Positions 1 through 64,000 of a stretch of 64,000 bases of DNA are shown one piece after another; the first letter of the stretch is position 1, and each line of letters opens with the position of its first letter. The stretch covers positions 8,522 through 72,521 of IMG/VR virus record IMGVR_UViG_3300035034_001216. The stretch is one strand, 5' to 3'. The notes below the pieces were generated by a model that had not been told where the DNA came from, ran no database searches, and saw only the letters and a program-made list of their open reading frames with translations. The translations under genes and the position numbers were made by a program. Source of the DNA: a virus.

Positions 1-1
1 T

Positions 2-304
2 GCTAACAAGCAAATATTTGCTTACTACTTAAATGGTTATATTTATATTAGAATTACTAAAGATCATACTTTAGCTAAAGCTCTTAAAGTTATAAACATA
101 CGAGGTGTATTCGAAGATCCTGAATCAGTTAATGAGTTTGACGATTGTGGTGGGTCATTATGTTATGATAGCGGTACTAAATACCCTGTAAAGAAATGGA
201 TGATTAACTCTATAATTAATCAAGTGCTTGAAGAAAGATTTGGTATTGTTGAGCGAGCTACATTAGATAATAAAAACGATGAGGGAGACACAATGGAAGT
301 ATAA
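2..304 (+). CDS. 5'-truncated crAss-like structural (tail ring-type) protein, C-terminal part
   Basis: Open frame from window start (ANKQIFAYYLNGYIYI...IRGVFEDP...MEV*). The GVFEDP motif and the position before the IHF-like and tail genes match crAss-like virion modules. Confidence 0.6.
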   Translation, partial: ANKQIFAYYLNGYIYIRITKDHTLAKALKVINIRGVFEDPESVNEFDDCGGSLCYDSGTKYPVKKWMINSIINQVLEERFGIVERATLDNKNDEGDTMEV

Positions 305-866
305 TCAGGATGTAAGTATAACAGATATATATGATTATTATTGTCATATGTATTTTAAAGAAAAGTTTATAAAAAAGAATGGTGAAGTATCTAAGAAATC
401 AATAGTACATAAAGACAGTAAGTATAATATACCTATAACTGTCTACAATACCATTTTAAAGGACTTTCACCTAATGATGTGTGAAAGTATATTAAAAGGA
501 AAAGATTTTACCTTATTCGAACGCTTAGGCATTATTGGGATAAGGAAGAATAAGATTAGTATTAAAGTTAATGAAAAAGGTGAGGTTCTAACTAATGCTG
601 CTATTGATTTTAAATCCACTCTAGAATTGTGGGATCAGAATAAAGAAGCAAAGGAAAAGAAAACATTAGTAAGACACATTAACAATCATACTCAAAAATA
701 TGTTCATAGATGGTATTGGAATAAAGGAGATGCTAATTTTAGAAATAAAACTGCATATTCATTTATACCATCAAGAGCTAATAAAAGATTACTTGCTAAG
801 ATATTAAAAGATGAAGATAGTGACGTAGATTTTTATACAAGATTTAACCGAAGAAAAAAGTTTTAA
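279..866 (+). CDS. IHF/HU-like DNA-binding protein of the crAss-like tail module
   Basis: Basic 195-aa ORF with LGIIGIRK...IDFKSTLELW...RHINNHT. Sits in the conserved slot just upstream of the tail tubular gene in crAss-like phages. Confidence 0.65.
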   Translation: MRETQWKYNQDVSITDIYDYYCHMYFKEKFIKKNGEVSKKSIVHKDSKYNIPITVYNTILKDFHLMMCESILKGKDFTLFERLGIIGIRKNKISIKVNEKGEVLTNAAIDFKSTLELWDQNKEAKEKKTLVRHINNHTQKYVHRWYWNKGDANFRNKTAYSFIPSRANKRLLAKILKDEDSDVDFYTRFNRRKKF

Positions 867-868
867 TT

Positions 869-1591
869 ATGTTAAACGGAAATTATTTATCAATGGAGTT
901 TATAGTTGAAAGGCTATTTAGAAACTCTATTATATTTCAAAAATCTAATGCTAGTGAATATGACCTTGCTGAATATATCGGTGAGGCATTGTTGCTTATA
1001 GGAGCTAAGCCTCAGTTTCAAGACAACTTCGCTAAAGTAACTATCAACTCTTATAGAGGTAAACTTCCTTGCAGTCCTACAAGTATAGAAGCAATACGTA
1101 TGTTTGATTCAGGAGAAGGTCTTAGAACCTCTACCAATGATTTCTCTGGTTCACCTAATAAGGTATCAGGTCAAGACACATATCTTGGCATACATGAGTA
1201 TACTATTAAAGGACAGATCCTTCACATAGATACATTAAAACAAGGAGAAGTTGAAGTTAAGTTTCAATCGTTAGTAACTGACGACAATGGTTATCCTATG
1301 ATTCCTGACAACGAACGTTATGCTAAAGCTATAGAAGCTTATGTTAAGTACATGGTATATAGACCTATGTGGGAGATAGGAGAGATTAGAGATAGAGTCT
1401 ATTTAGCGGCGGAACAAGATTGGTTATTCTATGTTACCTCTGCTAAAACAGGTGCTCTTATGCCTAATGTAGATGGTATGGAATCTATAAAAAATTCTAT
1501 GGTTAAACTATTAAGAGACTTTAACACAAGAAGTAATACAGGTCGTGGTGTGGGTCAATCAGAGCAACGTAAAGGATATAATATTAAGTAA
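869..1591 (+). CDS. tail tubular / ring protein (P22 gp4-like, crAss Ttub)
   Basis: 240 aa with YRGKLPC, DDNGYPMIPD and AIEAYVKY motifs. Synteny between the IHF-like gene and the tail stabilization gene. Confidence 0.7.
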   Translation: MLNGNYLSMEFIVERLFRNSIIFQKSNASEYDLAEYIGEALLLIGAKPQFQDNFAKVTINSYRGKLPCSPTSIEAIRMFDSGEGLRTSTNDFSGSPNKVSGQDTYLGIHEYTIKGQILHIDTLKQGEVEVKFQSLVTDDNGYPMIPDNERYAKAIEAYVKYMVYRPMWEIGEIRDRVYLAAEQDWLFYVTSAKTGALMPNVDGMESIKNSMVKLLRDFNTRSNTGRGVGQSEQRKGYNIK

Positions 1592-4500
1592 TGGCAAAAG
1601 ATACTCAAGTAAACACATGGGAAGGTGGAATGAATAAGGACATAGCTCCTCATAAGATGCCACCTAATACATACTTTGAACTTAGAGAAGGTAAGGTAAT
1701 TACATCTGAACAAGGTAATAGTTATGGTATATCTCCAGTCAAAGGTAATAAGAAAGTCTTTGGTATTCCGAGGATCCCAGCAACATTTATACTAGGACAA
1801 ACTGAACAAGAGTTTGCTACTGTCTCAGTAATATTTGTAGATTCAAATGGTGTTACACAATTTGTTATTGCATTTCAGTTACCAGAACAACCTTTAGAAT
1901 CATTATATTTAGCTCTACTTGAACAGACACCTATCTCAGATGGTATAGCAGATGGTTCATTAAGTATTCAATATTCTGAAGATTATAATACTATATATAT
2001 AACATTAAATAATGAAGACCCTGTCAACCAAGTTACTGTTCAAACAGGAGGTACTGTTACAGTTATAAGTCAAGAACCTCATTCACCTGAGATTATAGGT
2101 GGTGGTGATTTCAATGATGACTTTGTTATTTTTACTACATCTGAAAATACATGGGGACAAATATGGTTAGCTCTATATGATGAAACTAGTGAGACTATAA
2201 CTAATGTAGACGGTGACGGTAATTTACTATTAGATCAAAGTACTCTTAAATACAATGGTCCTTTAAACTTATCTAAAAATACTCCTATAAGAAGAGTTAA
2301 GTCTGTTATAGAAGTTCCTAATGAGTATGGCTCTATCTATTGGACTGATGCTTTAAATCCCATTAGAGTATTAAATCTTTATGATGATAAGTCTTTAAAT
2401 ATTCCTATAGGTCAGTTATCATTACAGACTAGTACTACTTTTGGTAATCTACAGATTAATAAAATATTATCTACTGGAACTTTACCATCAGGATCTACTG
2501 TACAATTTACTTATAGACTTGTATCAGAATCAGGAGCGAAAACTCAATACGCACCTTTAACAGGATTAGTTCCTTTAACTGATAGTAATTCTTATCAAAT
2601 TGGTGATGAATACGAAGGTACAACTCAAGATGAAAATACTCTTGTTAATAAATCAGTAAGTCTTGATATATCTAATCTTGACACTAGTTATTCAAGAATA
2701 GATATAGCAGCAGTAGTATATAGATTCCAAGGTATACCTGAAGTATTTTTAGATGTAGATATAGCTATTCCTGGTAATAGTAATATTAATTATACATTTA
2801 CAGGAAACAACAGTTCTAATATAGATGTATTAGAACTTAATAATAGTTCAGCTCAAATAGTATCTGCAAATGATTTGGCAGTTAAAGATAATAGATTAAT
2901 AGCATTTGGTATTAAAACAAGACCTGATGATTTAGATTTTGAAACTAGAGCTTTATCTTTCAGAAGAGCTACTACTGGTGAATTTACTAATGAATGGGTT
3001 AGTAGTGTATACAATAATATATCACAAGAAGGTATAGGTACATTTGATTATACTTCATTAAACAATGGTACATTAGATATGCCATCAGAAACTTCGGATT
3101 GTATTAATCCATCATGGATTACTAAAAAAGATAATCTAATAGGAGGCTTTAATGATGAAGGTACTGTTAACTTTTCTGATGAAGGTATACAATGCTTTAA
3201 TCCATTTAATTCTGTTCAAGGAGGATGGGGACCTAATATAAGCTTCAATTTAATAGGTGCAGAATTAATAGCATTCCCTACTCTTAATAGTTTTAATAAT
3301 AATCCTGGAACTTTTAATGGAGAATTAGAATTGCATGAAAATGAAATTGTTAATTTTTCAGGGGAAATAGCTAATTTTAAATCACCAAAAGTATCTGCAT
3401 ATCTTAAAGGATATAAGCGTGGGGAAACTTATAGATTTGGTATTAAATTTTTTGATAAATATGGAGTACCATATCCTGTTAAATGGATATGTGATTATAG
3501 ATTTCCAGATCAATTTAATAGGGGTGATTTAGACGAAGTACAATTTAGAACTAGACTTTTATATAGTCCTGGAAATGAAACGGTAGTAACACCAAATACA
3601 TTTGATATTACAAATAATGATTTTTCTAACCAAAAATCTAATTTAGAATCATTTGGTATTAAATTTGAAATAAACAATTTAGATCAAATACGAGATAAAA
3701 TTTCAGGCTTTACAATAGTTAGAGCCGAGAGGGATATTAATGATAGATCAATATTAGCAAGTGGGTTATTAAACCCTTCTGTAGAAAGAGATGGATTTAA
3801 TGGTGATAAGGATATAATAGTACCTACCAGTCCTGACTTAACAACTTTATATGCAATGGATGGAGGAGGAAGTGATCCTATTACTATTAATAAAAGAAAT
3901 CTTAATTTCACAACACCATTATCTCATAATTTAAATGAAGATATTAATTATTCTGAAGGTGATTATCTAGTAGTTACCAATCGTATTAGTTCGTTATTAA
4001 CGGCTTCAGATGATACAGATGGCTTTACATTACAGACAAGTACGTTATATGGATTTTCTACTAATAGTATATCTGCATATCAAATATTACCTTTAAGAAA
4101 ATCTAGATTCAAATCATTTGATGATGTTTCTACTTTTAATCCTAATACATCCTCTCCTAGTAATCATATAATATTTCCTAATAAAAATGAATTACCATTA
4201 CCACAAACAACTAGTGGTTCAGGTAACGTAGGGTATGTAGCCAATATTTTAGGATATGGAATGACAGCTGCTGATGAAGTTTTCAGAGTTACTTATAATT
4301 CAACTACAAATAAACATTGGTTAAATATTGATGATGATGAAGATGGTTTAGTAGTATCTAATGAACTTAACGCTGATAGAGGTTTATATTTCGCAGAATA
4401 TTGCAGAGATATATACGATACCCAATATGGGGGGTACACTTATCAATCTAGACAAAACAATACTTCTTACATAGATTGTAGTTCTTTTGTAAATGCAAAT

Positions 4501-5922
4501 AAAGATCAAGTTGAAGTTAAAGTATTTGGAGGGGATACAACAGTACATGCATGGGATGTTTATTGGGGTGCTTTCAATTATATTAAATTTGACGCAAGTC
4601 AAGAAGTATGTCATGGCGTAAAACTCATATTACCAATAGAGTCTTCTTACAACTTAGAATATAGATCTGAAGCAAGAGCTATTTATGATTATGACGATCA
4701 TAGAAATGCTCAAAATAATCCCTATGGATTGGGAAGAGGTATTGATCCTATAAAGTTTTCCCTGATAGAAGATTATAATTACAATAACGCATATGCTCAA
4801 TCTAATATAATTAATCAATCAATTGCTAAAAGCACTATTAGTAAAACAACTAATAATCTTCCATCTTCTATATGGGCATCAGAACCTAAAATACTAGGAG
4901 AAGTAGTAGACTCATGGAGAACTTTCTTACCTAATAACTTATATGATCTAGATGCTATTTACGGCCCTATTAACAGAGCTGAAATACTTCAGAATAACAT
5001 TATAACTATACAGGATGAAGCTGTGGCTATAGTACCTATAAATGAACGTGTGATGATTAATGATGAAACTTCTACAGCACTTACATTAGGTACAGGAGAT
5101 GTTATAGGGAGACATAATTATATAACTACTACATCAGGATCTAAACAGCCATTTTCAGTTGTACAATCTGATCGTGGTATATATTATTTTGATACTCGTA
5201 ATAAAAAACTTAATAGAATTAATCAGGGTAAAGAACCGTTGTCTGTATTCAAAGGCATGGACTCATACTTTAGAGATGCTGTATCTGATTCTTTAATTAT
5301 AAACGAATTCAATCCTCTCAATAATATAGGTATCGTTTCTGAAATAGATAGGGAAACTGATAGAGTACATATTTCATTGCTTGGAATTAATAAGGAGGAA
5401 GTATTATTAAACGGTGAGACAGTAGTCTTTAATGAAAGGTCTGATACGTTTGAGTATCTATCTAAACATGCTCCTAGATTAATTCTCTCCAATAGTTCTA
5501 TATTGATTAGCCCTGATCCTTCAGATTTATCACAAGGATACCTTGAAAATAAAGGTGCTTATTCTCAGTACTATGAGAATGTTGATTTAGATAATCCTTA
5601 TAAGACAGAGATGTATTTTTACATTAACAAAAATGCTCCTTTGTCTAAAACATTTAATAATATTCAATACCACTTAGAAGGTAATGATAATATTACAAGA
5701 ATTAATGTAAATACTATTGATCAAAGTTCTGATAATAATGTTGATATAAGAAAAAGATTTAGAATATATAGACATACTATTGGTAGAAACCAAGGAACTA
5801 AAGAACGTATGATGGGTCCGTGGGCCTTGGTACGACTACAAGCTGATAATACTTTTAGAGAATATTTTCTACTCCATGATGTAGTTTCTTACTTCGATAT
5901 TTACAATCTTGGAGCACAATAA
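1591..5922 (+). CDS. tail stabilization / muzzle protein (P22 gp10-like, crAss Tstab)
   Basis: 1443 aa, beta-rich. Motifs NTWEGGMNKD, IYWTDALNPIR, GYKRGETYRFGI.F, DSWRTF and IYYFD are typical of this family. Confidence 0.75.
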   Translation: MAKDTQVNTWEGGMNKDIAPHKMPPNTYFELREGKVITSEQGNSYGISPVKGNKKVFGIPRIPATFILGQTEQEFATVSVIFVDSNGVTQFVIAFQLPEQPLESLYLALLEQTPISDGIADGSLSIQYSEDYNTIYITLNNEDPVNQVTVQTGGTVTVISQEPHSPEIIGGGDFNDDFVIFTTSENTWGQIWLALYDETSETITNVDGDGNLLLDQSTLKYNGPLNLSKNTPIRRVKSVIEVPNEYGSIYWTDALNPIRVLNLYDDKSLNIPIGQLSLQTSTTFGNLQINKILSTGTLPSGSTVQFTYRLVSESGAKTQYAPLTGLVPLTDSNSYQIGDEYEGTTQDENTLVNKSVSLDISNLDTSYSRIDIAAVVYRFQGIPEVFLDVDIAIPGNSNINYTFTGNNSSNIDVLELNNSSAQIVSANDLAVKDNRLIAFGIKTRPDDLDFETRALSFRRATTGEFTNEWVSSVYNNISQEGIGTFDYTSLNNGTLDMPSETSDCINPSWITKKDNLIGGFNDEGTVNFSDEGIQCFNPFNSVQGGWGPNISFNLIGAELIAFPTLNSFNNNPGTFNGELELHENEIVNFSGEIANFKSPKVSAYLKGYKRGETYRFGIKFFDKYGVPYPVKWICDYRFPDQFNRGDLDEVQFRTRLLYSPGNETVVTPNTFDITNNDFSNQKSNLESFGIKFEINNLDQIRDKISGFTIVRAERDINDRSILASGLLNPSVERDGFNGDKDIIVPTSPDLTTLYAMDGGGSDPITINKRNLNFTTPLSHNLNEDINYSEGDYLVVTNRISSLLTASDDTDGFTLQTSTLYGFSTNSISAYQILPLRKSRFKSFDDVSTFNPNTSSPSNHIIFPNKNELPLPQTTSGSGNVGYVANILGYGMTAADEVFRVTYNSTTNKHWLNIDDDEDGLVVSNELNADRGLYFAEYCRDIYDTQYGGYTYQSRQNNTSYIDCSSFVNANKDQVEVKVFGGDTTVHAWDVYWGAFNYIKFDASQEVCHGVKLILPIESSYNLEYRSEARAIYDYDDHRNAQNNPYGLGRGIDPIKFSLIEDYNYNNAYAQSNIINQSIAKSTISKTTNNLPSSIWASEPKILGEVVDSWRTFLPNNLYDLDAIYGPINRAEILQNNIITIQDEAVAIVPINERVMINDETSTALTLGTGDVIGRHNYITTTSGSKQPFSVVQSDRGIYYFDTRNKKLNRINQGKEPLSVFKGMDSYFRDAVSDSLIINEFNPLNNIGIVSEIDRETDRVHISLLGINKEEVLLNGETVVFNERSDTFEYLSKHAPRLILSNSSILISPDPSDLSQGYLENKGAYSQYYENVDLDNPYKTEMYFYINKNAPLSKTFNNIQYHLEGNDNITRINVNTIDQSSDNNVDIRKRFRIYRHTIGRNQGTKERMMGPWALVRLQADNTFREYFLLHDVVSYFDIYNLGAQ

Positions 5923-5944
5923 CTTTAAAGTTTATATTAAAATA

Positions 5945-5977
5945 TTTGGAAATATAAAAAATAATTTGTTAATTTAA
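5945..5977 (+). promoter_or_regulatory. possible Bacteroidota-type promoter upstream of the cargo genes
   Basis: The only sizeable intergenic gap in the + block. TTTG followed by TAATTTG/TTAATTTA resembles the -33 TTTG / -7 TAnnTTTG consensus, but the match is imperfect. Confidence 0.3.
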
Positions 5978-5990
5978 TAAAATACTAACT

Positions 5991-7199
5991 ATGCCTAATC
6001 CTAATGACCCTAGAACATATAGAACAACTAACCAACAATCTCCTATATTAAGTAATAATTTATTTGGTGGAACTCAAATGGGTTTCGGTCAAGATTCCGG
6101 TGGCCTTAAAAATGCATTAATGCAAGGAGGCGGTGTAGGTGATGGAAGTTTTATGTTTGGTCAACCACCCAAAAACGTACAAGGAATAATACCCCCTCTT
6201 AATCCATTTTCATCTGGTACTAATAAGATGATGTATAACAAAGCAATACTTGGTGACGGTGTTACTATGGATGAAGCTAGAGAAGGTGCTATGAAAAGCA
6301 TGGACTTTGGTGTTTCTCAACAAGCTAACCCCAATCCTCAAATGGGAGATCTAAGTTCTCTCATGGGAGGTGGCGGTCCTGAGAATGTATTTTCAGATTC
6401 TCAGTTTGGAAGTTTTATGAATGATAGAAAATTTGGTGATAAGTCTGAACAAATCTTTGGTCCTAATTCTATGGGTAAATTTGGTAATGATGGTAATCCT
6501 ATACTTGCTAATGAATACAACATGCCTCCTACCGGTGATCCTAAAGGAGGACAAGTGGAAGCACCTAAACCATCACCATTAGGTATGTTACCAGCAGTTG
6601 GTAATGCTATATCATTAGCTCAAGGATTAATAGAAGGTCCTCAAAAGACTCAACTAGATAGAGTTGATTTTGAAAACGTAGATTACAATCCTATAATGGC
6701 TGCTAACAATTCTGCTATTCAACGTGGAACTAATACTACTAATAAAAACATACGTGGTAATGCAAGGACATTTGGTCAGTTAAGTGGTGGTATGTCTGCT
6801 GCCAATCTTAGAGGCTCTCAAGCACAAGGAGAGAATAATGCTAGACTAGGAGCAATGCAGCGTAATACCAATGCTGAAATTAACAATCAAGAGAGTCAAA
6901 TTAATACAGGCCTTGCTAATCAAGAGACTATGATTAATGAGCAAAACCAAGCTGTTCATCAGAATAGAATGATTGGTGATGTAATAGGTATAGGAACTAG
7001 TATTGCAGGATTTGGTGCTGATAAAGCAATGATGGCAGCCGACTTTGCTAAAAATAATAACTTTTTAGAAGCGCAGAAATATATGTCTCCTATGTTTGCT
7101 GCAATGTTTGACGGAAAGAATTTAGGTATGGATACTACATACGCACAAGGTAAGGGTAAACCAATGTATGACCCCTACACAGGTAAAAAAATAAATTAA
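5991..7199 (+). CDS. putative virion cargo/ejection protein, low complexity (G/M/N/Q-rich)
   Basis: 402-aa ORF with a disordered N-terminus and a Q/N-rich helical C-terminus. Lies between the muzzle gene and the giant cargo genes. Confidence 0.55.
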   Translation: MPNPNDPRTYRTTNQQSPILSNNLFGGTQMGFGQDSGGLKNALMQGGGVGDGSFMFGQPPKNVQGIIPPLNPFSSGTNKMMYNKAILGDGVTMDEAREGAMKSMDFGVSQQANPNPQMGDLSSLMGGGGPENVFSDSQFGSFMNDRKFGDKSEQIFGPNSMGKFGNDGNPILANEYNMPPTGDPKGGQVEAPKPSPLGMLPAVGNAISLAQGLIEGPQKTQLDRVDFENVDYNPIMAANNSAIQRGTNTTNKNIRGNARTFGQLSGGMSAANLRGSQAQGENNARLGAMQRNTNAEINNQESQINTGLANQETMINEQNQAVHQNRMIGDVIGIGTSIAGFGADKAMMAADFAKNNNFLEAQKYMSPMFAAMFDGKNLGMDTTYAQGKGKPMYDPYTGKKIN

Positions 7200-7200
7200 G

Positions 7201-9600
7201 ATGGCTAAAGTAAATAGATATTTTCAACAAGCACAAGCTCCGTATATTTCACAGTATGCGGATTACAAGCTTCCATACGAAGCAGTACAGAATGCTGTCA
7301 TGCAACGTCAAGGAACGTTTGATAAGAATCAGGCTATGCTTGCTAATGCTGCTAATAAGTATGGACAGATTGCATCAAGAGGAGTGGACGCTGAAGGTAA
7401 AGCTAACGCAATAGATAAGTACTTAGGTGACGTAAACGAAACTGTTAATAACAAATACAACGGTGACTTCTCATTAGCTGCTGGCGATATCTTTGATAAG
7501 ACTGCTAGGTTTACTGCTGATCCTATGTGGGATAAAATGAGAAGTTCATTGGAAGATGAAAAGGCTTATAAAGCAATGCAAGATCAAGCTAAACTAAACG
7601 GCATAAGTGTATATGAAACATCTAATTTCTCAGGAGAAAAATCTATATTCGCAGAGGATGGTGGATATAATGATGTCAATTATGATTATATACCTGACAG
7701 TCCTGAAAGATATCAAGGTATATTAAAAGAATTCTTTAACGATTTTGATTCTAGTAAAACAACAGGGCTAAATGTTGATGCTTTAAATGAAGCCGCTAAA
7801 GGTGGTGAGAATGCATTTGTAGGATATTTAGATAGGGAATATAAAAAGTTTAATGATCCATACTTAAAAGGTGTTATGGAACAATACAAAAACTTAAACC
7901 CTCAAAAATATCAAATATACAAAGATCAAGATGCTCGTAATGGAACAAATTTAGCAGATGGAAAAGCAATTAGTGATATTTTAAGTGCGTCTAAAGAATT
8001 TGAATTTAATAGAATGACTGGTAAAGCTTTGCAAAATCCTACTGAACCGGAAGATACATTGAAGGACGACTTACCCCCTTTAGTTGAAATAGTTCCTATT
8101 GATTCAAATACTTCTACTATAATAGGACCTTCTAAAGAAAGTCAAGACGGTCATATAGATGAGCTATCAGAATGGAACGAAGGTAGAGATGCATCTATTA
8201 CTGCGAACGATAGTATAACTACTGCTGTATATGACGAGATTGATAACTTGGCAGCAAGTGCTCTTGAAGCAGAAGCAGTTCCCGGTCAACCTCATGTTAC
8301 AACTCATAACAAAAACTTTCAAAATGCATTAGTAGAAGAAGCCGAAGTTATTGTAGATGGTTTAATGCGTAGTTTAGAAACTAGACTAGAGTTTAAAGAT
8401 AAAAAAGGTAGAGATCTTGCTAGAGAGTTTATATTAAAAAGTTTAAATCCAAATAATGAAACAGATAAAGGATTTTGGACAGATGTTCAGCGAGACTTGG
8501 GAACGGCTTTTGACTTTGCAGTAGGTCCCACTGATATGCACAGGATTACAACCTTAGTTCAAAACGCAGCTGAAACTCAACAAGATAGGTTAAAAAAGTT
8601 AAAGGGTTATAATGGCAGTAAAGATGTTTATAAGAATTTAACAATGGCGTTAAATAGAATGACGGAAAACCCGGAACTGATAGGTGCTGAAAAATTGGAT
8701 TTGGGATTTGATCCATATGAAAGACCTATTGGTAAAAACCATGATATGGAACCCCAAACATATGAAGCTATAGAAAGACTAGATGATTATAGAAAAAATT
8801 ATCAAAATTATTATTTACCTGAGCTTCAAAAGAAAAGGAATGATATGAATAAAACAACAAGGCAAACAATAGTGCCTTCTTCATTATCTCCTGATTTCCA
8901 AAACACATTAAAACGTAGTGTTGCTTTATCTAATGCACGAGTATATGATTTCTTAAAAGATTCTGAGTTGTTTAGTAGAATTGATGATGACGGCAAGAAT
9001 GCTATTAGAAATAAGTATGATAAGAACAATATGACAATGGGTAATATTTTTGAATTTGGAACTATAGATCAAAATTATGGTACTGGTAATTATGAATTAT
9101 ACTTACCTATTCCCACTAAAGCAGACGGTACAAAACTTGCTGATATAGATGAGTTAGATGCTTATGATGGAAAAATTAGACTTATTCCTAATAAAGAGTT
9201 ACAAGGAAAGTTAAGGGAAGTCTTCGATGCAAATGGCGATAAATTTCAAAGGTATGATATTTCCGTAGCTAATAGAAAACGAATGGCAGCTTTACTACCA
9301 GAGGGTTCTGATTTAACAGTAGGTACTTACATGAGAGATGATGAGGGTGTAGACGCATTTGGCGGTAACAGAGTTTTAACTGTAAATAAACCTGATGGAG
9401 AACCTCTTACCTTTGAAGATGTAAATAATTTTGCATACCAACAAATAAGTCTTGGTGGAGAAATGAATCCTGATGTTGAAAGATTGCTTAAAAAAGCTAT
9501 TGATAGATTTGGTAAAGAAGAACTAAAAAATATACCTATAACTCCTGAATTGGTTGGAAGAATTAAACCATTATTAGACTACGCATATGGGAAATATTAA
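7201..9600 (+). CDS. putative virion cargo/ejection protein
   Basis: 799 aa with an N-terminal NRYFQ..QAPYISQY...LPYE segment, resembling the starts of crAss-like cargo proteins. Supported by synteny. Confidence 0.55.
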   Translation: MAKVNRYFQQAQAPYISQYADYKLPYEAVQNAVMQRQGTFDKNQAMLANAANKYGQIASRGVDAEGKANAIDKYLGDVNETVNNKYNGDFSLAAGDIFDKTARFTADPMWDKMRSSLEDEKAYKAMQDQAKLNGISVYETSNFSGEKSIFAEDGGYNDVNYDYIPDSPERYQGILKEFFNDFDSSKTTGLNVDALNEAAKGGENAFVGYLDREYKKFNDPYLKGVMEQYKNLNPQKYQIYKDQDARNGTNLADGKAISDILSASKEFEFNRMTGKALQNPTEPEDTLKDDLPPLVEIVPIDSNTSTIIGPSKESQDGHIDELSEWNEGRDASITANDSITTAVYDEIDNLAASALEAEAVPGQPHVTTHNKNFQNALVEEAEVIVDGLMRSLETRLEFKDKKGRDLAREFILKSLNPNNETDKGFWTDVQRDLGTAFDFAVGPTDMHRITTLVQNAAETQQDRLKKLKGYNGSKDVYKNLTMALNRMTENPELIGAEKLDLGFDPYERPIGKNHDMEPQTYEAIERLDDYRKNYQNYYLPELQKKRNDMNKTTRQTIVPSSLSPDFQNTLKRSVALSNARVYDFLKDSELFSRIDDDGKNAIRNKYDKNNMTMGNIFEFGTIDQNYGTGNYELYLPIPTKADGTKLADIDELDAYDGKIRLIPNKELQGKLREVFDANGDKFQRYDISVANRKRMAALLPEGSDLTVGTYMRDDEGVDAFGGNRVLTVNKPDGEPLTFEDVNNFAYQQISLGGEMNPDVERLLKKAIDRFGKEELKNIPITPELVGRIKPLLDYAYGKY

Positions 9601-12600
9601 ATTTTTTGATCAAGATGATTTAAGTTATTTCGACGAAGGAACTACGAATTATGATCAAGAACCAAGAAGAAAAAATCCTTCTCAGTTATTAGGACAGAAT
9701 GTTGTTCCCGGACAAGGACTTGGTTCGCCGTATGTATTTTCTTTTCAAGGAGAAGCGTTAGATGCATTCACACCTTATCTTGGTAAAAATATTAGGCCTG
9801 ACAGTGATCCCGTTGAAGATAGAGCTCAAGCTCAAAGCGCAGGTGAAAGATGGTTAAATGCAGCAGGTAGATTTGCTCCAGCAGTTGTTGGTAAAACATT
9901 ACAATCTGCCGGTAACATATTAGGGCTACCTGCAATTGCTGTTACTGGTGATATTAACACAATGATTGACAATCCTATTGTTAATCTTGGTAGAGCTATG
10001 GAAAATTATATGGATGAGTCGCTCCCCATATATCAGAAAAAAGTTTATACACAAGGATCGTTTACTGAAAAATTAGGAACATCAGAGTTCTGGACTATTG
10101 ACTTCATGGATGGTCTGGAATTTCTTACGTCTGCTTACGCTACATCTTTAGGTGTTGGAGCAGCAGTTAAAGGTATTGGTACTAAAGCTTTGCAAAATAG
10201 TATTACTAATATTAATAAAGTACATAAGACTCGTTTAGCTGAAAAACTTATACAGCAAAAGGTAACTGATGCTGCTCAGATAGCTTATATGACCGAGTTT
10301 GGTTTAACAACTGCTTTGAATACCGTAGGAGAAGCAGGTATTGAAGCTCGGGAAATGAGAGATCAATTGCTTCAACAAGGAGCTAGTATGGAAGTAGCTA
10401 CTAAAGCTGCTTCAAATGTCGCTATTCAAAACGTAGGGGCATTGTTATTATCTAATGCATGGCAGAGTAGATTGTTCATGGGTAGTCCTATAAGTAAAGC
10501 ATCGCGTTTGAAAGAAATGCAGAAAGCTTTTAACAAAACAGCTGGTAAGAAAGCTGGGGAAATGGTAACTTTACAACAGTTACAAAAAGGTGCCGAAGGA
10601 ATTAAAACAAATTTAGGTAGAGAGTTTTTAAAACAAGGATCTATATCTGCAGTTACAGAAGGTGTATGGGAAGAGAATGTACAGACTGCTATTCAGATAG
10701 TAAATGAAGATAACGCTTTACATAATCCCGATTATTTAAATCAGAACGCGGTAAACCTGATGGGTAACATTGCTCATCAGATGGTTGATAACTTTACAGA
10801 AACAGAAGGTCAGTCTTCTATATTTCTAGGAGCAATGTTAGGTTTATTTGGTGCTGCAGGTTCTTCTATTAGAGACACTCGCAATTTAAAAAATGTAGAT
10901 CAAAAGGTTTTAGAATCAATTGCAAGCGCAGAGTCTATGAATTGGGGGAACTTATCTTCATTCTTAAAAACTAAAAAAGATGAGAAAGGTAATACTATTT
11001 TTGATACAGATGAAAACGGAGATGTAATTGCAGATCCATTCAATGCTGCTTTATTAACCTTTAAGCTTTTAGAAGACAAGTCTCTTTATGATTCTAATAT
11101 GGCAGCCATTGCTCAAGAAGATGAAACTGCTCATAGAATATTAAGTCAAATGACATTGGCTAGAGATTTTTTCAGACACTCAGGAGATAAAAGTGATATA
11201 GATTTTTTTAACGCTAAAAAAGATATACTAACCGTTGGGGAAGAAGAAGGGTATGAAGGTCAGATTAGAGAATTTCAAAGAAAATATTTACCTAAGTTAG
11301 CGAAATTAGCTGCTATTACAAAAGATATGGCTCCTATTAAAGGCGTATCTGAGGATGTAAATAAAACTATACAGGCAGCTACTTACTATCAAGGCGCAAT
11401 GCAGTTTATAATAGATGAACTCATAGCAGAACAAAGTAAACTTGTATCCAATACAGGTACTCCATTAGATGAAGAATATAATTCTAAAGTTAATAAGCGT
11501 TTAGAATTCTTAAAAACATTAAAAGAAGACAGTGAAAATAGATTTGAAAAGCTTACAGATCAAGATGTAATTAGAGATCTTGATAAAAAAGGTGCTTTTG
11601 ATAGAAGAGCTCTTGACACAAGAATGAAAGAAATAGAAGAGCTTGAAACTAAACTTGGTCAAACTACAGATTTAAAAGAAAAGCTTAAACTTGAAGAAGA
11701 GTTAGAACAAAAACGTAGTACCTTTAATTATGAGTCTTACTTAGAATCTCAAAAGTACGGAATACTTTTTGGAAGAAATAAAGAAAAACAAATAATCACA
11801 AGTGCAAAGCCACCTATCTTTTTTGATATAAATGTTGATGAGGCTAAACAAGCAAGACAAAATGAGGGAGGAATAAGTTCAAGCGGACTATCTAAAGTAG
11901 AGATGGCTATGTTTGAAGTTGGTACATCATACGCTTTAAGAGAGGAAATTGATGAGAATTTAAAAAAGATAACAGAAGATGAGTCATCCTCGCTGGCTGA
12001 AAAAATGTCTAAGATAGATGCATTTCTTACAACTGTTGAAGGTTATGTTAGTTCTAAAAATTCTAATTACTTTGGTGACCCCACAGGACAAATTGATTCT
12101 ATCAGAGCTTTAAAGAATGATATAAAAGAAATTGAAGATGAGATCAATAATATTATTCTTCAACTAAATAAAGCAAAACAAGCTGTCCTTCAGAATGATG
12201 ATCCTATTATAGTTACACAGGAACTGACAGGTATAGATCAAGAAGGTAACATTGTAGATGAGGAAAGGGTGGCTTCTATAGAAAGAGTTACATCTAAACC
12301 AACAACTGAATTAAAGCAAGCATTAGATGAAGCTTTCGAACAAGAAGATATTGAGGGTTATGCGAAGACTATAGATAATGTAATTAAAGGTATTACTATA
12401 TTCAATAATATTCCTATTAAAATAAATCAGTTAAATAATAAAGTTGATAACGTAACTGATGCATATGTAGAGAGTGTTCAACGAATTCAAGATTATACTG
12501 GTCAAAAAACTAAATTAGTTCAAGGAGATATTTACGGTTATGATAATTACTTTGATGCTATTATAACTGAAGAAGAGATTAGTTCTTTAGAAACTAAAGC

Positions 12601-15600
12601 TGAAAACTATAAAGATCCTAATAAAGTTAATAGAGTATCAGATGTAGAAAAAGACATTAATATAGTAAAAGGAGGTATAGGTTATTATGTTAATAGATCT
12701 GCACAAGAATCCTCTAATCAAGAAGACAATAACAGGTTTTTAAAAGAATTTAAAGAACTGTTAAAAGAGCTTGAAAAAGGACTTAAAGTAGTTGAGGATA
12801 ATGAAGAAAAGAATAAAGCAAAGCTTCTAAGAATTAAAGAAGACATTGCTGAAGAGAAATGGAATGGTCTTGGAAGAGATAAGGATGGTAAAGTCGTAGA
12901 TAAAGATATTGATGCTTGGTTAAGTAAAAATCTACCAGAAGAAGAAGGTAAATTATCATATGTTGATATTGTAGCTAAAGCAGAAAAAGATAATTGGAAT
13001 CCTATTTATGCATCCTATATTTACTCTGAGATAAACAAAAGAAAGAAGCAAACTGGATTTAAGAAACTTTTAAATAAGAAATTAAACCAAGCAACTAATA
13101 ATGCTTTAAATGAATTAAGAAGTTTAGGTGAGGAAGCTTATAACGGCGTATGGGAAGTATTAAACTATCAGGGTGATCAATTACTACCTGCTTATAGAAA
13201 GAACCCCAGATCAACTCTCTATTCGCTATTTAAAGTTACGGATTTCTTCTTAGATGTGTATCCTTTAGATGCACCCGGCAATAGTAATGTAAGTAATTAT
13301 TTAACTTCTAATTCTGTTAGTGACTTTGACATTAACAATAGTGATAAAAAATTAAAAGGATTAATAACAAATCATTTAAAAGGAGTTGCTTATGCAGAAG
13401 CTATAAATTTAGTGTCTTCTAATCAAAACTTAGTAAGTAGAATTAATACTGAAAAAGCTCTTACGGAGCTATTAGATAGAAATGATTTTGCTCCTACTCC
13501 AAACCAAGTAGATGCTATTAGATCCGCTTATTCATTCTTTTTAGCTGATAACAAGAAAGGACTATTTGGTAACACAGCAGTGTTGGGTGGGGTAACAGGT
13601 TCTGGTAAAACAAAAGTATTTGTAGATTGGGTTAAGAATTTATTAACAATAGACAACGATAATATATTTGCTTTAGGTCATACAGAGAATAGTACTATGA
13701 CTATTAATGCTGAAGTTCCTAATGCAAATAAGGAGGGACGAAGTATTATGGATTTTGTTCCACCAAACGTTCTTGATGGAAGTGATAACTTAACACCTCA
13801 GCAAGTAACTGAGATAGCAAAAACATTTCCTGAGAATATTGAGTTGTTTATAATGGATGAGGCATTTGCTTTGACTGCTACTGCAATGCTAAGTTTTTCA
13901 AGACTTACTACTGAGTACAATAGATTAAATGAAAGTAAGGCTAAATTTGTAGTATTAGGAGATCCCTCTCAGCTTACTATTGAAGCATTAGATTCTATAT
14001 CAGGAATAGGTAGTAAGGGTAGCACTTCTAATTTCTTAGAAGACTCTGGCTTACGAGCAGAAGATGTTTCAAAAGGATTTATCAATCTTACATTTTTACC
14101 GTTCCTATCTATAAATTATAGAAGTAATAACTTTGCAATTGCAAATGCTCAAACGCAATATGTAGGAAAACAAAGTATACCTGAGAACTTAAGCTTTCAG
14201 TCCTCTGACAAACCTCTTACCTCAAAAGCTCCTTATGGAGCACACTCTGTTGATACTAAAGATCAAGTCTTACAAGTATTAGCTAACAACTTAGGGAATG
14301 GTAGGACAAAGTTAGTTATAACAGAAACTACGGGTGATGCTCAGAGAATAGTTGATGACCTTGGTAAGAGTCAAATGGCTAAGAAGGTTGGTAAGGAATT
14401 TGAAGTTAGAGTAATGGCGGCTATTGATGCGCAAGGAGATGAGGCTCAAGAAGTTTATATTCTTGTTAGTCCTGATGCAGCAGTTAACTCAAAAACTTAT
14501 AATAAACCAATTCCTTTATCAGTAAGGAAAGTGATCAGAAATACTGGTGGTAAAAAAGAACTTACATACGGAGCATATAATACTATTATGTATATGTTAA
14601 TAGGTCGTGCTATGGATTATGTAGTACTACCTGCTGTAGCAAAAGGAACTATTAAACAAAAAGTCACTGACAATGCTGCCACTAATATACAGCAATTTAA
14701 AATAGGTATAAAAGAAAACAAAGATGAATATGTTGCTCAACTAAACGAAGAAGGTAGAATACTAGAAAGTTTAACGGGTTTAAAAAGTAAGCCAATAAAT
14801 GTAAATACTAAATCATCAACTGAAACTACTAATAACCCGGAAGAAACGGAAGAAACGGAAGAGTCTCAAGAAGGTGCTAAATCTTACAAAAAAGAAGACA
14901 CTGTTCTAGAGGAGCAATTAGGTGAGGATGATGATATAGAAGAAGGTACTACTGTGATTGTTGGAGAACAATCTCTTGCGAAACCCGGGGAAGAAAGTAG
15001 GAATGAAGAGTTCTCAGATCAAACCGAAACTAAAGAGGAAGGTAGAGCTGTAATGCTTGCTGACAATGAAAAGTCAGAAACAGAAGAAGGTAATGAAAGT
15101 ACTATACAAGAAGTACCAAACACATTAGTTAATATTGATTCTGAGAAAGGACCTTGGGATATGAAAATAGAACACCCTGTTTCTTTAAATATAAAGCAAA
15201 TAGAAGAGTTACAACTACAGGGTGAAGAACTTGAAGGTAAACAGGTTTATTTTGCAAAGATAGCTACTGGTAAGAAAAATGGCTTTGCAATAAAAGTTTA
15301 TTATCCTATTAGACCTGTAAGTGGTAAAGGAAGTAGAGATAATGAGTTTCTTGAAATTGGTGAGATTAGTGCCGAGACTTTTAAATCTATTGCAGGTCAA
15401 CATTTAAATAAAAACTTAAAAGTTAATAAACGTTCTACAGGACGAGGTAAAAATATTATATTTGATAGCATAGATAATCTGATTCCCGCTACTGTTAACT
15501 ATGCATCTACGGCTAGAATTTTTTATCAAGACAAACCTATAGATCCAAATCCAAAAGTAGCGTTAAGAACAACATTGGATATAATTCAAAATACATTCTT

Positions 15601-17941
15601 TAAACGAGAGCAAGTAGATAATAAAGAAATTGAGAGTGAGATAGTAATTGCAACTCAAAAAAATACTGATAGTCAAAAGAATACACATCCTGCTTTTGAA
15701 GTAAAACGTAATTACCAATTAGGTGCTCCTTATTTGTACATAAGTGCTGGTAACTCTAAATTCGTTGCAAGACTTAGTATGCAAGCTCTAACTAGTACAG
15801 ACCCTGAATCTAAAATTTTATTAGACTACTTAGATAATGTAGATCAATTAGAGGCTAGAGCTAAAGATGCTGGATTTGATATTCAGATGGGAACTAAAGA
15901 ATTCTCTACATTAGTTAAAATTGCAAGAACTTGGAACAGTATATCTGTAAGACCAAAGAAAGAACATTATGATGATGATAACAATAGTAAGTATTATATT
16001 AGAAGGTTTAGAGGCTGGAAAGATAACATAGATTTAAAAGATAGTAAAAAAGCTGGTGTATCCGAAGAGTTTGTAATGAATAATTTAGAGCTTATAAATA
16101 AATTATATATTGCTACACACTCCGTTTCTGTTTTTAATAAAGTTGTTACTCGTGAAGAATATGAAGACAAGTTTAGAGATAAATGGGATGCGGTAGAAAG
16201 AGGTGATGGTAAGTTTACTCTTACAAGAACTGATAGTTCAACAGGACATATAGATCACTATATGGAGTTTAGAAAAACTCAAGTTAAATCTTCTGCTCTA
16301 TCTGCTTTATATAAATTAGTTGTAGCAAATCAATTTGAAAATGAAGATGACATAGATGAAAAGACTGGGGAGGTTACTAAATCTAAACAAGCTAATGATT
16401 TTATAAAAGCCGTTAGATATAAAGTTAAAAATAGAGCTTCAAGAAAAGCTTTCAATCCATCAGGACTTTTACCTCAATCTCTTTTAAATTCCGAAAACAT
16501 TCTATACAAAATTATAAGAGATAGATTTTTTAGATTAAAAAAGAAAAGCGGTTTTGGAGGATTACCTGATATTTCTAATGATGAAATTGACGAGAATAAT
16601 TATAAAGACTATATTAAAATTCTTGAAGACTTTGTAAAGAAATATAAAAACTTAGATACTGCTGAAATTACTAAGTCTATAAATGATATAAAAAAGTACG
16701 AAGAAGACTACCCTCAAACAAAAATGACATCTCAAAATTTAAGAGATCTTTTACAGTTTGATGAGAATGGTATATCTAGTTTCGGTGACGGTACTTATTT
16801 AAGAAAACCTTTATTTATAAGAACAGTTGATTATTGGAGTGATAAAGATAAAACACAAAACTTTGAAGATTTAATAGACAAAGCTTCTAAAGTTTTAACA
16901 TCAAACGTCAGTGGTGCTCAAGCTACAGAACTTTATGTACGTATCAGTCCTGACAATACTACACAAACAGAAACGCAGCCTACAGAGACAGAAACTACGG
17001 AAGAGGATGATACTGGCCAAGATGATATTCCTGATAGCTTTGATGGCTTTCTTGATGATGATGATAATACAGAAAGAGGGTTTACTGAAGAAGTTACTAA
17101 CCCTAGTCAAATTAGTATGGAGCAAGCTAAGGCAATTGCTCAAAGAATCATACCGGGAATTACAGACTCACAATTAGAGTTTGTACAGATGCATTTATTA
17201 AATTCTAAGATGGATTATAACGGTGCTAACAAAAGACTTGGAATGATGAAAGGTAATATGATTAAGCTAGGTCTTGTAGAAAGTACGGAGAAAGATCCTA
17301 AAGTTTATGAGCAAGTAGCTTATCATGAACTTATGCACTTGTTATGGAACTATTACATACCTTATAGCACTAAGAAAAAAGTTATTGCTTGGATGGCAAA
17401 TGAGTATCCTGAAACACAGTCAATGAACCATATTGATCTCGATGAGTTCATTTCTAGAAAGTTTCAAGACTATAGACCTGAAGAAAAAGAACAAGGTAAT
17501 TTGTTACAAAGACTATTTGATAAATTTATTTCTTGGTTTAATCTTTTGAATACTAAAGAAAAATCGTTATATTCGTTATTCGAAGAAATACATCAGGGCA
17601 AATATTCAACAAGAAAAGATTATTCTTCGTCTGAGTTTAAGCAAATAACTAAAGAGTATAACACAAAAATTACTCAGAAGTTAAATGAACTTGTAAAAGA
17701 AAAAGAAATTGATAAAGAATGTAAAGGTGGTATTGGAGGTATATTTAAAGCTAAAGATGGTTTCTCTAATGGATTAACTAAAGGTGGTAAATGGAAAGTA
17801 TTAAAAAGATTTAAAGGTAAGTCACATGAACAAGGAGGAATAGATATCACAGTAAGCAAAAGCGGAATAAAGATGAGTAAGTCTGAGGGCCTAATAGAAG
17901 CTAAGTATGGTCTTGTAATACCAAACAAAAGTTATGATTAA
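9587..17941 (+). CDS. giant virion cargo protein: hydrophobic N-terminal region, SF1 helicase-like domain, zincin-like HExxH domain
   Basis: 2784 aa. Walker A GVTGSGKT (13589-13612), IMDEA, VLGDPSQL, NYRS, AQGDE and YMLIGRA match SF1 motifs I-VI. HELMH at about 17324. G/A-rich hydrophobic segments at about aa 85-430. Confidence 0.75.
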   Translation: MGNIKFFDQDDLSYFDEGTTNYDQEPRRKNPSQLLGQNVVPGQGLGSPYVFSFQGEALDAFTPYLGKNIRPDSDPVEDRAQAQSAGERWLNAAGRFAPAVVGKTLQSAGNILGLPAIAVTGDINTMIDNPIVNLGRAMENYMDESLPIYQKKVYTQGSFTEKLGTSEFWTIDFMDGLEFLTSAYATSLGVGAAVKGIGTKALQNSITNINKVHKTRLAEKLIQQKVTDAAQIAYMTEFGLTTALNTVGEAGIEAREMRDQLLQQGASMEVATKAASNVAIQNVGALLLSNAWQSRLFMGSPISKASRLKEMQKAFNKTAGKKAGEMVTLQQLQKGAEGIKTNLGREFLKQGSISAVTEGVWEENVQTAIQIVNEDNALHNPDYLNQNAVNLMGNIAHQMVDNFTETEGQSSIFLGAMLGLFGAAGSSIRDTRNLKNVDQKVLESIASAESMNWGNLSSFLKTKKDEKGNTIFDTDENGDVIADPFNAALLTFKLLEDKSLYDSNMAAIAQEDETAHRILSQMTLARDFFRHSGDKSDIDFFNAKKDILTVGEEEGYEGQIREFQRKYLPKLAKLAAITKDMAPIKGVSEDVNKTIQAATYYQGAMQFIIDELIAEQSKLVSNTGTPLDEEYNSKVNKRLEFLKTLKEDSENRFEKLTDQDVIRDLDKKGAFDRRALDTRMKEIEELETKLGQTTDLKEKLKLEEELEQKRSTFNYESYLESQKYGILFGRNKEKQIITSAKPPIFFDINVDEAKQARQNEGGISSSGLSKVEMAMFEVGTSYALREEIDENLKKITEDESSSLAEKMSKIDAFLTTVEGYVSSKNSNYFGDPTGQIDSIRALKNDIKEIEDEINNIILQLNKAKQAVLQNDDPIIVTQELTGIDQEGNIVDEERVASIERVTSKPTTELKQALDEAFEQEDIEGYAKTIDNVIKGITIFNNIPIKINQLNNKVDNVTDAYVESVQRIQDYTGQKTKLVQGDIYGYDNYFDAIITEEEISSLETKAENYKDPNKVNRVSDVEKDINIVKGGIGYYVNRSAQESSNQEDNNRFLKEFKELLKELEKGLKVVEDNEEKNKAKLLRIKEDIAEEKWNGLGRDKDGKVVDKDIDAWLSKNLPEEEGKLSYVDIVAKAEKDNWNPIYASYIYSEINKRKKQTGFKKLLNKKLNQATNNALNELRSLGEEAYNGVWEVLNYQGDQLLPAYRKNPRSTLYSLFKVTDFFLDVYPLDAPGNSNVSNYLTSNSVSDFDINNSDKKLKGLITNHLKGVAYAEAINLVSSNQNLVSRINTEKALTELLDRNDFAPTPNQVDAIRSAYSFFLADNKKGLFGNTAVLGGVTGSGKTKVFVDWVKNLLTIDNDNIFALGHTENSTMTINAEVPNANKEGRSIMDFVPPNVLDGSDNLTPQQVTEIAKTFPENIELFIMDEAFALTATAMLSFSRLTTEYNRLNESKAKFVVLGDPSQLTIEALDSISGIGSKGSTSNFLEDSGLRAEDVSKGFINLTFLPFLSINYRSNNFAIANAQTQYVGKQSIPENLSFQSSDKPLTSKAPYGAHSVDTKDQVLQVLANNLGNGRTKLVITETTGDAQRIVDDLGKSQMAKKVGKEFEVRVMAAIDAQGDEAQEVYILVSPDAAVNSKTYNKPIPLSVRKVIRNTGGKKELTYGAYNTIMYMLIGRAMDYVVLPAVAKGTIKQKVTDNAATNIQQFKIGIKENKDEYVAQLNEEGRILESLTGLKSKPINVNTKSSTETTNNPEETEETEESQEGAKSYKKEDTVLEEQLGEDDDIEEGTTVIVGEQSLAKPGEESRNEEFSDQTETKEEGRAVMLADNEKSETEEGNESTIQEVPNTLVNIDSEKGPWDMKIEHPVSLNIKQIEELQLQGEELEGKQVYFAKIATGKKNGFAIKVYYPIRPVSGKGSRDNEFLEIGEISAETFKSIAGQHLNKNLKVNKRSTGRGKNIIFDSIDNLIPATVNYASTARIFYQDKPIDPNPKVALRTTLDIIQNTFFKREQVDNKEIESEIVIATQKNTDSQKNTHPAFEVKRNYQLGAPYLYISAGNSKFVARLSMQALTSTDPESKILLDYLDNVDQLEARAKDAGFDIQMGTKEFSTLVKIARTWNSISVRPKKEHYDDDNNSKYYIRRFRGWKDNIDLKDSKKAGVSEEFVMNNLELINKLYIATHSVSVFNKVVTREEYEDKFRDKWDAVERGDGKFTLTRTDSSTGHIDHYMEFRKTQVKSSALSALYKLVVANQFENEDDIDEKTGEVTKSKQANDFIKAVRYKVKNRASRKAFNPSGLLPQSLLNSENILYKIIRDRFFRLKKKSGFGGLPDISNDEIDENNYKDYIKILEDFVKKYKNLDTAEITKSINDIKKYEEDYPQTKMTSQNLRDLLQFDENGISSFGDGTYLRKPLFIRTVDYWSDKDKTQNFEDLIDKASKVLTSNVSGAQATELYVRISPDNTTQTETQPTETETTEEDDTGQDDIPDSFDGFLDDDDNTERGFTEEVTNPSQISMEQAKAIAQRIIPGITDSQLEFVQMHLLNSKMDYNGANKRLGMMKGNMIKLGLVESTEKDPKVYEQVAYHELMHLLWNYYIPYSTKKKVIAWMANEYPETQSMNHIDLDEFISRKFQDYRPEEKEQGNLLQRLFDKFISWFNLLNTKEKSLYSLFEEIHQGKYSTRKDYSSSEFKQITKEYNTKITQKLNELVKEKEIDKECKGGIGGIFKAKDGFSNGLTKGGKWKVLKRFKGKSHEQGGIDITVSKSGIKMSKSEGLIEAKYGLVIPNKSYD

Positions 17942-19868
17942 GATAGAAGTAGAAGGGTCCGAACTAGCTCTTCAAAATTCAAATGGAGATGTGGCTATCA
18001 TACCTAAAAAATATAGGAGAGAAGCTGAAGACATGCTTAAAGAAGGATGTTACGATTGTCTTGACGATCTAATCAGTACGTTGCCCGGAGCTAGTAATTA
18101 TGCTCAGGACGGTACTCTTATAACTGATCCTCCACCTGTTAATCAAAATAACCCTGTAAACTTATCGCCAGTAGATATCGTTGCTGATAAGAATACTAAA
18201 CAAGATCTACCTTTCTATTCAGATTTAAGTGAAGAAGAAAAACGTATGATGCCTCAGGATAATGTAATAGGTAGAGGTATACGTCATAAAGCTCGTGAAG
18301 GTAAAGGTTTAGATGGTCAAGACATGGTAGACTTTACTAAAGGAATGATGTTTGGTGCTTTTAATAATGCAGGTCAGATACTTCAAACGCCACAATCATT
18401 AATGGTTGAAGGTATAGAACAAGCTAGAGGGAATGCCTATGATTATAATGTAGCATTACCAAACATTGGTAGCTATGATTCTAATCAAAGAGTACCTTCT
18501 GATACTTTCTTAAAAGACGAACCCGGAGCTATTCAATTTGCTGGTGATATGTTATTAGATCCTACAGCCGCTGTAGGTGGAGCACTTGGAGCTCTTTCTA
18601 AAACTAGTAAAGCATCTAAAGCTACTAGGCTAGTAGATGATATAATACCTGAAGGTAAAGCTTCTAAAGTTATATCACCTGACCCAGATAAAGAGTTATT
18701 AAAAGCGATGCCCGAAGAAGGAGTGGTAAAGGAATTACAGAAAGATGATTATGGAAATACAAATGCTGAGTTTCAAAAAACACTGAATGTAGATAAAGTT
18801 TTAGATGTGGATAATGTCAATATTGAAAAAGTAAGTGATCAGCTTAATAAAAAATATAATTTAGATCTTTATGGTGGTAAACAAGACTTTAAACCAATGA
18901 AACCAGAAGATATTCAAGACGCTTTAGAATTAAAGTATAAAGATAAAACCGCTAAAATAATAAAGAAAATTAGTTTAGATGATCTCCCAACGGTTGATGA
19001 AAATTTTAAATTTGTTAGTAAACCTAAAAACAAGAGTAGTGAAAGGTTTAATTTAGATGAGGAATATTTTACAAATCTAAAAGAAAAATATAGAAAAGAA
19101 TTTGAAAAAGTAATAGGTGTTGAAGATAAAACGACTAGACCAAATAATACAGATAAAGCAGAAGATTTCGAAACTAATTATTCTGAAAAAGATTTAGGGT
19201 TATATGTAAAGTTTAAAGAAGCAGAAAATTTAGAAACGCTAGAAATGATTAGATCTAAAAAGCTTGAAAAAATTAATAAAGCTTTTATTGACAAACATAA
19301 GTTAGATAGTAATTTTTCTAAAGAAGAAGAAATATTAATAGACTCATATACTAGAGGGTATGACACTCAAATAAATAACAGATATGATCATTTAAAAGGG
19401 TCTAATGTTCAAACTAATTTTTATAATAAAATGGTTGCTCCGAAATTAGAAGCTGTTATTAAAAAAAATCAATTAAAAGCTGAAGAGATTTTTAAAAGAA
19501 GTCTTGGTAATCATAAAACAGTTATAGAAAGAAATGGCAAACTTATTGAAGGTCGATTTAATGATCTTCAAGTTGGAGATATTTACAATCCTGACAGTTT
19601 TACTTCAGCAGCTTTAGAGGAAGGTAATTATAACGGATCAAGTGCACGTGAATTAGAAATAGTAGCTCCTAAAGGTCAATCAGTTTTGTTTCCAAACTCA
19701 AGCGGTGTTAAAAATTATGAGCAGGAATTAGAAATTATTTTACCTCAAAAATTAAAGTATGAAGTTATTGAAAAAAATGGCAACAATATCAAAACTAAAA
19801 TAATAAATCCTTATGTATTATTACCACTTATAGCAGGTCCCGGCGCTGCTGAAATGTTAAACGAATAA
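17934..19868 (+). CDS. virion cargo protein with C-terminal ADP-ribosyltransferase (VIP2/Alt-like, R-S-E clade)
   Basis: C-terminal ~170 aa read YT..Y..QIN.R, FKRSL, FTSAA, LEIVAPKG and EQELEIILP, in the order and spacing of the ART R / STS / ExE motifs. Confidence 0.7.
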   Translation: MIKIEVEGSELALQNSNGDVAIIPKKYRREAEDMLKEGCYDCLDDLISTLPGASNYAQDGTLITDPPPVNQNNPVNLSPVDIVADKNTKQDLPFYSDLSEEEKRMMPQDNVIGRGIRHKAREGKGLDGQDMVDFTKGMMFGAFNNAGQILQTPQSLMVEGIEQARGNAYDYNVALPNIGSYDSNQRVPSDTFLKDEPGAIQFAGDMLLDPTAAVGGALGALSKTSKASKATRLVDDIIPEGKASKVISPDPDKELLKAMPEEGVVKELQKDDYGNTNAEFQKTLNVDKVLDVDNVNIEKVSDQLNKKYNLDLYGGKQDFKPMKPEDIQDALELKYKDKTAKIIKKISLDDLPTVDENFKFVSKPKNKSSERFNLDEEYFTNLKEKYRKEFEKVIGVEDKTTRPNNTDKAEDFETNYSEKDLGLYVKFKEAENLETLEMIRSKKLEKINKAFIDKHKLDSNFSKEEEILIDSYTRGYDTQINNRYDHLKGSNVQTNFYNKMVAPKLEAVIKKNQLKAEEIFKRSLGNHKTVIERNGKLIEGRFNDLQVGDIYNPDSFTSAALEEGNYNGSSARELEIVAPKGQSVLFPNSSGVKNYEQELEIILPQKLKYEVIEKNGNNIKTKIINPYVLLPLIAGPGAAEMLNE

Positions 19869-19871
19869 AAT

Positions 19872-22800
19872 ATGATTTGTAAATATAGATATAAAGGTCA
19901 AATGTATTCTGAAGACGAGATTAGAAATCTTCTCGGTAATGAGTTCTTTGAAAAGGAACAATTTAATATTAAAGAATACGAAGGTGCAGGAGCAGGTATG
20001 ACTACTTACTCTCCTATTAGACTTGTTACTCTTAATGAGATTTTTGGTAGTGATACAGAAAGCCTTATACGTGCTCAGGACATTATTACTAAGCGTATGG
20101 GAGAAATAGTCTATATAGGTAACGTGGGTGAAAATAAGACCCGAGGTGTAAGAAATGAAGATGGCACATTAAAAGAAGAGCAGAGTTATATATTCAAATT
20201 AAATAAAAAAGTTCAAGAGGGAAGATCTTTATTAGGACCTATACCCAAAAGAAGTTTATATGTCCCCGAAACTTTAGAAAGAGCAAGTGAAACAATGTAC
20301 CAAAACATTGTAAGATATTTGAGACTTGTTGAAGATATGCAAAAGAAAAGGCCTTTGACTGAAAAGGAAGAAGCTAAATTTTTACCATTGTATACATCAC
20401 TTTCTAAGCTTGAAGACAAAAATAATTTTAAACACTTTTTGTCTACAATGTATCCAGAAGGTAGAAATACTATTAACAGTTCTAATTTAAATACTTTAGA
20501 TCCATTAAGTGATCAAGATATACAAACTATATATGTTGACATTCAAGACAATATAAAGAAAGATCAAGAAAAAAGTCAGTCTAAACATATAAAGTTTCTT
20601 ACAAATTTTATTGAGTACCAAACCCTTTCCCCTGAAGGTAAAGAAGTTATGAAGATTATTAGACAGCCTAAGTTTTCATATCTTGTTCTATTAGAAACTT
20701 TATCGGGTTCTTTTAATAGTAGGAATTTATTGTATGAACTAGATAGAACCTTTAAAAATTTAATGGGTATTTCTCCAGATACTGATATATCAAATCTTAC
20801 TGAAAAACAACAAAAGATAAAAGGTATATATATAAAGCTGACTGAGTTAATTACATATCAATTAGAAACAGGTCTTGAAATACAAGAAGATAATATCCTA
20901 AACTCAATAAAGTTTGAAGGAGAAGACAATTTAATATTTGATAATACTTTTAAATTAAATCTTCATAAAACTTTTAATAGTAAAATAAACAAAGACTCTA
21001 ATAAAATAATAACAAGAACTAGAATTAAAGGTGGTAAGAAAGGAGTAGAAACTACCTATGATTTTTTAGAAAGAATGGTTAAAGTTATAAATAGTCAAAT
21101 TTTAGCAAACCCTAATCTTTCAGAAAAAGATTTAGTAGGTATAAAAGATTTAGCTAAAGCATGGACTTATCACTATAATAAACTAACCCTTCAAGATTTA
21201 TTTTCATTACTATCTTCTCAAAGAAATTCTCATCCTGAAATTACAGGTATAAGCGGTAAATATGGAAGTATAGTATTCACGACAAGACCTATTACTAAGG
21301 GATCTCATGCTTATGATTTGCGTACTATATTTAGTGACAAGCTTATAAGAATGTTTAATACCAAGTCAGCAGTTGATGAATTTAAAAAGAAACCTTATTA
21401 CAAAGAAATATTAAAACTTTCTGATCCTAAAAAGAAAAGTTTAGATGATAAAACAAAAGCTATTAATTTATTTACACGTAATTTATTAGGAAAAAATAAT
21501 ATCAAGATTACAAATAATGATGATCTACGTATTATATCAAGGCAAATTAATTATTTTTTTACAGAGCTTGATAAAATAACTATTACTCAAGAAGACTTAG
21601 ATCACCTTTCTGCTAGAATATTAGCTGGGGATCAAACTGTGGAAGATGAGATTGAAAACACTCCTTTAGCAGATGCTATAATAGAAGGCTCAGCTAACAC
21701 AATTGTTAGTAAATTAGCTGAGTATTATGATGAAGTAGGTACTAGATCTCAAAAAGCTGTGGGGGTTTCTGCAGACGGAACTCCGTTTTATGTATATCAT
21801 TTATCATCTTATATAGAAAAATTACATGATTATGTTGCTGAAGCAGAAGGATTTAATCAAGTAAGACGAGTCAAAAATAAGATAAGTAATGCAGAGAGAT
21901 TTGATATGCATCCCGAGTTGGTTAAAAAATACACGTCAAGAAATCCTATTGGTAAAAGAACATCTATTGGTAATATAAAATTAGATAGAGGTACAAAAAA
22001 TTATGGATTTCCTGTTATGTACAATCGTGAAAAAACTAATGATTGGTTTAAGCGTGAATTTTCTACAGGGTTTATAACAGCGGTTAAAAATTCTTCTAAT
22101 GATGTTATTTATTATAATCACTATTACGCTCCTATTTCAAATAAACCTAATGCAAAAATGGTTGAGTTAGAGGTATTAAGTAGTGCTAATTTAAGAGCTA
22201 ATATCAAAGATATAATTAGTATTATAGAAGATAGACCTGAAGATTTAAATGGACTAATAAAAAATTATAATAGCGAGGATACATTACTATTTAGAGTTCT
22301 AAATGAAGTTGATCGTAGCAAGTCTAGAGATGATGTTGTTAGTCAAATATATGATAAGTTATTAGATATTGCAATTGAAGAAGCTCAAGAGTTTGTTGTA
22401 GATAATGAGCTATATATTTCAAAAGAAATTAGAGATGTAGAAGCAAAGCTTAGAGGTAATGGTAAAATTGGAGAAGAACATGATAATAGATTACTTAAAG
22501 CATTAAAAAGAGCAAAAATCATAAGTGAAAAAGATCAGACAATAAATAAAAGTCCTGATTTTTCTTATGGTAGTAAAACATTAAGTGATAATAATACTAG
22601 CATTAAAAACTATGATAATAAAGTTCAAGAGTTTATAGAAGTATATTCCTATTTTTTTGTAAATCATTATGTAAACTCATTCCTATTAGGTGACTTATTT
22701 GTAGGGGACGCAGCCTTCTTTAAAGATGAAAACGATTACATAAAAAGATTATCTATACCTTTCTCTCCCGGAGTTAGTATGTTTGTTCAATCTGAAATGG

Positions 22801-25800
22801 GAGCACTACCTTCCTTTAGAATGGCAGTACTTAGAGAATATGATACTAGTGGTCCTGAAATAATGAAAGAGTTATTTGATAGACTTTTATCAGAGGCTAC
22901 AACTGCTGACGAAAAAAATTATATAATTAAAATGTTTGATGATTTTGATAGAGCGGACGCACAGGGTTTTGCAATGCCATCAAGATTAGATGATATACGA
23001 GAAGGAGCAGGTCAATCTTTCTCACAGGGTACTGCAATTAAGGGGGTTATTTACACTAAAAGAATTCAATCCTTAGATAGTATTAATGAAAACGGTAAAA
23101 TACAAAGTGAAGAAAGACTAATTCCTACTGCTGTTAAATATTCTACATTTGTATTAACAGATGGGTTATTACAATTTAAGACAGTTATTGATGAAAAAAC
23201 AAAAAAACCTATACGTAAATATAAATATCCCGCTGCTGCAAAATTAGCTGAATGGATGACTGCTAATAAAATAGATGAGGTAGTTTTTCAATCAGGAGTT
23301 AAAGTTGGTTCAGCTACTCCGGAGCATTTATATAGTTTAGAAGATATAGTAGCTCTTGATCGTAAACTGGATAAAGATGAATACTCTTCATTAAGTTCTG
23401 GAAATTATAATAAATCTAGTGCTGAGTACTATAAAGAAAGAATAGCAGCTATTGAATCAAAAGGTGATGATAATTATACAGAACAAGATATAGAAGATCT
23501 TAAAGTGTTAAGAAAAAGTCAGAGAGTAAATAATGTTAAACTTTCTGTAATGGAAATTAACAACTCTGATTTTAGATTACAGCAAAATCCTACTAGTAAT
23601 AAAGAGTTTAACAAGGAAAGTGCTACTCCCTCACAGCTTGTTTATGTTATGAATATAGCAGCTTCTTCTTTAATGAAAGATGAAGTAACAGGTATATATG
23701 ATAAGTTTTCTCAAATCATGAAGGTTCAGGGTAAAGAGTTAATGGATCAATTAATAAATCCTGATAATGTTAGTGCTGAATATTTCAAAAAAGTAATAGC
23801 TGATAAAATGAAAGGTCCCGGTAATGAAGGATTTGCTGAAGCTTTATCTGCGGGAGTTAATATTAATTTTCCTTCAATGATGCAAAAATTAGGAATTCAA
23901 TTTTCTTCTTTCATATCAAATGAAGTATTGGCAACTAAGTTTCCCGGAGGAAAATTTCAACTAGTATCTGATGTTATATACAATCATCCTGTAACAGGAA
24001 AACCATTGACTATTGTTAAGAATGAAGATGGTACGGCTGTGTATGCGGAGGTATTAGTTCCTAAAAGATTTGCTGATAGATTACCTATAGATACAATGTT
24101 AGGAATAGACGGAGTTACTATACGTATACCTACATCAGGGCTTCACTCTACACTTCCATTTAAAGTAGTGGGTTATACTGATGAAGACTCTGATATCTTC
24201 GTAGGACCGCAACATATGACACCCGTTCAAGGTAGTGACTTTGATGCTGATGCTGTGTTTATAATTAGAGATATAACTTGGCAAGATTTTGAAAAAATAT
24301 TCTTTCAAGAATTTAAATTAAGCAATGAATTAAAAAGTGATATAAGAAAGTATATTGCTAAAAATCATAATAAAAAAACTGAAGACTTAAATGGTGATCC
24401 TAAAATTTCATCTACCGTTGTGGAAGAAAAAGACTTGGAAAACTTTTTATCTGAGTTTATTAATTCTGAAGAAATTGATTTAAAAAAGTTTCAGAAGTTA
24501 CAAAAAATGACTAACCTTAGACAAGGTATTATACGTCATATAAAGAAAATTCTTTCTGACCCTTCTGATCATAATGTAAAAGAAATGTTTTCCCCTATAT
24601 ATATGGGCCTTATTAATTCAAAAGAAGGTAACAGTGTGTACAACTGGTTAGCGAAAATGAGAGAAGTTAATTTTGATGATCTATTAAAAAATCTAGATAT
24701 ATCCAGACCTCAATATAAAAACGCTTATTATCACAGGAATTTTGATGGTAATGCATTAACAGGTATTTTTGCTAACTTGTTTAAAGCATTGTCTTATATG
24801 GAAAAGGCAGGTATTAATGGTGAAAGACCTATGCTTAAGGAAAAGTTTTCTAAACAAAAGGATGAAAATGGTAAGTCTATCAAAGTTAAAAACACAACAT
24901 CTGATATTATAATTGGAGATGTCACTTACAATCAAATGCAAGAGAACACTACATTTCTTGACAATAATGTTAGTGTAAGAATGATAATGGATATCTTTAT
25001 CAACTTGGCTATTGATAACGTAAAAGAGCAAGGTCTTCCTACTATTAATGCTTCCACTCAAACGGCAGCTCCTTATGTATTAGGGCTATCACTAGGTATA
25101 CCGTTAGAACAAATGGTAGGTCTTATGACTTCTCCTATGGCTATGAAAATAAGTTACTTTAAAAAGAGATCTGCTCCTTCTATGGTTAGAAATGTTATTC
25201 AGGAGCTTTATGATCAAGAAGACTTAATGGACAAAGCATCTGAAATTGAAATCACTAAAGAACTATTAGAGAAGCAAACTCTTTATGACGGTAAACAATT
25301 GAAGAATTTAACAAAAGAAGAGCTTATAGAGCAATACGCACTTCTTAATTTCTTTGAAAAATTAAATACTCCTTCTGAGGAGTTGAATGATATATCTATG
25401 AACTTGAGTGTTATACAAAATATGCAAGTTAACTTCAAAGATATTGAAAAACTAGTTAACTACTTTAAAACTAAGCTTAAACTGTCTAAAGAAACGCTTG
25501 ATAAACAAGGAGACCAAAATGAAATTAACTTTCTGGGTAGTTTAAATTCCGAAGAAGTAGAATATAATTCAAATAACTTTTCTATGCCTGAGTTATTTAA
25601 ATCTGCTCCTCATATTTATCAATCAATTATTCATCAAAGAGCAATGCATGAGTATATTTCAAAATCATTACACATATATACACAGCAAGATCATTTTAAA
25701 ACGTTTTTGAAAAAGTTACAAGTTAACATTAGTGAGGGATTTAATCAAGAAGATAGAGAAGATTTTTTAAGAAAAGAAGTTTTACACTTTTTTGCATCTT

Positions 25801-27119
25801 CTTTACCCAAAGTAAAAGAAATAAGAGAGCATCCTAGGAATGCGACACATCCATCCTATAGTTTTATTACAATGTCTAATATAGATACATGGCAATACGA
25901 ATTTGCAGAACAAGTAAAAGTATTAAAAGATAAGTTTCCAACTAATACATTTTTAGCAGGGTTGCAAATAGTTTACAATAAAGGCGCAGGAAGAGCATTC
26001 ATATCTTTAAGTAGTGGTAGAGCTTTAGATCCTATTTACATGTATGAAATGCAAAATGATTTTAAACAGCTTCCTAAAAGTGTACAAGAAGAATTTGTTA
26101 AGTATGTGATAATGTTTTACGGGGGTAAGTTTGGTTCAGCAAATTTTGTTATGACCATTCCCGGAGAAAGATATGTTGACTATTCTAATGATATAGCAGA
26201 TCTATTAAAAGAAGTAATTGATAAAAATGTATCTGAAAAATTTGATGTTGTAAAAGACCTTCTTGAAATACAAGTGATGATCAACTCTCATGCTAAACTG
26301 TTTACATTTAATAAAAAATCAGTTGTAAGAGTTGAAAATGCTTCTTTTGAATTAGATAATAAGGATAAAGACCCTATATATTTTGATATGTATCATTCAA
26401 AAAGTATTGAAGCTGAAGGATTTCAATCTGATGAAAACAATAAAGACGAAGACCAAGACGATACAGAAGACGATATTAATGAAACACAAGTAGAGTTAGA
26501 GGATGATAGACTTAAAAGCGCTAAGAAAAAATATATATCATTTGCTTTTAGAAAGAAAGGAAAAAACGCTTCTTATTTTTATTCAGTTTATAGAAGAATT
26601 GATTTACCAACTGAGTTAATGCCAAAAGATTGGAAAGATAAAGATATATATAAATATATAGGTACTTTAAGAAACAGTAAGAGTTATACATTTGATTCGG
26701 AAACACTTGATGGGCAAACTATTGATTCTCGATCATACAAAATAGAAGAAAGATTTAATCCTTTTTTACCAAGCAGAGGTATAGATAAAAAAAGTTTTGA
26801 TGAAGGAAAATATACTCAATCAGTAGTTACTAGTGATATGAAGGAAGGTATGAACATTATAATGTATCCTTCTCAAGATTTTTCTAGACAAAATGCTAAG
26901 CTGTTTAAAGTAGATTCTGTAATTACAACTACTGAAGATGATGTGATTGTTAAAAAAATTACGTATATTGAAGTAGATAGTCAAGTACCTTTTGTAAAAG
27001 AAGTAGATACTAATTACGGAACTTACTCAGGTGTTGAATCTAAATTAAGTAAAGAAGAGCAGGCTATGTATTTAAAGTACCTGACCGAACTAAAGAATAC
27101 TGAAAACATTTGTGATTAG
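19872..27119 (+). CDS. virion-packaged DNA-dependent RNA polymerase (crAss-like, phi14:2 gp66-type)
   Basis: 2415 aa with catalytic GSDFDAD (about 24237-24251), plus KRL...FSPG, DAQGF, RIPTSGLHS and AIDNVK motifs characteristic of crAss-like vRNAPs. Confidence 0.9.
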   Translation: MICKYRYKGQMYSEDEIRNLLGNEFFEKEQFNIKEYEGAGAGMTTYSPIRLVTLNEIFGSDTESLIRAQDIITKRMGEIVYIGNVGENKTRGVRNEDGTLKEEQSYIFKLNKKVQEGRSLLGPIPKRSLYVPETLERASETMYQNIVRYLRLVEDMQKKRPLTEKEEAKFLPLYTSLSKLEDKNNFKHFLSTMYPEGRNTINSSNLNTLDPLSDQDIQTIYVDIQDNIKKDQEKSQSKHIKFLTNFIEYQTLSPEGKEVMKIIRQPKFSYLVLLETLSGSFNSRNLLYELDRTFKNLMGISPDTDISNLTEKQQKIKGIYIKLTELITYQLETGLEIQEDNILNSIKFEGEDNLIFDNTFKLNLHKTFNSKINKDSNKIITRTRIKGGKKGVETTYDFLERMVKVINSQILANPNLSEKDLVGIKDLAKAWTYHYNKLTLQDLFSLLSSQRNSHPEITGISGKYGSIVFTTRPITKGSHAYDLRTIFSDKLIRMFNTKSAVDEFKKKPYYKEILKLSDPKKKSLDDKTKAINLFTRNLLGKNNIKITNNDDLRIISRQINYFFTELDKITITQEDLDHLSARILAGDQTVEDEIENTPLADAIIEGSANTIVSKLAEYYDEVGTRSQKAVGVSADGTPFYVYHLSSYIEKLHDYVAEAEGFNQVRRVKNKISNAERFDMHPELVKKYTSRNPIGKRTSIGNIKLDRGTKNYGFPVMYNREKTNDWFKREFSTGFITAVKNSSNDVIYYNHYYAPISNKPNAKMVELEVLSSANLRANIKDIISIIEDRPEDLNGLIKNYNSEDTLLFRVLNEVDRSKSRDDVVSQIYDKLLDIAIEEAQEFVVDNELYISKEIRDVEAKLRGNGKIGEEHDNRLLKALKRAKIISEKDQTINKSPDFSYGSKTLSDNNTSIKNYDNKVQEFIEVYSYFFVNHYVNSFLLGDLFVGDAAFFKDENDYIKRLSIPFSPGVSMFVQSEMGALPSFRMAVLREYDTSGPEIMKELFDRLLSEATTADEKNYIIKMFDDFDRADAQGFAMPSRLDDIREGAGQSFSQGTAIKGVIYTKRIQSLDSINENGKIQSEERLIPTAVKYSTFVLTDGLLQFKTVIDEKTKKPIRKYKYPAAAKLAEWMTANKIDEVVFQSGVKVGSATPEHLYSLEDIVALDRKLDKDEYSSLSSGNYNKSSAEYYKERIAAIESKGDDNYTEQDIEDLKVLRKSQRVNNVKLSVMEINNSDFRLQQNPTSNKEFNKESATPSQLVYVMNIAASSLMKDEVTGIYDKFSQIMKVQGKELMDQLINPDNVSAEYFKKVIADKMKGPGNEGFAEALSAGVNINFPSMMQKLGIQFSSFISNEVLATKFPGGKFQLVSDVIYNHPVTGKPLTIVKNEDGTAVYAEVLVPKRFADRLPIDTMLGIDGVTIRIPTSGLHSTLPFKVVGYTDEDSDIFVGPQHMTPVQGSDFDADAVFIIRDITWQDFEKIFFQEFKLSNELKSDIRKYIAKNHNKKTEDLNGDPKISSTVVEEKDLENFLSEFINSEEIDLKKFQKLQKMTNLRQGIIRHIKKILSDPSDHNVKEMFSPIYMGLINSKEGNSVYNWLAKMREVNFDDLLKNLDISRPQYKNAYYHRNFDGNALTGIFANLFKALSYMEKAGINGERPMLKEKFSKQKDENGKSIKVKNTTSDIIIGDVTYNQMQENTTFLDNNVSVRMIMDIFINLAIDNVKEQGLPTINASTQTAAPYVLGLSLGIPLEQMVGLMTSPMAMKISYFKKRSAPSMVRNVIQELYDQEDLMDKASEIEITKELLEKQTLYDGKQLKNLTKEELIEQYALLNFFEKLNTPSEELNDISMNLSVIQNMQVNFKDIEKLVNYFKTKLKLSKETLDKQGDQNEINFLGSLNSEEVEYNSNNFSMPELFKSAPHIYQSIIHQRAMHEYISKSLHIYTQQDHFKTFLKKLQVNISEGFNQEDREDFLRKEVLHFFASSLPKVKEIREHPRNATHPSYSFITMSNIDTWQYEFAEQVKVLKDKFPTNTFLAGLQIVYNKGAGRAFISLSSGRALDPIYMYEMQNDFKQLPKSVQEEFVKYVIMFYGGKFGSANFVMTIPGERYVDYSNDIADLLKEVIDKNVSEKFDVVKDLLEIQVMINSHAKLFTFNKKSVVRVENASFELDNKDKDPIYFDMYHSKSIEAEGFQSDENNKDEDQDDTEDDINETQVELEDDRLKSAKKKYISFAFRKKGKNASYFYSVYRRIDLPTELMPKDWKDKDIYKYIGTLRNSKSYTFDSETLDGQTIDSRSYKIEERFNPFLPSRGIDKKSFDEGKYTQSVVTSDMKEGMNIIMYPSQDFSRQNAKLFKVDSVITTTEDDVIVKKITYIEVDSQVPFVKEVDTNYGTYSGVESKLSKEEQAMYLKYLTELKNTENICD

Positions 27120-27125
27120 AAAATT

Positions 27126-30100
27126 ATGGCATGTAAAGTAATATATAGAGGACAGGAATATAATGAAGACGTATTTCTATCAAGAGTTGAAAATAACTTA
27201 ATACCAGAAATTGAGTTTATTAATGCTATGGCTAACAAAACAGTTGGTTACGTTTTTAACAAACACAGTGATGTTTTTTATAAAGACGTTTCTGATTTAG
27301 ATCTAAATAAAAAGTCTTTTGAATCCAAAGTTTTACCCAAATTATCAGAAGCTTCTGGAACAATATATGATATTATTAAACATAAAATCCCCGAAGATTT
27401 AAAGATACTGAGTGTTGATGAAATAGGGTACAATAAAAGCAGAAGAGTTCTTGGCAATTATAACTATAATGAAAGAGAAATAAAAATATTTGATCATGAC
27501 GGTTATGAAGACAGTAAAGAACAAACTCTTATCCATGAGCTATTTCACAGTGCATTTGACGCTTTTATAGAAGCAGATGCTAGTCAGCTAACTTCAGAAC
27601 AAAATAGTGCTATAACAGAGCTTAAAGGGCTTTTTGAAGAATACCACGTTAATATTCCTGAAGGTGCAATTAATTTCAAAGAGGAATCTGATAATGTAAA
27701 AACTCAATTAAAAGAATTTATCAACGAGGCAATTACAAATCCTAAATTTTTAGAACAGTTAAACAAGATAAATATTAATAAATCTAGCAATGAAAATAAC
27801 CTTAATAAATGGGTACAAGCGTTTATAGATATTATTAATAAGTTATTTGGATTAACTGAGGGAAGCATGGCTTCAAGTCTTATGAGTAATGTTATTTTTT
27901 TAATGAATACTCCTAAGCCTGAGGTCTCTTATAAAGTTGCTATTGCAAACAGAGAGGCTCCTGATATATCAAAAGTTGATGAAGACGTTTTCGAAAATCA
28001 AAAAAAGTGGCAATCCATTATTGAAAAACATATGGATGATTTTAAAGAATTAAGCCACTTTGTAGATGATAAAGGAGAAGAACAAAATTATTATATGTGG
28101 CTTGGTCGTCGTTATGACGGTCTTACTTCTGTTATTAAAAATGACATTAGAGGTTTTCAAGAAGAGTTTGATTGGATACAAAATTTAGCTGATTATGAAT
28201 GGGATCAAGCGGGGTATAGTCCTAGCGTGATGCTCAACATAGTTGGTATGAAAGATAAAGTTGATAAAGCTGAGTTTATAAAAAGAAAAAGATATGAGTT
28301 AGAAACTAATATGGCTAAAGGTAGATTAATTCACTACCAATTTCAGATACATATTGGTAATGGAAATAGACAGGCTATTGAAAAAAAGATGGAAGACATT
28401 CGAGATGAATACAGTCTTAGAATGGAAAGCACATCATGGGTAGAAGGATTATATGAATTTTATAAAAATAATATGTCCTATACTAATAGGACTAAAGATT
28501 ATTCAGAAGTACCATTAGCTAGTGATGAATTAGGAATAGCTACTACAATTGACCATATGATTCTTTATGATGATGGTCAAGTAGGTATAAATGATTGGAA
28601 ATCTGGTAAGTCATTTGAGAATAAGGTCACCACTAATATGATGAAGTATGGTGATGTGCCGGGGATTGATATTGAAAATACTCCTATAAATGCTGCTAAA
28701 CTCCAAGTAATGCTGGGAGCAGTTCTTTGGAAAATGAAACATCCAGAAGCACAATTTAAAAAACTAACAGTTCAATGGGTTAATAGATCAAATGAAACTA
28801 AGAGATATAGACCTACATCTGATGTAGATGTTGAAAGTTATTTGAAATTGGTAGAAGAATGGATGTTAGACAATCATCCTGAAGTTCATAAAAAATATCA
28901 AAACACTGGTCTTTTTACTAAATCATCTTATACTGGTTATCATAATTACACAACTACTGAGATGTTAAGAAGGGGTGTTGAGCCTAGTAAATATGAACAA
29001 TTATTAGAAACTGACATTCTTAAAATAGCTCAATCAAAAGGATTTAGTGCTAGAAAAATAGCAGATCAGCAAGGTAGAGTTGGTTTGTCTGAAAGAGAGG
29101 AGTTAGCAGCAACAGCTAGAACATTACTAGAACTATCTGCAGGTGATGACCAATTTGATTCAAGAGGTGATAATCAGATAGCCAGAGACTTACACCCTAT
29201 AAAAAGGTGGATAGCTTCTTATGAAGATATAGATAACCCTTATTTGAACGAATTTAAAAAAATACTTGATAGAAAATCTAACTTAGCTAGAAGAGAAATA
29301 AATAAAAAACGTTTAGAATTTGAATCCCTGATGCTTCCTATTTATAAAACATGGATAGCTGCTCAAGGTAAAACGTTTTCACAAGCAGCATTTAAAGGTA
29401 GATTAACATCAGTTAGTCCTTGGAATGAAAAAGGAACAGGTTTATTTCAGTTTGCATGGATTAATGAAGAAATAGAGAAAGGATATAACAAAGATGTTCT
29501 TGTACATCCTGAAAAACATCCTGAAACTTGGAAAACTCTAAGTAATGACCAGCAAAAACTTTTAAATTTCTTTCATGATACTTTACATAGTTATTGGGAT
29601 CCAAAAAATCCTGAGTCATTAATGAATAAAGTTGTTGGTACAGATGCTAGAAATAGACCTATAACTAATTATGATAAAGTAAAAGGTAAGTTTGCTAACT
29701 TTGGTAATAAAATATATGAATACGAAAAGGGAATGACTCCTCGTTATCATATGGGAAGTAAAGAAGTTATAGATAGATTTAAGTTTGGCGGTAAAACTAT
29801 GCAATATATCTTCAATAAATACTTTACATTTAGGCTGGAAAATAACTGGGAGGAGTGGCAAAATGAAGAAGAAATAATCCCTGTAAAAGGTATTGAAAAC
29901 GATCATAATACTCAAGATGATATGTATACACGTAATGTGGAAATCATGTTTGACCGTATGGTTCGTAATATGGAACTCAAAGACAAGCTGGATTATGTAT
30001 ATGCATTAGGACAAGGTATACGTACTTACTTACGTTTAAAAGATGATGGTCAAGGAGCTAATATGTATAAAAATACTATTGACTTTTTAGAAGATCAATT

Positions 30101-31610
30101 ACTAATGGATATACTCAATCAAGTTAAAACTAGTAATTTCTCCAATAAAATGTTTAAGACACTAACATTAAAGTTTCCAACTAAGTTCGTAGGTAACGAT
30201 GATAAAAAAGACCAAAGAAAAAATGAAACAGGATTTCAAGTAACAGCTATATCTTTTCATAAGATAATTCAATCTATGAAACATTTAGCATCGGCATCTA
30301 TTATGTGGTTACAACCTATTAATGGTACTCGTAACGGTATATTTGTTAGTATTGTAAACGCTAAAGATGCCATTAGAAACTCTATAGTTGAAAGAACTCT
30401 GGATGGTATTGATGAGAATTTTATAGATTTTACAGTTAAAGACATGGCATTTGCTCATAAAGAGGTTATGAAAATGTATCGTGATTCTATGGTAGGAGAT
30501 GTTAGAAAAAATAAAGTATATATACTCGCCAAAAGACTTGATTATTTACCAGATAACTTTGATTGGGCTACTTCAGAAAATGAGCTTATTAGTGGTAATA
30601 TGACATTAGTGCAGGAAAGTACTATGTATATGTTTCACACTATACCTGAGGAATTTAATGCACTTGCTATCATGGTAGCACAGTTAAACAAAATGAAGAA
30701 TAGATCTACTGGTAAAACTATATATGAGTCATATTCAGAACCTAAAGATATTGGAAATGGCGTATATGATGTAGAATGGACTGGTGGTGTAAGAGGTATT
30801 GTTAAAAGAGGTCAGATAGAAGAGGAATTAACTGAATTAGATGGTCTTGAAGTACGTAAAATGAAGAGAGTATACCAGCGTATGCATGGTAACTATAGAC
30901 GTGAAGAACGAGCAGCTATGGAAGCTTATATTATAGGTCAAGTATTTATACAGTTTAGAAAATACTTACCCTCTATTATTATAGGTTCGTTTGGAGGGTT
31001 ACGTAAAGATCAAACATTAGGGTATTATAAATTTACCGGAGATAAGAAGGATGGTAAAGAAGTAATGGAATGGACTGCTAGGCAAATTGAAGGTAGGTTT
31101 AGAGTCTTTGGTAGATTTTTAATGAATTTTTTAAGTTCAGAGAAAACATTATGGGATAACATGAAGACTGATCAAAAAGCACAAGTTATTGACTTTGGTG
31201 TTACAATGAGTTTTATGCTAATGATGTTGGCAGCTATGGCAGCAATCTTTGACGACGATGATGAAAAAGATTCATTCAAACTTTGGTTAGATGTAATTAG
31301 ACAAAACTCTACACAACACTGGAACTTCATGGATCAAATACGGTCATTACAACAACCTCCTGCTACGATTAAAAAACAATTTGATTTGGCATTAGGTCTT
31401 GGTGAATTAACAGCATCTTTATATTTATTGACAATAGGTGATTCTGAAGGAGCATTAACTAGAGATGGTAGAATTAAAGGTATGGCTCAAACACAAAAGT
31501 CTTTACCGTTTGCATCTTCTATATATACAGCAAGACGTTTTGTAAATAACACTGACTTTTTAGGAGATAAAAATGAAAACTTGGGAGTCTACTTGTGGAG
31601 AACTCGATAA
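27126..31610 (+). CDS. giant virion cargo protein: zincin-like and PD-(D/E)xK nuclease domains, hydrophobic C-terminal region
   Basis: 1494 aa. TLIHELFH...EFINE is zincin-like. IATTID...INDWKSG...KLQ is PD-(D/E)xK-like. Hydrophobic FMLMMLAAMAAIF lies near the C-terminus. Confidence 0.7.
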   Translation: MACKVIYRGQEYNEDVFLSRVENNLIPEIEFINAMANKTVGYVFNKHSDVFYKDVSDLDLNKKSFESKVLPKLSEASGTIYDIIKHKIPEDLKILSVDEIGYNKSRRVLGNYNYNEREIKIFDHDGYEDSKEQTLIHELFHSAFDAFIEADASQLTSEQNSAITELKGLFEEYHVNIPEGAINFKEESDNVKTQLKEFINEAITNPKFLEQLNKININKSSNENNLNKWVQAFIDIINKLFGLTEGSMASSLMSNVIFLMNTPKPEVSYKVAIANREAPDISKVDEDVFENQKKWQSIIEKHMDDFKELSHFVDDKGEEQNYYMWLGRRYDGLTSVIKNDIRGFQEEFDWIQNLADYEWDQAGYSPSVMLNIVGMKDKVDKAEFIKRKRYELETNMAKGRLIHYQFQIHIGNGNRQAIEKKMEDIRDEYSLRMESTSWVEGLYEFYKNNMSYTNRTKDYSEVPLASDELGIATTIDHMILYDDGQVGINDWKSGKSFENKVTTNMMKYGDVPGIDIENTPINAAKLQVMLGAVLWKMKHPEAQFKKLTVQWVNRSNETKRYRPTSDVDVESYLKLVEEWMLDNHPEVHKKYQNTGLFTKSSYTGYHNYTTTEMLRRGVEPSKYEQLLETDILKIAQSKGFSARKIADQQGRVGLSEREELAATARTLLELSAGDDQFDSRGDNQIARDLHPIKRWIASYEDIDNPYLNEFKKILDRKSNLARREINKKRLEFESLMLPIYKTWIAAQGKTFSQAAFKGRLTSVSPWNEKGTGLFQFAWINEEIEKGYNKDVLVHPEKHPETWKTLSNDQQKLLNFFHDTLHSYWDPKNPESLMNKVVGTDARNRPITNYDKVKGKFANFGNKIYEYEKGMTPRYHMGSKEVIDRFKFGGKTMQYIFNKYFTFRLENNWEEWQNEEEIIPVKGIENDHNTQDDMYTRNVEIMFDRMVRNMELKDKLDYVYALGQGIRTYLRLKDDGQGANMYKNTIDFLEDQLLMDILNQVKTSNFSNKMFKTLTLKFPTKFVGNDDKKDQRKNETGFQVTAISFHKIIQSMKHLASASIMWLQPINGTRNGIFVSIVNAKDAIRNSIVERTLDGIDENFIDFTVKDMAFAHKEVMKMYRDSMVGDVRKNKVYILAKRLDYLPDNFDWATSENELISGNMTLVQESTMYMFHTIPEEFNALAIMVAQLNKMKNRSTGKTIYESYSEPKDIGNGVYDVEWTGGVRGIVKRGQIEEELTELDGLEVRKMKRVYQRMHGNYRREERAAMEAYIIGQVFIQFRKYLPSIIIGSFGGLRKDQTLGYYKFTGDKKDGKEVMEWTARQIEGRFRVFGRFLMNFLSSEKTLWDNMKTDQKAQVIDFGVTMSFMLMMLAAMAAIFDDDDEKDSFKLWLDVIRQNSTQHWNFMDQIRSLQQPPATIKKQFDLALGLGELTASLYLLTIGDSEGALTRDGRIKGMAQTQKSLPFASSIYTARRFVNNTDFLGDKNENLGVYLWRTR

Positions 31611-31630
31611 CAGACCAGACCTGAGCAACT

Positions 31631-31668
31631 AAAAAAAGGGGATATACCGTTATGGCATATCCCCTTTT
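31631..31668. terminator. bidirectional intrinsic terminator between the convergent gene blocks
   Basis: A7-GGGGATAT-(ACCGTTATGGC)-ATATCCCC-T4 between convergent stop codons. Confidence 0.85.
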
Positions 31669-31688
31669 ACTTTTACTAACTAACCTTT

Positions 31689-32084
31689 TTAATACTTCTT
31701 ACCATGTTTATGTTCTCTCAATCTATTATAACGCATCTTAGCGTTAATTTGAGCAAGCATATTTATTCCCTCTCCTGCTGCTAAATCAAAAATACGTATA
31801 AGAGCATCAGCTAGCTCATTCTCATACGTATCCTTAATATTTTTCCTCATATACTCCTTGAATTGTTCATCATCTTCAATTTGTACTGCTTTAATTGCTT
31901 GTTCGTTTTTACTATGTTGTCCTTTTCTATGACATTCAAGGGCTTCTGAAACTTCAGCATGAATTAAGGCCAGTAGTTCACCGCGATTACGCTTTTCACC
32001 ATCTTCCCAAAATCCTTTCTCTATTGCTGTTGCATGTGCTTTATCTAAAAGCTTTTTAAAATCAGTTTCAAATTCCATTATCAT
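31689..32084 (-). CDS. MazG-like NTP pyrophosphohydrolase
   Basis: LALIHAEVSEALE...ELADALIRIFDL...KMRYN..R..KHGKKY. Confidence 0.85.
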   Translation of the reverse strand: MIMEFETDFKKLLDKAHATAIEKGFWEDGEKRNRGELLALIHAEVSEALECHRKGQHSKNEQAIKAVQIEDDEQFKEYMRKNIKDTYENELADALIRIFDLAAGEGINMLAQINAKMRYNRLREHKHGKKY

Positions 32085-32087
32085 ATA

Positions 32088-32369
32088 TTATATTTTATAA
32101 GATTTACCGCAGACACATGTTATCTTTGACGGTCTTATTCTAAACATACTACCTCTTAACTCTTCCAGCTCTTTTCTCTCAGCAGTAATTTGCTTACGAA
32201 TTTTAACTATATAATTAAGAGCATCCCCAAGCTCTTCTTGGAGATGTAGTAAGTAATCATCTTTATTGTTCTCTTCTAGTGTTGTACCATATTTTTTAAT
32301 ACCTACATCACTTCTATCTTTCAGAAACTTCATAGCTTCTGTAACTATTGGATCTTTACTTTTTTTCAT
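32088..32369 (-). CDS. small MazG-fold (all-alpha NTP-PPase-like) phage protein
   Basis: RSDVGIKKYGTTL...HLQEELGDALNY. Confidence 0.6.
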   Translation of the reverse strand: MKKSKDPIVTEAMKFLKDRSDVGIKKYGTTLEENNKDDYLLHLQEELGDALNYIVKIRKQITAERKELEELRGSMFRIRPSKITCVCGKSYKI

Positions 32370-32487
32370 TTATTTCATCCCACTTCTTAAACATTTCAAA
32401 TAGCATATAAACTGCTACTCCTACACATGTAGTTAATACTCCAAAGTATATTATTGTTATTAATAATAGATTTGTTGTTGTTATCAT
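32356..32487 (-). CDS. 43-aa single-pass membrane protein (not in ORF track)
   Basis: Own translation MITTTNLLLITIIYFGVLTTCVGVAVYMLFEMFKKWDEINEKK*. Fills the gap between nrdJ and the next gene. Confidence 0.55.
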   Translation of the reverse strand: MITTTNLLLITIIYFGVLTTCVGVAVYMLFEMFKKWDEINEKK

Positions 32488-32505
32488 TTTTGTCTTTTTT
32501 TATTA

Positions 32506-34386
32506 TTAGTATGTTATTTCACAAGCTCCTCCTGCGCATGCAAGTTCAGCAGCCTGATCTGTGTTATCTTCATCTTCAATAATAAGAGTTAGATCAATAG
32601 GATGGTTTTTAATATATTCCATCTTAGCATCATACTCTTCTTTTGTACATATTTGAAATGGCGCATCTTTATATGTACCGTTGTCGTATGGCAATACAGA
32701 CATACCATTAAAGTTATGCTTGTTATTCCACATCCATTCTCCTACACTATCCCATTCATCTTCTCTCACATTACAAGTAGCTGACACATTATTAGTATTA
32801 GGACCTGTTCTATGACCTTCCTTAACCCAATCTAGGTTAAATTGTTTTACTCGTTCTAAGAATTCTAAAGCTGTTTCATTATCCCTAAGTGTTGCTGTAT
32901 CAGGAGCCATTTGAGGCATACCTATTACCGCATCTTTAGGTTGATAGTCCATAACTTTAATTAACTCAGGATGATTCTCACTAAAGAATTTATGAAGATC
33001 ATCTCCAACTGCACACTGCATATTACGTATATAGAATTTATCATGCCACGCGTGTATACCAGAACTTGTTCCTAATACACATGAGGTTGTACCACTAGGT
33101 TTAATAGTAGTAGTCCTTGCAGCCTCATTAATTCCTAAACGTTTTGCAGTTTTAGCATTCATACGTTTAACGTAATCAACTGCTTGTTTAAGATCTAATC
33201 CTTCTAAGTTACTATTAGCAATTCCAGTAATACCAACACCTATAAGACTATCTTTCTCGGTATTTGTTTTCCATACAGATCTTAAATAATGAAAGTCAGT
33301 TATAGATGCTTGTAATGTACCAAAGAACGCTGCAACTGTAGCTCTAGCATTGAAATCATCTTGATCTTGAATTGTACCCGCATTAATCTCTGTAAGATTA
33401 CAGAAAGTATACGGACGTAAACTAATTTCGCAACAAGGATTTGTTCCATAATCAGGATCATTGGTAAAATATATACCCGGTTCTCCTGACTTAGAATCAA
33501 CTGTTACTTGCCATAGCTTACCAAAGTCATCAATAGAAGCTCTGTTCCGTAACACAACTGCTGAGTTATTTGCTCTGCCGAGCTCAGGGAACATTTCCCA
33601 CCACTTACCATGTTTACACGTAGCCATTTCTGTATCGTCCATACTAAAGAGAGCAATAAGCGCTGCTCTTCTAATTCCACCTGCGAGGACAGCATCCGCG
33701 ATAAGGCAATTAATTCTGTGGACTTCAAATGGAGATAACTTGTGTCCATCCTCTTTTTCATTGAGTAAACTTTCTATTTTTGTTAAACATATTCTAAGAG
33801 GTTCTGGTCCCGGGGCTTTACCACCAGCTGTTACCAGCCTAGCTCCTTTTGATCTAATGTCTGTATAATCAAATCTTGGTTTGGTCTTAATTACACCAAA
33901 ATAAGATTTCATTAATTGTTTTACAGCATCTGCCCAACCTTCAATACTATCTCCTATAAGGAATTTAGCTTCTTTTAAAGGTTTTTGGATTTCTGGCAAT
34001 TGTTCTATATGTTTATATTGTACTGAATAGCCTACACCAGTACCACCTAACAATAGGAACATGAGTTCTGAAAACCCTTTGTAATGTTCCATTGGTAAAT
34101 AAGCACAGTTATAACCTCTACTTTCATTTTTAGTCATAGCAGCTCCAGCGAACTGAAGTGCTCTCATAGACGGTAGTACTTTCTTATCGTAAATATGATC
34201 CTTCATTGAATCTATCATTACGATGATAGCATTATCATCTTTAAATCTTTCTTTCATCATGCCGATATATCTATCGACAATTTCTCTCCATGATTCTCTT
34301 CGTTTTAATTCTGGTATATATTTTGCATATTTAGTATATACAGCTACATTCGATAGTAATCTATTACTTTCATTCATATTAATCAA
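32506..34386 (-). CDS. nrdJ: class II (adenosylcobalamin-dependent) ribonucleotide reductase
   Basis: LPSMRAL, YNCAY, GGIRRAA, TNPCCEI, TIKPSGT and C-terminal CAGGAC. No small subunit is encoded nearby. Confidence 0.9.
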   Translation of the reverse strand: MINMNESNRLLSNVAVYTKYAKYIPELKRRESWREIVDRYIGMMKERFKDDNAIIVMIDSMKDHIYDKKVLPSMRALQFAGAAMTKNESRGYNCAYLPMEHYKGFSELMFLLLGGTGVGYSVQYKHIEQLPEIQKPLKEAKFLIGDSIEGWADAVKQLMKSYFGVIKTKPRFDYTDIRSKGARLVTAGGKAPGPEPLRICLTKIESLLNEKEDGHKLSPFEVHRINCLIADAVLAGGIRRAALIALFSMDDTEMATCKHGKWWEMFPELGRANNSAVVLRNRASIDDFGKLWQVTVDSKSGEPGIYFTNDPDYGTNPCCEISLRPYTFCNLTEINAGTIQDQDDFNARATVAAFFGTLQASITDFHYLRSVWKTNTEKDSLIGVGITGIANSNLEGLDLKQAVDYVKRMNAKTAKRLGINEAARTTTIKPSGTTSCVLGTSSGIHAWHDKFYIRNMQCAVGDDLHKFFSENHPELIKVMDYQPKDAVIGMPQMAPDTATLRDNETALEFLERVKQFNLDWVKEGHRTGPNTNNVSATCNVREDEWDSVGEWMWNNKHNFNGMSVLPYDNGTYKDAPFQICTKEEYDAKMEYIKNHPIDLTLIIEDEDNTDQAAELACAGGACEITY

Positions 34387-34948
34387 ATATTACAGTTTGT
34401 TTATTATTAGGTTTTAAATCTATTTTTTTCTTGTGACATTCTAAACTTAAATCAATAAGATCACCGATCTCTTGATCCCTATCTATATGTGCACAATTTA
34501 ACTCTATTTCCCTCTCAATATATAAAGATTCATCTTTGTATAAAACCTTAGATATTTTATGATCTAATGTCTTATTATGAAACTTTAATATATGTCTTTT
34601 ATAAGAATCACTCACTAGTGAATACTTACTTGCTTTAATATTATCTAAATCTTTTTTGTAAGGTGTAGATATTTTAAAACAATACACAAATACATCATCC
34701 TCTTCCGTTTCGTACTTATCTATAAAGTTGTTGGTACTTTCAAGCCATAAATAAAATTGCTTTAAGTAATCAACTTCTTTGTACTCAATAAATAAATGCT
34801 CTTTATGGTCTGGCATATATTCACTTGTAAAATAAGTATTGCGTAAGATTATATCAGATGTATCTTTAGGGTTCTTTTTAACAAACTGTAAATACGATTC
34901 ACCTAACATAGGTAGCGCGTATATATAACTTCTATTATATTTCCTCAT
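34379..34948 (-). CDS. hypothetical protein (replication module)
   Basis: 189-aa ORF overlapping both neighbours; no recognisable motif. Confidence 0.6.
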   Translation of the reverse strand: MRKYNRSYIYALPMLGESYLQFVKKNPKDTSDIILRNTYFTSEYMPDHKEHLFIEYKEVDYLKQFYLWLESTNNFIDKYETEEDDVFVYCFKISTPYKKDLDNIKASKYSLVSDSYKRHILKFHNKTLDHKISKVLYKDESLYIEREIELNCAHIDRDQEIGDLIDLSLECHKKKIDLKPNNKQTVIFD

Positions 34949-35675
34949 TCCTTTTAACAGTATTTAACTGCTCAGGGATTTCAAGTTGATTTATTTCAAA
35001 ATCTTCGTTGGTTCGTAATATGTATAATTGTTTATAATTTTTGTAAAACATTTCTATTCCATTGCTCATTCCAAACTGCTCAATATACTTAGATAATACC
35101 ATCTGTTCATTAGTGACGATGGCCCTTCCTTTTATTCGATCAAGTTCTAATTCTTCTATTAATTTACTAGAAGTTTTATCACCACAACCGGGAATTCCTT
35201 GTATACTGTCAGTACTATCACCCATTAGCATTTGTTTCCAAAAGAAAGTATTGATCTCTTCAATACTCTTCTCTACTAATTCGTTCTTATTGTAATTGTA
35301 ACACCTATCATTGGTGTTGATTACGTCTTTATCCGGACTACATACTATGCTGTCCTCTATTTTATTATTCCAATATGTAACTAAATCATCAGCCTCAAGT
35401 TCTCTTTGAAATATGGCGTTTAATTGAGTTCTCATATATTCTTGTATATAATAAAATACAGGTTCTTTTCTTTGTTTAGGTCTGGACTTCTTATATCCTT
35501 CTGTCTTATTATGTCTAAATGTTCTTCCTATAGTTAGGAATAAAGCGTATTCATTAGATTCTGTTGCTTCAAGTATATCATCTATTCTACCAGTCAAATA
35601 AAGGACAGCTTCATCAGGTGTCCTTTTATGAGCAGCAGCATAAATTAAACTGTCAGCATCTATTAACGCTATCAT
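34935..35675 (-). CDS. 5'-3' exonuclease / flap endonuclease (RNase H-like, T7 gp6/T5 D15 family)
   Basis: LIDADS, YKKSR, LEADD, SPDKD and MGDSTDSIQGIPGCG (helix-hairpin-helix). Confidence 0.9.
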   Translation of the reverse strand: MIALIDADSLIYAAAHKRTPDEAVLYLTGRIDDILEATESNEYALFLTIGRTFRHNKTEGYKKSRPKQRKEPVFYYIQEYMRTQLNAIFQRELEADDLVTYWNNKIEDSIVCSPDKDVINTNDRCYNYNKNELVEKSIEEINTFFWKQMLMGDSTDSIQGIPGCGDKTSSKLIEELELDRIKGRAIVTNEQMVLSKYIEQFGMSNGIEMFYKNYKQLYILRTNEDFEINQLEIPEQLNTVKRNEEI

Positions 35676-35680
35676 TTTAT

Positions 35681-36052
35681 TTATTTTTTCATTTGTTTAT
35701 ATGCTTCTTTTAATAACATAAGTTCATAAAAATCTTCTTTTTTCATTGAAACAAACTCATCATCAGTGTAAAACCTAGTACCTTTCTTACTAACCTTCTT
35801 ATGAAAAACTATAATAGGTTTGTCTTGAAAGCGTTCAGGTCTATCATTGTTGATAAGTTCGTCTAGCTTGGGGTATCCTTTATACACTTTACATTGTATA
35901 TAATATGGAAAATCCCCAAGCACATCTATTCCCGCATTGTCAGCATTACGAGACTCTGATCTTGCCGTAACAACATCATAGTTCATCTTTTTAAGATCAT
36001 TAACTATATCTCGTTCATACTGATTTCCTGCAGTTCTATTTCTATTTGCCAT
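35681..36052 (-). CDS. PD-(D/E)xK endonuclease, Holliday junction resolvase-like
   Basis: GNQYER...GID...IQCK. Confidence 0.75.
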   Translation of the reverse strand: MANRNRTAGNQYERDIVNDLKKMNYDVVTARSESRNADNAGIDVLGDFPYYIQCKVYKGYPKLDELINNDRPERFQDKPIIVFHKKVSKKGTRFYTDDEFVSMKKEDFYELMLLKEAYKQMKK

Positions 36053-36056
36053 TTAC

Positions 36057-36404
36057 TTAAATTAATTCATCCTCTCCCGTCCTAAAATATTTAATCATAT
36101 CAAGTCTATTACCATACTCATCGTAACCGTTAGTAAATCCGTACAAGTCTTCGTCTTGCTTTTTAAGAAACCTCATAAAATCAACAGATATAGGAGCTAA
36201 TGAAGAAGATATATAAGCTCTATATGAACTATCATCTTCTTCTACACCAAACTCATCTTGATATAATTCTATAAAATCAGTATCTAACGGTATAAAGTTA
36301 GTTTTTAATTCTCCTCTAAATTTATTAGGAAGCTTAATAAGTTTCTCATTTATTACAAGAGCACTGGATTCTTCATTAAATCCACTTGATTTTTCTTTTG
36401 TCAT
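36057..36404 (-). CDS. hypothetical protein
   Basis: 115-aa ORF in the operon. Confidence 0.55.
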   Translation of the reverse strand: MTKEKSSGFNEESSALVINEKLIKLPNKFRGELKTNFIPLDTDFIELYQDEFGVEEDDSSYRAYISSSLAPISVDFMRFLKKQDEDLYGFTNGYDEYGNRLDMIKYFRTGEDELI

Positions 36405-37086
36405 TTTTACTTAGTATTTCGTTAGTTAGTTTAAAGTGGTTGTTTCCTACAAATCCTTTTGCCAATGGGCTAGGATGTGAAGACTCTAATATGTGGTTAT
36501 TTTCATCTATAAGTTTTTTATAACCTTTGGCATGATTGCCCCACAATAAATAAACTAAATTAGATTTGTTATAATTAAGAGTTGAAAATACGAAATTTAT
36601 GAATGAATTCCAAATTTTTGAGTGGGAATTTGGTTGACCCTCTCTAACAGTGAATGCTGTATTGATTAATAACACCCCTTGATCAACCCAAGACTTAAGT
36701 GTTTTATCAAATTCTTTATCACCCTCAGTTCTTTTTACTTCTTTAATTATATTATGTAAAGAAGGAGCTATTCTAAAATCCTTGTTAACGCCAAATGCAT
36801 AGCCTGTAGCAACACCTTTAGTATAATAAGGATCTTGACCTAGTATAACTACTTTAACGTCTTTAAATGGTACTTTAAATGCGTTAAATATTTTATTACT
36901 TTCTGGAAATATATTATATCTCTTATTATCTTCTTTGAGATACTCAAAAATTACATCTCCTTCTTCACTACAAAGAAATGGTAATAGATATTCATACCAA
37001 GATTCATGCATTAAAGGTTTTAATGATTTCATCCGGCCTGAATATTTCTCCATATCTATCGTATCCATGTTCATAAACAAATTCAT
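36376..37086 (-). CDS. ung: uracil-DNA glycosylase family 1 (true start may be the MKSLKP Met at about 37032)
   Basis: ILGQDPY, ATGYAF, PSLHNI, QGVLLIN, LWG and SHPSPL. Confidence 0.92.
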   Translation of the reverse strand: MNLFMNMDTIDMEKYSGRMKSLKPLMHESWYEYLLPFLCSEEGDVIFEYLKEDNKRYNIFPESNKIFNAFKVPFKDVKVVILGQDPYYTKGVATGYAFGVNKDFRIAPSLHNIIKEVKRTEGDKEFDKTLKSWVDQGVLLINTAFTVREGQPNSHSKIWNSFINFVFSTLNYNKSNLVYLLWGNHAKGYKKLIDENNHILESSHPSPLAKGFVGNNHFKLTNEILSKNDKRKIKWI

Positions 37087-37990
37087 TAGTATCTTTTATA
37101 TTATATTTTAGTGGAATATACCAATATGGTAGTTGATAGAGTTCATTTAATCTTTTAGCTGCAACAATACCCGGCTCATCATTATCATATAAAACTATAA
37201 TATGTTTAAACCTTTTACGAAGCATATCAAATATCTTGAGTTCAGGAAATGTAGTTTCACCGTTAAACGATACGGCTGCATATCCCATCTCATAAAGATT
37301 CATTACATCCTTATAAGCTTTTGTTATGATCAGATATTCTCCTTCTTCTGGTAATTGTTTCCAGCCTTGTAATATATTCTTTGGACAGTTACTTCTAAAT
37401 TTTACTTTCTTATTACCATAAGGTCTATATATCTCCATTATTTCAGGATCTCTTATCAGATATCTGTAAATAGGATCTGATGGATGATATGTAAATATCT
37501 CTTCAGTTTTAGATATCCAAACTCTATGACAAGATCTAACATCAAAATACTCCAAAGTAGAAATACTAATGCCTCTATCACTCCAATACTTAATGTCAAA
37601 CTTTGTCCAATCCATCGTTTCACATTCAATGCTATTAAATTCTTTTTCAACTTTTACGTGTTTTACTTTATATTTTATTGGTTTTGCTTTTTGATGAAAT
37701 CCTTTAGGCTGAAGATTAAGTTGAAAATCTTTATCTATCCTATACAGAATGTCTGGAAAACCCAATTTGGTATTTAACATTGCTATTTTAAAACAATCAC
37801 CGTTGTATTGTTTATAAGCAAAGTCTATAAATAATAATACCCCAGAGTCATAGTGAAAAGAACAGTCGGGATGTCTATCTTTTCTCATAGCGTTACAAAT
37901 CTTTTGCTCTAACACTACATCTCCGGGGTAATATTTATCCATGATCTCTTCTTGGGTAATCCTTTCTAAGATCATTTCTTTTGTTATCAT
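37004..37990 (-). CDS. DNA primase (DnaG-like, TOPRIM)
   Basis: N-terminal R.DRHPDCSF region; TOPRIM IITKAYKDVM and YDNDEPG. Confidence 0.85.
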   Translation of the reverse strand: MITKEMILERITQEEIMDKYYPGDVVLEQKICNAMRKDRHPDCSFHYDSGVLLFIDFAYKQYNGDCFKIAMLNTKLGFPDILYRIDKDFQLNLQPKGFHQKAKPIKYKVKHVKVEKEFNSIECETMDWTKFDIKYWSDRGISISTLEYFDVRSCHRVWISKTEEIFTYHPSDPIYRYLIRDPEIMEIYRPYGNKKVKFRSNCPKNILQGWKQLPEEGEYLIITKAYKDVMNLYEMGYAAVSFNGETTFPELKIFDMLRKRFKHIIVLYDNDEPGIVAAKRLNELYQLPYWYIPLKYNIKDTNEFVYEHGYDRYGEIFRPDEIIKTFNA

Positions 37991-38009
37991 TTTATTAATT
38001 TTTCTTTCA

Positions 38010-38783
38010 TTATCTTCCTTTTATATCTGGGTATATTTCTTTCATTGAATCACTTTGCCAATATTCTAAAGTATCAACATCCATTATTGTAAGTTTACCT
38101 CCGAATCCAGCACCAGTATCTACATTAATTACTTCATTTGTAAACATAGGTGTATAAAAGTTCCAATTAATAGTAGGTGTATGACCTATAAATACTTTAT
38201 CAAAACGGTTTTTTATTTTAAATGGATATTTATCTTTAGCTAATTGACTTCTAAGATCATTAGATAATGCTTGTAACCATAGATCTCTATCCCATATTAA
38301 TATATCTTTACTCTGACCTGATATATATTCATGTCTATTAAATCCACCATGAACAAAACAGTAATTACGTTTTAAATCTTCGTAATAGTAATGTTGTTTT
38401 TTAAAAAAATCAATATGTGAATCTGGTATATCTGTTTTGGCTAAATTTGTAACTCCTCCAGAATTTACATTACCTTGTATTGATATATCTCTATCTGAAT
38501 ATCTAGCATAAGATTGAGCTGTAGCTAAAGCTCCTTGACTCCATTTAAATGGATGTATTCCCATATCTAACCATTCTATAAATGTTTCGTCATGATTACC
38601 TCTAATGTCTATTCTGTTAGGATATTCTAATAATAATTCTACACATTCATATACAAAAGGCCATCCATCACATATGTCACCTATTGTAATTAAAGTATCT
38701 TCTTTTGTGATAGGAGATCGCTGAAGCACCTGTTTTAGTGCCTCAGTTCCTCCATGAATATCACCTATTACGTATGTTTTCAT
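38010..38783 (-). CDS. calcineurin-like metallophosphoesterase (Ser/Thr phosphatase family)
   Basis: GDIHG, GDICDG, RGNHD, VHGG, GHTP and DTGAG. Confidence 0.9.
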   Translation of the reverse strand: MKTYVIGDIHGGTEALKQVLQRSPITKEDTLITIGDICDGWPFVYECVELLLEYPNRIDIRGNHDETFIEWLDMGIHPFKWSQGALATAQSYARYSDRDISIQGNVNSGGVTNLAKTDIPDSHIDFFKKQHYYYEDLKRNYCFVHGGFNRHEYISGQSKDILIWDRDLWLQALSNDLRSQLAKDKYPFKIKNRFDKVFIGHTPTINWNFYTPMFTNEVINVDTGAGFGGKLTIMDVDTLEYWQSDSMKEIYPDIKGR

Positions 38784-39034
38784 TTTGCTTTTTGTACGTT
38801 TATATATAATTTATTATAATTCTTCAAAGCTGCTTCTTTTTTCATTTTAAAATAACTTTCAGTTACTTTATTTAGTTCTATAAAACTATGGTTTAAGTTT
38901 AAAAACTTAGCAGCTTGTTGTTTCGATGGTGCTCTTATGTAACCTATTACAACTCCTTTATCATTAGGACCACCATCAGTAAATTGTCTTTTTTCAAATA
39001 TCATCTTCCTTTCTCTTTTTAACTTCATTGTCAT
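38780..39034 (-). CDS. hypothetical protein
   Basis: 84-aa ORF; the true start may be the internal MIFEK. Confidence 0.5.
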   Translation of the reverse strand: MTMKLKRERKMIFEKRQFTDGGPNDKGVVIGYIRAPSKQQAAKFLNLNHSFIELNKVTESYFKMKKEAALKNYNKLYINVQKAK

Positions 39035-39119
39035 GTTTCCATGCGTTTCTATACATCATAACATAACCTCCGAACAATACAGTAGCTAGTAATATACTAT
39101 ACCATATATGTTGTTTCAT
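38994..39119 (-). CDS. 41-aa single-pass membrane protein (not in ORF track)
   Basis: Own translation MKQHIWYSILLATVLFGGYVMMYRNAWKHDNEVKKRKEDDI*. Start overlaps the upstream stop (TAATG). Confidence 0.55.
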   Translation of the reverse strand: MKQHIWYSILLATVLFGGYVMMYRNAWKHDNEVKKRKEDDI

Positions 39120-39739
39120 TATTCTAAATTGTTTTTAAACATATTTATTTCTTTTTGTGTAGGATTTTCAAGAAGAATATAATATTTTTCATCAATCTCA
39201 TTTTGATCTAACAAACTTTTAAATTCATAATCAACACGAGCTCCTTCATATTGATAAAAAGAATCTCCCTTTTCATTAAGTATATACTGATACCTACCTT
39301 TAGGAGTACACATTCCTTGCTTTTTAAAATTGGGATTTCCTTTAAAGATTTGCCCTCTTTTAAATTTATGTATTGGTGGTAATCCCTTTTCAACACGAAC
39401 TTTACTATAATAATCAATTAAGTTTGCATCATAAATCCACATAAATTCCTTTAAAGGAGTTTTAATAGGTTGTTGAAAAAATCCATTGTATATAGTTACT
39501 ACTTTATCTTCTTTAAAATTTACATAGCAATCATAACCACTTACTTTACCTGTTTCTTTATGAAGTACAGTAATATCTTTTCCCCAATCTTTATAATCAA
39601 TATCCCGTTTATTAGGAAAAGTATCTTTAAATGAAGATCCATTTTTAAGAATTTCATTCCTTAACCCTTCATTGTGATACATTGGGCCTTGTTTGTCAAA
39701 TAAATTACAAACACATTTTTTCATTTGATTAGTTTTCAT
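39119..39739 (-). CDS. hypothetical protein
   Basis: 206-aa ORF in the operon. Confidence 0.55.
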   Translation of the reverse strand: MKTNQMKKCVCNLFDKQGPMYHNEGLRNEILKNGSSFKDTFPNKRDIDYKDWGKDITVLHKETGKVSGYDCYVNFKEDKVVTIYNGFFQQPIKTPLKEFMWIYDANLIDYYSKVRVEKGLPPIHKFKRGQIFKGNPNFKKQGMCTPKGRYQYILNEKGDSFYQYEGARVDYEFKSLLDQNEIDEKYYILLENPTQKEINMFKNNLE

Positions 39740-40121
39740 TTTTTGATTTTATTAGTTTTAATGATTCAAATAACGCTTTTTCCAGCGCTTCCTCATATGT
39801 TTTTTCCACCACACTTATTTCTTTTTTTTGATACATTTTTAAAGTATCCATATAATATAATTGCCATCCAAAAGATTTAAAAGCTATTCCATTTTTACAA
39901 GTAACTCCTACAACAGCTATTTCAATATGAATTCTATGAGTTTCTCTAATCCATTTTTGAAGTAATGATTGTGTTGATGCAGAATACAGTTTTCTTTCCT
40001 GGTCTCCTATAAAATGTCTTGCCCAGATTTTTCCAGTTTCATTATAGAGTCTGTACCCTATAAAAAATCCTTTTTCTTTAGCTAATTTAGCTGTTTCAAA
40101 TGATATTAATTGTTCTTTCAT
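39729..40121 (-). CDS. hypothetical protein of a type common in Bacteroidota phages
   Basis: MKEQLISFETAKLAKEKGF...TQSLLQKWIRE...TYEEALE pattern. Confidence 0.65.
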   Translation of the reverse strand: MKEQLISFETAKLAKEKGFFIGYRLYNETGKIWARHFIGDQERKLYSASTQSLLQKWIRETHRIHIEIAVVGVTCKNGIAFKSFGWQLYYMDTLKMYQKKEISVVEKTYEEALEKALFESLKLIKSKNEN

Positions 40122-40124
40122 ATT

Positions 40125-41210
40125 TTAATTTATAGGTGATAACATTTCTACTGGAATATTAGGATATGATTTGTAATCTTTTAGTTTAAAATCTGATATT
40201 TCAGCTTCATCCAATAAATCATCCAATGAACATGATTCTAAAGAAAAATCTGCTTGTGAAACTATATTTAAAGTAGGTAACTCATATTTAAAAGCACTCC
40301 TTTTAGTTAACTCTCTGGCAGCATTCCAGCTATTCTCATATAAATGAACATTGCTTAAATCACCAATAAGACGTTTAGGAAGCATGTTGGTTAGCTTACC
40401 TATAATGTGCGCTAAAAGTGCGTAGGATGCTATATTAAAGGGCAAACCAAGGTATGTGTCTACACTACGTTGATGCCATTTTAAATCAAATGTATAATAA
40501 GGTATATTATTTTCAGTTAAAAATTTAGAAATACTATTTTCTGCATCTGAAACAATACCTTCATTTGTAGTTCCCGGTTGAAATATTTGAATTCTTTCCA
40601 AAGTTGTTAAACGTCTTGGTAATATTTCAAAACTCCAATGACAAGGTGGTAAAGTTGTTTTATGTAATTCTGCTGGATTCCAAGCTGTTATAACATGTCT
40701 TCTGTTAATTGGATAATCAGATTTAAGATTATTAATTAATAATGATATTTGATCTGTATGAACACCTTCATTATTAATTTCATTTAATTTTCTCCATTGA
40801 ACACCATAATTTCTACCTACATCTCCATATTTATAATTAATTTTACACTCTTTTCCTGGAAGATCATTTTCTATGATAGCTATTAAAAATTCTTTAAATT
40901 CTAATTGTATCATTTTATTATTAGAATTTTTTAAATACCAGTTATAAGCATCTTTATTCCAAATATTAATATCATTATCTATTAAATATTTAATGTTTGT
41001 ATCACCTCTTAGAAACCATAGTAACTCACCAACTACACCTTTCCAGTATAACTTTTTGAGATTAATAGCTGGGAATCCTTCAGTTAGATCAATGTCTAAC
41101 GTATGAGATGATATTTGTTTACATTTAACATCTCTTTTTTTATCTGTATACTCATACCCTTCATAGAGTATTTTTTTTAATAATAATTTATATTGCTCGT
41201 TTACGTTCAT
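40125..41210 (-). CDS. thyA: thymidylate synthase
   Basis: ELLWFLRG, YGVQWR, AWNP, LPPCH, QRSVD.YLGLPFNIASY and HLYEN. Confidence 0.95.
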   Translation of the reverse strand: MNVNEQYKLLLKKILYEGYEYTDKKRDVKCKQISSHTLDIDLTEGFPAINLKKLYWKGVVGELLWFLRGDTNIKYLIDNDINIWNKDAYNWYLKNSNNKMIQLEFKEFLIAIIENDLPGKECKINYKYGDVGRNYGVQWRKLNEINNEGVHTDQISLLINNLKSDYPINRRHVITAWNPAELHKTTLPPCHWSFEILPRRLTTLERIQIFQPGTTNEGIVSDAENSISKFLTENNIPYYTFDLKWHQRSVDTYLGLPFNIASYALLAHIIGKLTNMLPKRLIGDLSNVHLYENSWNAARELTKRSAFKYELPTLNIVSQADFSLESCSLDDLLDEAEISDFKLKDYKSYPNIPVEMLSPIN

Positions 41211-41230
41211 TTTATTAATTTTTTAGTTTG

Positions 41231-41274
41231 AGCATAGAGGGGGAAACGATCCCCCTCCAAGTTCCAAATATGCT
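41231..41274 (-). other. intergenic RNA hairpin, T-arm/minihelix-like
   Basis: AGCAUA...GAGGGGG-AUCGUUU-CCCCCUC-UAUGCU on the - strand, between the SSB-like gene and thyA. Confidence 0.5.
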
Positions 41275-41279
41275 TATAA

Positions 41280-42149
41280 TTAGAATAACTCATTCACTTC
41301 TTCTGCACTTTTGTCAGTTGGTTCTGACATATCATCACTCGATGTCGAAACAGGAGCAATAGGACGTACATAAGCTTGTAATGTAGTGTCATTCTGGAAA
41401 TCAGCTTTAAATCCGTTATAATCGGAAGTGGCTGACTTTAGAAGATTACCAAATGTTTTTCTAGTACCTCTTTCGAAGTCATAGGCGTATACTCCTTGGT
41501 ACTTACCATCTTGTACACCCAACAAAACATTTATTGTTTTATCTTCTTCATTCTTAGCTGCTACAATTTCTTGTAGCTCAGACATATCACCTGAAAGCAT
41601 AGCATCGTAATCATTAAATACCAAGTTGGTATCATCATCACGTAGATCTGCATTAATATAGTTAGCAAAAAAGTTAATCACTTGATCTTCTCCTTCCTTA
41701 CATACTCTAATGCTATTCTCTGAGAACCATTTGTTCCCAGCTTTACTTTCATAATTAATAGCTACTTCAGCAGACTCTGCCCAAGTAGTTTGATTCTTAC
41801 CATTGATGAACATATTTTTCGTTTCATCCTTGTTAATTCTTTCCTTTTCGGTTAGAAAAATAGCAAGTTTGAAAGGATCTTTATAGTCCTTCATTGTACT
41901 GGTTCCCGAATCAAAATATTTGGTTCCTTCTACAGGCTTCATCCAAATATCTAATCTTACATTAGGGTCACCATTACGGTTTTGTCCTATGTAAGACGGT
42001 TCTTTCATGCTATCAACATCTCTACCAACTATCTCAGCTAGTTCTTCTTTCGAAGGGTTAATACCTACTATAACTGAATTACAAACACCTGTTACCAATG
42101 TTCGTTCTTGCTGCGTTTGCTCTTTAGCACTTAAAAAGTTATTGCTCAT
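41280..42149 (-). CDS. putative single-stranded DNA-binding protein (crAss-like)
   Basis: 289 aa with IVGINPS and RLDIW, and an acidic tail ending in LF. Lies downstream of the AAA ATPase and helicase genes. Confidence 0.55.
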   Translation of the reverse strand: MSNNFLSAKEQTQQERTLVTGVCNSVIVGINPSKEELAEIVGRDVDSMKEPSYIGQNRNGDPNVRLDIWMKPVEGTKYFDSGTSTMKDYKDPFKLAIFLTEKERINKDETKNMFINGKNQTTWAESAEVAINYESKAGNKWFSENSIRVCKEGEDQVINFFANYINADLRDDDTNLVFNDYDAMLSGDMSELQEIVAAKNEEDKTINVLLGVQDGKYQGVYAYDFERGTRKTFGNLLKSATSDYNGFKADFQNDTTLQAYVRPIAPVSTSSDDMSEPTDKSAEEVNELF

Positions 42150-42184
42150 ATATATTGTATTATTATTTGTCTATTTATTATTAA

Positions 42185-42706
42185 TTAACGAATTGAAACT
42201 CTCATTCTACTTCTTTCTCTTGCTCTTCTTCTTTCCGTAATATTCCAATTGTAATTGTCTTTATCCTGAGATAATAAAACATCTTCCCCTAATAGAGGTA
42301 AAATTTGAAAAATTGAATTACAACAATGTATTTCATTTAACTTATAAACTTTTGGATATTTTTTAATATCATAAGGCATAAGTCTCAATCTAATTATATT
42401 TTCTACAATTAAATCTTTATTTAAAAGATTACTTCTATGTGAAGTACTCTCTTTCGATCTTCTTATTTCGAATTGTTCGATAAGATCATCTTTTAACAAA
42501 ATGTCAAAAATGAGTTTAGATTCTTCATTACTTTTAAATAATGTATCTGATATTTTTTCTGTGTTCTTAGTACCCGAATCTTCTCCTATAAGAGAAAATC
42601 CATTTACTTTATCTTCAGTAAAAATTAATGATCTAAACTTCTTCTGATTTTCAACTTCTATATATATGTCTTCATTTTCTATATCGTAATAAAGATATTT
42701 TATCAT
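42185..42706 (-). CDS. hypothetical protein
   Basis: 173-aa ORF in the operon. Confidence 0.55.
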   Translation of the reverse strand: MIKYLYYDIENEDIYIEVENQKKFRSLIFTEDKVNGFSLIGEDSGTKNTEKISDTLFKSNEESKLIFDILLKDDLIEQFEIRRSKESTSHRSNLLNKDLIVENIIRLRLMPYDIKKYPKVYKLNEIHCCNSIFQILPLLGEDVLLSQDKDNYNWNITERRRARERSRMRVSIR

Positions 42707-42707
42707 T

Positions 42708-43481
42708 TTAGTCTATGTATATTTTGTCCCAATTATTAGTAATTAATTTTCTATCCATTCCTACACCGTCAAATTGTAGTAAAGGAAAGGATTGACCTGC
42801 TAAGTGAGGGCTTCTACTTCCACCTTCAATATTTTTACTATCAAAGTTAATCATCAAGTCACCAGTTTTTCTATCTGCATAGAGAAACCCAATAGCTTGT
42901 GCTCCTGCCGCTGCAATATTAGCAGATTTACCTGTCAAATCAATTGAGTTGATAGGCATTTCTTTTCCTGTCTCATTAATATATTTATCTTTGGTGTGAC
43001 ATACCATTATTAGATTTTTAGATATCTTACGAAATCTTTCAATCCAACTTTTGAGGGATTCTCTTGTGTACATATAACCACCACCTTGAGGTAAAGAAAG
43101 AACAGATTCCCAGTCTCTACGGGCTAATATATTCCCAGCTGCGTCTCTGTTAAATTTCTTACCTATAGTGGTTTTCATATAATTCTCAGTAGCTTCCCAT
43201 TCACACCACTCTTCAAGTTTAGAAAGAGTATCCACAGCTATATAATCATATTTATGTTCTGATTTGTGTATGTCTATAACTATTTGTTTCAATTCTTCTA
43301 AATTATTTGCATAGACTTTCATGGCTTCTATGCTTTGTGTGCCTCGTTCTAAATCAATAATTAAACAATTATCTAATGCTGAAAGAGCCGTTGTTTTACC
43401 AACTTTTGGTCTTCCAAATAGTATTAATTCAGTTGGACTTAGCTTTTCAGCTTTTGTTTTTGTTGTAGGTAATGTCATCAT
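42708..43481 (-). CDS. AAA ATPase, Sak4/AAA_24-like
   Basis: FGRPKVGKTT, IIDLERG, IAVDTLS and VCHTK. Confidence 0.8.
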   Translation of the reverse strand: MMTLPTTKTKAEKLSPTELILFGRPKVGKTTALSALDNCLIIDLERGTQSIEAMKVYANNLEELKQIVIDIHKSEHKYDYIAVDTLSKLEEWCEWEATENYMKTTIGKKFNRDAAGNILARRDWESVLSLPQGGGYMYTRESLKSWIERFRKISKNLIMVCHTKDKYINETGKEMPINSIDLTGKSANIAAAGAQAIGFLYADRKTGDLMINFDSKNIEGGSRSPHLAGQSFPLLQFDGVGMDRKLITNNWDKIYID

Positions 43482-44473
43482 TTATATATCATTTCTTTTG
43501 GTAAAGGATATTCTTCAAAATATCCTGATTTTCCTATAAATTTTAACCCTACTGCTGCATTATCTTCTCCATCTCTATTCTTTAGCACATGTAATCCTCT
43601 GAATTCTCCTTTTAAATTGTTTATATCGTAATCTTTGTATTTATCTATTCCGTATCTGTATGGTGCAAATAGAGCTAATACAACATTAGCGTCTTCTTGC
43701 GTTGAAGAAGTATCCTTAAAATCTGACAGTTGAGGTTCTACCCTTTCTATCTTAAATCTATCAGATGAAGAAATACTTCTATTAAATTGTGATACCATTA
43801 CTGGAATAATACCACATTTATTTCTATAATATATCAATCTTTTTGATACATCATCAATGGCTTTCTTTTTATCTCCTGAAGATATTAAGCCTACGTGATC
43901 CATGATAACTATAGTATACTTATTAGGATCATTAGCAACGTAATAACTTTCTCCTTTCTTGTTTTTATACCAAGAACCATTATCCTTGACATATTTACTT
44001 AAAATTTGATTGATCTTTTCAGGAGTATAACTTTCATCATATATATCAACTACGTCTTCCATAGCTTCAAAATATGTCTTATATTCGTTTATAAGCTTTC
44101 TAACATAGGGAGGTATTTTAAAATTACCCCTTGATAGAATCTCATTTGCGGATATATCTATACCGTGATCAATGTATAATCTTCTACATATACCTTTCAC
44201 TAGTTTGAAATTATATTCAATCTCTAATGAGAAATATATTACTTTTAGACTGATTATATCTTTGTTTTTCATATAGTCATAAGGACTATATAAGAATGCA
44301 TGGTCTGTAAAAGCAGTTTTACCACTACCCGTTTCTCCACCAATTGTATAATAGGTTGATCGCTGTACGTTTGGTATTATGCGTTTCAATCTATTAAACC
44401 CATGAGGAAGACCTTTATTTCTACCGGCCATCCCGTCATCCACCATTTTAATTATGTCTTCAAATCTACTCAT
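43478..44473 (-). CDS. replicative SF4 (DnaB-like) helicase
   Basis: GGETGSGKT, YFSLE, IMDH, VSQFNR, QEDAN and LKNRDG. Confidence 0.88.
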   Translation of the reverse strand: MSRFEDIIKMVDDGMAGRNKGLPHGFNRLKRIIPNVQRSTYYTIGGETGSGKTAFTDHAFLYSPYDYMKNKDIISLKVIYFSLEIEYNFKLVKGICRRLYIDHGIDISANEILSRGNFKIPPYVRKLINEYKTYFEAMEDVVDIYDESYTPEKINQILSKYVKDNGSWYKNKKGESYYVANDPNKYTIVIMDHVGLISSGDKKKAIDDVSKRLIYYRNKCGIIPVMVSQFNRSISSSDRFKIERVEPQLSDFKDTSSTQEDANVVLALFAPYRYGIDKYKDYDINNLKGEFRGLHVLKNRDGEDNAAVGLKFIGKSGYFEEYPLPKEMIYK

Positions 44474-44994
44474 ATAAGATCCCTCCCACTATTAGACGGA
44501 TGTTCTTCTTCTACATCTAAATATCCTTCCCATGACTTATTGTTTATATAAGTGGACATTAATTTAGGTGCGGGGAAAAAATCATCACGTTTGGAAGCTA
44601 TTGATCTTAGATCTATTTCGCTTTGAAGACCTTTGAGCACCTTCTCATGCACTTTCAAATCTTTCTTAAGTAACCTTAAATATTTAGCCTTACAAGGGCT
44701 AGGAGAGTCATGTAAACGTCTTGGACCATCTTTCTTGGGATACATATCTTTAAATTGTTCCCAGTAGATGTCTAAGTCTTCTACTTTATTATCTCCAAAT
44801 AGTTCGTCTGGTATTTTTATTGTTAAATTTCCATTGGAATCTATATATTGTTTTTCTTTCAGCTTTTCTAGAGCCTTATCATAATTGAATTTTGTATCGT
44901 TTAGCTTGTTATTCTTTATCAGAAATAGAACTATATATTCATTGGCACTTAATCCGTATTCGTATAAGCTTTCAATGTTTATAGCTATATTCAT
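44470..44994 (-). CDS. putative replication initiator / helicase loader
   Basis: wHTH-like N-terminus plus F..MYP.K and TYINNKSWE. Immediately upstream of the SF4 helicase. Confidence 0.5.
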   Translation of the reverse strand: MNIAINIESLYEYGLSANEYIVLFLIKNNKLNDTKFNYDKALEKLKEKQYIDSNGNLTIKIPDELFGDNKVEDLDIYWEQFKDMYPKKDGPRRLHDSPSPCKAKYLRLLKKDLKVHEKVLKGLQSEIDLRSIASKRDDFFPAPKLMSTYINNKSWEGYLDVEEEHPSNSGRDLI

Positions 44995-44995
44995 A

Positions 44996-45175
44996 TTATT
45001 TTCTCTTTTTCTTGTTAGGAACTCGTTTATAATTTAAATTACATTCCATGCAGTCTACTATAATTGGCGTATTTCCATAGCCTATATCAACTACTCCACC
45101 ACCACCACAATTGCCGCATACAAAACCTTTTTTTATCTTTTTTTTACTATTTTCATCAGGCACATCTTGTATCAT
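44996..45175 (-). CDS. 59-aa zinc-finger protein (not in ORF track)
   Basis: Own translation MIQDVPDENSKKKIKKGFVCGNCGGGGVVDIGYGNTPIIVDCMECNLNYKRVPNKKKRK*, with two CxxC motifs. Confidence 0.6.
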   Translation of the reverse strand: MIQDVPDENSKKKIKKGFVCGNCGGGGVVDIGYGNTPIIVDCMECNLNYKRVPNKKKRK

Positions 45176-46263
45176 TATAAGTTTTTTTGATTTATATATT
45201 CTATGTTTTCAAATGTAGATAGAGCATTATCCACCCATACTTCATCTTGTGTATCTAATACAGATATAATCCATATCATAGCTTTGTGATCATCTCTAAG
45301 TCTAACTATTCTACCTACTCTTTGTACAAGATCTTTTTCTTTAGAATTAGCTTGTACAATTAAAGCAGCATCTACATTTGGTATATTTAAACCTTCATTA
45401 AGTGCTTTAACACACGACAAACGATTAATTTTACCATCTATAAATGCTTGTAGATCTTTATCATCAGTTTTAGAATGATACCTGTGTTTACAAAGTTCAT
45501 CTGCTTGTTTAATACTACCACAGAAGATGATTGTGCGTAAATCTTTATCAATATATTGATCTAATATTTTCTTGGCAAGTTCTGTTTTAGACTCCAAATC
45601 ATATATAAATCTCATTCTACTCATAGTGGCCCATATAGGATCTTTTCCACCATAACGTAGTATATTAATAAGTCGACTTAAGTTTTCGTACTTCTTCCGT
45701 TCTGTAACATAATAATAATTTCCTTTTTTCCCAGCTTTTACTGATTTATTTTTATGGTCTAAACGAGTTTCTACAACTTTTATCTCATAAGGTGATACAA
45801 CTCCGTCTTTTACACCTTCACTTAATGTGTATGTAAATTTTACAGGAGCTATCTTATTAATAATTTCATATTTAATATCATCTTCTGGTACAGTTGCTGT
45901 TAAACCTATTACTCTTTTAACTTTGTTATTTTTAAAGAATACTACATTATTTTCTGTAATGTTATGTATTTCATCACATATAACTAAATCAAAATCTTCA
46001 TCTATTACTTTTGCTATGGATGCATAGCAATACCTTTTAATTTTATCATAATATTTTATTGCGTCCCATTTCTCAAACTCTTCCTTCCAATTATTATCTC
46101 TTAATTTAACAGTAGGAACGATAAGAGCTATTGTTTTGGACTTTAATTCTTTTAAAGCCATAATACTGACTCGAGATTTTCCCGAGCCAGTACACATAGC
46201 CAACGTTAATTTATCATTCTCCAGACACTGCTGGAGAGCTTTCTCTTGTACTTCTCTCCTCAT
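45175..46263 (-). CDS. SF2 DNA helicase (DExH)
   Basis: TGSGKS, CDEIH, GLTAT, LNEGLN and QRVGRIVR. Confidence 0.9.
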   Translation of the reverse strand: MRREVQEKALQQCLENDKLTLAMCTGSGKSRVSIMALKELKSKTIALIVPTVKLRDNNWKEEFEKWDAIKYYDKIKRYCYASIAKVIDEDFDLVICDEIHNITENNVVFFKNNKVKRVIGLTATVPEDDIKYEIINKIAPVKFTYTLSEGVKDGVVSPYEIKVVETRLDHKNKSVKAGKKGNYYYVTERKKYENLSRLINILRYGGKDPIWATMSRMRFIYDLESKTELAKKILDQYIDKDLRTIIFCGSIKQADELCKHRYHSKTDDKDLQAFIDGKINRLSCVKALNEGLNIPNVDAALIVQANSKEKDLVQRVGRIVRLRDDHKAMIWIISVLDTQDEVWVDNALSTFENIEYINQKNL

Positions 46264-47731
46264 TTTCTTTCACTTCTTCAAGGAGTTTGTTTTTAATATA
46301 AGTAACTAACTTTTTAACAACTGTATTTACTTTTACTCTTTGTTCTTCAGCAGCGGGTATAATTTCATAGTCACGTTCTAGTAATATAGAATCTATAACC
46401 CTTCTCGAATCTTGAGACTTTTTATCGTCTATAAACATAAACAATCCTAGTTTTAATTTAGTTTCATGACACGAATTACACGGGATTTTGTTATTAAAAC
46501 CAATAACTTGTTGTGAAACACAACTTTCACATTCAGTCCAATACCAATCAATCCTCTTTCTAGAATCATCTATTGCTGTTAGAGTATCGACTACAATTTT
46601 ACCAAGCTTTGTTTCTTCAGCAAAATCTAAATCAAGATATTCTCTTTTAGAAACAAATTGATAAATTCTTTGTCGTATAGCCATTGTTGTAAAATCTTGT
46701 GCTTTTTCTATTTCTTTACAACAACCTTTACTAATACCACATTGATCTCCGTCAAAAGCACTATTACAATGACATGCAAATGGATTAACACTTGTAATTA
46801 TGTTCTTTTTGTAATAAGAATTTTGTAAAGAAGCAGTTCTATAGAAAAACGTAAAAGCTATACTTCTTATAACATCATTATCAGGAAAAATATCAACTTG
46901 ATGAGAATTTGCTTTTGATGCCCATAAATTGGACATATAAACATTCATATTCCTATGTGCTGAATCATTAATACCAGTAGTACTAGGAGTGCTACGAACA
47001 TTAGGATGAGTACTTCCAAAATTAGATTGCCTGGGATTGTTGAATGACTGTTCTCTATGTCCCTGATTCCAATTAGTTGTAGACCTGTGTTTAGTTGGAA
47101 ATTCATCTTTAAATGAATCATTTGAAAAGTAATAACCTTTATTTGAATCACTCTGTATAAAATTTCCATGCACAACAGCAGGTCTTCCCGCTTTTAAAAC
47201 CACTATCTTATTACTCCACCCCATGTCGTAAAAGTCTCTGAATTCATCATCAAAGTGTTTCTTCATGTACTGCATAAAGGTAAAATCATTTTCTTTTGAT
47301 AAAAAATGATCTGTAAATAACAAAGTATCAGAAGTATCTTCTTTAGAATTACTAACTTTCATTCTAAACTTACTTATGTACCCATTGTGAAATACAACAT
47401 TGTTCTTAGTTAATATACGTTTTTGTTTGTTTTCATCTTCATTTGATATTATAGGATGTGTTGTTTTTAAATTACTAGCAGTTCCGGGAGATGAATTTCT
47501 TAAGTGTACAACAATTAATTTATCCTTCAACAACCCTTTTCTGTCAAACCAATTTAATGATTTCAACATAGAAGCTGCTGTTTTAAATCCCTTCTTTACT
47601 AGTATATCTTCTTTGTTTTTTATAGCAAAACCAAACCCCGTATTATTTTTAACACTTGAGTTTTCAACACATTTTGTTATAAATTCATGATCATATTCAC
47701 TCGATTGCTTCTTGTATATTATTAGGCACAT
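46214..47731 (-). CDS. class II (Ntn) glutamine amidotransferase domain with Cys-rich C-terminal extension
   Basis: N-terminal MCLII (Cys nucleophile), HLRNSS, THP, FHNG and SDT. Several CxC/CxxC motifs in the tail. Confidence 0.75.
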   Translation of the reverse strand: MCLIIYKKQSSEYDHEFITKCVENSSVKNNTGFGFAIKNKEDILVKKGFKTAASMLKSLNWFDRKGLLKDKLIVVHLRNSSPGTASNLKTTHPIISNEDENKQKRILTKNNVVFHNGYISKFRMKVSNSKEDTSDTLLFTDHFLSKENDFTFMQYMKKHFDDEFRDFYDMGWSNKIVVLKAGRPAVVHGNFIQSDSNKGYYFSNDSFKDEFPTKHRSTTNWNQGHREQSFNNPRQSNFGSTHPNVRSTPSTTGINDSAHRNMNVYMSNLWASKANSHQVDIFPDNDVIRSIAFTFFYRTASLQNSYYKKNIITSVNPFACHCNSAFDGDQCGISKGCCKEIEKAQDFTTMAIRQRIYQFVSKREYLDLDFAEETKLGKIVVDTLTAIDDSRKRIDWYWTECESCVSQQVIGFNNKIPCNSCHETKLKLGLFMFIDDKKSQDSRRVIDSILLERDYEIIPAAEEQRVKVNTVVKKLVTYIKNKLLEEVKENEERSTRESSPAVSGE

Positions 47732-49295
47732 GTATCTTATTGTTTATTTTGTTTCTATGATTTAAAAATTGAGTAAATGATAAATTTTCAGGATAAGTAT
47801 TTTTTCTACCTATCATTGAAATTCTATTATTCATACGATCGTATAACTCATTGTCATAACTTTCAAGTATTATGTCTTTAACAGTAATCTTATCGGTTGT
47901 TAATATTTTGTATGATTTGTTTACTATAAACTTAACAAATGCTTTACAAAATAAAATCCAATCTTCTATTTCTTGATAATCAAGACTAGCTTGATATGGT
48001 CTAAATTCAAGAGTAAGATATTTATAAGGATATTCTCCTTTTTTATTACTTACACGACCATTTCTCTGATTGAACGTACAACTAATTAAATTTAACCATT
48101 TATATCTAAATTGTTGTGGAGTAATTTCACCTCTAAAAGGATCTTGATACCTACCACAATAACGATTTCCGGGATGTGGATTCTTTTTATTTTGCAAAGA
48201 ACCTACAAAGTTTCTATCGTATAGCATTTTATCATATAAATAAGAGTAAAAGAAATTGTCTGACATCTTTTTGTTATTAAACATCTTGTAAGATTTAACT
48301 CCTACATTATAATGTTCTTCAAGTAACAAACCACACATGTTATTATTACTCCTTGACTTGTGTAGAAAACCAAACAATTCATCTTGAATTTTATATCCAA
48401 GTATATATGCTAAATTTGTAAACCTTTTACTAAAAACAGTATTACCTACATGAACATGAATTCCACATGTATCATTAGTAATACATCTTTGGTTTACAAC
48501 ATCTAGTATGTTGTACAAATCATAAAATCCAGAGTCCTTATTTAAAATGCCAGTAACATATTCTCCACCAGTTATAGATCCATCTCTTGAACATTCAACA
48601 TCTACATTTCTTAGTTTAAATAAGTTTGAACTTATAGATCCCGCAGATGTTTCTATTTCTACTCCAAAAGTTAAATCGTCTTTTGATATTGAATTAAGAT
48701 TACTCTCTTTTCTATTAAACTTAGAAACATTACACCTTAGATAATTTCCTTGAAGTGCTTGATCACGTTTAGCCCATTCTGATTTATATTCAGACATACT
48801 GACAATTCTTCCCGGTTCAGATAAAAGCTCTTTAAAACCAAACTTTTCAATTTGATCATGTCTCATTACTATTAATGAATTTTTATGAGAAACTTTTATT
48901 AAAATACCCATTAATTCAGAAATATAAAATCGATCTTTATTACTGAACTTTTCATTTGAGTAATCATTTTTAAAACTAGCTTTTATATCATGAAATACTT
49001 CATTAATCAACATTTTATCTACAAGAGATACCTTTAAATTACTGGTATGAATTAATTGTTTATTCCCATCTTTGTCTATGAACTTTAACAAGCTTAGCCT
49101 TTTTGTTTCTTGTTCTTTATCTGTAGCATGATCCATTGTGAACATGCCTTTTTTGTATAATTTATAACCTTCTGATGTTTTGATTATTCTTTTGTCATCC
49201 TTTTTATAAAACGTGCCTTTTATTCTCACATAATCATTGGGATTTTTAAGAATATCATTATTAATATCTAGGTTCCCTATGTTGGCAACTTTCAT
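47697..49295 (-). CDS. putative amidoligase (COOH-NH2 ligase, glutamine-synthetase-like fold)
   Basis: TFGVEIET, DGSI, GEYVT, CGIHVHV, RYKWLN and LEFR. Confidence 0.85.
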   Translation of the reverse strand: MKVANIGNLDINNDILKNPNDYVRIKGTFYKKDDKRIIKTSEGYKLYKKGMFTMDHATDKEQETKRLSLLKFIDKDGNKQLIHTSNLKVSLVDKMLINEVFHDIKASFKNDYSNEKFSNKDRFYISELMGILIKVSHKNSLIVMRHDQIEKFGFKELLSEPGRIVSMSEYKSEWAKRDQALQGNYLRCNVSKFNRKESNLNSISKDDLTFGVEIETSAGSISSNLFKLRNVDVECSRDGSITGGEYVTGILNKDSGFYDLYNILDVVNQRCITNDTCGIHVHVGNTVFSKRFTNLAYILGYKIQDELFGFLHKSRSNNNMCGLLLEEHYNVGVKSYKMFNNKKMSDNFFYSYLYDKMLYDRNFVGSLQNKKNPHPGNRYCGRYQDPFRGEITPQQFRYKWLNLISCTFNQRNGRVSNKKGEYPYKYLTLEFRPYQASLDYQEIEDWILFCKAFVKFIVNKSYKILTTDKITVKDIILESYDNELYDRMNNRISMIGRKNTYPENLSFTQFLNHRNKINNKIHVPNNIQEAIE

Positions 49296-51199
49296 ACTAT
49301 TTCTTTTTTCTCTTTTATAGCGAGTAAGGATCGTTCATAAATTGTATTATTCCTTAGTCGCTGGTTATTAATAAAGTTTAACATTCGATTTAACTTTTCT
49401 GATGAAACTGTAGATAAAGAATCTGAAGCAATGTCACTAAGACCGTTTTCTAATTCTTTAAAAAAGCTCTTAAAAGATATTCCACCAAATATAGCATCAA
49501 GACGTAACTGATGTTCCCAGATAGCATTATCTCTAAAACTATCTAATTCAAACTCATTGTCTAGATTTTCAGCAAAGTTTTCGTATTCCTCTGTAAGCTT
49601 TCTGACATATGCAACGTTTGTAAGCAAATCTTTAGCTGATACATTCATTGTAATATGACGATAATCCAGATGATAAGGAGTTACAAGAACTTTTCCTGAA
49701 GTAAACCTTTTTCTTATTGAACATTTTATGAATTTATCATCAATTAACAAGATACCAGTAGAAAGCTTAGTGGGTTTTATTTCCTCACCTTCTTCTTGAA
49801 ATAATTTTTCAAGTTCTTTTTGTCTTTTCTCCTTTACAAACGGAGATAAGCTTTGTGTAGATTTAAAAGGAATTAAACTTGTTTGTTTTTTACTAGTCAA
49901 ATTGTTTTCAATTTCTTTACTAGCTTTTTCATCTAAGAATTTAATAAAACTAGGTGCTATAAATTCTTCAATCTTCAAGTCTTTACCGCATACACTTTTT
50001 ATTTCTAATTCAGAAGATGCTTCGGAGATAGTCATTTTATGTTTACGTTCGAAATTCTTAGCAAACGTTTCATCTATTTTAATAAATATATGTAAATGAC
50101 TATCTTTTTCATCACCAGTATGAAAATTTAAATATCCTACTAGAACATCTAATTTCTTATCTTGAAATGCAAAGAAATTGGTAAAATTAAACCTTCTATA
50201 ATCACTTGTTAAGAAACCTATATGGTCACCGCCTTTTGATTGAGAGAATATAAAACTAACATTGTCTTGATAATTTTTAACAAGTCGTTTATGTTCTTCA
50301 ATCAATTTAAAAGGAATAAATAATTTACTACCTTTAAATTCAGTTTCAATATATTTTTCCCTCGTATTTATTGTTTTTACCTCCCCGATTTCTTTTAGTG
50401 TAACGGATATTTCTTCCTCCAAGATCAACGCGTCCTGTACCGTCGTATTGTACTGTTTGCTTGTTTCGCTGGACGCGGGTGACTTTTTTGCTGGTTCAGG
50501 CTTTTTCCAAGGACTTCTTGTAATCTTCTGAAAAGAAAGTAATTCTCCATCTTTATAAGTATAAAGCTGATATTTATCAAGTTCTTTGATATTTTTACAA
50601 CCTATTGACTGTAACGGATGACCTTCTGAAGAGAAATATAAACCTTCTTCTCGTTCTCCAACATGAAGAGGTCTTCCATCATCATGATATACATGAAGAG
50701 TTCCATCTTTCTTAATAGCCATCATAGCTATAGCACCTTCATACACTTCAAGAACTTCTTTGAAATCCTCATTATTAAATAGTTTGTATAAAAGTCTTGA
50801 ATCAGATATATCTTTTCCTAAACTATTACGTTTTGGAATGTCAGTATTCTTTTCTGCAAACTTATCATACATATATTCATGATTCAACAAAGTACCATTA
50901 TGTACACCTGATATGTGTTCACCAATAAAAGGATGAGCATTAGCTATTGTATTTTGACCTACTGTTTTGGCTCTTGTATGACCTATGAATATATTTCTGT
51001 CATCATGTATCTCTGGGTTATTTACGTTATATTGAAAACCTGATATAATGTCTTTATGCATAAAGAAATCGTTATCTTTTAAAGTTAAGATTCCTGTTGA
51101 ATCATAACCTCTAGATACATTATATAGGCAAAGTAATTTTAATGCATTACTATTTGCTTGTTTGTCTTTTTTTCCTATGAAACCATAGATACCACACAT
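49292..51199 (-). CDS. class II (Ntn) glutamine amidotransferase domain with long C-terminal extension
   Basis: MCGIYG, RGYDSTG, GHTRAKT, NAHPF, VHNGTL, SDS and FSSE. Confidence 0.88.
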   Translation of the reverse strand: MCGIYGFIGKKDKQANSNALKLLCLYNVSRGYDSTGILTLKDNDFFMHKDIISGFQYNVNNPEIHDDRNIFIGHTRAKTVGQNTIANAHPFIGEHISGVHNGTLLNHEYMYDKFAEKNTDIPKRNSLGKDISDSRLLYKLFNNEDFKEVLEVYEGAIAMMAIKKDGTLHVYHDDGRPLHVGEREEGLYFSSEGHPLQSIGCKNIKELDKYQLYTYKDGELLSFQKITRSPWKKPEPAKKSPASSETSKQYNTTVQDALILEEEISVTLKEIGEVKTINTREKYIETEFKGSKLFIPFKLIEEHKRLVKNYQDNVSFIFSQSKGGDHIGFLTSDYRRFNFTNFFAFQDKKLDVLVGYLNFHTGDEKDSHLHIFIKIDETFAKNFERKHKMTISEASSELEIKSVCGKDLKIEEFIAPSFIKFLDEKASKEIENNLTSKKQTSLIPFKSTQSLSPFVKEKRQKELEKLFQEEGEEIKPTKLSTGILLIDDKFIKCSIRKRFTSGKVLVTPYHLDYRHITMNVSAKDLLTNVAYVRKLTEEYENFAENLDNEFELDSFRDNAIWEHQLRLDAIFGGISFKSFFKELENGLSDIASDSLSTVSSEKLNRMLNFINNQRLRNNTIYERSLLAIKEKKEIV

Positions 51200-51217
51200 A
51201 TTATGTTATTTTAATTA

Positions 51218-51631
51218 TTAATAATACTTATTTTTGTAATCTGAAAAATCTCCTGTAGGTACTGCATCTCCTTGTATTCCATTATGGTTTAAGAAATACA
51301 TCCATGCCTCTTCAACGTCGCCATGTTCACTATCATCGAGGACGATCTGTGTCATCTTACGAGTGTAAAAGTCTGGATGACCTTCAAGACCGTCTAAAGG
51401 ACCTAATAATGTTGATTCTTCTACTTCATATAGTTCTCCAACTATAGTAGAGTCATTACCATCATTCAATTCTTGACTTACAAATGGAAAACCACCACTT
51501 CTCATATTAAAAGTGCCTACTGTTTTTCCTTTCCCCATAAATTTCAGGTTGGGGGCACCTGCTAAGCAAGCGTTATGATTTCCATAACCCTTGCGAAGCG
51601 TACCGTATACAAATACTTTTTGTCTACTCAT
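51218..51631 (-). CDS. gamma-glutamylcyclotransferase (AIG2-like)
   Basis: VFVYGTLRKG, GELYEV, LDGLEG and AWMY. Confidence 0.9.
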   Translation of the reverse strand: MSRQKVFVYGTLRKGYGNHNACLAGAPNLKFMGKGKTVGTFNMRSGGFPFVSQELNDGNDSTIVGELYEVEESTLLGPLDGLEGHPDFYTRKMTQIVLDDSEHGDVEEAWMYFLNHNGIQGDAVPTGDFSDYKNKYY

Positions 51632-51632
51632 A

Positions 51633-52595
51633 TTAAAGTTTACTGTTAATAATTTCTGGCATAGCTTCTACGTATGCCTTTAGTGTTCCATCACCAAATG
51701 AAGGTGATGAGTTAATTTCAACGATAAAGAATTTAGGATCTTTACGTTTGTTTCCTTTGTACATGCTACCTTGAACACGTACATCTACCGCACCAATATC
51801 AAGTCCTACCGCTTTAAGACTTTTCTTAGACTCGTTTACAATCTTATCCCAGTTTACAGGACGATCGAACGCAGGGTTATCTTCTGTATACCATACACTA
51901 TTACTATCATTACGATAGAAACGTTCATCTTCATGTGTATCAGATTTCAACATTTTTCTGTTGGTGTAAATTACACCATTTTCAGAAACGTGAATTCTAT
52001 ACTCACGTAAATAGTTATGATACTTTTCAAACAAGTAACCACCAATCCCAATATTAGTATCTTTGATACCCATATCTTCATGATCTTTGAATTGTTGGAA
52101 GTTGGTACAGAAAGTCTCAAGCTCATCTACTGTTTCAAATAAAACAATACCAAGACCTTTAGAACCTTTACGTACTTTACCAATAAATGGTGCTCCAATC
52201 TCTTCTAGTTGTTTTTTGGAAAGAAGAGTATCTTTACCTCTAAGATCTGTACTAAGATTGTTAGGATTTGAAGCATTTAACTTATGAAAAGTTCCATTTG
52301 TAATGTTAAATGTAAATGCTTCCGCAGTAATAACTTTATCTCTGTTGAAACAAGCTTTCATTCTAAACTTATCAGAAGCATTATCTGTAGCCTGAACACT
52401 GTTAAGAATTAAACGTTTGTGACCATCAGTATATTGATATCTTGATCCAAACATTATGCTTACTCTTTGAGGAAAAGTAATACCACTTTTCTTCATTGCA
52501 TCTTGCAATTGTTTGTTTGAGTTTTTAGATCTTACAACTGGTGCAAATTCTCTATTTTTTCTTACTTTATTATGAATACTTTTAAATCTAGTCAT
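51633..52595 (-). CDS. ATP-grasp ligase (RimK-like)
   Basis: DKFRMK, GSKGLGI, EYRIHV, GLDIGAVD and EINSSP. Confidence 0.85.
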   Translation of the reverse strand: MTRFKSIHNKVRKNREFAPVVRSKNSNKQLQDAMKKSGITFPQRVSIMFGSRYQYTDGHKRLILNSVQATDNASDKFRMKACFNRDKVITAEAFTFNITNGTFHKLNASNPNNLSTDLRGKDTLLSKKQLEEIGAPFIGKVRKGSKGLGIVLFETVDELETFCTNFQQFKDHEDMGIKDTNIGIGGYLFEKYHNYLREYRIHVSENGVIYTNRKMLKSDTHEDERFYRNDSNSVWYTEDNPAFDRPVNWDKIVNESKKSLKAVGLDIGAVDVRVQGSMYKGNKRKDPKFFIVEINSSPSFGDGTLKAYVEAMPEIINSKL

Positions 52596-52607
52596 TTTGT
52601 TTATTTT

Positions 52608-53384
52608 TTAAGCGTTAATTTCTTGAACTTCTTGGATTGTTGTTTCTTCTTTAACTTGAGTTGTTTGAAAACTATCAAATACGATCTTTTCGTATTTTTC
52701 TCCCAAGTATTTTTTATAATTGTTTACTACTTCTTGAACAATATCATATACTCTACCCATTTTTACAATATCTTTTAACCAAAAGTTAGATAGAGATCTG
52801 TATTCAAATCCGTAGTCTTTAAATCTGAATCTTCCGGGTGTACCATAGATATCTTTTCTTGATTGGTTGTTATCTTCTCTAACTACCATATCTAAAAATA
52901 GATAATCCATTGCTTTAACCATATCTACCACCACATCCATATCTTCTGATAATTCGGGTGGTAGCCCTACATGGACATGCCCACCTGCGTATCTTACACC
53001 ATCTTTGAATTCAATCTTAGGATTTTCATTCTTAGTGTAAGCTGATAAATCAGGATCACATCCTATTTCCCAGTCATGATCTTCTTTTAAGTCTTCTTTC
53101 TCAAAAGTCATAGAAGGTACAACTGATAGAAAATCATCTCCAATAATATCTTGCAGCTTTGATTTTCCTACAAGAATATTATTTATGAATCCTTTTTTAC
53201 TAGTAGCAGGTGGTATATTCAATTCTAACATTACATTGTCAGCATGAACAGCATATCCATTTTTTAAATCTTCAACATCGTCTTTTGTTCCCGGTGTAAA
53301 ATCTGCTGCTTTTTTTCCTTTCTGTGTATCTCTTCCTAAAATAAAAAATTCAGGATCAGTTCCTATTGTAAAGGATCTATTCAT
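52608..53384 (-). CDS. phiEco32-like COOH-NH2 ligase type 2
   Basis: TIGTDPEFF, DNVMLELN, GCDPD, GGHVHVG and YGFEYRSLSNFW. Confidence 0.88.
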   Translation of the reverse strand: MNRSFTIGTDPEFFILGRDTQKGKKAADFTPGTKDDVEDLKNGYAVHADNVMLELNIPPATSKKGFINNILVGKSKLQDIIGDDFLSVVPSMTFEKEDLKEDHDWEIGCDPDLSAYTKNENPKIEFKDGVRYAGGHVHVGLPPELSEDMDVVVDMVKAMDYLFLDMVVREDNNQSRKDIYGTPGRFRFKDYGFEYRSLSNFWLKDIVKMGRVYDIVQEVVNNYKKYLGEKYEKIVFDSFQTTQVKEETTIQEVQEINA

Positions 53385-53403
53385 TATAAATTAAAAATTT
53401 AAA

Positions 53404-54167
53404 TTATTTAATAGGGTTAACTATTTTTTCAACTTCATTGATATAATAATTATAATTGACATCATAATCTAAAAAATCAACTTGTTGAAAAAATTTATTA
53501 AAATAAGTAACAAGATATTTACTTTCTACTTCAAAAGATCTGTCATCTACAAATACACCATCAAATAGCGTATTCTCATATACAGATTCTTTCCCTTCAA
53601 GAGGTGGCATTTTCTTTATTAGTTTTTTACCATGATTAGAAATATAATACCTTACTGTTTTACTAGCTTTCTCTACTGTTTTATCAGAACTTAAAACATC
53701 TTTTAAAATGTAATGAGATCCTTTATTAGATTTAACTGCTTTACAAAAGTCATATATGTCGTCACATTCATAAATAGTCTTTTTATAGTCTATATTATGA
53801 ACGTAATAATCATATATTGCCTTTGCTACAATTATCATAGAATGATTCTTATGAGGCTCACGGTTATAATCATACCAACCTTTAAGTTTCACTCTATCGT
53901 CTACTTTTTCATTTCCAGTTTTGATTGCTAGGTAATTATTTACATTACTCATAACAAGTAAGTCATAAAACGTTTCTTCTAAAACAAATTTCGTTTTATT
54001 TTCCCATTGTCTTTGTAATGATCTAAATTCATCTAACCTTTCTTTACTAAATAGTACAACTACACCATCAGTATTAGCAGATAAAACAGAAAATCCTGAT
54101 ATATCAAGATCTTCTATAAGCATTAACAATGATAATTGACCAATAGTGGTCGTTTGGATTGTTACTA
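53404..54167 (-). CDS. polB: family B DNA polymerase, exon 2 (extends 38 nt upstream of the annotated TTG start)
   Basis: Frame is open back to (L)VTIQTTTIGQLSLLMLIE and contains motif C SANTDG, NVNNY and KLKG. An in-frame TAA lies directly upstream. Confidence 0.88.
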
Positions 54168-54200
54168 CTTACCACACTCAGTCACCTGAGCATAATAAAA

Positions 54201-54833
54201 TTACGTTAATTTATCAGCAACTGTTTCTCTGTTGAATATCCATATTTTAATGAAATTTCTACTGTTATTATTATAAGCAGGTTCTGTACATGTTTCGCAC
54301 ATTTCAGTAAGACATCCATCTAATATTGCCCATTCATTTGTCACACCTATCGGTTCATTTTTTGTACTTTGTCCGCCAGAAGTCATGTTGGTAGATACTA
54401 GAGTAAAAGCTGGACATTTTGTTAGTATCCTATCAAGAATCATATTTTGAAAAACCCATTTTATAAGTTTTTCTTCTATAAATTCTTTGTTATACAAAAC
54501 ACCTTTAAGTTCAGAAATCATATTAGGTATTAATGTCGCAGATGAGTATTTTAAAGATGGATTATCTCGAGTCCCTTTCAAAAATGAAACTATTCTGCGA
54601 GATTCTCCATAAGCTGAGTTGATACCTGACATTTGGAGAGCACCACATGATATGTCAGTGCCTCCTACTCCTAAATGTTTATTGCCTGAGTAATTTATTA
54701 GTTCTTTAATACGAGATAAAACTTCAGGATTATCTTTTAATGTCTCAGGCGTTAGCTTTGAACTTTTTTTTTCTTCTACTTTTAGTACTTTCAATTTGCT
54801 CATAATAAATTGTTTTTTTTGTTTTGATTTCAT
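54201..54833 (-). CDS. intron-nested hypothetical protein (P9 region; 210 aa from MKSKQ)
   Basis: Track ORF 54201-54905. Its upstream part overlaps P8/S, so the A-rich-preceded ATG at 54833 (or 54803) is preferred. No homing-endonuclease motif. Confidence 0.7.
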   Translation of the reverse strand: MKSKQKKQFIMSKLKVLKVEEKKSSKLTPETLKDNPEVLSRIKELINYSGNKHLGVGGTDISCGALQMSGINSAYGESRRIVSFLKGTRDNPSLKYSSATLIPNMISELKGVLYNKEFIEEKLIKWVFQNMILDRILTKCPAFTLVSTNMTSGGQSTKNEPIGVTNEWAILDGCLTEMCETCTEPAYNNNSRNFIKIWIFNRETVADKLT

Positions 54834-54864
54834 AATTTTATTATTTGTAGTCTGGACCATCTCA

Positions 54865-55176
54865 TCAACCGCATTCAATGTCACATGTAGGACTATTAAG
54901 TCCACATTTACATTTAATTTTAGGTTGCTCGTTGTTGGCCTCTACGCCGTTTTCTAATTTTTCACATAAACTAATAACTTCTTCATCATCACCATAAGCG
55001 CATAATGCTTCTAAAATTAATTTAATGTCTTTATTATCAAGTGACGGCACGGGATTGTCAAATTTTTTAAGTACTATTTTACAAAAGTCTACTTCAAATT
55101 GCTTTTGGAGATCTTCTTGAACTGCTTTTATATAATCAGGATTTTCATCTGATTGAAATTGTACTATAATTTTCAT
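54865..55176 (-). CDS. intron-nested 103-aa ORF overlapping the ribozyme core (L5 to P8)
   Basis: ATG after an A-rich leader. DNPVP is encoded by Q, GVEAN by R, and the stop TGA lies at the end of P8. C-terminal CKC...CDIEC. Confidence 0.55.
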   Translation of the reverse strand: MKIIVQFQSDENPDYIKAVQEDLQKQFEVDFCKIVLKKFDNPVPSLDNKDIKLILEALCAYGDDEEVISLCEKLENGVEANNEQPKIKCKCGLNSPTCDIECG

Positions 55177-55202
55177 ATTTTTTTTAAATTTGAGTTTCCC
55201 CG

Positions 55203-55375
55203 TTAGCTAATATTAAATTCTGTTAAATATTTACATTCTGATTTTTTACCACCACATTTAATTATCTCATATCTTTTTGATAATTTACAATTACATGATG
55301 GTGGTCCACAATGTGAACCGGGTATATAACTTCCATTACCACACCCATCATCATAATGTTTACATTTTTTTTCAT
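55203..55375 (-). CDS. intron-nested small ORF; the Cys-rich frame needs one extra A in the A8 run after the ATG
   Basis: ATG-A8-TGT. In frame it gives a ~37-aa peptide (MKKNVNIMMM...). The shifted frame gives KCKHYDDGCGNGSYIPGSHCGPPSCNCKLSKRYEIIKCGGKKSECKYLTEFNIS*. Confidence 0.35.
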
Positions 55376-55458
55376 AATTTTAATATTAACCCCTCTTTCG
55401 AGGATTCCGAGTTATTCGAAGTACATTACTGTACTAAGCCGCTAGTTTGACTTTATTA

Positions 55459-56247
55459 TTAAATCGTTTTAAGAATATTGTATATAGTTAAATAATTTCC
55501 TTCAACTAATGCTTCCATGATAGCTTTTTGTTTGACTTGAGGAACTCTGCAAGAAATAAGCCTTTTAACCTTCATATACGCCTGAAGAGTTCCATCTTGC
55601 ATCCTGATTTTAAACTCATTTTTTGATTTAAATAGTATTGGAAAATTAATAGTTGAGTCCAATCCATTTAACTTATCAAAAATGACCCCTGCATTATAAG
55701 TATCAGAATAAAAGGAAGGTCTATTCTTTTGATATAAGCTCAAAACCAAAGCATCATGAAACTCATATTTGTTTTTCATGTGATTTGTTAATGATTTCCA
55801 TACAGTATAAGGATTTCCATAAGATTTGTTAAACATCATTGCCTGTCTTATAAAAATAAACATAAAATGCATTTCCCATTTCTGACCTATCTTTGATTTT
55901 ATACCATAACCAATAGATGCAAGTTCAGTACCAAATTCATAATTTATTTTAACTTTCTCAAGACCTAAATACTCAGCGATCTTATAAAGATAAATCCGGT
56001 CATAGTTTTTAATATTTCCGGGAATAGTTAAAATAATATTTTTATGTGAAAGGAAAGATCTAAAAACACTTTGACATCCAGATTGAGTTCCGTTCTGTAG
56101 GTTATTAGATCTTATAATGTCATGATATTTAACGTTATTAGCTTTTTCAGCATTTATAACAGATATAATTCTGTTTAAATCATTAAGTTTTATTGCTAAA
56201 TTACTCGTGTTTGAAATAGATGGTAATTGAGTTTTATATACTTTCAT
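55459..56247 (-). CDS. intron-nested hypothetical protein (L1 loop; about 262 aa from MKVYK)
   Basis: Track ORF 55459-56334. The ATG at 56247 overlaps the end of the previous gene. No HNH, GIY-YIG or LAGLIDADG motif seen. Confidence 0.7.
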   Translation of the reverse strand: MKVYKTQLPSISNTSNLAIKLNDLNRIISVINAEKANNVKYHDIIRSNNLQNGTQSGCQSVFRSFLSHKNIILTIPGNIKNYDRIYLYKIAEYLGLEKVKINYEFGTELASIGYGIKSKIGQKWEMHFMFIFIRQAMMFNKSYGNPYTVWKSLTNHMKNKYEFHDALVLSLYQKNRPSFYSDTYNAGVIFDKLNGLDSTINFPILFKSKNEFKIRMQDGTLQAYMKVKRLISCRVPQVKQKAIMEALVEGNYLTIYNILKTI

Positions 56248-56677
56248 TTTCTTGTATTGTTTGGTAATAGCTTGGGTTATTTGAAAATTCGTCGTTTTGA
56301 AATCTTTGTACTTCTGTTCCTCTACCTTGAGCATAATAAAACATTTTTCTATTTGTTTGACTACACCAAGTATATCGCCATCCTCCTTCTTTCCCTACTA
56401 GAGAAAATAATGAACATACAACTTCTGTAAGAGTGGCTTTAGGATAATAATATTTAACTATCATATAAATGTCTCCTAAAGATCTACGCTTTTTTGCTAC
56501 ACAAAGCACATCTTTTGTTTTTACATGTATTGTTCCATGTTTTGTTGTTAATTCTTGTAAAAATGCTATAATAAAATCATATACAGGCATTTTCTTTGCT
56601 TCTTTCTTATAGAATCCTTGTAATCTTATAGGATCATAATCATTTAATATTCTTTCTTCAATTTTATCTAAAGTCAT
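56234..56677 (-). CDS. intron-nested hypothetical protein (L1 loop, 147 aa)
   Basis: Starts 12 nt after the 5' splice site. Contains RRSLGDIYMIVKYYYP and WCSQTNRKMF; no homing-endonuclease motif. Confidence 0.7.
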   Translation of the reverse strand: MTLDKIEERILNDYDPIRLQGFYKKEAKKMPVYDFIIAFLQELTTKHGTIHVKTKDVLCVAKKRRSLGDIYMIVKYYYPKATLTEVVCSLFSLVGKEGGWRYTWCSQTNRKMFYYAQGRGTEVQRFQNDEFSNNPSYYQTIQENESI

Positions 56678-56689
56678 TTGTTTTAGTTA

Positions 56690-57818
56690 ACGGATCATAC
56701 ATCCATGAATACTTATCATTAGTTTTTCCAAAGCCACCACCGTTAAGTGATAGCTTATAACCATCTGCTTTAATTTTATCGCCTTGTTTTTTAGCTTCTA
56801 CTCTGTCATTTGCCAGAGTTTCGTAGCCTCTTAGCCATTCATGACCGAGGTGTTGTGGGTATAGATTATTATTTATAATTCCGAACGGATACATAGAAGC
56901 AACATCAATCTCTACAAGATATTCATCTTTTTTAGCTTTTAAATACCTTGGCTTATCATGTGAATGAATACCACCATTTTTTAGATTAAAGAAATTATCT
57001 CCAATCTGTATCTTGTATGTAATTTGATTCTTTGTACCCTCTAACACTCTAGATCTAAAGTCTTTCAATACATTATTAAGATTGTCAGTTCTGAACTTTA
57101 CAAAGGCAGGTATACAATCTTCCATTCGTATTGTTTTCCTATAAGTTCTTAAATCTTTGAACTTATAGTAACTTTTACCAGAGTGCTTAGAATAGAATAG
57201 AGCGTTAATTTTAGCACCAATTGCTACATCAGACATATTCATAGCATTAAAGTTAAACTCTGCTCCTATATCCTTCCTAAGCTGTATTGCTTTAGTAGAA
57301 ATAGGATTCTCATAAAACTCTTTAGTTGCTACAACATCATTTCTGTTATAGTAAATGATTTCATCAAATTGATCAGATGATACATAAGAATGTGGATCTA
57401 AAGGAAGATCCATTATATTTTTCATTCTTAAATAAAACTCAATCCATTTTAATGATGTCATTCTTGCTTTGTTATTATAATGGTGTATTTTAAATAAATC
57501 AAGATGTGGAATTATTAATCTTTCCCATTCATTTTCATTATTTATAATACTTAGTGACTTTTTATACATATTTGATAATAAATCTTTACTGGATATATTA
57601 TCAAGGAATGCATTAATCATCGGACCATCATAGTTTAAGCAATTAAAACCTACTAATGCTTTAACTCTATTCATAAGAAACGACAGATACTCAGATCTAT
57701 CATCTCTATCCTTATGAATAATAAAATATACTTCTTCATTAGTTGTACTATTTATAAAGAAAGCTGAATGAAAGTTTGGAAATTGTTCCAAATCGTATAT
57801 CCATACTCCTTTGTCCAT
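56690..57818 (-). CDS. polB: family B DNA polymerase, exon 1 (unspliced frame runs on to a stop at 56664)
   Basis: 3'-5' exonuclease motifs YDLE, GFN..YD and YNRND; motif A DVASMYP; motif B KLSLNGGGFGK. Ends at YDP and lacks motif C. Confidence 0.9.
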
Positions 57819-57828
57819 AGTTTATTAT

Positions 57829-58323
57829 TTACATTATTAAAAGTTTTTCTTCTTTTTCTAGTTCTTTTTGTAACTCTTTACATTCTTTATAACTTTCATA
57901 AAAAAATTTAATCTGAGATCTAATATCAGACATATTTTTTATATCTTGTTCTACATTTGCTAGACATTCTGTTATATCATCGCCAAATATAAGTTCAAAC
58001 CCAAAAGGATCTTGATCTCTAAATTTACGTGCTATTCCTATACACATTAATTTTGAAAAAGCTCTCCAAGGCAATACAGATCTTGAGTATACTTCTGGAT
58101 ATTTTGATCCTTCTTTTGAAATAACAACCATATATTCAAGATTTTTTTTACTAAGATTTGTTATAAAAATCTTACATGATGATACTTTAGCTATTTTAAA
58201 ATTAGAGAAATAAAATTCATACAAAAGTTTAGGTAATATATTAAATACCTCAACCGTTCCTAAAGCTAAAGGCTCTTCCTTTTTTGAGGCGTTCAATAAA
58301 TCTTTGAAGTTTATTACTGACAT
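57829..58323 (-). CDS. hypothetical protein
   Basis: 164-aa ORF. Confidence 0.55.
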   Translation of the reverse strand: MSVINFKDLLNASKKEEPLALGTVEVFNILPKLLYEFYFSNFKIAKVSSCKIFITNLSKKNLEYMVVISKEGSKYPEVYSRSVLPWRAFSKLMCIGIARKFRDQDPFGFELIFGDDITECLANVEQDIKNMSDIRSQIKFFYESYKECKELQKELEKEEKLLIM

Positions 58324-58468
58324 GTTCGTTATCTTCTATGTATAAAATAGTATTTCTTTCAATTTCAATTCCTCGCAGTTTAACATTTTTTCTTCTTTCT
58401 TTTAAAGAGGAAAGCAGCTTGATAGCTGCCTCCCTATTTTCGAATTCTTCTGTATAACCCCCTATCAT
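58250..58468 (-). CDS. hypothetical protein
   Basis: 72-aa ORF with an ATGA overlap with the upstream gene. Confidence 0.45.
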   Translation of the reverse strand: MIGGYTEEFENREAAIKLLSSLKERRKNVKLRGIEIERNTILYIEDNEHVSNKLQRFIERLKKGRAFSFRNG

Positions 58469-59169
58469 GCTTCTTGAATTAAAGATTCTTGAGCTTCTAA
58501 TGTTTCTTTGCTAGAAAACATTTCGGGGAGTCCTAAAGCAGGAAGAATAATTTCGTCTTTATAACGGTTTCTTAATCCTATCAGTTCTTTTCTCATTTTA
58601 AACATTTTAGCTTGATCAGTTTCAAACATTCTGTAATTCTCTTTAAGCTCTCTTTGCTTTTCAAAGAATTTATCTATCTTTAGAGAGGATGCTGTATGAT
58701 CTTTCATTTCACCATACAATAGTTGTTTAGCAAAATGAAATGTTACTTTAGATGAGTCCTGAATATTTAAAACTATTCCGGGATTCTTTAGAGCTCTTCC
58801 TCTTGATATAATGTTAGCAAGTTTTCTACTCCAAGGTCTTTTTTCAGTTTCAGTTCTTCTTGAAAAGCCAAAACGGAATTCATCTTTGACTACTTTTAAA
58901 CATACTGTATAATGGATATTACGTTGTATGAAATGTTTCATAATTTCCATACCACTTAAAGCTTTAAGCTCATCTTCATTTAAGATTCTATCTTTTTTCT
59001 TAGATGTAGTTAAAGAATCGTTTGTTTGAATTGGTTCAGTATCTGACATATCGTATTTGTTTTTTTTAATTTTTAGGTATAACTCCTTATAATTTTTTTC
59101 TTTAAAATCATTTGAGTTAGAAGATGTTTGTTTTGGAAAGTGTTTGAATCTTTTTCTTTTTCTAGCCAT
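58465..59169 (-). CDS. hypothetical basic protein
   Basis: 234-aa ORF. Confidence 0.6.
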   Translation of the reverse strand: MARKRKRFKHFPKQTSSNSNDFKEKNYKELYLKIKKNKYDMSDTEPIQTNDSLTTSKKKDRILNEDELKALSGMEIMKHFIQRNIHYTVCLKVVKDEFRFGFSRRTETEKRPWSRKLANIISRGRALKNPGIVLNIQDSSKVTFHFAKQLLYGEMKDHTASSLKIDKFFEKQRELKENYRMFETDQAKMFKMRKELIGLRNRYKDEIILPALGLPEMFSSKETLEAQESLIQEA

Positions 59170-59458
59170 TTTTGAGTTCTTTTTTAAGTTGTTTTAACTT
59201 TTCTTTTTCTTCTGTTGTTTTTTCAAAAACAGAATCATTTCTTTTATGTTTCAAAGCATAGCCAGAAAACTTTAAATAACGTTCTTGCGTTTTAATAGGA
59301 GAAAAAGACTTTTTCTTTTGTTTGATGTTTCTAACAGCATTATTAAATTGAAATGCGAGTTCTTCATGAAGTCCTTCCCAAGGTTTTACAGGGTTTTTAA
59401 TTTTACCAGTTATTAACTTTAATGTGTGTGGGTTGATGTTATTTCTTAATGTTGACAT
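59162..59458 (-). CDS. hypothetical basic protein
   Basis: 98-aa ORF. Confidence 0.55.
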   Translation of the reverse strand: MSTLRNNINPHTLKLITGKIKNPVKPWEGLHEELAFQFNNAVRNIKQKKKSFSPIKTQERYLKFSGYALKHKRNDSVFEKTTEEKEKLKQLKKELKNG

Positions 59459-59491
59459 AATTGTTTATTGATTTATTGATTTATTTATTAA

Positions 59492-61291
59492 TTACCAGTT
59501 AGTGTGGTCACCACCTGTAGTTTGTTCAGCAACAATAGGACGTATTCTTTCTGCAACATCGTTTAAACTAACGAATTCAACTCTGTCACTATTATGGTAT
59601 CGTCCATCATAAGGACGAGTTTGTCTCTGAGATCTTTTATCCATTAAGTATTTATTCATAACAACTTCATTTATATTTTGAAACGCTGACCTTAAAGATT
59701 CTAAAGATCCACTACTAGATGTCTTTATTTTTTTACTTTCAGGGTTTAAAAACAATCTTTGAAAATAAGTAAGAAAATTTCCATTAAATCTACCTAGAAT
59801 AAAATCCATTAATAATTCTTTATTTTTTTCTTCCTTCATGGAGTTTCTAAATAGTTCTGCAATTACAGGATTGTAAATATCATGAATTATCATATAATCA
59901 ATAATAAACTCTAAGTAACCATATCCCTTTTTTCTTTCAACTGATCCTTGATTGATAGCCCTGACAATACTATTAAAAATAAAATAAGTTAAAAAAGAAC
60001 AGTAATTTTCATTACTAACAAAATTGGCTTTAAAATCAGTTATTGATTTATCATTTAATTTATTAATAGATAACTTATTATAATCTACAATATCTTGTTT
60101 GTTAAACATTCTATAACAAAAATCATCTTGTGATATAAGTTTACTTTCTTCAATTGCATGAATAAAATAATCCATATTAAAAGCTTCATCTTTACAATTA
60201 ACTATTAATACAATTAAATAATCAATTAATTTTTTAGTTTTATTGGTATCTCCTAACAAATTATTTATAATAACCGAATGTAAATTACGACTTCTGACAT
60301 TGTTGTAGTTTGTTAATGCTGCAAACATATTATTTAAGTGTACACTAATGTAATTAAGATGATGGTTATAATTAAACGCTAAATATTCCAATAATATTTT
60401 TGATAAAGAATTAGCATTTTCTTCTGACAATTCGGATTTTTCAGTTAAATTTTTATATATCACTCTAGCATTAAAAGTATTAGATTTTAGTTTAAATTGA
60501 CCATCCACTATTACTTTAAATGAATAAGGCTTTATTCTAGAAATCTCATGATTCTTTTTCATAATCAGTTTTGAACCACTTTCTGGTGATGAATTATAAA
60601 AATGAGAATTGACAGCATCAAACCCTTTTGCTAAGTCTTTATCTTCTGCTGCTATAGCTTTTTTACTTAAAAAGTCTATTAAATTATAAAGCTTAGTCTT
60701 ATTTAAACTATCGAACTTAATAGAAATTTTTGAATCAAAATCTAAACTACATGTGTATTTTTCGATTGGAGGCTCAAAACAAATATTAATTTTTTTATCA
60801 ACAATACAATATGAGTTTTGATTAGAAACAATATAATTTAACATACTAACCCCAATCATTTTATATTGAGAGTGCTTATCTCTATATTCTAGGTTATTAC
60901 TACCATTACTGTTCTTATTAAGATTCAATACAACAGTTAAATCTATGTTAAATGTTTTATTAACATGATTTATTGTAATAGGAACGCCTATATAAAAATC
61001 TCCAGTTTCATAACACAAAACATATTTTGATTCTGGAGTATTTTTGTTCTTTATTGAATCAAAAGGTATTTTATTTATTGGTATTGATAGTCCATTATTT
61101 TTGATAGATGAACATTTTGATACAAAAAAAGCGTAAAATGGTACTAATGTTTTTATTTTTGACATAATTTCGGAATGTTTGGTTTTTAGTTTTTTAAGTT
61201 TTCTTTTTTGTATTTTTAAATTTATATCGAATGGATCTAAAAAGATTAGCCATATCAAAATAAACATAAGTAATATAATTAAGTATGGCAT
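59492..61291 (-). CDS. membrane-anchored hypothetical protein
   Basis: 599 aa with N-terminal hydrophobic helix YLIILLMFILIWLIFL followed by a Lys-rich stretch. Confidence 0.65.
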   Translation of the reverse strand: MPYLIILLMFILIWLIFLDPFDINLKIQKRKLKKLKTKHSEIMSKIKTLVPFYAFFVSKCSSIKNNGLSIPINKIPFDSIKNKNTPESKYVLCYETGDFYIGVPITINHVNKTFNIDLTVVLNLNKNSNGSNNLEYRDKHSQYKMIGVSMLNYIVSNQNSYCIVDKKINICFEPPIEKYTCSLDFDSKISIKFDSLNKTKLYNLIDFLSKKAIAAEDKDLAKGFDAVNSHFYNSSPESGSKLIMKKNHEISRIKPYSFKVIVDGQFKLKSNTFNARVIYKNLTEKSELSEENANSLSKILLEYLAFNYNHHLNYISVHLNNMFAALTNYNNVRSRNLHSVIINNLLGDTNKTKKLIDYLIVLIVNCKDEAFNMDYFIHAIEESKLISQDDFCYRMFNKQDIVDYNKLSINKLNDKSITDFKANFVSNENYCSFLTYFIFNSIVRAINQGSVERKKGYGYLEFIIDYMIIHDIYNPVIAELFRNSMKEEKNKELLMDFILGRFNGNFLTYFQRLFLNPESKKIKTSSSGSLESLRSAFQNINEVVMNKYLMDKRSQRQTRPYDGRYHNSDRVEFVSLNDVAERIRPIVAEQTTGGDHTNW

Positions 61292-61309
61292 ATATTGGTT
61301 TTAATTAAT

Positions 61310-61377
61310 AAAAAAAAGAGAGGGATGTTACGTCTTTTTGGAACTAGTATACCTCATACGAGTGATCCCCCTCTTTT
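61310..61377 (-). terminator. terminator-like stem with a large (~38 nt) loop and U8 tail
   Basis: - strand AAAAGAGGGGGAU...AUCCCUCUC-UUUUUUUU. Confidence 0.55.
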
Positions 61378-61394
61378 AACCTAAAACTACCACA

Positions 61395-62225
61395 TTATGA
61401 TAGTTCACTTGAATTAGTTGTTTGCTTTATGAAAGCCTTAATTTGTTCAATGCTTTTTTTTACTTCGGCAGCCTCATATAATACTTTTATTTTACGTTCA
61501 ATATACCAAGAATAAACGCTATTAAAGAACAAAGTTTCAAATAACAATTGATTGTCAGTTGTTACTTTTAAACGATTAATAATATCATAGTCAAAAAACA
61601 TTAAGTATCTTTTTAGGATTCTAGATAATTCAATAAGTTTAACTATAAAAATTACTTGGGATACTATAGTTGCAAGGCAATAAACTAGTAATAACACTAA
61701 AATAATTCCAATGTCGTTACCATTTATTTTAATAAAAAAGCCTAAATGTAATAAAAGAATTAAAAAATTATAAATAATGAATTGTGTTTTCAATTCAAAC
61801 TTAATATTTTTAAATACAATAATAACATTATTACGGTTTCTTGGGCGTACATCAATTAAACAAAGGTTTATTTTTATATAACAATTAAAAATAATCATTA
61901 ATAGTGTAAAAGAAATTATATATAGAAAAGTTCTAAGTATACCGATTGTTATAATTAAAATAGGAACTTGATCATTACTCTTAGTTTTTATTTGTGGTTC
62001 AACATTCGGATGATCAAACGTTTCTTTACTTGTGATATCAAAGAATTCAGCCTTCTCATTATACACATCATATGTTATACATTGAACCCACATAGTATCT
62101 TTACCATCAGGAGATGTATGCATATATGTTTCAACATGTTTATTACATGATGTAAGACTAATAATTGTTAATAATAATAATAAAAATCTCATAATGTTTA
62201 TTTTAGGTTTGTTTATGTTAGACAT
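61395..62225 (-). CDS. putative lipoprotein / multi-pass membrane protein
   Basis: MRFLLLLLTIISLTS-C lipobox-like signal (from Met12), then about three hydrophobic helices. Confidence 0.6.
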   Translation of the reverse strand: MSNINKPKINIMRFLLLLLTIISLTSCNKHVETYMHTSPDGKDTMWVQCITYDVYNEKAEFFDITSKETFDHPNVEPQIKTKSNDQVPILIITIGILRTFLYIISFTLLMIIFNCYIKINLCLIDVRPRNRNNVIIVFKNIKFELKTQFIIYNFLILLLHLGFFIKINGNDIGIILVLLLVYCLATIVSQVIFIVKLIELSRILKRYLMFFDYDIINRLKVTTDNQLLFETLFFNSVYSWYIERKIKVLYEAAEVKKSIEQIKAFIKQTTNSSELS

Positions 62226-62533
62226 TCAGGCAGTTCGGATGCTTTCTTTAAGTTATCGGTAAACTCTATTAAATGCCCCATGTTAGATAAAAGAACTAAA
62301 CGTTCATTATCATGTGTTTGAATATGAAACTTAATTTGGCTTGATTTCATGTTAATATCTCTATTAAAAGAGTTCATGTTTTTGTGAGCAAAATTAGCTG
62401 TTAGATATTCAAATTGTTTTTTCGTAATTACTTTCCACCCATTTGTTTTATTTAACTCTCTAATAAGAGATATAGGTGTTAAATCTTTATTCCAAATTAT
62501 TTTCATGACCTTGCATATTGATTTCTCCAACAA
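62213..62533 (-). CDS. hypothetical protein
   Basis: 106-aa ORF; likely start MKIIW. Confidence 0.5.
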   Translation of the reverse strand: MLEKSICKVMKIIWNKDLTPISLIRELNKTNGWKVITKKQFEYLTANFAHKNMNSFNRDINMKSSQIKFHIQTHDNERLVLLSNMGHLIEFTDNLKKASELPECLT

Positions 62534-62856
62534 TGACCGTATTTTTTATTAATTTCTCTACGAGATTCTTGGACAATTATATTTCTTTGTTTTTTTGTAG
62601 CATTACCAATTTCTTTAATCTTTTTATCAATTAATTTAGCTAACTCTTTACGAATAGCTTTAGTACCTTTAGCGAAATATTTAGGGTCGTGATCTATATT
62701 GATCACCCTCCCATCTTTAAGCTGGAAAAGCTCCGTCTTTTTCCATTCTTTATCTAGTCTCGTATTTGTTCTAGGAAATCCACTACCTTCACCAAGATAT
62801 TCTCCTGTGATATAGTCGTCATCTCCATTTATTAATGCTTCTGCATGTTCTCCCAT
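62503..62856 (-). CDS. hypothetical protein
   Basis: 117 aa with N-terminal MGEHAEALING...GEYLGEGSGFPR. Confidence 0.6.
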   Translation of the reverse strand: MGEHAEALINGDDDYITGEYLGEGSGFPRTNTRLDKEWKKTELFQLKDGRVINIDHDPKYFAKGTKAIRKELAKLIDKKIKEIGNATKKQRNIIVQESRREINKKYGHCWRNQYARS

Positions 62857-62883
62857 AATTTCTATGTTTTAAGTTTTAGGTTT

Positions 62884-62917
62884 AAAAAATGAGCAGTTTA
62901 AACACATGCTCAGGTGC
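62884..62917 (-). terminator. hairpin or pseudoknot followed by U6
   Basis: - strand GCAC-CUGAGCA-UGUGUUUAAAC-UGCUCA-UUUUUU, just after the AAA ATPase stop. Confidence 0.5.
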
Positions 62918-62929
62918 TGATTCTACATC

Positions 62930-63787
62930 TTAAACTTCTTGAATCAATGTGTCAATTTGACTGTTAGTCATTGAAACATTGTAAACTTCTTCAATAAATT
63001 TAGTTTTGATCTCATCAAGAGTTTTGTCTTTTGATAGAAGTTTAGTTACATCTCTTAAAGATGCTTTCTGAAGTTTTATAGACTTACTAAGAGTCTCATT
63101 CATTCCTGAAATAATCTCAAATACTGTCTCTTCTTCATTTATTGTTGTAAACTCTATAGTTTTTTTGATTCTTGATGGTCTATCAAGAATAGTCTTTGGA
63201 ATCTTGTCCAGATAGTTTGTCATGAACATGTAGAAAGCACCTTCAACGGTTTCTTTACCATCTAACAGTTGCTTAAAATTACTCTCATGATTTCGAAGTT
63301 GATATTCACATTCATCCATAATGAATACTTTCATTGTAGCTGCGGGGACATTTAATTCCTTTAACACATACTTAATAAACATAATTTCAGAATAACAACT
63401 AACACTAAATACAATAGCATTACAATCTTTTACTAACTGTTGTGCAATTGTATAACCAGCTGTTGTTTTACCAGTTCCTTGCTTACCATAAAGGATTGAA
63501 CCATAACTCATATTCATATTCAATTCTTTGTGAATTAAATAACTTTTATGTGAGAAATAGTTTTTTATCTCTTGTATTGGAAATTGTTTTTCCGATGGAT
63601 TGTATTTACTTGATGGAACTTTTACGTTCTTATCAACATTGATATGAAAGTTAGTCCCAAAAGGAGTTCTTTGTCCACTAACAATATAAAATCCCGGTTC
63701 AAATTGTTTTTTAACAACAAAACCTTTGTCTACAATTGCTAATTTTCCTCCTTTGTTTTCTATTATTACTTTACTTTTTTTACTCAT
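62930..63787 (-). CDS. AAA+ ATPase
   Basis: YGKQGTGKT, IMDECE, QLLDG, MTNY and DRPSRI. Confidence 0.85.
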   Translation of the reverse strand: MSKKSKVIIENKGGKLAIVDKGFVVKKQFEPGFYIVSGQRTPFGTNFHINVDKNVKVPSSKYNPSEKQFPIQEIKNYFSHKSYLIHKELNMNMSYGSILYGKQGTGKTTAGYTIAQQLVKDCNAIVFSVSCYSEIMFIKYVLKELNVPAATMKVFIMDECEYQLRNHESNFKQLLDGKETVEGAFYMFMTNYLDKIPKTILDRPSRIKKTIEFTTINEEETVFEIISGMNETLSKSIKLQKASLRDVTKLLSKDKTLDEIKTKFIEEVYNVSMTNSQIDTLIQEV

Positions 63788-63887
63788 AACGTGTTTGTTT
63801 TAGATTAATATGTATATAGTCTGTATTTACACGGGCTGCTAACCGTCCTTGGCTACATTACGCATACACTTAACGTTGTGCATAATG

Positions 63888-64000
63888 CTACCGTACACCA
63901 TACAACGACCAAACCATTCCAGTAAATAAACCTTTGTATGCATTACAATCTATTCGTTCACCTATTTCCTTTTGGTAGTATAATTCAGGCTCGCACTTTA
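63888..64000 (-). CDS. 3' end of a gene truncated by the window edge
   Basis: Open frame ...KCEPELYYQKEIGERIDCNAYKGLFTGMVWSLYGVR*. Confidence 0.35.
   Translation of the reverse strand, partial: KCEPELYYQKEIGERIDCNAYKGLFTGMVWSLYGVR

Follow-up and report, generated by a model that had tools for sequence, protein, structure and literature searches.

The locus examined here raises the question of why a phage DNA polymerase gene (polB) lies in two halves with several genes between them, and whether a single intron could account for the gap. Textbook phage group I introns consist of one ribozyme and at most one homing endonuclease, the classical examples being T4 td, nrdB and sunY and the SPO1-type polymerase introns, and annotation pipelines detect group I introns via endonuclease domains or covariance models. 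We analyzed a stretch of 64,000 nt (the window; IMG/VR IMGVR_UViG_3300035034_001216, positions 8,522 to 72,521), and all coordinates below are window-based and refer to the minus strand. The original prediction was that one group I ribozyme is dispersed around a multi-gene cargo, and our analysis suggests that the 2,522 nt between the polB halves are very probably one cis-spliced group I intron.

The split polB gene and its junctions

The two halves and the predicted intron are placed as follows.
56690..57818 (minus strand), 1129 nt: polB exon 1, with the exonuclease domain, N-terminal palm and motif B
54168..56689 (minus strand), 2,522 nt: predicted group I intron, based on the in-frame join, core homology to a co-varying family and the RF00028 match of a compact member
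53404..54167 (minus strand), 764 nt: polB exon 2, with the remaining palm including motif C, plus the thumb

Profile searches matched exon 1 to positions 52-425 of PHROG 1252 (E 1.5e-82) and exon 2 to positions 438-651 of the same profile (E 5.3e-51). The proposed join across 2522 nt held up, as connecting 56690 to 54167 gives 1893 nt, or 630 codons and a stop, with no internal stops; the 5' exon ends in U (56690) and the intron in G (54168), as had been claimed. When the joined product was aligned with 8 uninterrupted PolBs (P0007 among them), the joint was free of gaps and the residues flanking it were conserved on either side. Left unspliced, the exon 1 frame continues 8 codons into the intron to a stop at 56664, and no start codon is present ahead of the conserved first 13 codons of exon 2. 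The PolB of five relatives (P0002-P0006, 64-79% identity) diverges directly past the identical residue in every case.

The risk that the insert is an assembly chimera was not borne out, given contigs across the junctions and relatives with a matching 5' junction. Contigs of run X1, which is possibly the source sample, span both the 5' and 3' junctions, and the 3' junction is also spanned by a contig of a different study (X3, record 17, 54135-54285). For the 5' junction of the window's exact sequence, no independent bridging contig was found among the contigs listed; L002, L003 and L004 each provide a matching 5' junction in a relative.

Guide sequence, catalytic core and intron family

The putative ribozyme comprises the following elements.
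56688..56693 (minus strand): P1 5' strand, comprising the final four bases of the exon through the splice-site U (56690) and the first two of the intron
55439..55446 (minus strand): internal guide sequence, its 3' half pairing with the end of exon 1 (P1) and its 5' half with the four bases that open exon 2 (P10)
55420..55435 (minus strand): P2 hairpin, 6 bp, GUAA loop
55411-55408 with 54931-54928 (minus strand): P3, its 4-nt 5' strand followed by GAAU
55203-55198 with 55054-55049 (minus strand): P4
55193-55186 with 55065-55058 (minus strand): P5
55048-55044 with 54950-54946 (minus strand): P6
54942-54936 with 54859-54854 (minus strand): P7, with a bulged A
54927-54923 with 54870-54866 (minus strand): P8
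55186..55203 (minus strand): P4 5' strand, J4/5 and P5 5' strand; P4 and J4/5 are conserved family-wide
55044..55065 (minus strand): P5', J5/4, P4' and P6 5' strand (Q element)
54854..54950 (minus strand): P6', J6/7, P7, J7/3, P3', P8-L8-P8', J8/7 and P7' (R and S elements)

The guide, ACUAGCGG at 55446..55439 on the minus strand, lies 1,243 nt away from the 5' splice site. Both pairings proposed for it are found: 56688-56693 pairs with 55444-55439 through four exon and two intron base pairs, with a U-G at the splice site, and the 5' half of the guide forms four pairs with the start of exon 2 (P10). The guide is the same, without differences, in the relative L002, whose PolB is 78% identical to that of the window (exon DNA 78-79%) and whose ORF order is equal. 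Across the family, guide sequences and exon ends co-vary in four types. L033/L046 (one sequence on two contigs) share the window's exon end, first intron bases and guide, and because they hold its 6-bp P1 as a compact hairpin with a 7-nt loop, the 1.24-kb L1 of the window is an insertion. At the PolB site, L036 and L057 have multi-ORF L1 loops of 1.6-2.2 kb, and L034 has a compact P1. The P2 of L002 has a 9-bp stem unlike the window's in sequence and an identical loop, and P2 with a GNAA loop occurs in 23 sequences, window and L002 included.

All of the helices that had been picked out by eye, the 4-bp P3 among them, are present as stated and are backed by comparison with relatives. Their order in the window (P3-P4-P5-P5'-P4'-P6-P6'-P7-P3'-P8-P8'-P7') is that of a group I core with a P3/P7 pseudoknot, and the window retains all core elements of the family consensus intact. 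In the family alignment P3 is paired in 32 of 32 cells, with 8 distinct sequence types, which none of 2000 shuffles equaled; for this test the 5' module was located independently of P3'. P7 and P8 together are paired in 99.4% of 168 cells (0 of 500 shuffles equal that, and slid controls gave 14-45%), and P5 co-varies across the family, with 82 of 98 cells paired. In P7, the bulged A and the first two G-C pairs do not vary in any of 14 sequences; in the window's P8, the closing pair does not form. A comparison of the window with L002 shows 100% identity in core pieces of 18-32 nt, which are the sole long stretches of full identity inside the insert, and P2, P5 and P9 show compensating changes between the two.

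An exact 17-nt Q motif retrieved 34 viral contigs, 29 of which carry the R element; together with the window and L002, this gave the 36 sequences examined, 31 of them with the R element. The family is widespread among phages from environmental samples. No Rfam group I match was obtained in the window, L002 or the whole record, even at E up to 10, and none of 8 relatives tested matched RF00028 at the gathering score. The compact member L030 matched RF00028 with 44.5 bits (E 2.4e-10), below the gathering score of 50, in an alignment covering P4, Q, R, P8, S and P9, in which the consensus of the model is matched by its stretches with J4/5, J5/4, the R element and J8/7. The Rfam miss is probably caused by the long loop inserts. 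A search of the insert with Rfam found no other RNA family, and Q, R and S elements occur just once each in the 64-kb window, with no second ribozyme core of a twin-ribozyme or twintron.

Genes and added domains in the loops

The cargo and the peripheral structures that enclose it are as follows.
56234..56677 (minus strand): L1 gene 1, 147 aa, winged-helix protein, with a start that overlaps the tail end of the read-on exon 1 frame
55459..56247 (minus strand): L1 gene 2 (ORF262), 262 aa from the ATG at 56247; its start overlaps the gene 1 stop
55206..55403 (minus strand): extra P3-P4 domain, made of hairpin A (55403-55392, GAAA loop) and hairpin B
55390-55379 with 55217-55206 (minus strand): 12-bp stem of hairpin B, enclosing a Cys-rich frame
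54865..55176 (minus strand): core-spanning ORF, 103 aa, starting in L5 and stopping in P8'
54192..54844 (minus strand): P9, a 14-bp long-range stem (54844-54831 with 54205-54192) around the 210-aa gene
54201..54833 (minus strand): P9 cargo gene (ORF210), 210 aa, GNAT-like fold
54168..54190 (minus strand): 3' terminal module, a GUGA-capped hairpin (54190-54177) and a tail to the terminal G (54168)

The genes sit where they had been placed, with two ORFs in L1, a frame-broken Cys-rich ORF between P3 and P4, one ORF from L5 to P8 and one in the P9 loop. This arrangement was borne out, but it is not unique to the phage, as other loci of the family hold ORFs at these sites. The four cargo proteins are 53, 31, 40 and 26% identical between the window and L002, the first two values being those of the 147-aa protein and ORF262. 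The 147-aa protein has 431 homologues and a confident AF2 model (pLDDT 96.9) with winged-helix fold matches of Z up to 7.6, while family, homologue and Atlas searches with ORF262 gave no match. The 210-aa protein was modelled with pLDDT 66, and this model has GNAT-fold matches of Z 5.4-7.7. Proteins of this ORF210-like family occupy P9 in the window, the region between P3 and P4 in L034, and L1 in L036. The 103-aa ORF reads through P5', P4', P6, L6, P6', P7, P3', P8 and L8, and although L6 comes in 13 distinct lengths, each of 29 loci has a length of 2 mod 3, preserving its frame. Nor are the cargo genes passengers picked up at random: the P9 family is seen again at 12 separate loci, and 29 of 31 sequences keep the core-spanning frame open across the R element.

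The structures around these genes vary among relatives. The extra P3-P4 domain is missing from L002 and present in L025, L036, L051, L037 and others, with or without ORFs; in the window its Cys-rich frame is broken, the sole ATG (55375) being one base out of frame at an A8 run (55372-55365). The P9 stem co-varies between the window and L002. The 3' terminal module is identical in L002, and L034, L036 and L057 also have it, with the final G, ahead of their 3' splice site.

The cargo had also been set against the usual single homing endonuclease, and no ORF of the window's cargo has a Pfam, PHROG or NCBIfam endonuclease match. The kinds covered were LAGLIDADG, GIY-YIG, HNH, His-Cys, PD-(D/E)XK and EDxHD, and fold searches covered the 147-aa and 210-aa proteins. 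Among 105 ORFs within and around related introns, four have LAGLIDADG_2, and most family ORFs are without a Pfam domain. Two other kinds of element were considered for the insert. An IStron was rejected, as TnpA/TnpB of IS605/IS607 or any other transposase is absent from every cargo ORF. A split intein was likewise rejected, the N half extending just 8 codons and no Hint or intein domain being found; the open frame of the C half starts at the codon preceding the junction codon, which is two codons ahead of the 3' splice site.

Splicing model, alternatives and known introns

As proposed from the homology to group I introns already known, the guide would pair with the end of exon 1 from 1.24 kb away to form P1 with its U-G at the splice site, and the P3-P8 core would form the guanosine-binding pocket. 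Exogenous G would then attack past U56690, the freed 3' OH of exon 1 would attack past the terminal G (54168), and the ligated mRNA would encode the 630-aa PolB. The ribozyme would thus be intact and stretched, with cargo in peripheral loops, and as these loops are closed by stems, the core pieces would be brought together. Both L1 genes are predicted to be translationally coupled to exon 1. Some features count against such an intron: P1 has just 6 bp across 1.24 kb and P3 just 4 bp, and folding would be expected to suffer from the domain inserted between P3 and P4 and from translation of an ORF through P4'-P8. The Rfam results for the window, L002 and L030 and the unpaired P8 closing position count against it as well, and no RNA run was found to contain this sequence.

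Three other accounts of the locus were weighed. Trans-splicing of a discontinuous intron, with exon 1 and the L1 genes on one transcript and the ribozyme and exon 2 on another, paired via P1, is very unlikely in our estimation. P1 spans 1.24 kb whatever the case, and coupling of the L1 genes to exon 1 means that ribosomes would sit on the L1 part, both of which would suit separate transcripts; against this, promoter-like sites are not enriched (41 vs 34.1 +/- 5.8 in shuffles) and none of the six terminator-like sites across 53300-58400 falls in L1, evidence that is weak because the scan covers the promoter types of some hosts only. We regard it as highly improbable that the gene is simply split, with a dead relic of a ribozyme and a PolB made of two associating polypeptides of 384 aa and about 241 aa. 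Gene callers do report two separate proteins, the N half ends at a stop of its own after 8 codons of insert, and the C half has an in-frame TTG (54129) and ATG (54123). However, these starts lose 13 conserved codons alignable to intact PolBs, and a relic is difficult to reconcile with core elements that are all intact and 100% identical in L002 while neighbouring cargo has fallen to 26-53%.

The remaining account, in which at least two mobile elements are nested, an ordinary intron of roughly 1.3 kb and an independent L1 cassette, so that excision might take two steps, has only the slightest chance of being right. The compact-P1 relatives do mark the L1 content as an insertion, and cargo families change sites, as ORF210-like genes do among P9, P3-P4 and L1; yet the window contains a single ribozyme core, and no transposase, endonuclease or group II domain was found in L1. 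As an origin, nesting is compatible with a single intron spliced in cis.

Beyond this locus, we tentatively suggest, at somewhat less than even chances, that the single-intron arrangement represents an undescribed phage group I intron family of gene carriers, with at least four insertion sites, non-endonuclease cargo families that move between sites, a Cys-rich-tailed frame through the core and a switch between splicing and translation. The tolerated sites would be L1, the P3-P4 domain, L5/L6/L8 and P9. Because a protein frame is kept open through the catalytic core, translating it and folding the ribozyme would be mutually exclusive, and for the phage or the intron this may act as a switch in which unspliced RNA gives cargo proteins and spliced RNA gives DNA polymerase.

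Classical phage group I introns are described in PMC3984707 as ORF-free or as having a single homing-endonuclease ORF in a loop. The polB intron resembles the classical ones in its conserved replication gene, P1-P10 architecture, in-frame stop soon past the 5' splice site and ORFs in peripheral loops. It differs in having four sites occupied together by four or five ORFs with no recognisable endonuclease, a 1.24-kb L1 and an extra P3-P4 domain, and an ORF whose overlap with the core runs from P4' to P8 and is not confined to one end. In crAss-like and other Bacteroidota phages, group I introns are reported to split PolB, primase and helicase genes (Yutin et al. 2021, PMC7886860; PMC12880540); the detection described in these two reports relied on endonuclease domains or subtype covariance models, and the Jug phage introns given there average about 206 nt. 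Compared with the introns so described, the window's family escapes the Rfam gathering score and most of its ORFs are without a Pfam domain. Fungal mitochondrial group I introns, as presented by Selles Vidal et al. 2025 (PMC11835236), can likewise contain more than one ORF, up to five, all LAGLIDADG endonucleases; the polB intron, unlike the ones presented there, is in a phage, has no LAGLIDADG ORF and has one ORF overlapping the core. IStrons, as outlined in bioRxiv 10.1101/2023.11.20.567912, are group I ribozymes fused to an IS605/IS607 element, and share with the polB intron non-endonuclease genes and a splicing fold that conflicts with another use of the RNA. Unlike the IStrons of that account, with cargo in one 3' block, the polB intron is without TnpA/TnpB and has its cargo spread over several loops.

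Most of the length of the polB intron consists of genes without an endonuclease signature, and it was missed by Rfam, leaving the annotation of an essential polymerase in two fragments. Should the predicted splicing hold for the family, stem-closed loops can stretch a ribozyme over kilobases, introns can offer accessory genes phenotypically silent slots within essential genes, and a protein encoded through a catalytic RNA core would be a rare case, open to testing, in which RNA and protein constrain one sequence. The practical rule gained is the repair of split replication genes in metagenomic phage genomes. A member of the intron family is also present in a cultured crAss-like phage, Cellulophaga phage phi14:2.

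The interrupted polB gene

The polB gene lies on the minus strand of the window and is divided between two ORFs that match one and the same phage PolB profile, PHROG 1252, at positions 52-425 (N-terminal half) and 438-651 (C-terminal half). The locus is laid out as follows.

57818..56664, minus strand: N-half ORF, 384 aa
57818..56690, minus strand: polB exon 1, 1129 nt
56689..54168, minus strand: insert, predicted group I intron, 2,522 nt
54167..53404, minus strand: polB exon 2, 764 nt
54129..53404, minus strand: C-half ORF, 241 aa

The original prediction had joined the two halves in frame across the insert, and this join holds, giving 1893 nt, or 630 codons, with zero internal stops. The joint splits a Leu codon that follows the codons for Y-D-P, with its first base in exon 1 and the other two in exon 2, which continues with V-T-I-Q-T-T-T-I-G-Q. 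When the joined PolB was compared with eight uninterrupted PolBs, the alignment was gapless at the joint and the flanking residues were conserved on both sides. Five PolB relatives of 378-385 aa (64-79% identity) all diverge directly after the same Leu as the window, and the next relative, at 52% identity, is an intact protein of 626 aa. The layout of the window is also found in L002, a metagenome contig with a 78%-identical PolB, in which the N half is followed by ORFs of 147, 265, 142 and 219 aa and then by the C half. Both junctions are spanned by Logan contigs of run X1, which is possibly the source sample, and the 3' junction is bridged with zero differences by a contig of another study; no intron-less polB joint was found among the matching outside contigs, and a look-up of RNA datasets containing this sequence listed none. 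Because the break is shared by five relatives, the layout by L002, and the junctions by these outside contigs, an assembly chimera, which had been named as a possible refutation, is excluded. Searched for PolB relatives, viral_contigs gave a single locus at 31% with the C half and nothing with the N half, and genome_contigs gave none.

A predicted group I core and its relatives

The positions originally proposed for the guide sequence (55446-55439) and for P3 through P9 were all correct on re-examination. Rfam did not recognize this core: with E values of up to 10 allowed, it gave no group I match for the window, L002 or the complete 72.5-kb virus record, and a search of 8 related loci at the gathering score returned only a tmRNA and a tRNA and no group I match. 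The whole insert had no blastn match in the phage collection, and a 20-nt pattern from the S element, which like R lies within the P6'-P7' stretch, had 0 matches in viral_contigs. Between the window and L002, the exon DNA is 78-79% identical and the four cargo proteins are 53, 31, 40 and 26% identical, while the guide sequence, P4, Q (P5'-J5/4-P4' and the 5' strand of P6), R, S and the 3' hairpin are exact matches of 18-32 nt, with compensating differences in P2, P5 and the long-range P9 stem. Across related loci, the four bases before a GAAU sequence pair with a four-base box between P7 and P8, forming P3, in 32/32 cells over 8 distinct sequence types, where the 5' module was located solely by the P2 hairpin and the GAAU that follows it; none of 2000 shuffles reached this level of pairing. 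In a 14-sequence alignment, P7 and P8 were paired in 99.4% of cells, with 11 cells changed on both sides, as compared to 14-45% in slid controls and 0/500 shuffles that reached the observed pairing. P5 was paired in 82 of 98 cells. A compact family member with short L5, L6 and L8 loops, L030, matched RF00028 with 44.5 bits and an E value of 2.4e-10, which is below the gathering score of 50, and this alignment places P4, J4/5, Q, R, P8, S and the GNRA-capped P9 exactly where they were assigned for the window family. Given the conserved and co-varying core together with the L030 match, we therefore take the family and the window insert to be group I introns on sequence grounds. The first reading of polB as split by a gene-carrying group I intron is thus supported, with splicing as a prediction.

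The 17-nt Q motif identified 34 viral contigs, and the R element was present in 31 of the 36 sequences examined (the contigs plus the window and L002). The five contigs without it (L039, L043, L045, L050 and L055) were not counted as members of the family. A blastn match pointed to a cultured crAss-like phage, Cellulophaga phage phi14:2, that has the same core. In this phage the core is flanked by hypothetical genes, with a "DnaB" fragment downstream, and its P7 and P8 are altered on both strands. The family intron is unannotated in this genome (L023, NC_021806, about 3290-6020); this observation also concerns L042. Its parts are arranged as follows.

Just before g025: 5' module (P1, P2 and P3)
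About 4263, 5001, 5117 and 5210: core elements
g025-g028: in the intron loops, separate hypothetical proteins in RefSeq
g029: "DnaB" fragment, following the intron with g025-g028

Another viral contig, L035 (4,473 nt), has two family 5' modules on the same strand 2.2 kb apart, which suggests two introns in tandem or a nested pair. A phage-borne tmRNA (RF00023, 68.8 bits; L053 708-1042) and a tRNA (L030 3901-3974) were also observed on contigs bearing family introns.

The distance between the 5' splice site and the guide sequence differs among members. L033 and L046, which are one sequence on two contigs, have the intron in a primase-like gene, and the exon end, the first eight intron bases and the guide are the same as in the window; their P1 is a 6-bp hairpin with a 7-nt loop, and the corresponding loop is 1.24 kb in the window and L002. 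That polB and a primase-like gene have this P1 and guide in common is consistent with spread into new sites having the same six-base exon end. L034, at another PolB site, also has a compact P1. In L036 and L057, which share its splice site and initial intron bases, 1.6-2.2 kb with three or four ORFs precede the guide. Guide sequences co-vary with exon ends in four types within the family. The 3' splice sites mapped in L034, L036 and L057 all show the 3' module again, in which a GNRA hairpin leads into a short tail whose final base is G.

Cargo genes and an open frame through the core

The insert carries ORF147 and ORF262 in L1, ORF210 in P9, and a 103-aa ORF across the core, and none of these matched Pfam, PHROGs or NCBIfam above noise. 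A total of 431 homologues of ORF147 were found at E 0.001 or better. Many are 250-300 aa long, and ORF147 represents their C-terminal half; the N-terminal domains of these longer proteins are absent from the window and belong to no Pfam family. Its structural model (pLDDT 96.9) is a winged helix, with a Fur DNA-binding domain as the top match (Z 7.6) and many other winged-helix proteins behind it. A profile search of PDB sequences gave only noise, and Foldseek found nothing at E 0.001 or better. A word search found no homologue of ORF262; its Atlas scores were under 0.9 and the model was poor, with a weak R3H-like lead. The ORF210 family is present in 12 distinct loci: several have it in P9 (L038, L041, L042), L034 has it between P3 and P4, and L036 has it in L1. 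For ORF210 itself, Foldseek found nothing at E 0.001 or better, and a resemblance to the GNAT fold (Z 5.4-7.7, from a model with pLDDT 66) is a lead and not an assignment. In a batch scan of 105 ORFs in and around related introns, LAGLIDADG_2 was found in 4 and the large majority had no Pfam domain. A 232-aa ORF in the P9 region of the related polB intron L057 (2984-3679, minus strand of that locus) begins with a LAGLIDADG-like motif.

The window also has a domain between P3 and P4 that is missing in L002; other members possess this domain, either empty or holding ORFs of up to about 1.2 kb.

55206-55403: P3-P4 domain, a GNRA hairpin and a 12-bp stem enclosing a Cys-rich frame of about 55 codons
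55372-55365: A8 run, at which the only ATG of this frame is one base out of frame

The frame break may mark a pseudogene or a slippage site, or may come from a homopolymer error; the A8 run is only partly covered by the X2 contig.

The 103-aa ORF (window 54865-55176) starts in L5, runs through P5', P4', P6, L6, P6', P7, P3', P8 and L8, and stops in P8'. Of 31 sequences including the window and L002, 29 (26/28 minus three duplicates) keep this frame open across the R element and have an ATG for it in L5. Of the two remaining frames across R, one spans about 7 codons in most sequences and the second mostly 11-38. L6 takes 13 distinct lengths between 11 and 182 nt, all of them 2 mod 3 (29/29 loci), and Cys-rich tails are encoded by many of the L8 loops. 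Together, these features point to a real coding constraint on the core ORF on top of the RNA constraint.

Group I introns are known in the PolB, primase and helicase genes of crAss-like phages, where they were found via endonuclease domains (PMC7886860), and Jug phages have large numbers of small introns that carry no ORF (PMC12880540). A single fungal mitochondrial intron can hold up to five LAGLIDADG genes (PMC11835236), and IStrons carry transposon genes (bioRxiv 10.1101/2023.11.20.567912). Intron ORFs have been reviewed as usually lying in loops and sometimes reaching into core sequences under tight control (PMC3984707). A limited literature search found no description of this intron family or its P3-P4 domain, of phage group I introns carrying several genes other than endonucleases, of such cargo spread over multiple sites, or of a frame kept open through an intron core.

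Expression of the locus and alternative readings

When read on into the insert, the exon-1 frame of polB ends 14 nt past the start of ORF147 (56664-56677), and ORF147 and ORF262 overlap at the stop of the former and the start of the latter (56234-56247); L002 shares this arrangement. Ribosomes on unspliced RNA would halt 8 codons inside the intron, and the overlapping stop and start codons would couple translation of the L1 genes to that of exon 1. The predicted splicing would require P1 to pair across the L1 genes and the core to be free of ribosomes, and expression of the cargo and of the polymerase would probably compete.

Other readings of the locus can be considered. The exons might be joined by trans-splicing, which we regard as quite improbable, and a scan for promoters and terminators at the polB locus was informative in neither direction. 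It is still less probable that the halves are made as two PolB polypeptides without splicing, as this would leave unexplained why 13 conserved codons have no start codon ahead of them and why the core is under purifying selection. The least probable is a second element nested in the insert, for which a second core was looked for in the window and not found. We favor a single intron, predicted to splice in cis, with its genes placed in several loops.

Elsewhere in the window, three giant ORFs had no PHROG match at E 1e-5.

9587-17941, plus strand: giant ORF, 2,784 aa
19872-27119, plus strand: giant ORF, 2,415 aa
27126-31610, plus strand: giant ORF, 1,494 aa

Comparison of four giant ORFs with PHROGs gave one structural match.

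Follow-up and report, generated by a model that had tools for sequence, protein, structure and literature searches.

On its minus strand, the window (the whole stretch of viral DNA that was analysed, 64,000 nt) carries a PolB-type DNA polymerase gene split at 56690/54164. When U56690, the final base of exon 1, was joined to U54164, the translation read ...YSWMYDPL^TIQTTTIGQ... (caret, junction), with no junction gap relative to intact polymerases from phages Panino and Sasha (the latter checked to be contiguous); the predicted ligated exon junction is ...CCGU^UAACAAUCC.... The 2,525-nt interruption is read here as a group I intron with ORF blocks closed by helices between their borders, which may also block the start codons of the cargo, and this reading was given a probability of roughly 0.7. 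Features are listed in Table 1.

Table 1. Features of the interrupted polymerase gene and its intron, in order along the minus strand (caret, splice site).
Feature	Position	Strand	Basis or remark
PolB-type DNA polymerase exon 1	56690..57818	-	phrog_1252 profile positions 52-425; alignment to intact polymerases across the junction
Group I intron, 2,525 nt	54165..56689	-	3' end G54165; junction alignment, core helices, relatives
P1 5' strand CCGU^UA	56688..56693	-	pairs with guide UAGCGG (55439-55444)
ORF147, first L1 cargo gene	56234..56677	-	three homologues, 42-60% identity
L1 closure, left arm	56646..56676	-	covers AUG and first 10 codons of ORF147
ORF291 (262-aa form), second L1 cargo gene	55459..56247	-	own cluster only
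L1 closure, right arm	55448..55479	-	covers last codons and stop codon of ORF291
P2 hairpin AGUACA-GUAA-UGUACU	55420..55435	-	co-varying stems in 12/12 relatives with the 5' part found
P3 5' strand CUCG	55408..55411	-	pairs with CGAG (54928-54931)
Extra hairpin CCUC-GAAA-GAGG between P3 and P4	55392..55403	-	co-varies
Px hairpin left arm (stem ii)	55379..55391	-	uninserted form in L030, L011
Px-loop insert	55218..55378	-	37-codon AUG ORF and other-frame 57-codon Cys-rich open frame, meeting at an A8 run
Px right arm (stem ii), then J3/4 and P4	55205..55217	-	pairing; comparison with relatives
P4 5' strand CGGGG (55198-55202), J4/5, P5 5' strand (55186-55193)	55186..55202	-	P5 pairing in relatives; Rfam alignment of L015
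ORF103	54865..55176	-	starts in P5 loop; homologues in 14/15 loci examined, the fifteenth with a 24-codon form
P7 3' strand UGGUC, J8/7 AUGAGA just before	54855..54859	-	pairs in 18/18 relatives
P9 5' strand CUACA	54846..54850	-	pairs with UGUGG (54172-54176); same layout in L017
Stem iii left arm	54831..54844	-	includes ORF210 AUG (54833-54831)
ORF210, cargo in P9 5' strand	54201..54833	-	homologues at the P9 site of L010, L013, L019
Stem iii right arm	54192..54205	-	includes ORF210 stop UAA (54203-54201)
P9 tip CUCAG-GUGA-CUGAG	54177-54190	-	intact, after right arm of stem iii
Polymerase exon 2	53404..54164	-	phrog_1252 profile positions 438-651; junction alignment

Related introns (L-numbers below) were collected through an exact 23-nt core motif, which gave 17 viral and 18 metagenome loci (eight of the latter duplicating loci in the set), or about 25 related introns of aquatic phages; the members are therefore related, and several of their clamps share ancestry. 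The core comprises approximately 300-400 nt, the remainder being ORFs at five points. P1 has 6 bp with a U.G pair at the splice site (U56690 with G55442), and the same P1 and guide sequence were found in L016, where no L1 insert is present and the L1 loop is 7 nt; the P1/guide design in relatives is GGGU/GCCC, GCGU/GCGC or CCGU/GCGG. P3 was paired in 11/11 introns with 7 pair types, P5 had at least 5 bp in 19/19 with 14 distinct strand pairs, and P7 was paired in 18/18 with 3 types. The extra hairpin between P3 and P4 reads CCUA/UAGG, CCCA/UGGG or UCUA/UAGA in relatives, and the first P8 pair co-varies (C-G, A-U or G-C). P4 (CGGGG/UCCCG) and P6 (GCCGU/ACGGC) were both invariant, as the relatives were collected with a motif containing both. 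The domain order P7, P3', P8, P7' was present and backed by covariation. In the Tetrahymena intron, guanosine is bound by a G-C pair next to a bulged A in P7, and the P7 sequence here, GAG(G/A)C(C/U)(A/G) with (U/C)(G/A)GUCC, permits G-C, a bulged A, then G-C. P8 directly abuts P3' in 18/18 members with no P7.1 or P7.2 between them, an arrangement other than that of subgroup IA, the usual one for phage introns, in which both hairpins lie between P3' and P8 (PMC3984707).

The Rfam group I model (RF00028) had no match anywhere in the window, where inserts split the core. For the compact relative L015 it returned 45.0 bits (E 1.3e-10), below the 50-bit gathering cut-off, and in its alignment (model positions 27-253) P4, P5, P6, P7, P3', P8, J8/7 and P9 fall where they had been deduced. 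When the whole RNA (2,581 nt) was folded with a partition function, pair probability was only 0.15 for P1 and 0.02 for P9. Among RNA runs, none was found to contain the stretch. Group I identity is supported by the junction alignment and by the comparison with relatives. That the polymerase is made as two separate polypeptides, with ordinary genes and no spliced intron in the 2.5 kb between, is scarcely credible: the N-terminal ORF does have a stop codon (56664-56666), a TTG or ATG start (54129) lies downstream, Rfam finds no intron in the window and most inner ORFs have homologues, but the conserved TIQTTTIGQ lies upstream of any start codon and would be lost, the group I core helices are all present, with covariation of P3, P5, P7 and P8, in relatives that interrupt a helicase, a primase or another PolB site, and the exon junctions restore conserved motifs in every case checked, e.g. 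Walker A (ANSKVG^KS) in Cellulophaga phage phi14:2. The window intron is probably a member of a family not described before, found in phages whose hosts are aquatic and probably Bacteroidota.

The cargo was compared with protein families and with the relatives. ORF147 matched no Pfam or PHROG family, and its relatives lie both within introns (L1, after P9.1, inside L049) and free-standing. ORF291 was found in its own cluster alone among 5.8 billion proteins, and tblastn of phage records gave no match. The small ORF of the Px loop has possibly decayed. The ORF210 family occupies P9 in four loci and site B in L017, and includes 443 clusters; the ORF210 model had no PDB fold match at E ≤ 0.001. 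ORF103 crosses P5' (55058-55065), P4' (55050-55054), P6 (55044-55048 / 54946-54950), the P7 5' strand (54936-54940), P3' and P8 (54923-54927 / 54866-54870), so that ribosomes translating it must unfold the core; in all members the P6-loop length is 1 mod 3, and the ORF103 frame is kept in all relatives. Endonuclease domains (LAGLIDADG, GIY-YIG, HNH, His-Cys box, PD-(D/E)xK) were sought with Pfam and PHROG, and none was found in the 4 window ORFs of at least 100 codons, nor in 9 cargo representatives from relatives and one host exon. To our knowledge, no phage group I intron has been described with more than a single gene, that of a homing endonuclease; in the window intron family there are four or five genes, which belong to no known family, and one of them is read through the catalytic core.

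The sequence-only reading had placed four long-range stems on the minus strand of this interval, and all four were recovered at those positions, the four places being genuine insertion or closure points. In stem i, UGACUUUA (56676..56669) overlaps the AUG of ORF147 (56677-56675) and pairs with UAAAGUCA (55455..55448), 3 nt before the guide UAGCGG (55444-55439). The 8 bp first described are present but understate its length: beyond P1 the L1 closure continues as 8 + 2 + 6 + 9 pairs, interrupted, between 56676-56646 and 55448-55479. No relative in the collected set has an L1 insert, and stem i is known from the window alone. Stem ii pairs AAUAUUAAA (55387..55379) with UUUAAUAUU (55217..55209), with the small ORF's AUG 3 nt later at 55375, and extends to 13 pairs (GGUUAAUAUUAAA, 55391-55379, with UUUAAUAUUAGCU, 55217-55205). 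Stem iii, which interrupts P9, joins AUAAUAAAAUUAUG and CGUAAUUUUAUUAU in 14 pairs, one of them U.G. In the fourth case the 5' strand of P5, UCAAAUUU, lies 10 nt upstream of the ORF103 AUG (55176), and its partner is AAAUUUGA (55065-55058). In the 2,581-nt fold, stem i had a mean pair probability of 0.97, stem ii of 0.91 and stem iii of 0.53. Compensatory change, expected in related genomes if the stems are functional, was observed in stem iii: AUAAU/AUUAU in the window versus AUAAC/GUUA in L017, a U-A to C-G change on both sides at the homologous base. The window, L018, L014 and L030 have the same Px base, and AAUAUAAAU is common to the left flanks of P9.

Comparisons with chance were made. 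The folding-energy gain of 60-nt windows at the insert borders was compared with that of 371 random window pairs from the same 64 kb; the L1 borders gained -20.5 kcal/mol (matched by 1/371 random pairs), the P9 borders -13.6 kcal/mol (2/371) and the Px borders -9.7 kcal/mol (19/371). In addition, the longest contiguous helix (G.U allowed) was sought between the flanks of each insert, 45 nt on the left and 60 nt on the right. At least 11 contiguous pairs were present in 13 of 17 insertions, versus 162 of 3,000 (5.4%) random window pairs, with window sizes and thresholds picked after seeing the data; the binomial tail for 13/17 is 6e-14 on an assumption of independence that is not fully true. 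With narrow windows around start and stop codons, at least 9 pairs were found in 9/15 blocks vs 4/94 ordinary genes. At the site after P9.1, border helices of at least 10 bp were seen in 2/4 further inserts; weak clamps occur in P9 of L016 (7 bp), site B of L019 (8 bp), L012 (8 bp) and L014. The nearest AUG overlaps the left arm in 7/17 insertions, and in 12/17 no more than 6 nt separate the two. Within introns, members of the ORF147 family are enclosed by 14 bp (L049), 15 bp (L053), 9 bp (L014) and, in the window, the composite closure; four free-standing copies have 7-9 bp.

The sequence-only reading had allowed that the AT-rich stems might partly arise by chance. A lone AU-rich helix of 8-9 bp is unremarkable, as 26% of random 45 × 60 nt pairs hold a helix of at least 9 bp and 53% one of at least 8 bp; this applies to stem i as first noted, at just 8 bp, and the Px energy gain was reached by 19/371 random pairs. 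As an account of the whole set, functionless chance complementarity in AU-rich sequence is highly improbable and was already disfavoured, given the excess at 11 bp or more, the location of the arms at the insert borders, the rarity of random pairs matching the L1 and P9 closures, the free-standing copies of the ORF147 family without such stems, and stem probabilities of 0.53-0.97 in the whole-RNA fold. The comparisons support closing stems that exceed chance and that are found again in relatives, at the same sites but in other sequences.

Such arms could also be terminal inverted repeats of mobile cassettes, acting in insertion at the DNA level with RNA pairing as a side effect, and it is true that one gene family can occupy different sites in these introns (the ORF210 family P9 and site B, the ORF147 family several) and that the arms adjoin start and stop codons. 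This is very unlikely. G.U pairs, which would count as mismatched in DNA and on the opposite strand, occur in 8 of 13 long clamps, so that the stems work at the RNA level only; the arms are unconserved between homologous cassettes, they enclose two-gene blocks (the window L1 insert and L017), free-standing copies lack the repeats, and the outer part of several arms is conserved ribozyme sequence.

The sequence-only reading had proposed that the stems were selected to loop out the cargo. The closures do beat chance and recur, but in stem ii the lower 9 pairs form a conserved hairpin of the ribozyme, also present where nothing is inserted in it, in L030 and L011 (in L030 as GGUUAAUAU-UAAA-AUAUUAGCU), and the P5 case does not belong among cargo-looping stems at all, P5 being a core helix and ORF103 not being looped out. 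These points favour a further alternative, in which the stems are ordinary, pre-existing peripheral helices of the ribozyme, the genes landed in their terminal loops as in other group I introns, and occlusion of the AUG is incidental, with no switch; L034 has, moreover, a long AU-rich P9 extension without an ORF. As a general account it is considered unlikely. The P9 insert of the window and of L017 interrupts the 5' strand and is outside the loop, with an intact tip hairpin after the right arm; in L015, L017 and L010 it lies beside the Px hairpin with arms of its own (11-16 bp); the L1 loop is only 7 nt in uninserted L016; and the arms enter coding sequence and include AUG and stop codons, which means that they were absent before the genes arrived.

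For the group I intron with border-closed inserts, the following arrangement is proposed. In this reading the P1 loop holds ORF147 and ORF291, the loop of Px, also between P3 and P4, holds the small ORF, the P5, P6 and P8 loops hold pieces of ORF103, and the P9 5' strand holds ORF210. Each block would be closed by a helix between its first and last 10-30 nt, reuniting the separated ribozyme strands so that P1, J3/4-P4 and P9 could form. Closure by border helices that, in the predicted structures, bring the ribozyme strands together is demonstrated by the statistics and the relatives. As the blocks are tightly packed, the start codon lies in or next to the left arm and the stop codon in or next to the right arm. 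After transcription of the right arm and formation of the helix, cargo initiation should be blocked and the ribozyme could fold; conversely, with ribosomes on the cargo, above all on ORF103, the core could not fold. By analogy with T4 td and I-TevI, we infer that the helix would block cargo initiation and ribosomes would block core folding. Competition between translation and splicing is plausible on the T4 precedent, and from the same analogy a switch between cargo synthesis and polymerase production, as first suggested, may be inferred. Given the tight packing, the AUG could be covered merely as a consequence of insert closure, and such cover cannot be told apart from simple compaction of the inserts.

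The logic of translation-splicing control is already established for T4 I-TevI (PMC2988022). As in td/I-TevI, the intron ORF lies mostly in a peripheral loop, RNA structure hides a translation start, and the I-TevI ORF, too, extends at its 3' end into the core. Splicing is lowered when the T4 hairpin is lost, and the accepted rationale is that ribosomes are kept out of the folding ribozyme. However, the T4 hairpin is local, upstream of the ORF, hides a Shine-Dalgarno site and is bypassed by an intron-internal late promoter, whereas the window stems join both ends of an insert through pairings 187-1,244 nt apart, contain AUG and stop codons and restore a ribozyme helix; no Shine-Dalgarno site was evident at the window cargo starts. 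By this analogy the window clamps would work similarly but as a different device, which is not the same as the T4 hairpin. T4 introns also have one ORF each, a known endonuclease, in contrast to the four or five window ORFs, none of which matched endonuclease families. Relative to the usual placement of ORFs in group I introns, the L1, L5, L6, L8 and Px-loop positions conform, and ORF103 is an overlap with the core; differences are the P9 5'-strand insert, which creates a three-way junction, the P3-P4 hairpins, and an ORF103 that runs through P5', P4', P6, P7, P3' and P8.

Two further systems were compared. In crAss-like gut phages, which infect Bacteroidota, group I introns are found at high density in core genes, PolB and primase among them (Yutin et al. 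2021, PMC7886860). The likeness extends to interruption of PolB and primase, and the relative phi14:2 is itself classified in Crassvirales; however, the crAss-like introns described there were found through endonuclease domains such as LAGLIDADG, of which the window family has none. IStrons (a group I intron with an insertion sequence), mentioned in PMC3984707, likewise combine a ribozyme with large foreign coding DNA and make the insertion harmless, but they carry a transposase module at one end, in contrast to several unrelated small genes at several internal helices. No transposase was seen in the window intron.

The family, which in aquatic phages is inserted in genes of replication (polymerase, helicase, primase), is a natural replication of how a ribozyme tolerates kilobases of foreign sequence, with a helix of its own for each insert. 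A wider proposal, which we hold to be doubtful, is that the intron is a platform for gene cassettes, with the start-stop helix of each cassette as a timer and an ORF103-type protein as part of the control. Docking helices would be the P1 loop, the P3-P4 hairpins, P5, P9 and the region after P9.1, into and out of which unrelated small phage genes would be swapped. The interval from transcription of the left arm to that of the right arm would be the only time for ribosomes to load on the cargo, termination at the right-arm stop codon would let the helix close, and the ribozyme would fold only after closure, releasing the mRNA for polymerase, helicase or primase; the conserved ORF103-type protein, encoded across the catalytic core, would share in the control.

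Such introns escape annotation that relies on Rfam or on endonuclease domains, and the affected genes are therefore split wrongly in databases. Cellulophaga phage phi14:2 carries an unannotated member of the family, with its intron genes annotated as independent hypothetical proteins; as this phage is in culture, the interplay of translation and splicing is testable at the bench.

One PHROG DNA-polymerase profile covered both pieces of the PolB-type polymerase gene (positions 52-425 and 438-651), and the two parts were contiguous in intact relatives. Joining U56690 to U54164 gave ...YSWMYDPL|TIQTTTIGQLSLLMLIE..., a junction which was gapless in alignment with the enzymes of phages Panino and Sasha; the predicted ligated-exon junction in the window is CCGU|UAACAAUCC. 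As the segment TIQTTTIGQ is conserved and is without its own start codon, two separate polypeptides are unlikely. Rfam did not match the window under either its gathering threshold or an E-value threshold, and gave no match on the whole 72.5 kb record, on loci L003-L008 or on Cellulophaga phage phi14:2 (L010). The compact relative L015 scored 45.0 bits against RF00028, short of the cut-off of 50 (E 1.3e-10, a value specific to this short search); the alignment ran from P4 through P9, agreeing with the window assignment. No sequencing runs with RNA were listed for the stretch. Four lake-water DNA runs contain the stretch or parts of it; differences, indels and joints were all absent from these, and thus so were population-level covariation and a cargo-less allele. 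In two lake-water runs, an AU-rich segment of 34 nt (window 54812-54845) was common to contigs of other organisms, with 4 differences followed by divergence.

Relatives were collected by a 23-nt exact match to 55059-55037, first seen in phi14:2, and the 23-mer was present in 17 IMG/VR loci and 18 metagenome loci (8 of the 18 being duplicates of loci in the set). No close relatives came from protein patterns built on the N-terminal part of PolB or on ORF291. In phage records, blastn with the intron matched solely 48 nt of exon, and tblastn with ORF291 and ORF210 gave no match. A search with the P7 pattern of the window type found L017 only, and a scan of viral contigs for the ORF210 family found L013 only. 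The insertion site in most relatives was the Walker A motif of a DnaB-like helicase. This includes the cultured phage phi14:2, where a 2.6 kb intron (L010 4653-7266; KC821624.1) splits the helicase (ANSKVG|KSQ), the predicted spliced junction runs from ...AAAGUGGGU to AAAUCACAAAUU... (record positions from L010 4653/7266), and gp036-gp039, annotated as hypothetical proteins, all lie inside the intron. The DNA polymerase of phi14:2 is also annotated as two pieces, gp029 and gp031 (L010 1137-3582). These are separated by about 740 nt that include a small ORF, and Rfam detected no intron in this region. The L017 intron occupies a different PolB site, and the window's site is uninterrupted in that locus. 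The L016 intron lies in a primase gene, with P1 and guide sequence almost as in the window but an L1 of 7 nt. At L016 490-540 (also in L022 and L037), the primase member reads CCGU|UAACUAAAC UAGCGG, nearly the exon-side P1 and guide of the window, which suggests spread to sites with a few exon nucleotides in common.

Window helices were assigned with the help of relatives, and P9 was separated from G54165 by 7 nt.

Positions of the ribozyme helices assigned in the window intron
Feature	5' strand or hairpin	3' strand	Strand	Remark
P1	56693-56688	55444-55439	-	
P2	55435-55420		-	hairpin, GUAA loop
P3	CUCG 55411-55408	CGAG 54931-54928	-	
Extra GAAA hairpin	55403-55392		-	
Px	55391-55379	55217-55205	-	
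P4	CGGGG 55202-55198	UCCCG 55054-55050	-	
P5	55193-55186	55065-55058	-	
P6	55048-55044	54950-54946	-	
P7	GGCCA 54940-54936	UGGUC 54859-54855	-	
P8	54927-54923	54870-54866	-	
P9	CUACA 54850-54846	UGUGG 54176-54172	-	
P9 tip	54190-54177		-	CUCAG-GUGA-CUGAG

P3 was paired in 11 of the 11 relatives with both strands located, with 7 pair types; in a twelfth locus (L026) its 5' strand was unrecognisable. P7 was paired in 18/18 (GACUA/UAGUC in 10, GACUG/CAGUC in 6 and GGCCA/UGGUC in 2), and the first P8 pair, read by eye, was C-G, A-U or G-C. P5 retained at least 5 anchored pairs in 19/19, with 14 distinct strand pairs and loops of 30-956 nt. P4 and P6 were invariant because the search motif fixed them by construction. 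P7.1 and P7.2 hairpins were absent from the P3'-P8 region of the relatives, and the intron is therefore not of the IA type, the usual one in phages. Between the 5' strand of P3 and J3/4, the window (55379-55403) and relatives carry one or two hairpins, the GAAA-tipped hairpin and Px; this is unusual, and other group I introns are not known to have peripheral elements there. An assignment of GGUCCAGACUAC (54857-54846) as an R element and a P3 built from strands of stems ii and iii were both rejected on the evidence of the relatives; the six matches of that 16-mer were chance matches in coding sequence.

Long-range stems had been described by the sequence-only reading at the L1, Px and P9 inserts, together with a P5 strand in the leader of ORF103, and all four were confirmed on the - strand. 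Stem i pairs UGACUUUA (56676-56669), over the ORF147 AUG (56677-56675), with UAAAGUCA (55455-55448), 3 nt before UAGCGG. Stem ii pairs AAUAUUAAA (55387-55379) with UUUAAUAUU (55217-55209), and stem iii pairs AUAAUAAAAUUAUG (54844-54831) with CGUAAUUUUAUUAU (54205-54192), which hold the AUG and UAA of ORF210. The P5 5' strand, UCAAAUUU (55193-55186), lies 10 nt upstream of the ORF103 AUG. In a two-strand flank fold, stem i was the start of a longer interrupted closure, in which 8 + 2 + 6 + 9 pairs come after the 6 bp of P1, extending 31 nt into ORF147 and over the last codons and stop of ORF291. Stem ii has a full length of 13 pairs (55391-55379 with 55217-55205), the lower nine being a conserved hairpin and four being added in the window; in L030 and L011 this hairpin is capped by a loop of 4 or 5 nt, and in L018, L014 and L025 it holds other ORFs. 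In the window and L017, the P9 insert sits between the fifth P9 pair and the intact GUGA-tipped hairpin, giving a three-way junction. The stem iii arms of the window (AUAAUAAAAUUAUG) and L017 (UAACAAUUAAUUA) differ, with a compensatory U-A to C-G change on both sides near the base. Other members have P9-loop inserts with unrelated arms of 9-14 bp, and in L034 a long AU-rich extension of P9 contains no ORF.

Closure was then scored across inserts. Insertions were set by conserved anchors (n = 17; 9 between P3 and P4, 7 in P9 and the window L1), and the clamp score was the length of the longest uninterrupted helix, counting G.U pairs, that 45 nt of left border could form with 60 nt of right border. 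Helices measured 13, 13, 11, 11, 12, 13, 11, 8 and 15 bp at P3-P4, 14, 13, 13, 11, 9, 7 and 14 bp at P9, and 9 bp at the window L1. Helices of at least 11 bp closed 13/17 insertions, vs. 162 (5.4%) of 3,000 pairs of windows drawn at random from these loci (binomial tail 6e-14, for events not all independent, and with thresholds and window sizes chosen once data had been seen). When the borders were narrowed to -20..+3 at the start and -10..+15 at the stop, at least 9 pairs were found in 9/15 blocks vs. 4/94 ordinary genes (at least 100 codons), and at the site after P9.1, the borders of 2/4 further inserts paired in helices of 12 bp and 10 bp. For the inserts in the window, border energy gains were exceeded by 1 (L1), 2 (P9) and 19 (Px) of 371 random pairs; in the whole-RNA fold, stem i had a pair probability of 0.97, stem ii 0.91 and stem iii 0.53. 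Inserts lie beside the Px hairpin in L015, L017 and L010, with separate arms of 11-16 bp. ORF147 relatives inside introns had border helices of 14 bp (L049, perfect) and 15 bp (L053), a weak helix (L014) or, in the window, the composite closure; four free-standing copies (L047, L051, L052, L055) had 7-9 bp, within the range of random pairs. Against a reading of the arms as DNA-level cassette repeats, they span two-gene blocks (window L1; L017 site B) and G.U pairs occur in 8/13 long clamps. The structural reading, that the stems close the inserts, is supported by the insert statistics and the relatives.

Cargo families were mixed, with one family at several intron sites and one site with several families, and no homing-endonuclease domain was found in the cargo. 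The ORF210 family comprises 443 clusters, those in the Atlas being unnamed. No known domain or fold was found for ORF210: the best E in a PDB sequence search was 0.25, and Foldseek of the AF2 model (pLDDT 75.4) gave no match at E <= 0.001 and weak acetyltransferase-like rows only. ORF147 has three close homologues and more distant ones; a free-standing relative (L052 3986-4400; ...YDIE... motif) stops a few nt upstream of a polymerase gene, a layout that resembles a free-standing mobile gene next to its target. No relative of ORF291 was found in protein clusters or by tblastn of phage records. In the Px insert (55205-55378, - strand), an A8 run joins an AUG ORF of 37 codons (55363-55375 region) to a Cys-rich frame of 57 codons, which terminates at the J3/4 UAA. 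The arrangement is either a frameshifted pseudogene or a case of slippage, and the A8 region was invariant in the four DNA runs.

The nearest AUG overlapped the left arm in 7/17 insertions and was at most 6 nt away in 12/17, and many right arms contained the stop codon; as the inserts are tightly packed, this cover could follow from closure alone. ORF103 (54865-55176, - strand) starts in the P5 loop and reads through P5', P4', P6, J6/7, P7, P3' and P8, ending where the conserved P8 3'/J8/7 sequence provides stops in all three frames. Homologues were present in 14/15 loci examined, with a 24-codon form in L015, and the P8-loop-encoded parts of the proteins were Cys-rich in many members. The P6-loop distance varied from 28 to 286 nt, and each of its 12 distinct values was 1 modulo 3, which indicates that the ORF103 frame is under selection. 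From this arrangement, translation of ORF103 must unfold the ribozyme core, and would be a stronger conflict than AUG cover. The exon-1 frame stops at 56666-56664 (- strand), 9 nt past the ORF147 AUG and within the L1 closure, so ribosomes entering the unspliced intron would open P1 and the L1 clamp; those ending the exon-1 frame could possibly restart on ORF147 by termination-reinitiation coupling. Competition between cargo translation and splicing, as the sequence-only reading had proposed, is plausible.

An I-TevI hairpin mutant is described as splicing poorly (PMC2988022; PMC3984707), so the logic of translation vs. splicing is already known, and the device in the window differs. The window element works like T4 introns with hidden endonuclease starts, and complies with the rule that intron ORFs are located in peripheral loops. 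It differs in the number of genes, in gene families of no known kind, in the closure of each insert by a helix joining start and stop regions, and in having the catalytic core crossed by the reading frame of a conserved gene. Group I introns are described as abundant in crAss-like gut phages, where they were detected via endonuclease domains (PMC7886860). Literature searches gave no description of this intron family or of the phi14:2 intron. A more distant intron at L049 3880-4600 differs in P4-P6 sequence, and matches the family in the P2/P3 5' design, the P9.1 CAGAAAUGA loop and the GUAACAAAAUG 3' end.
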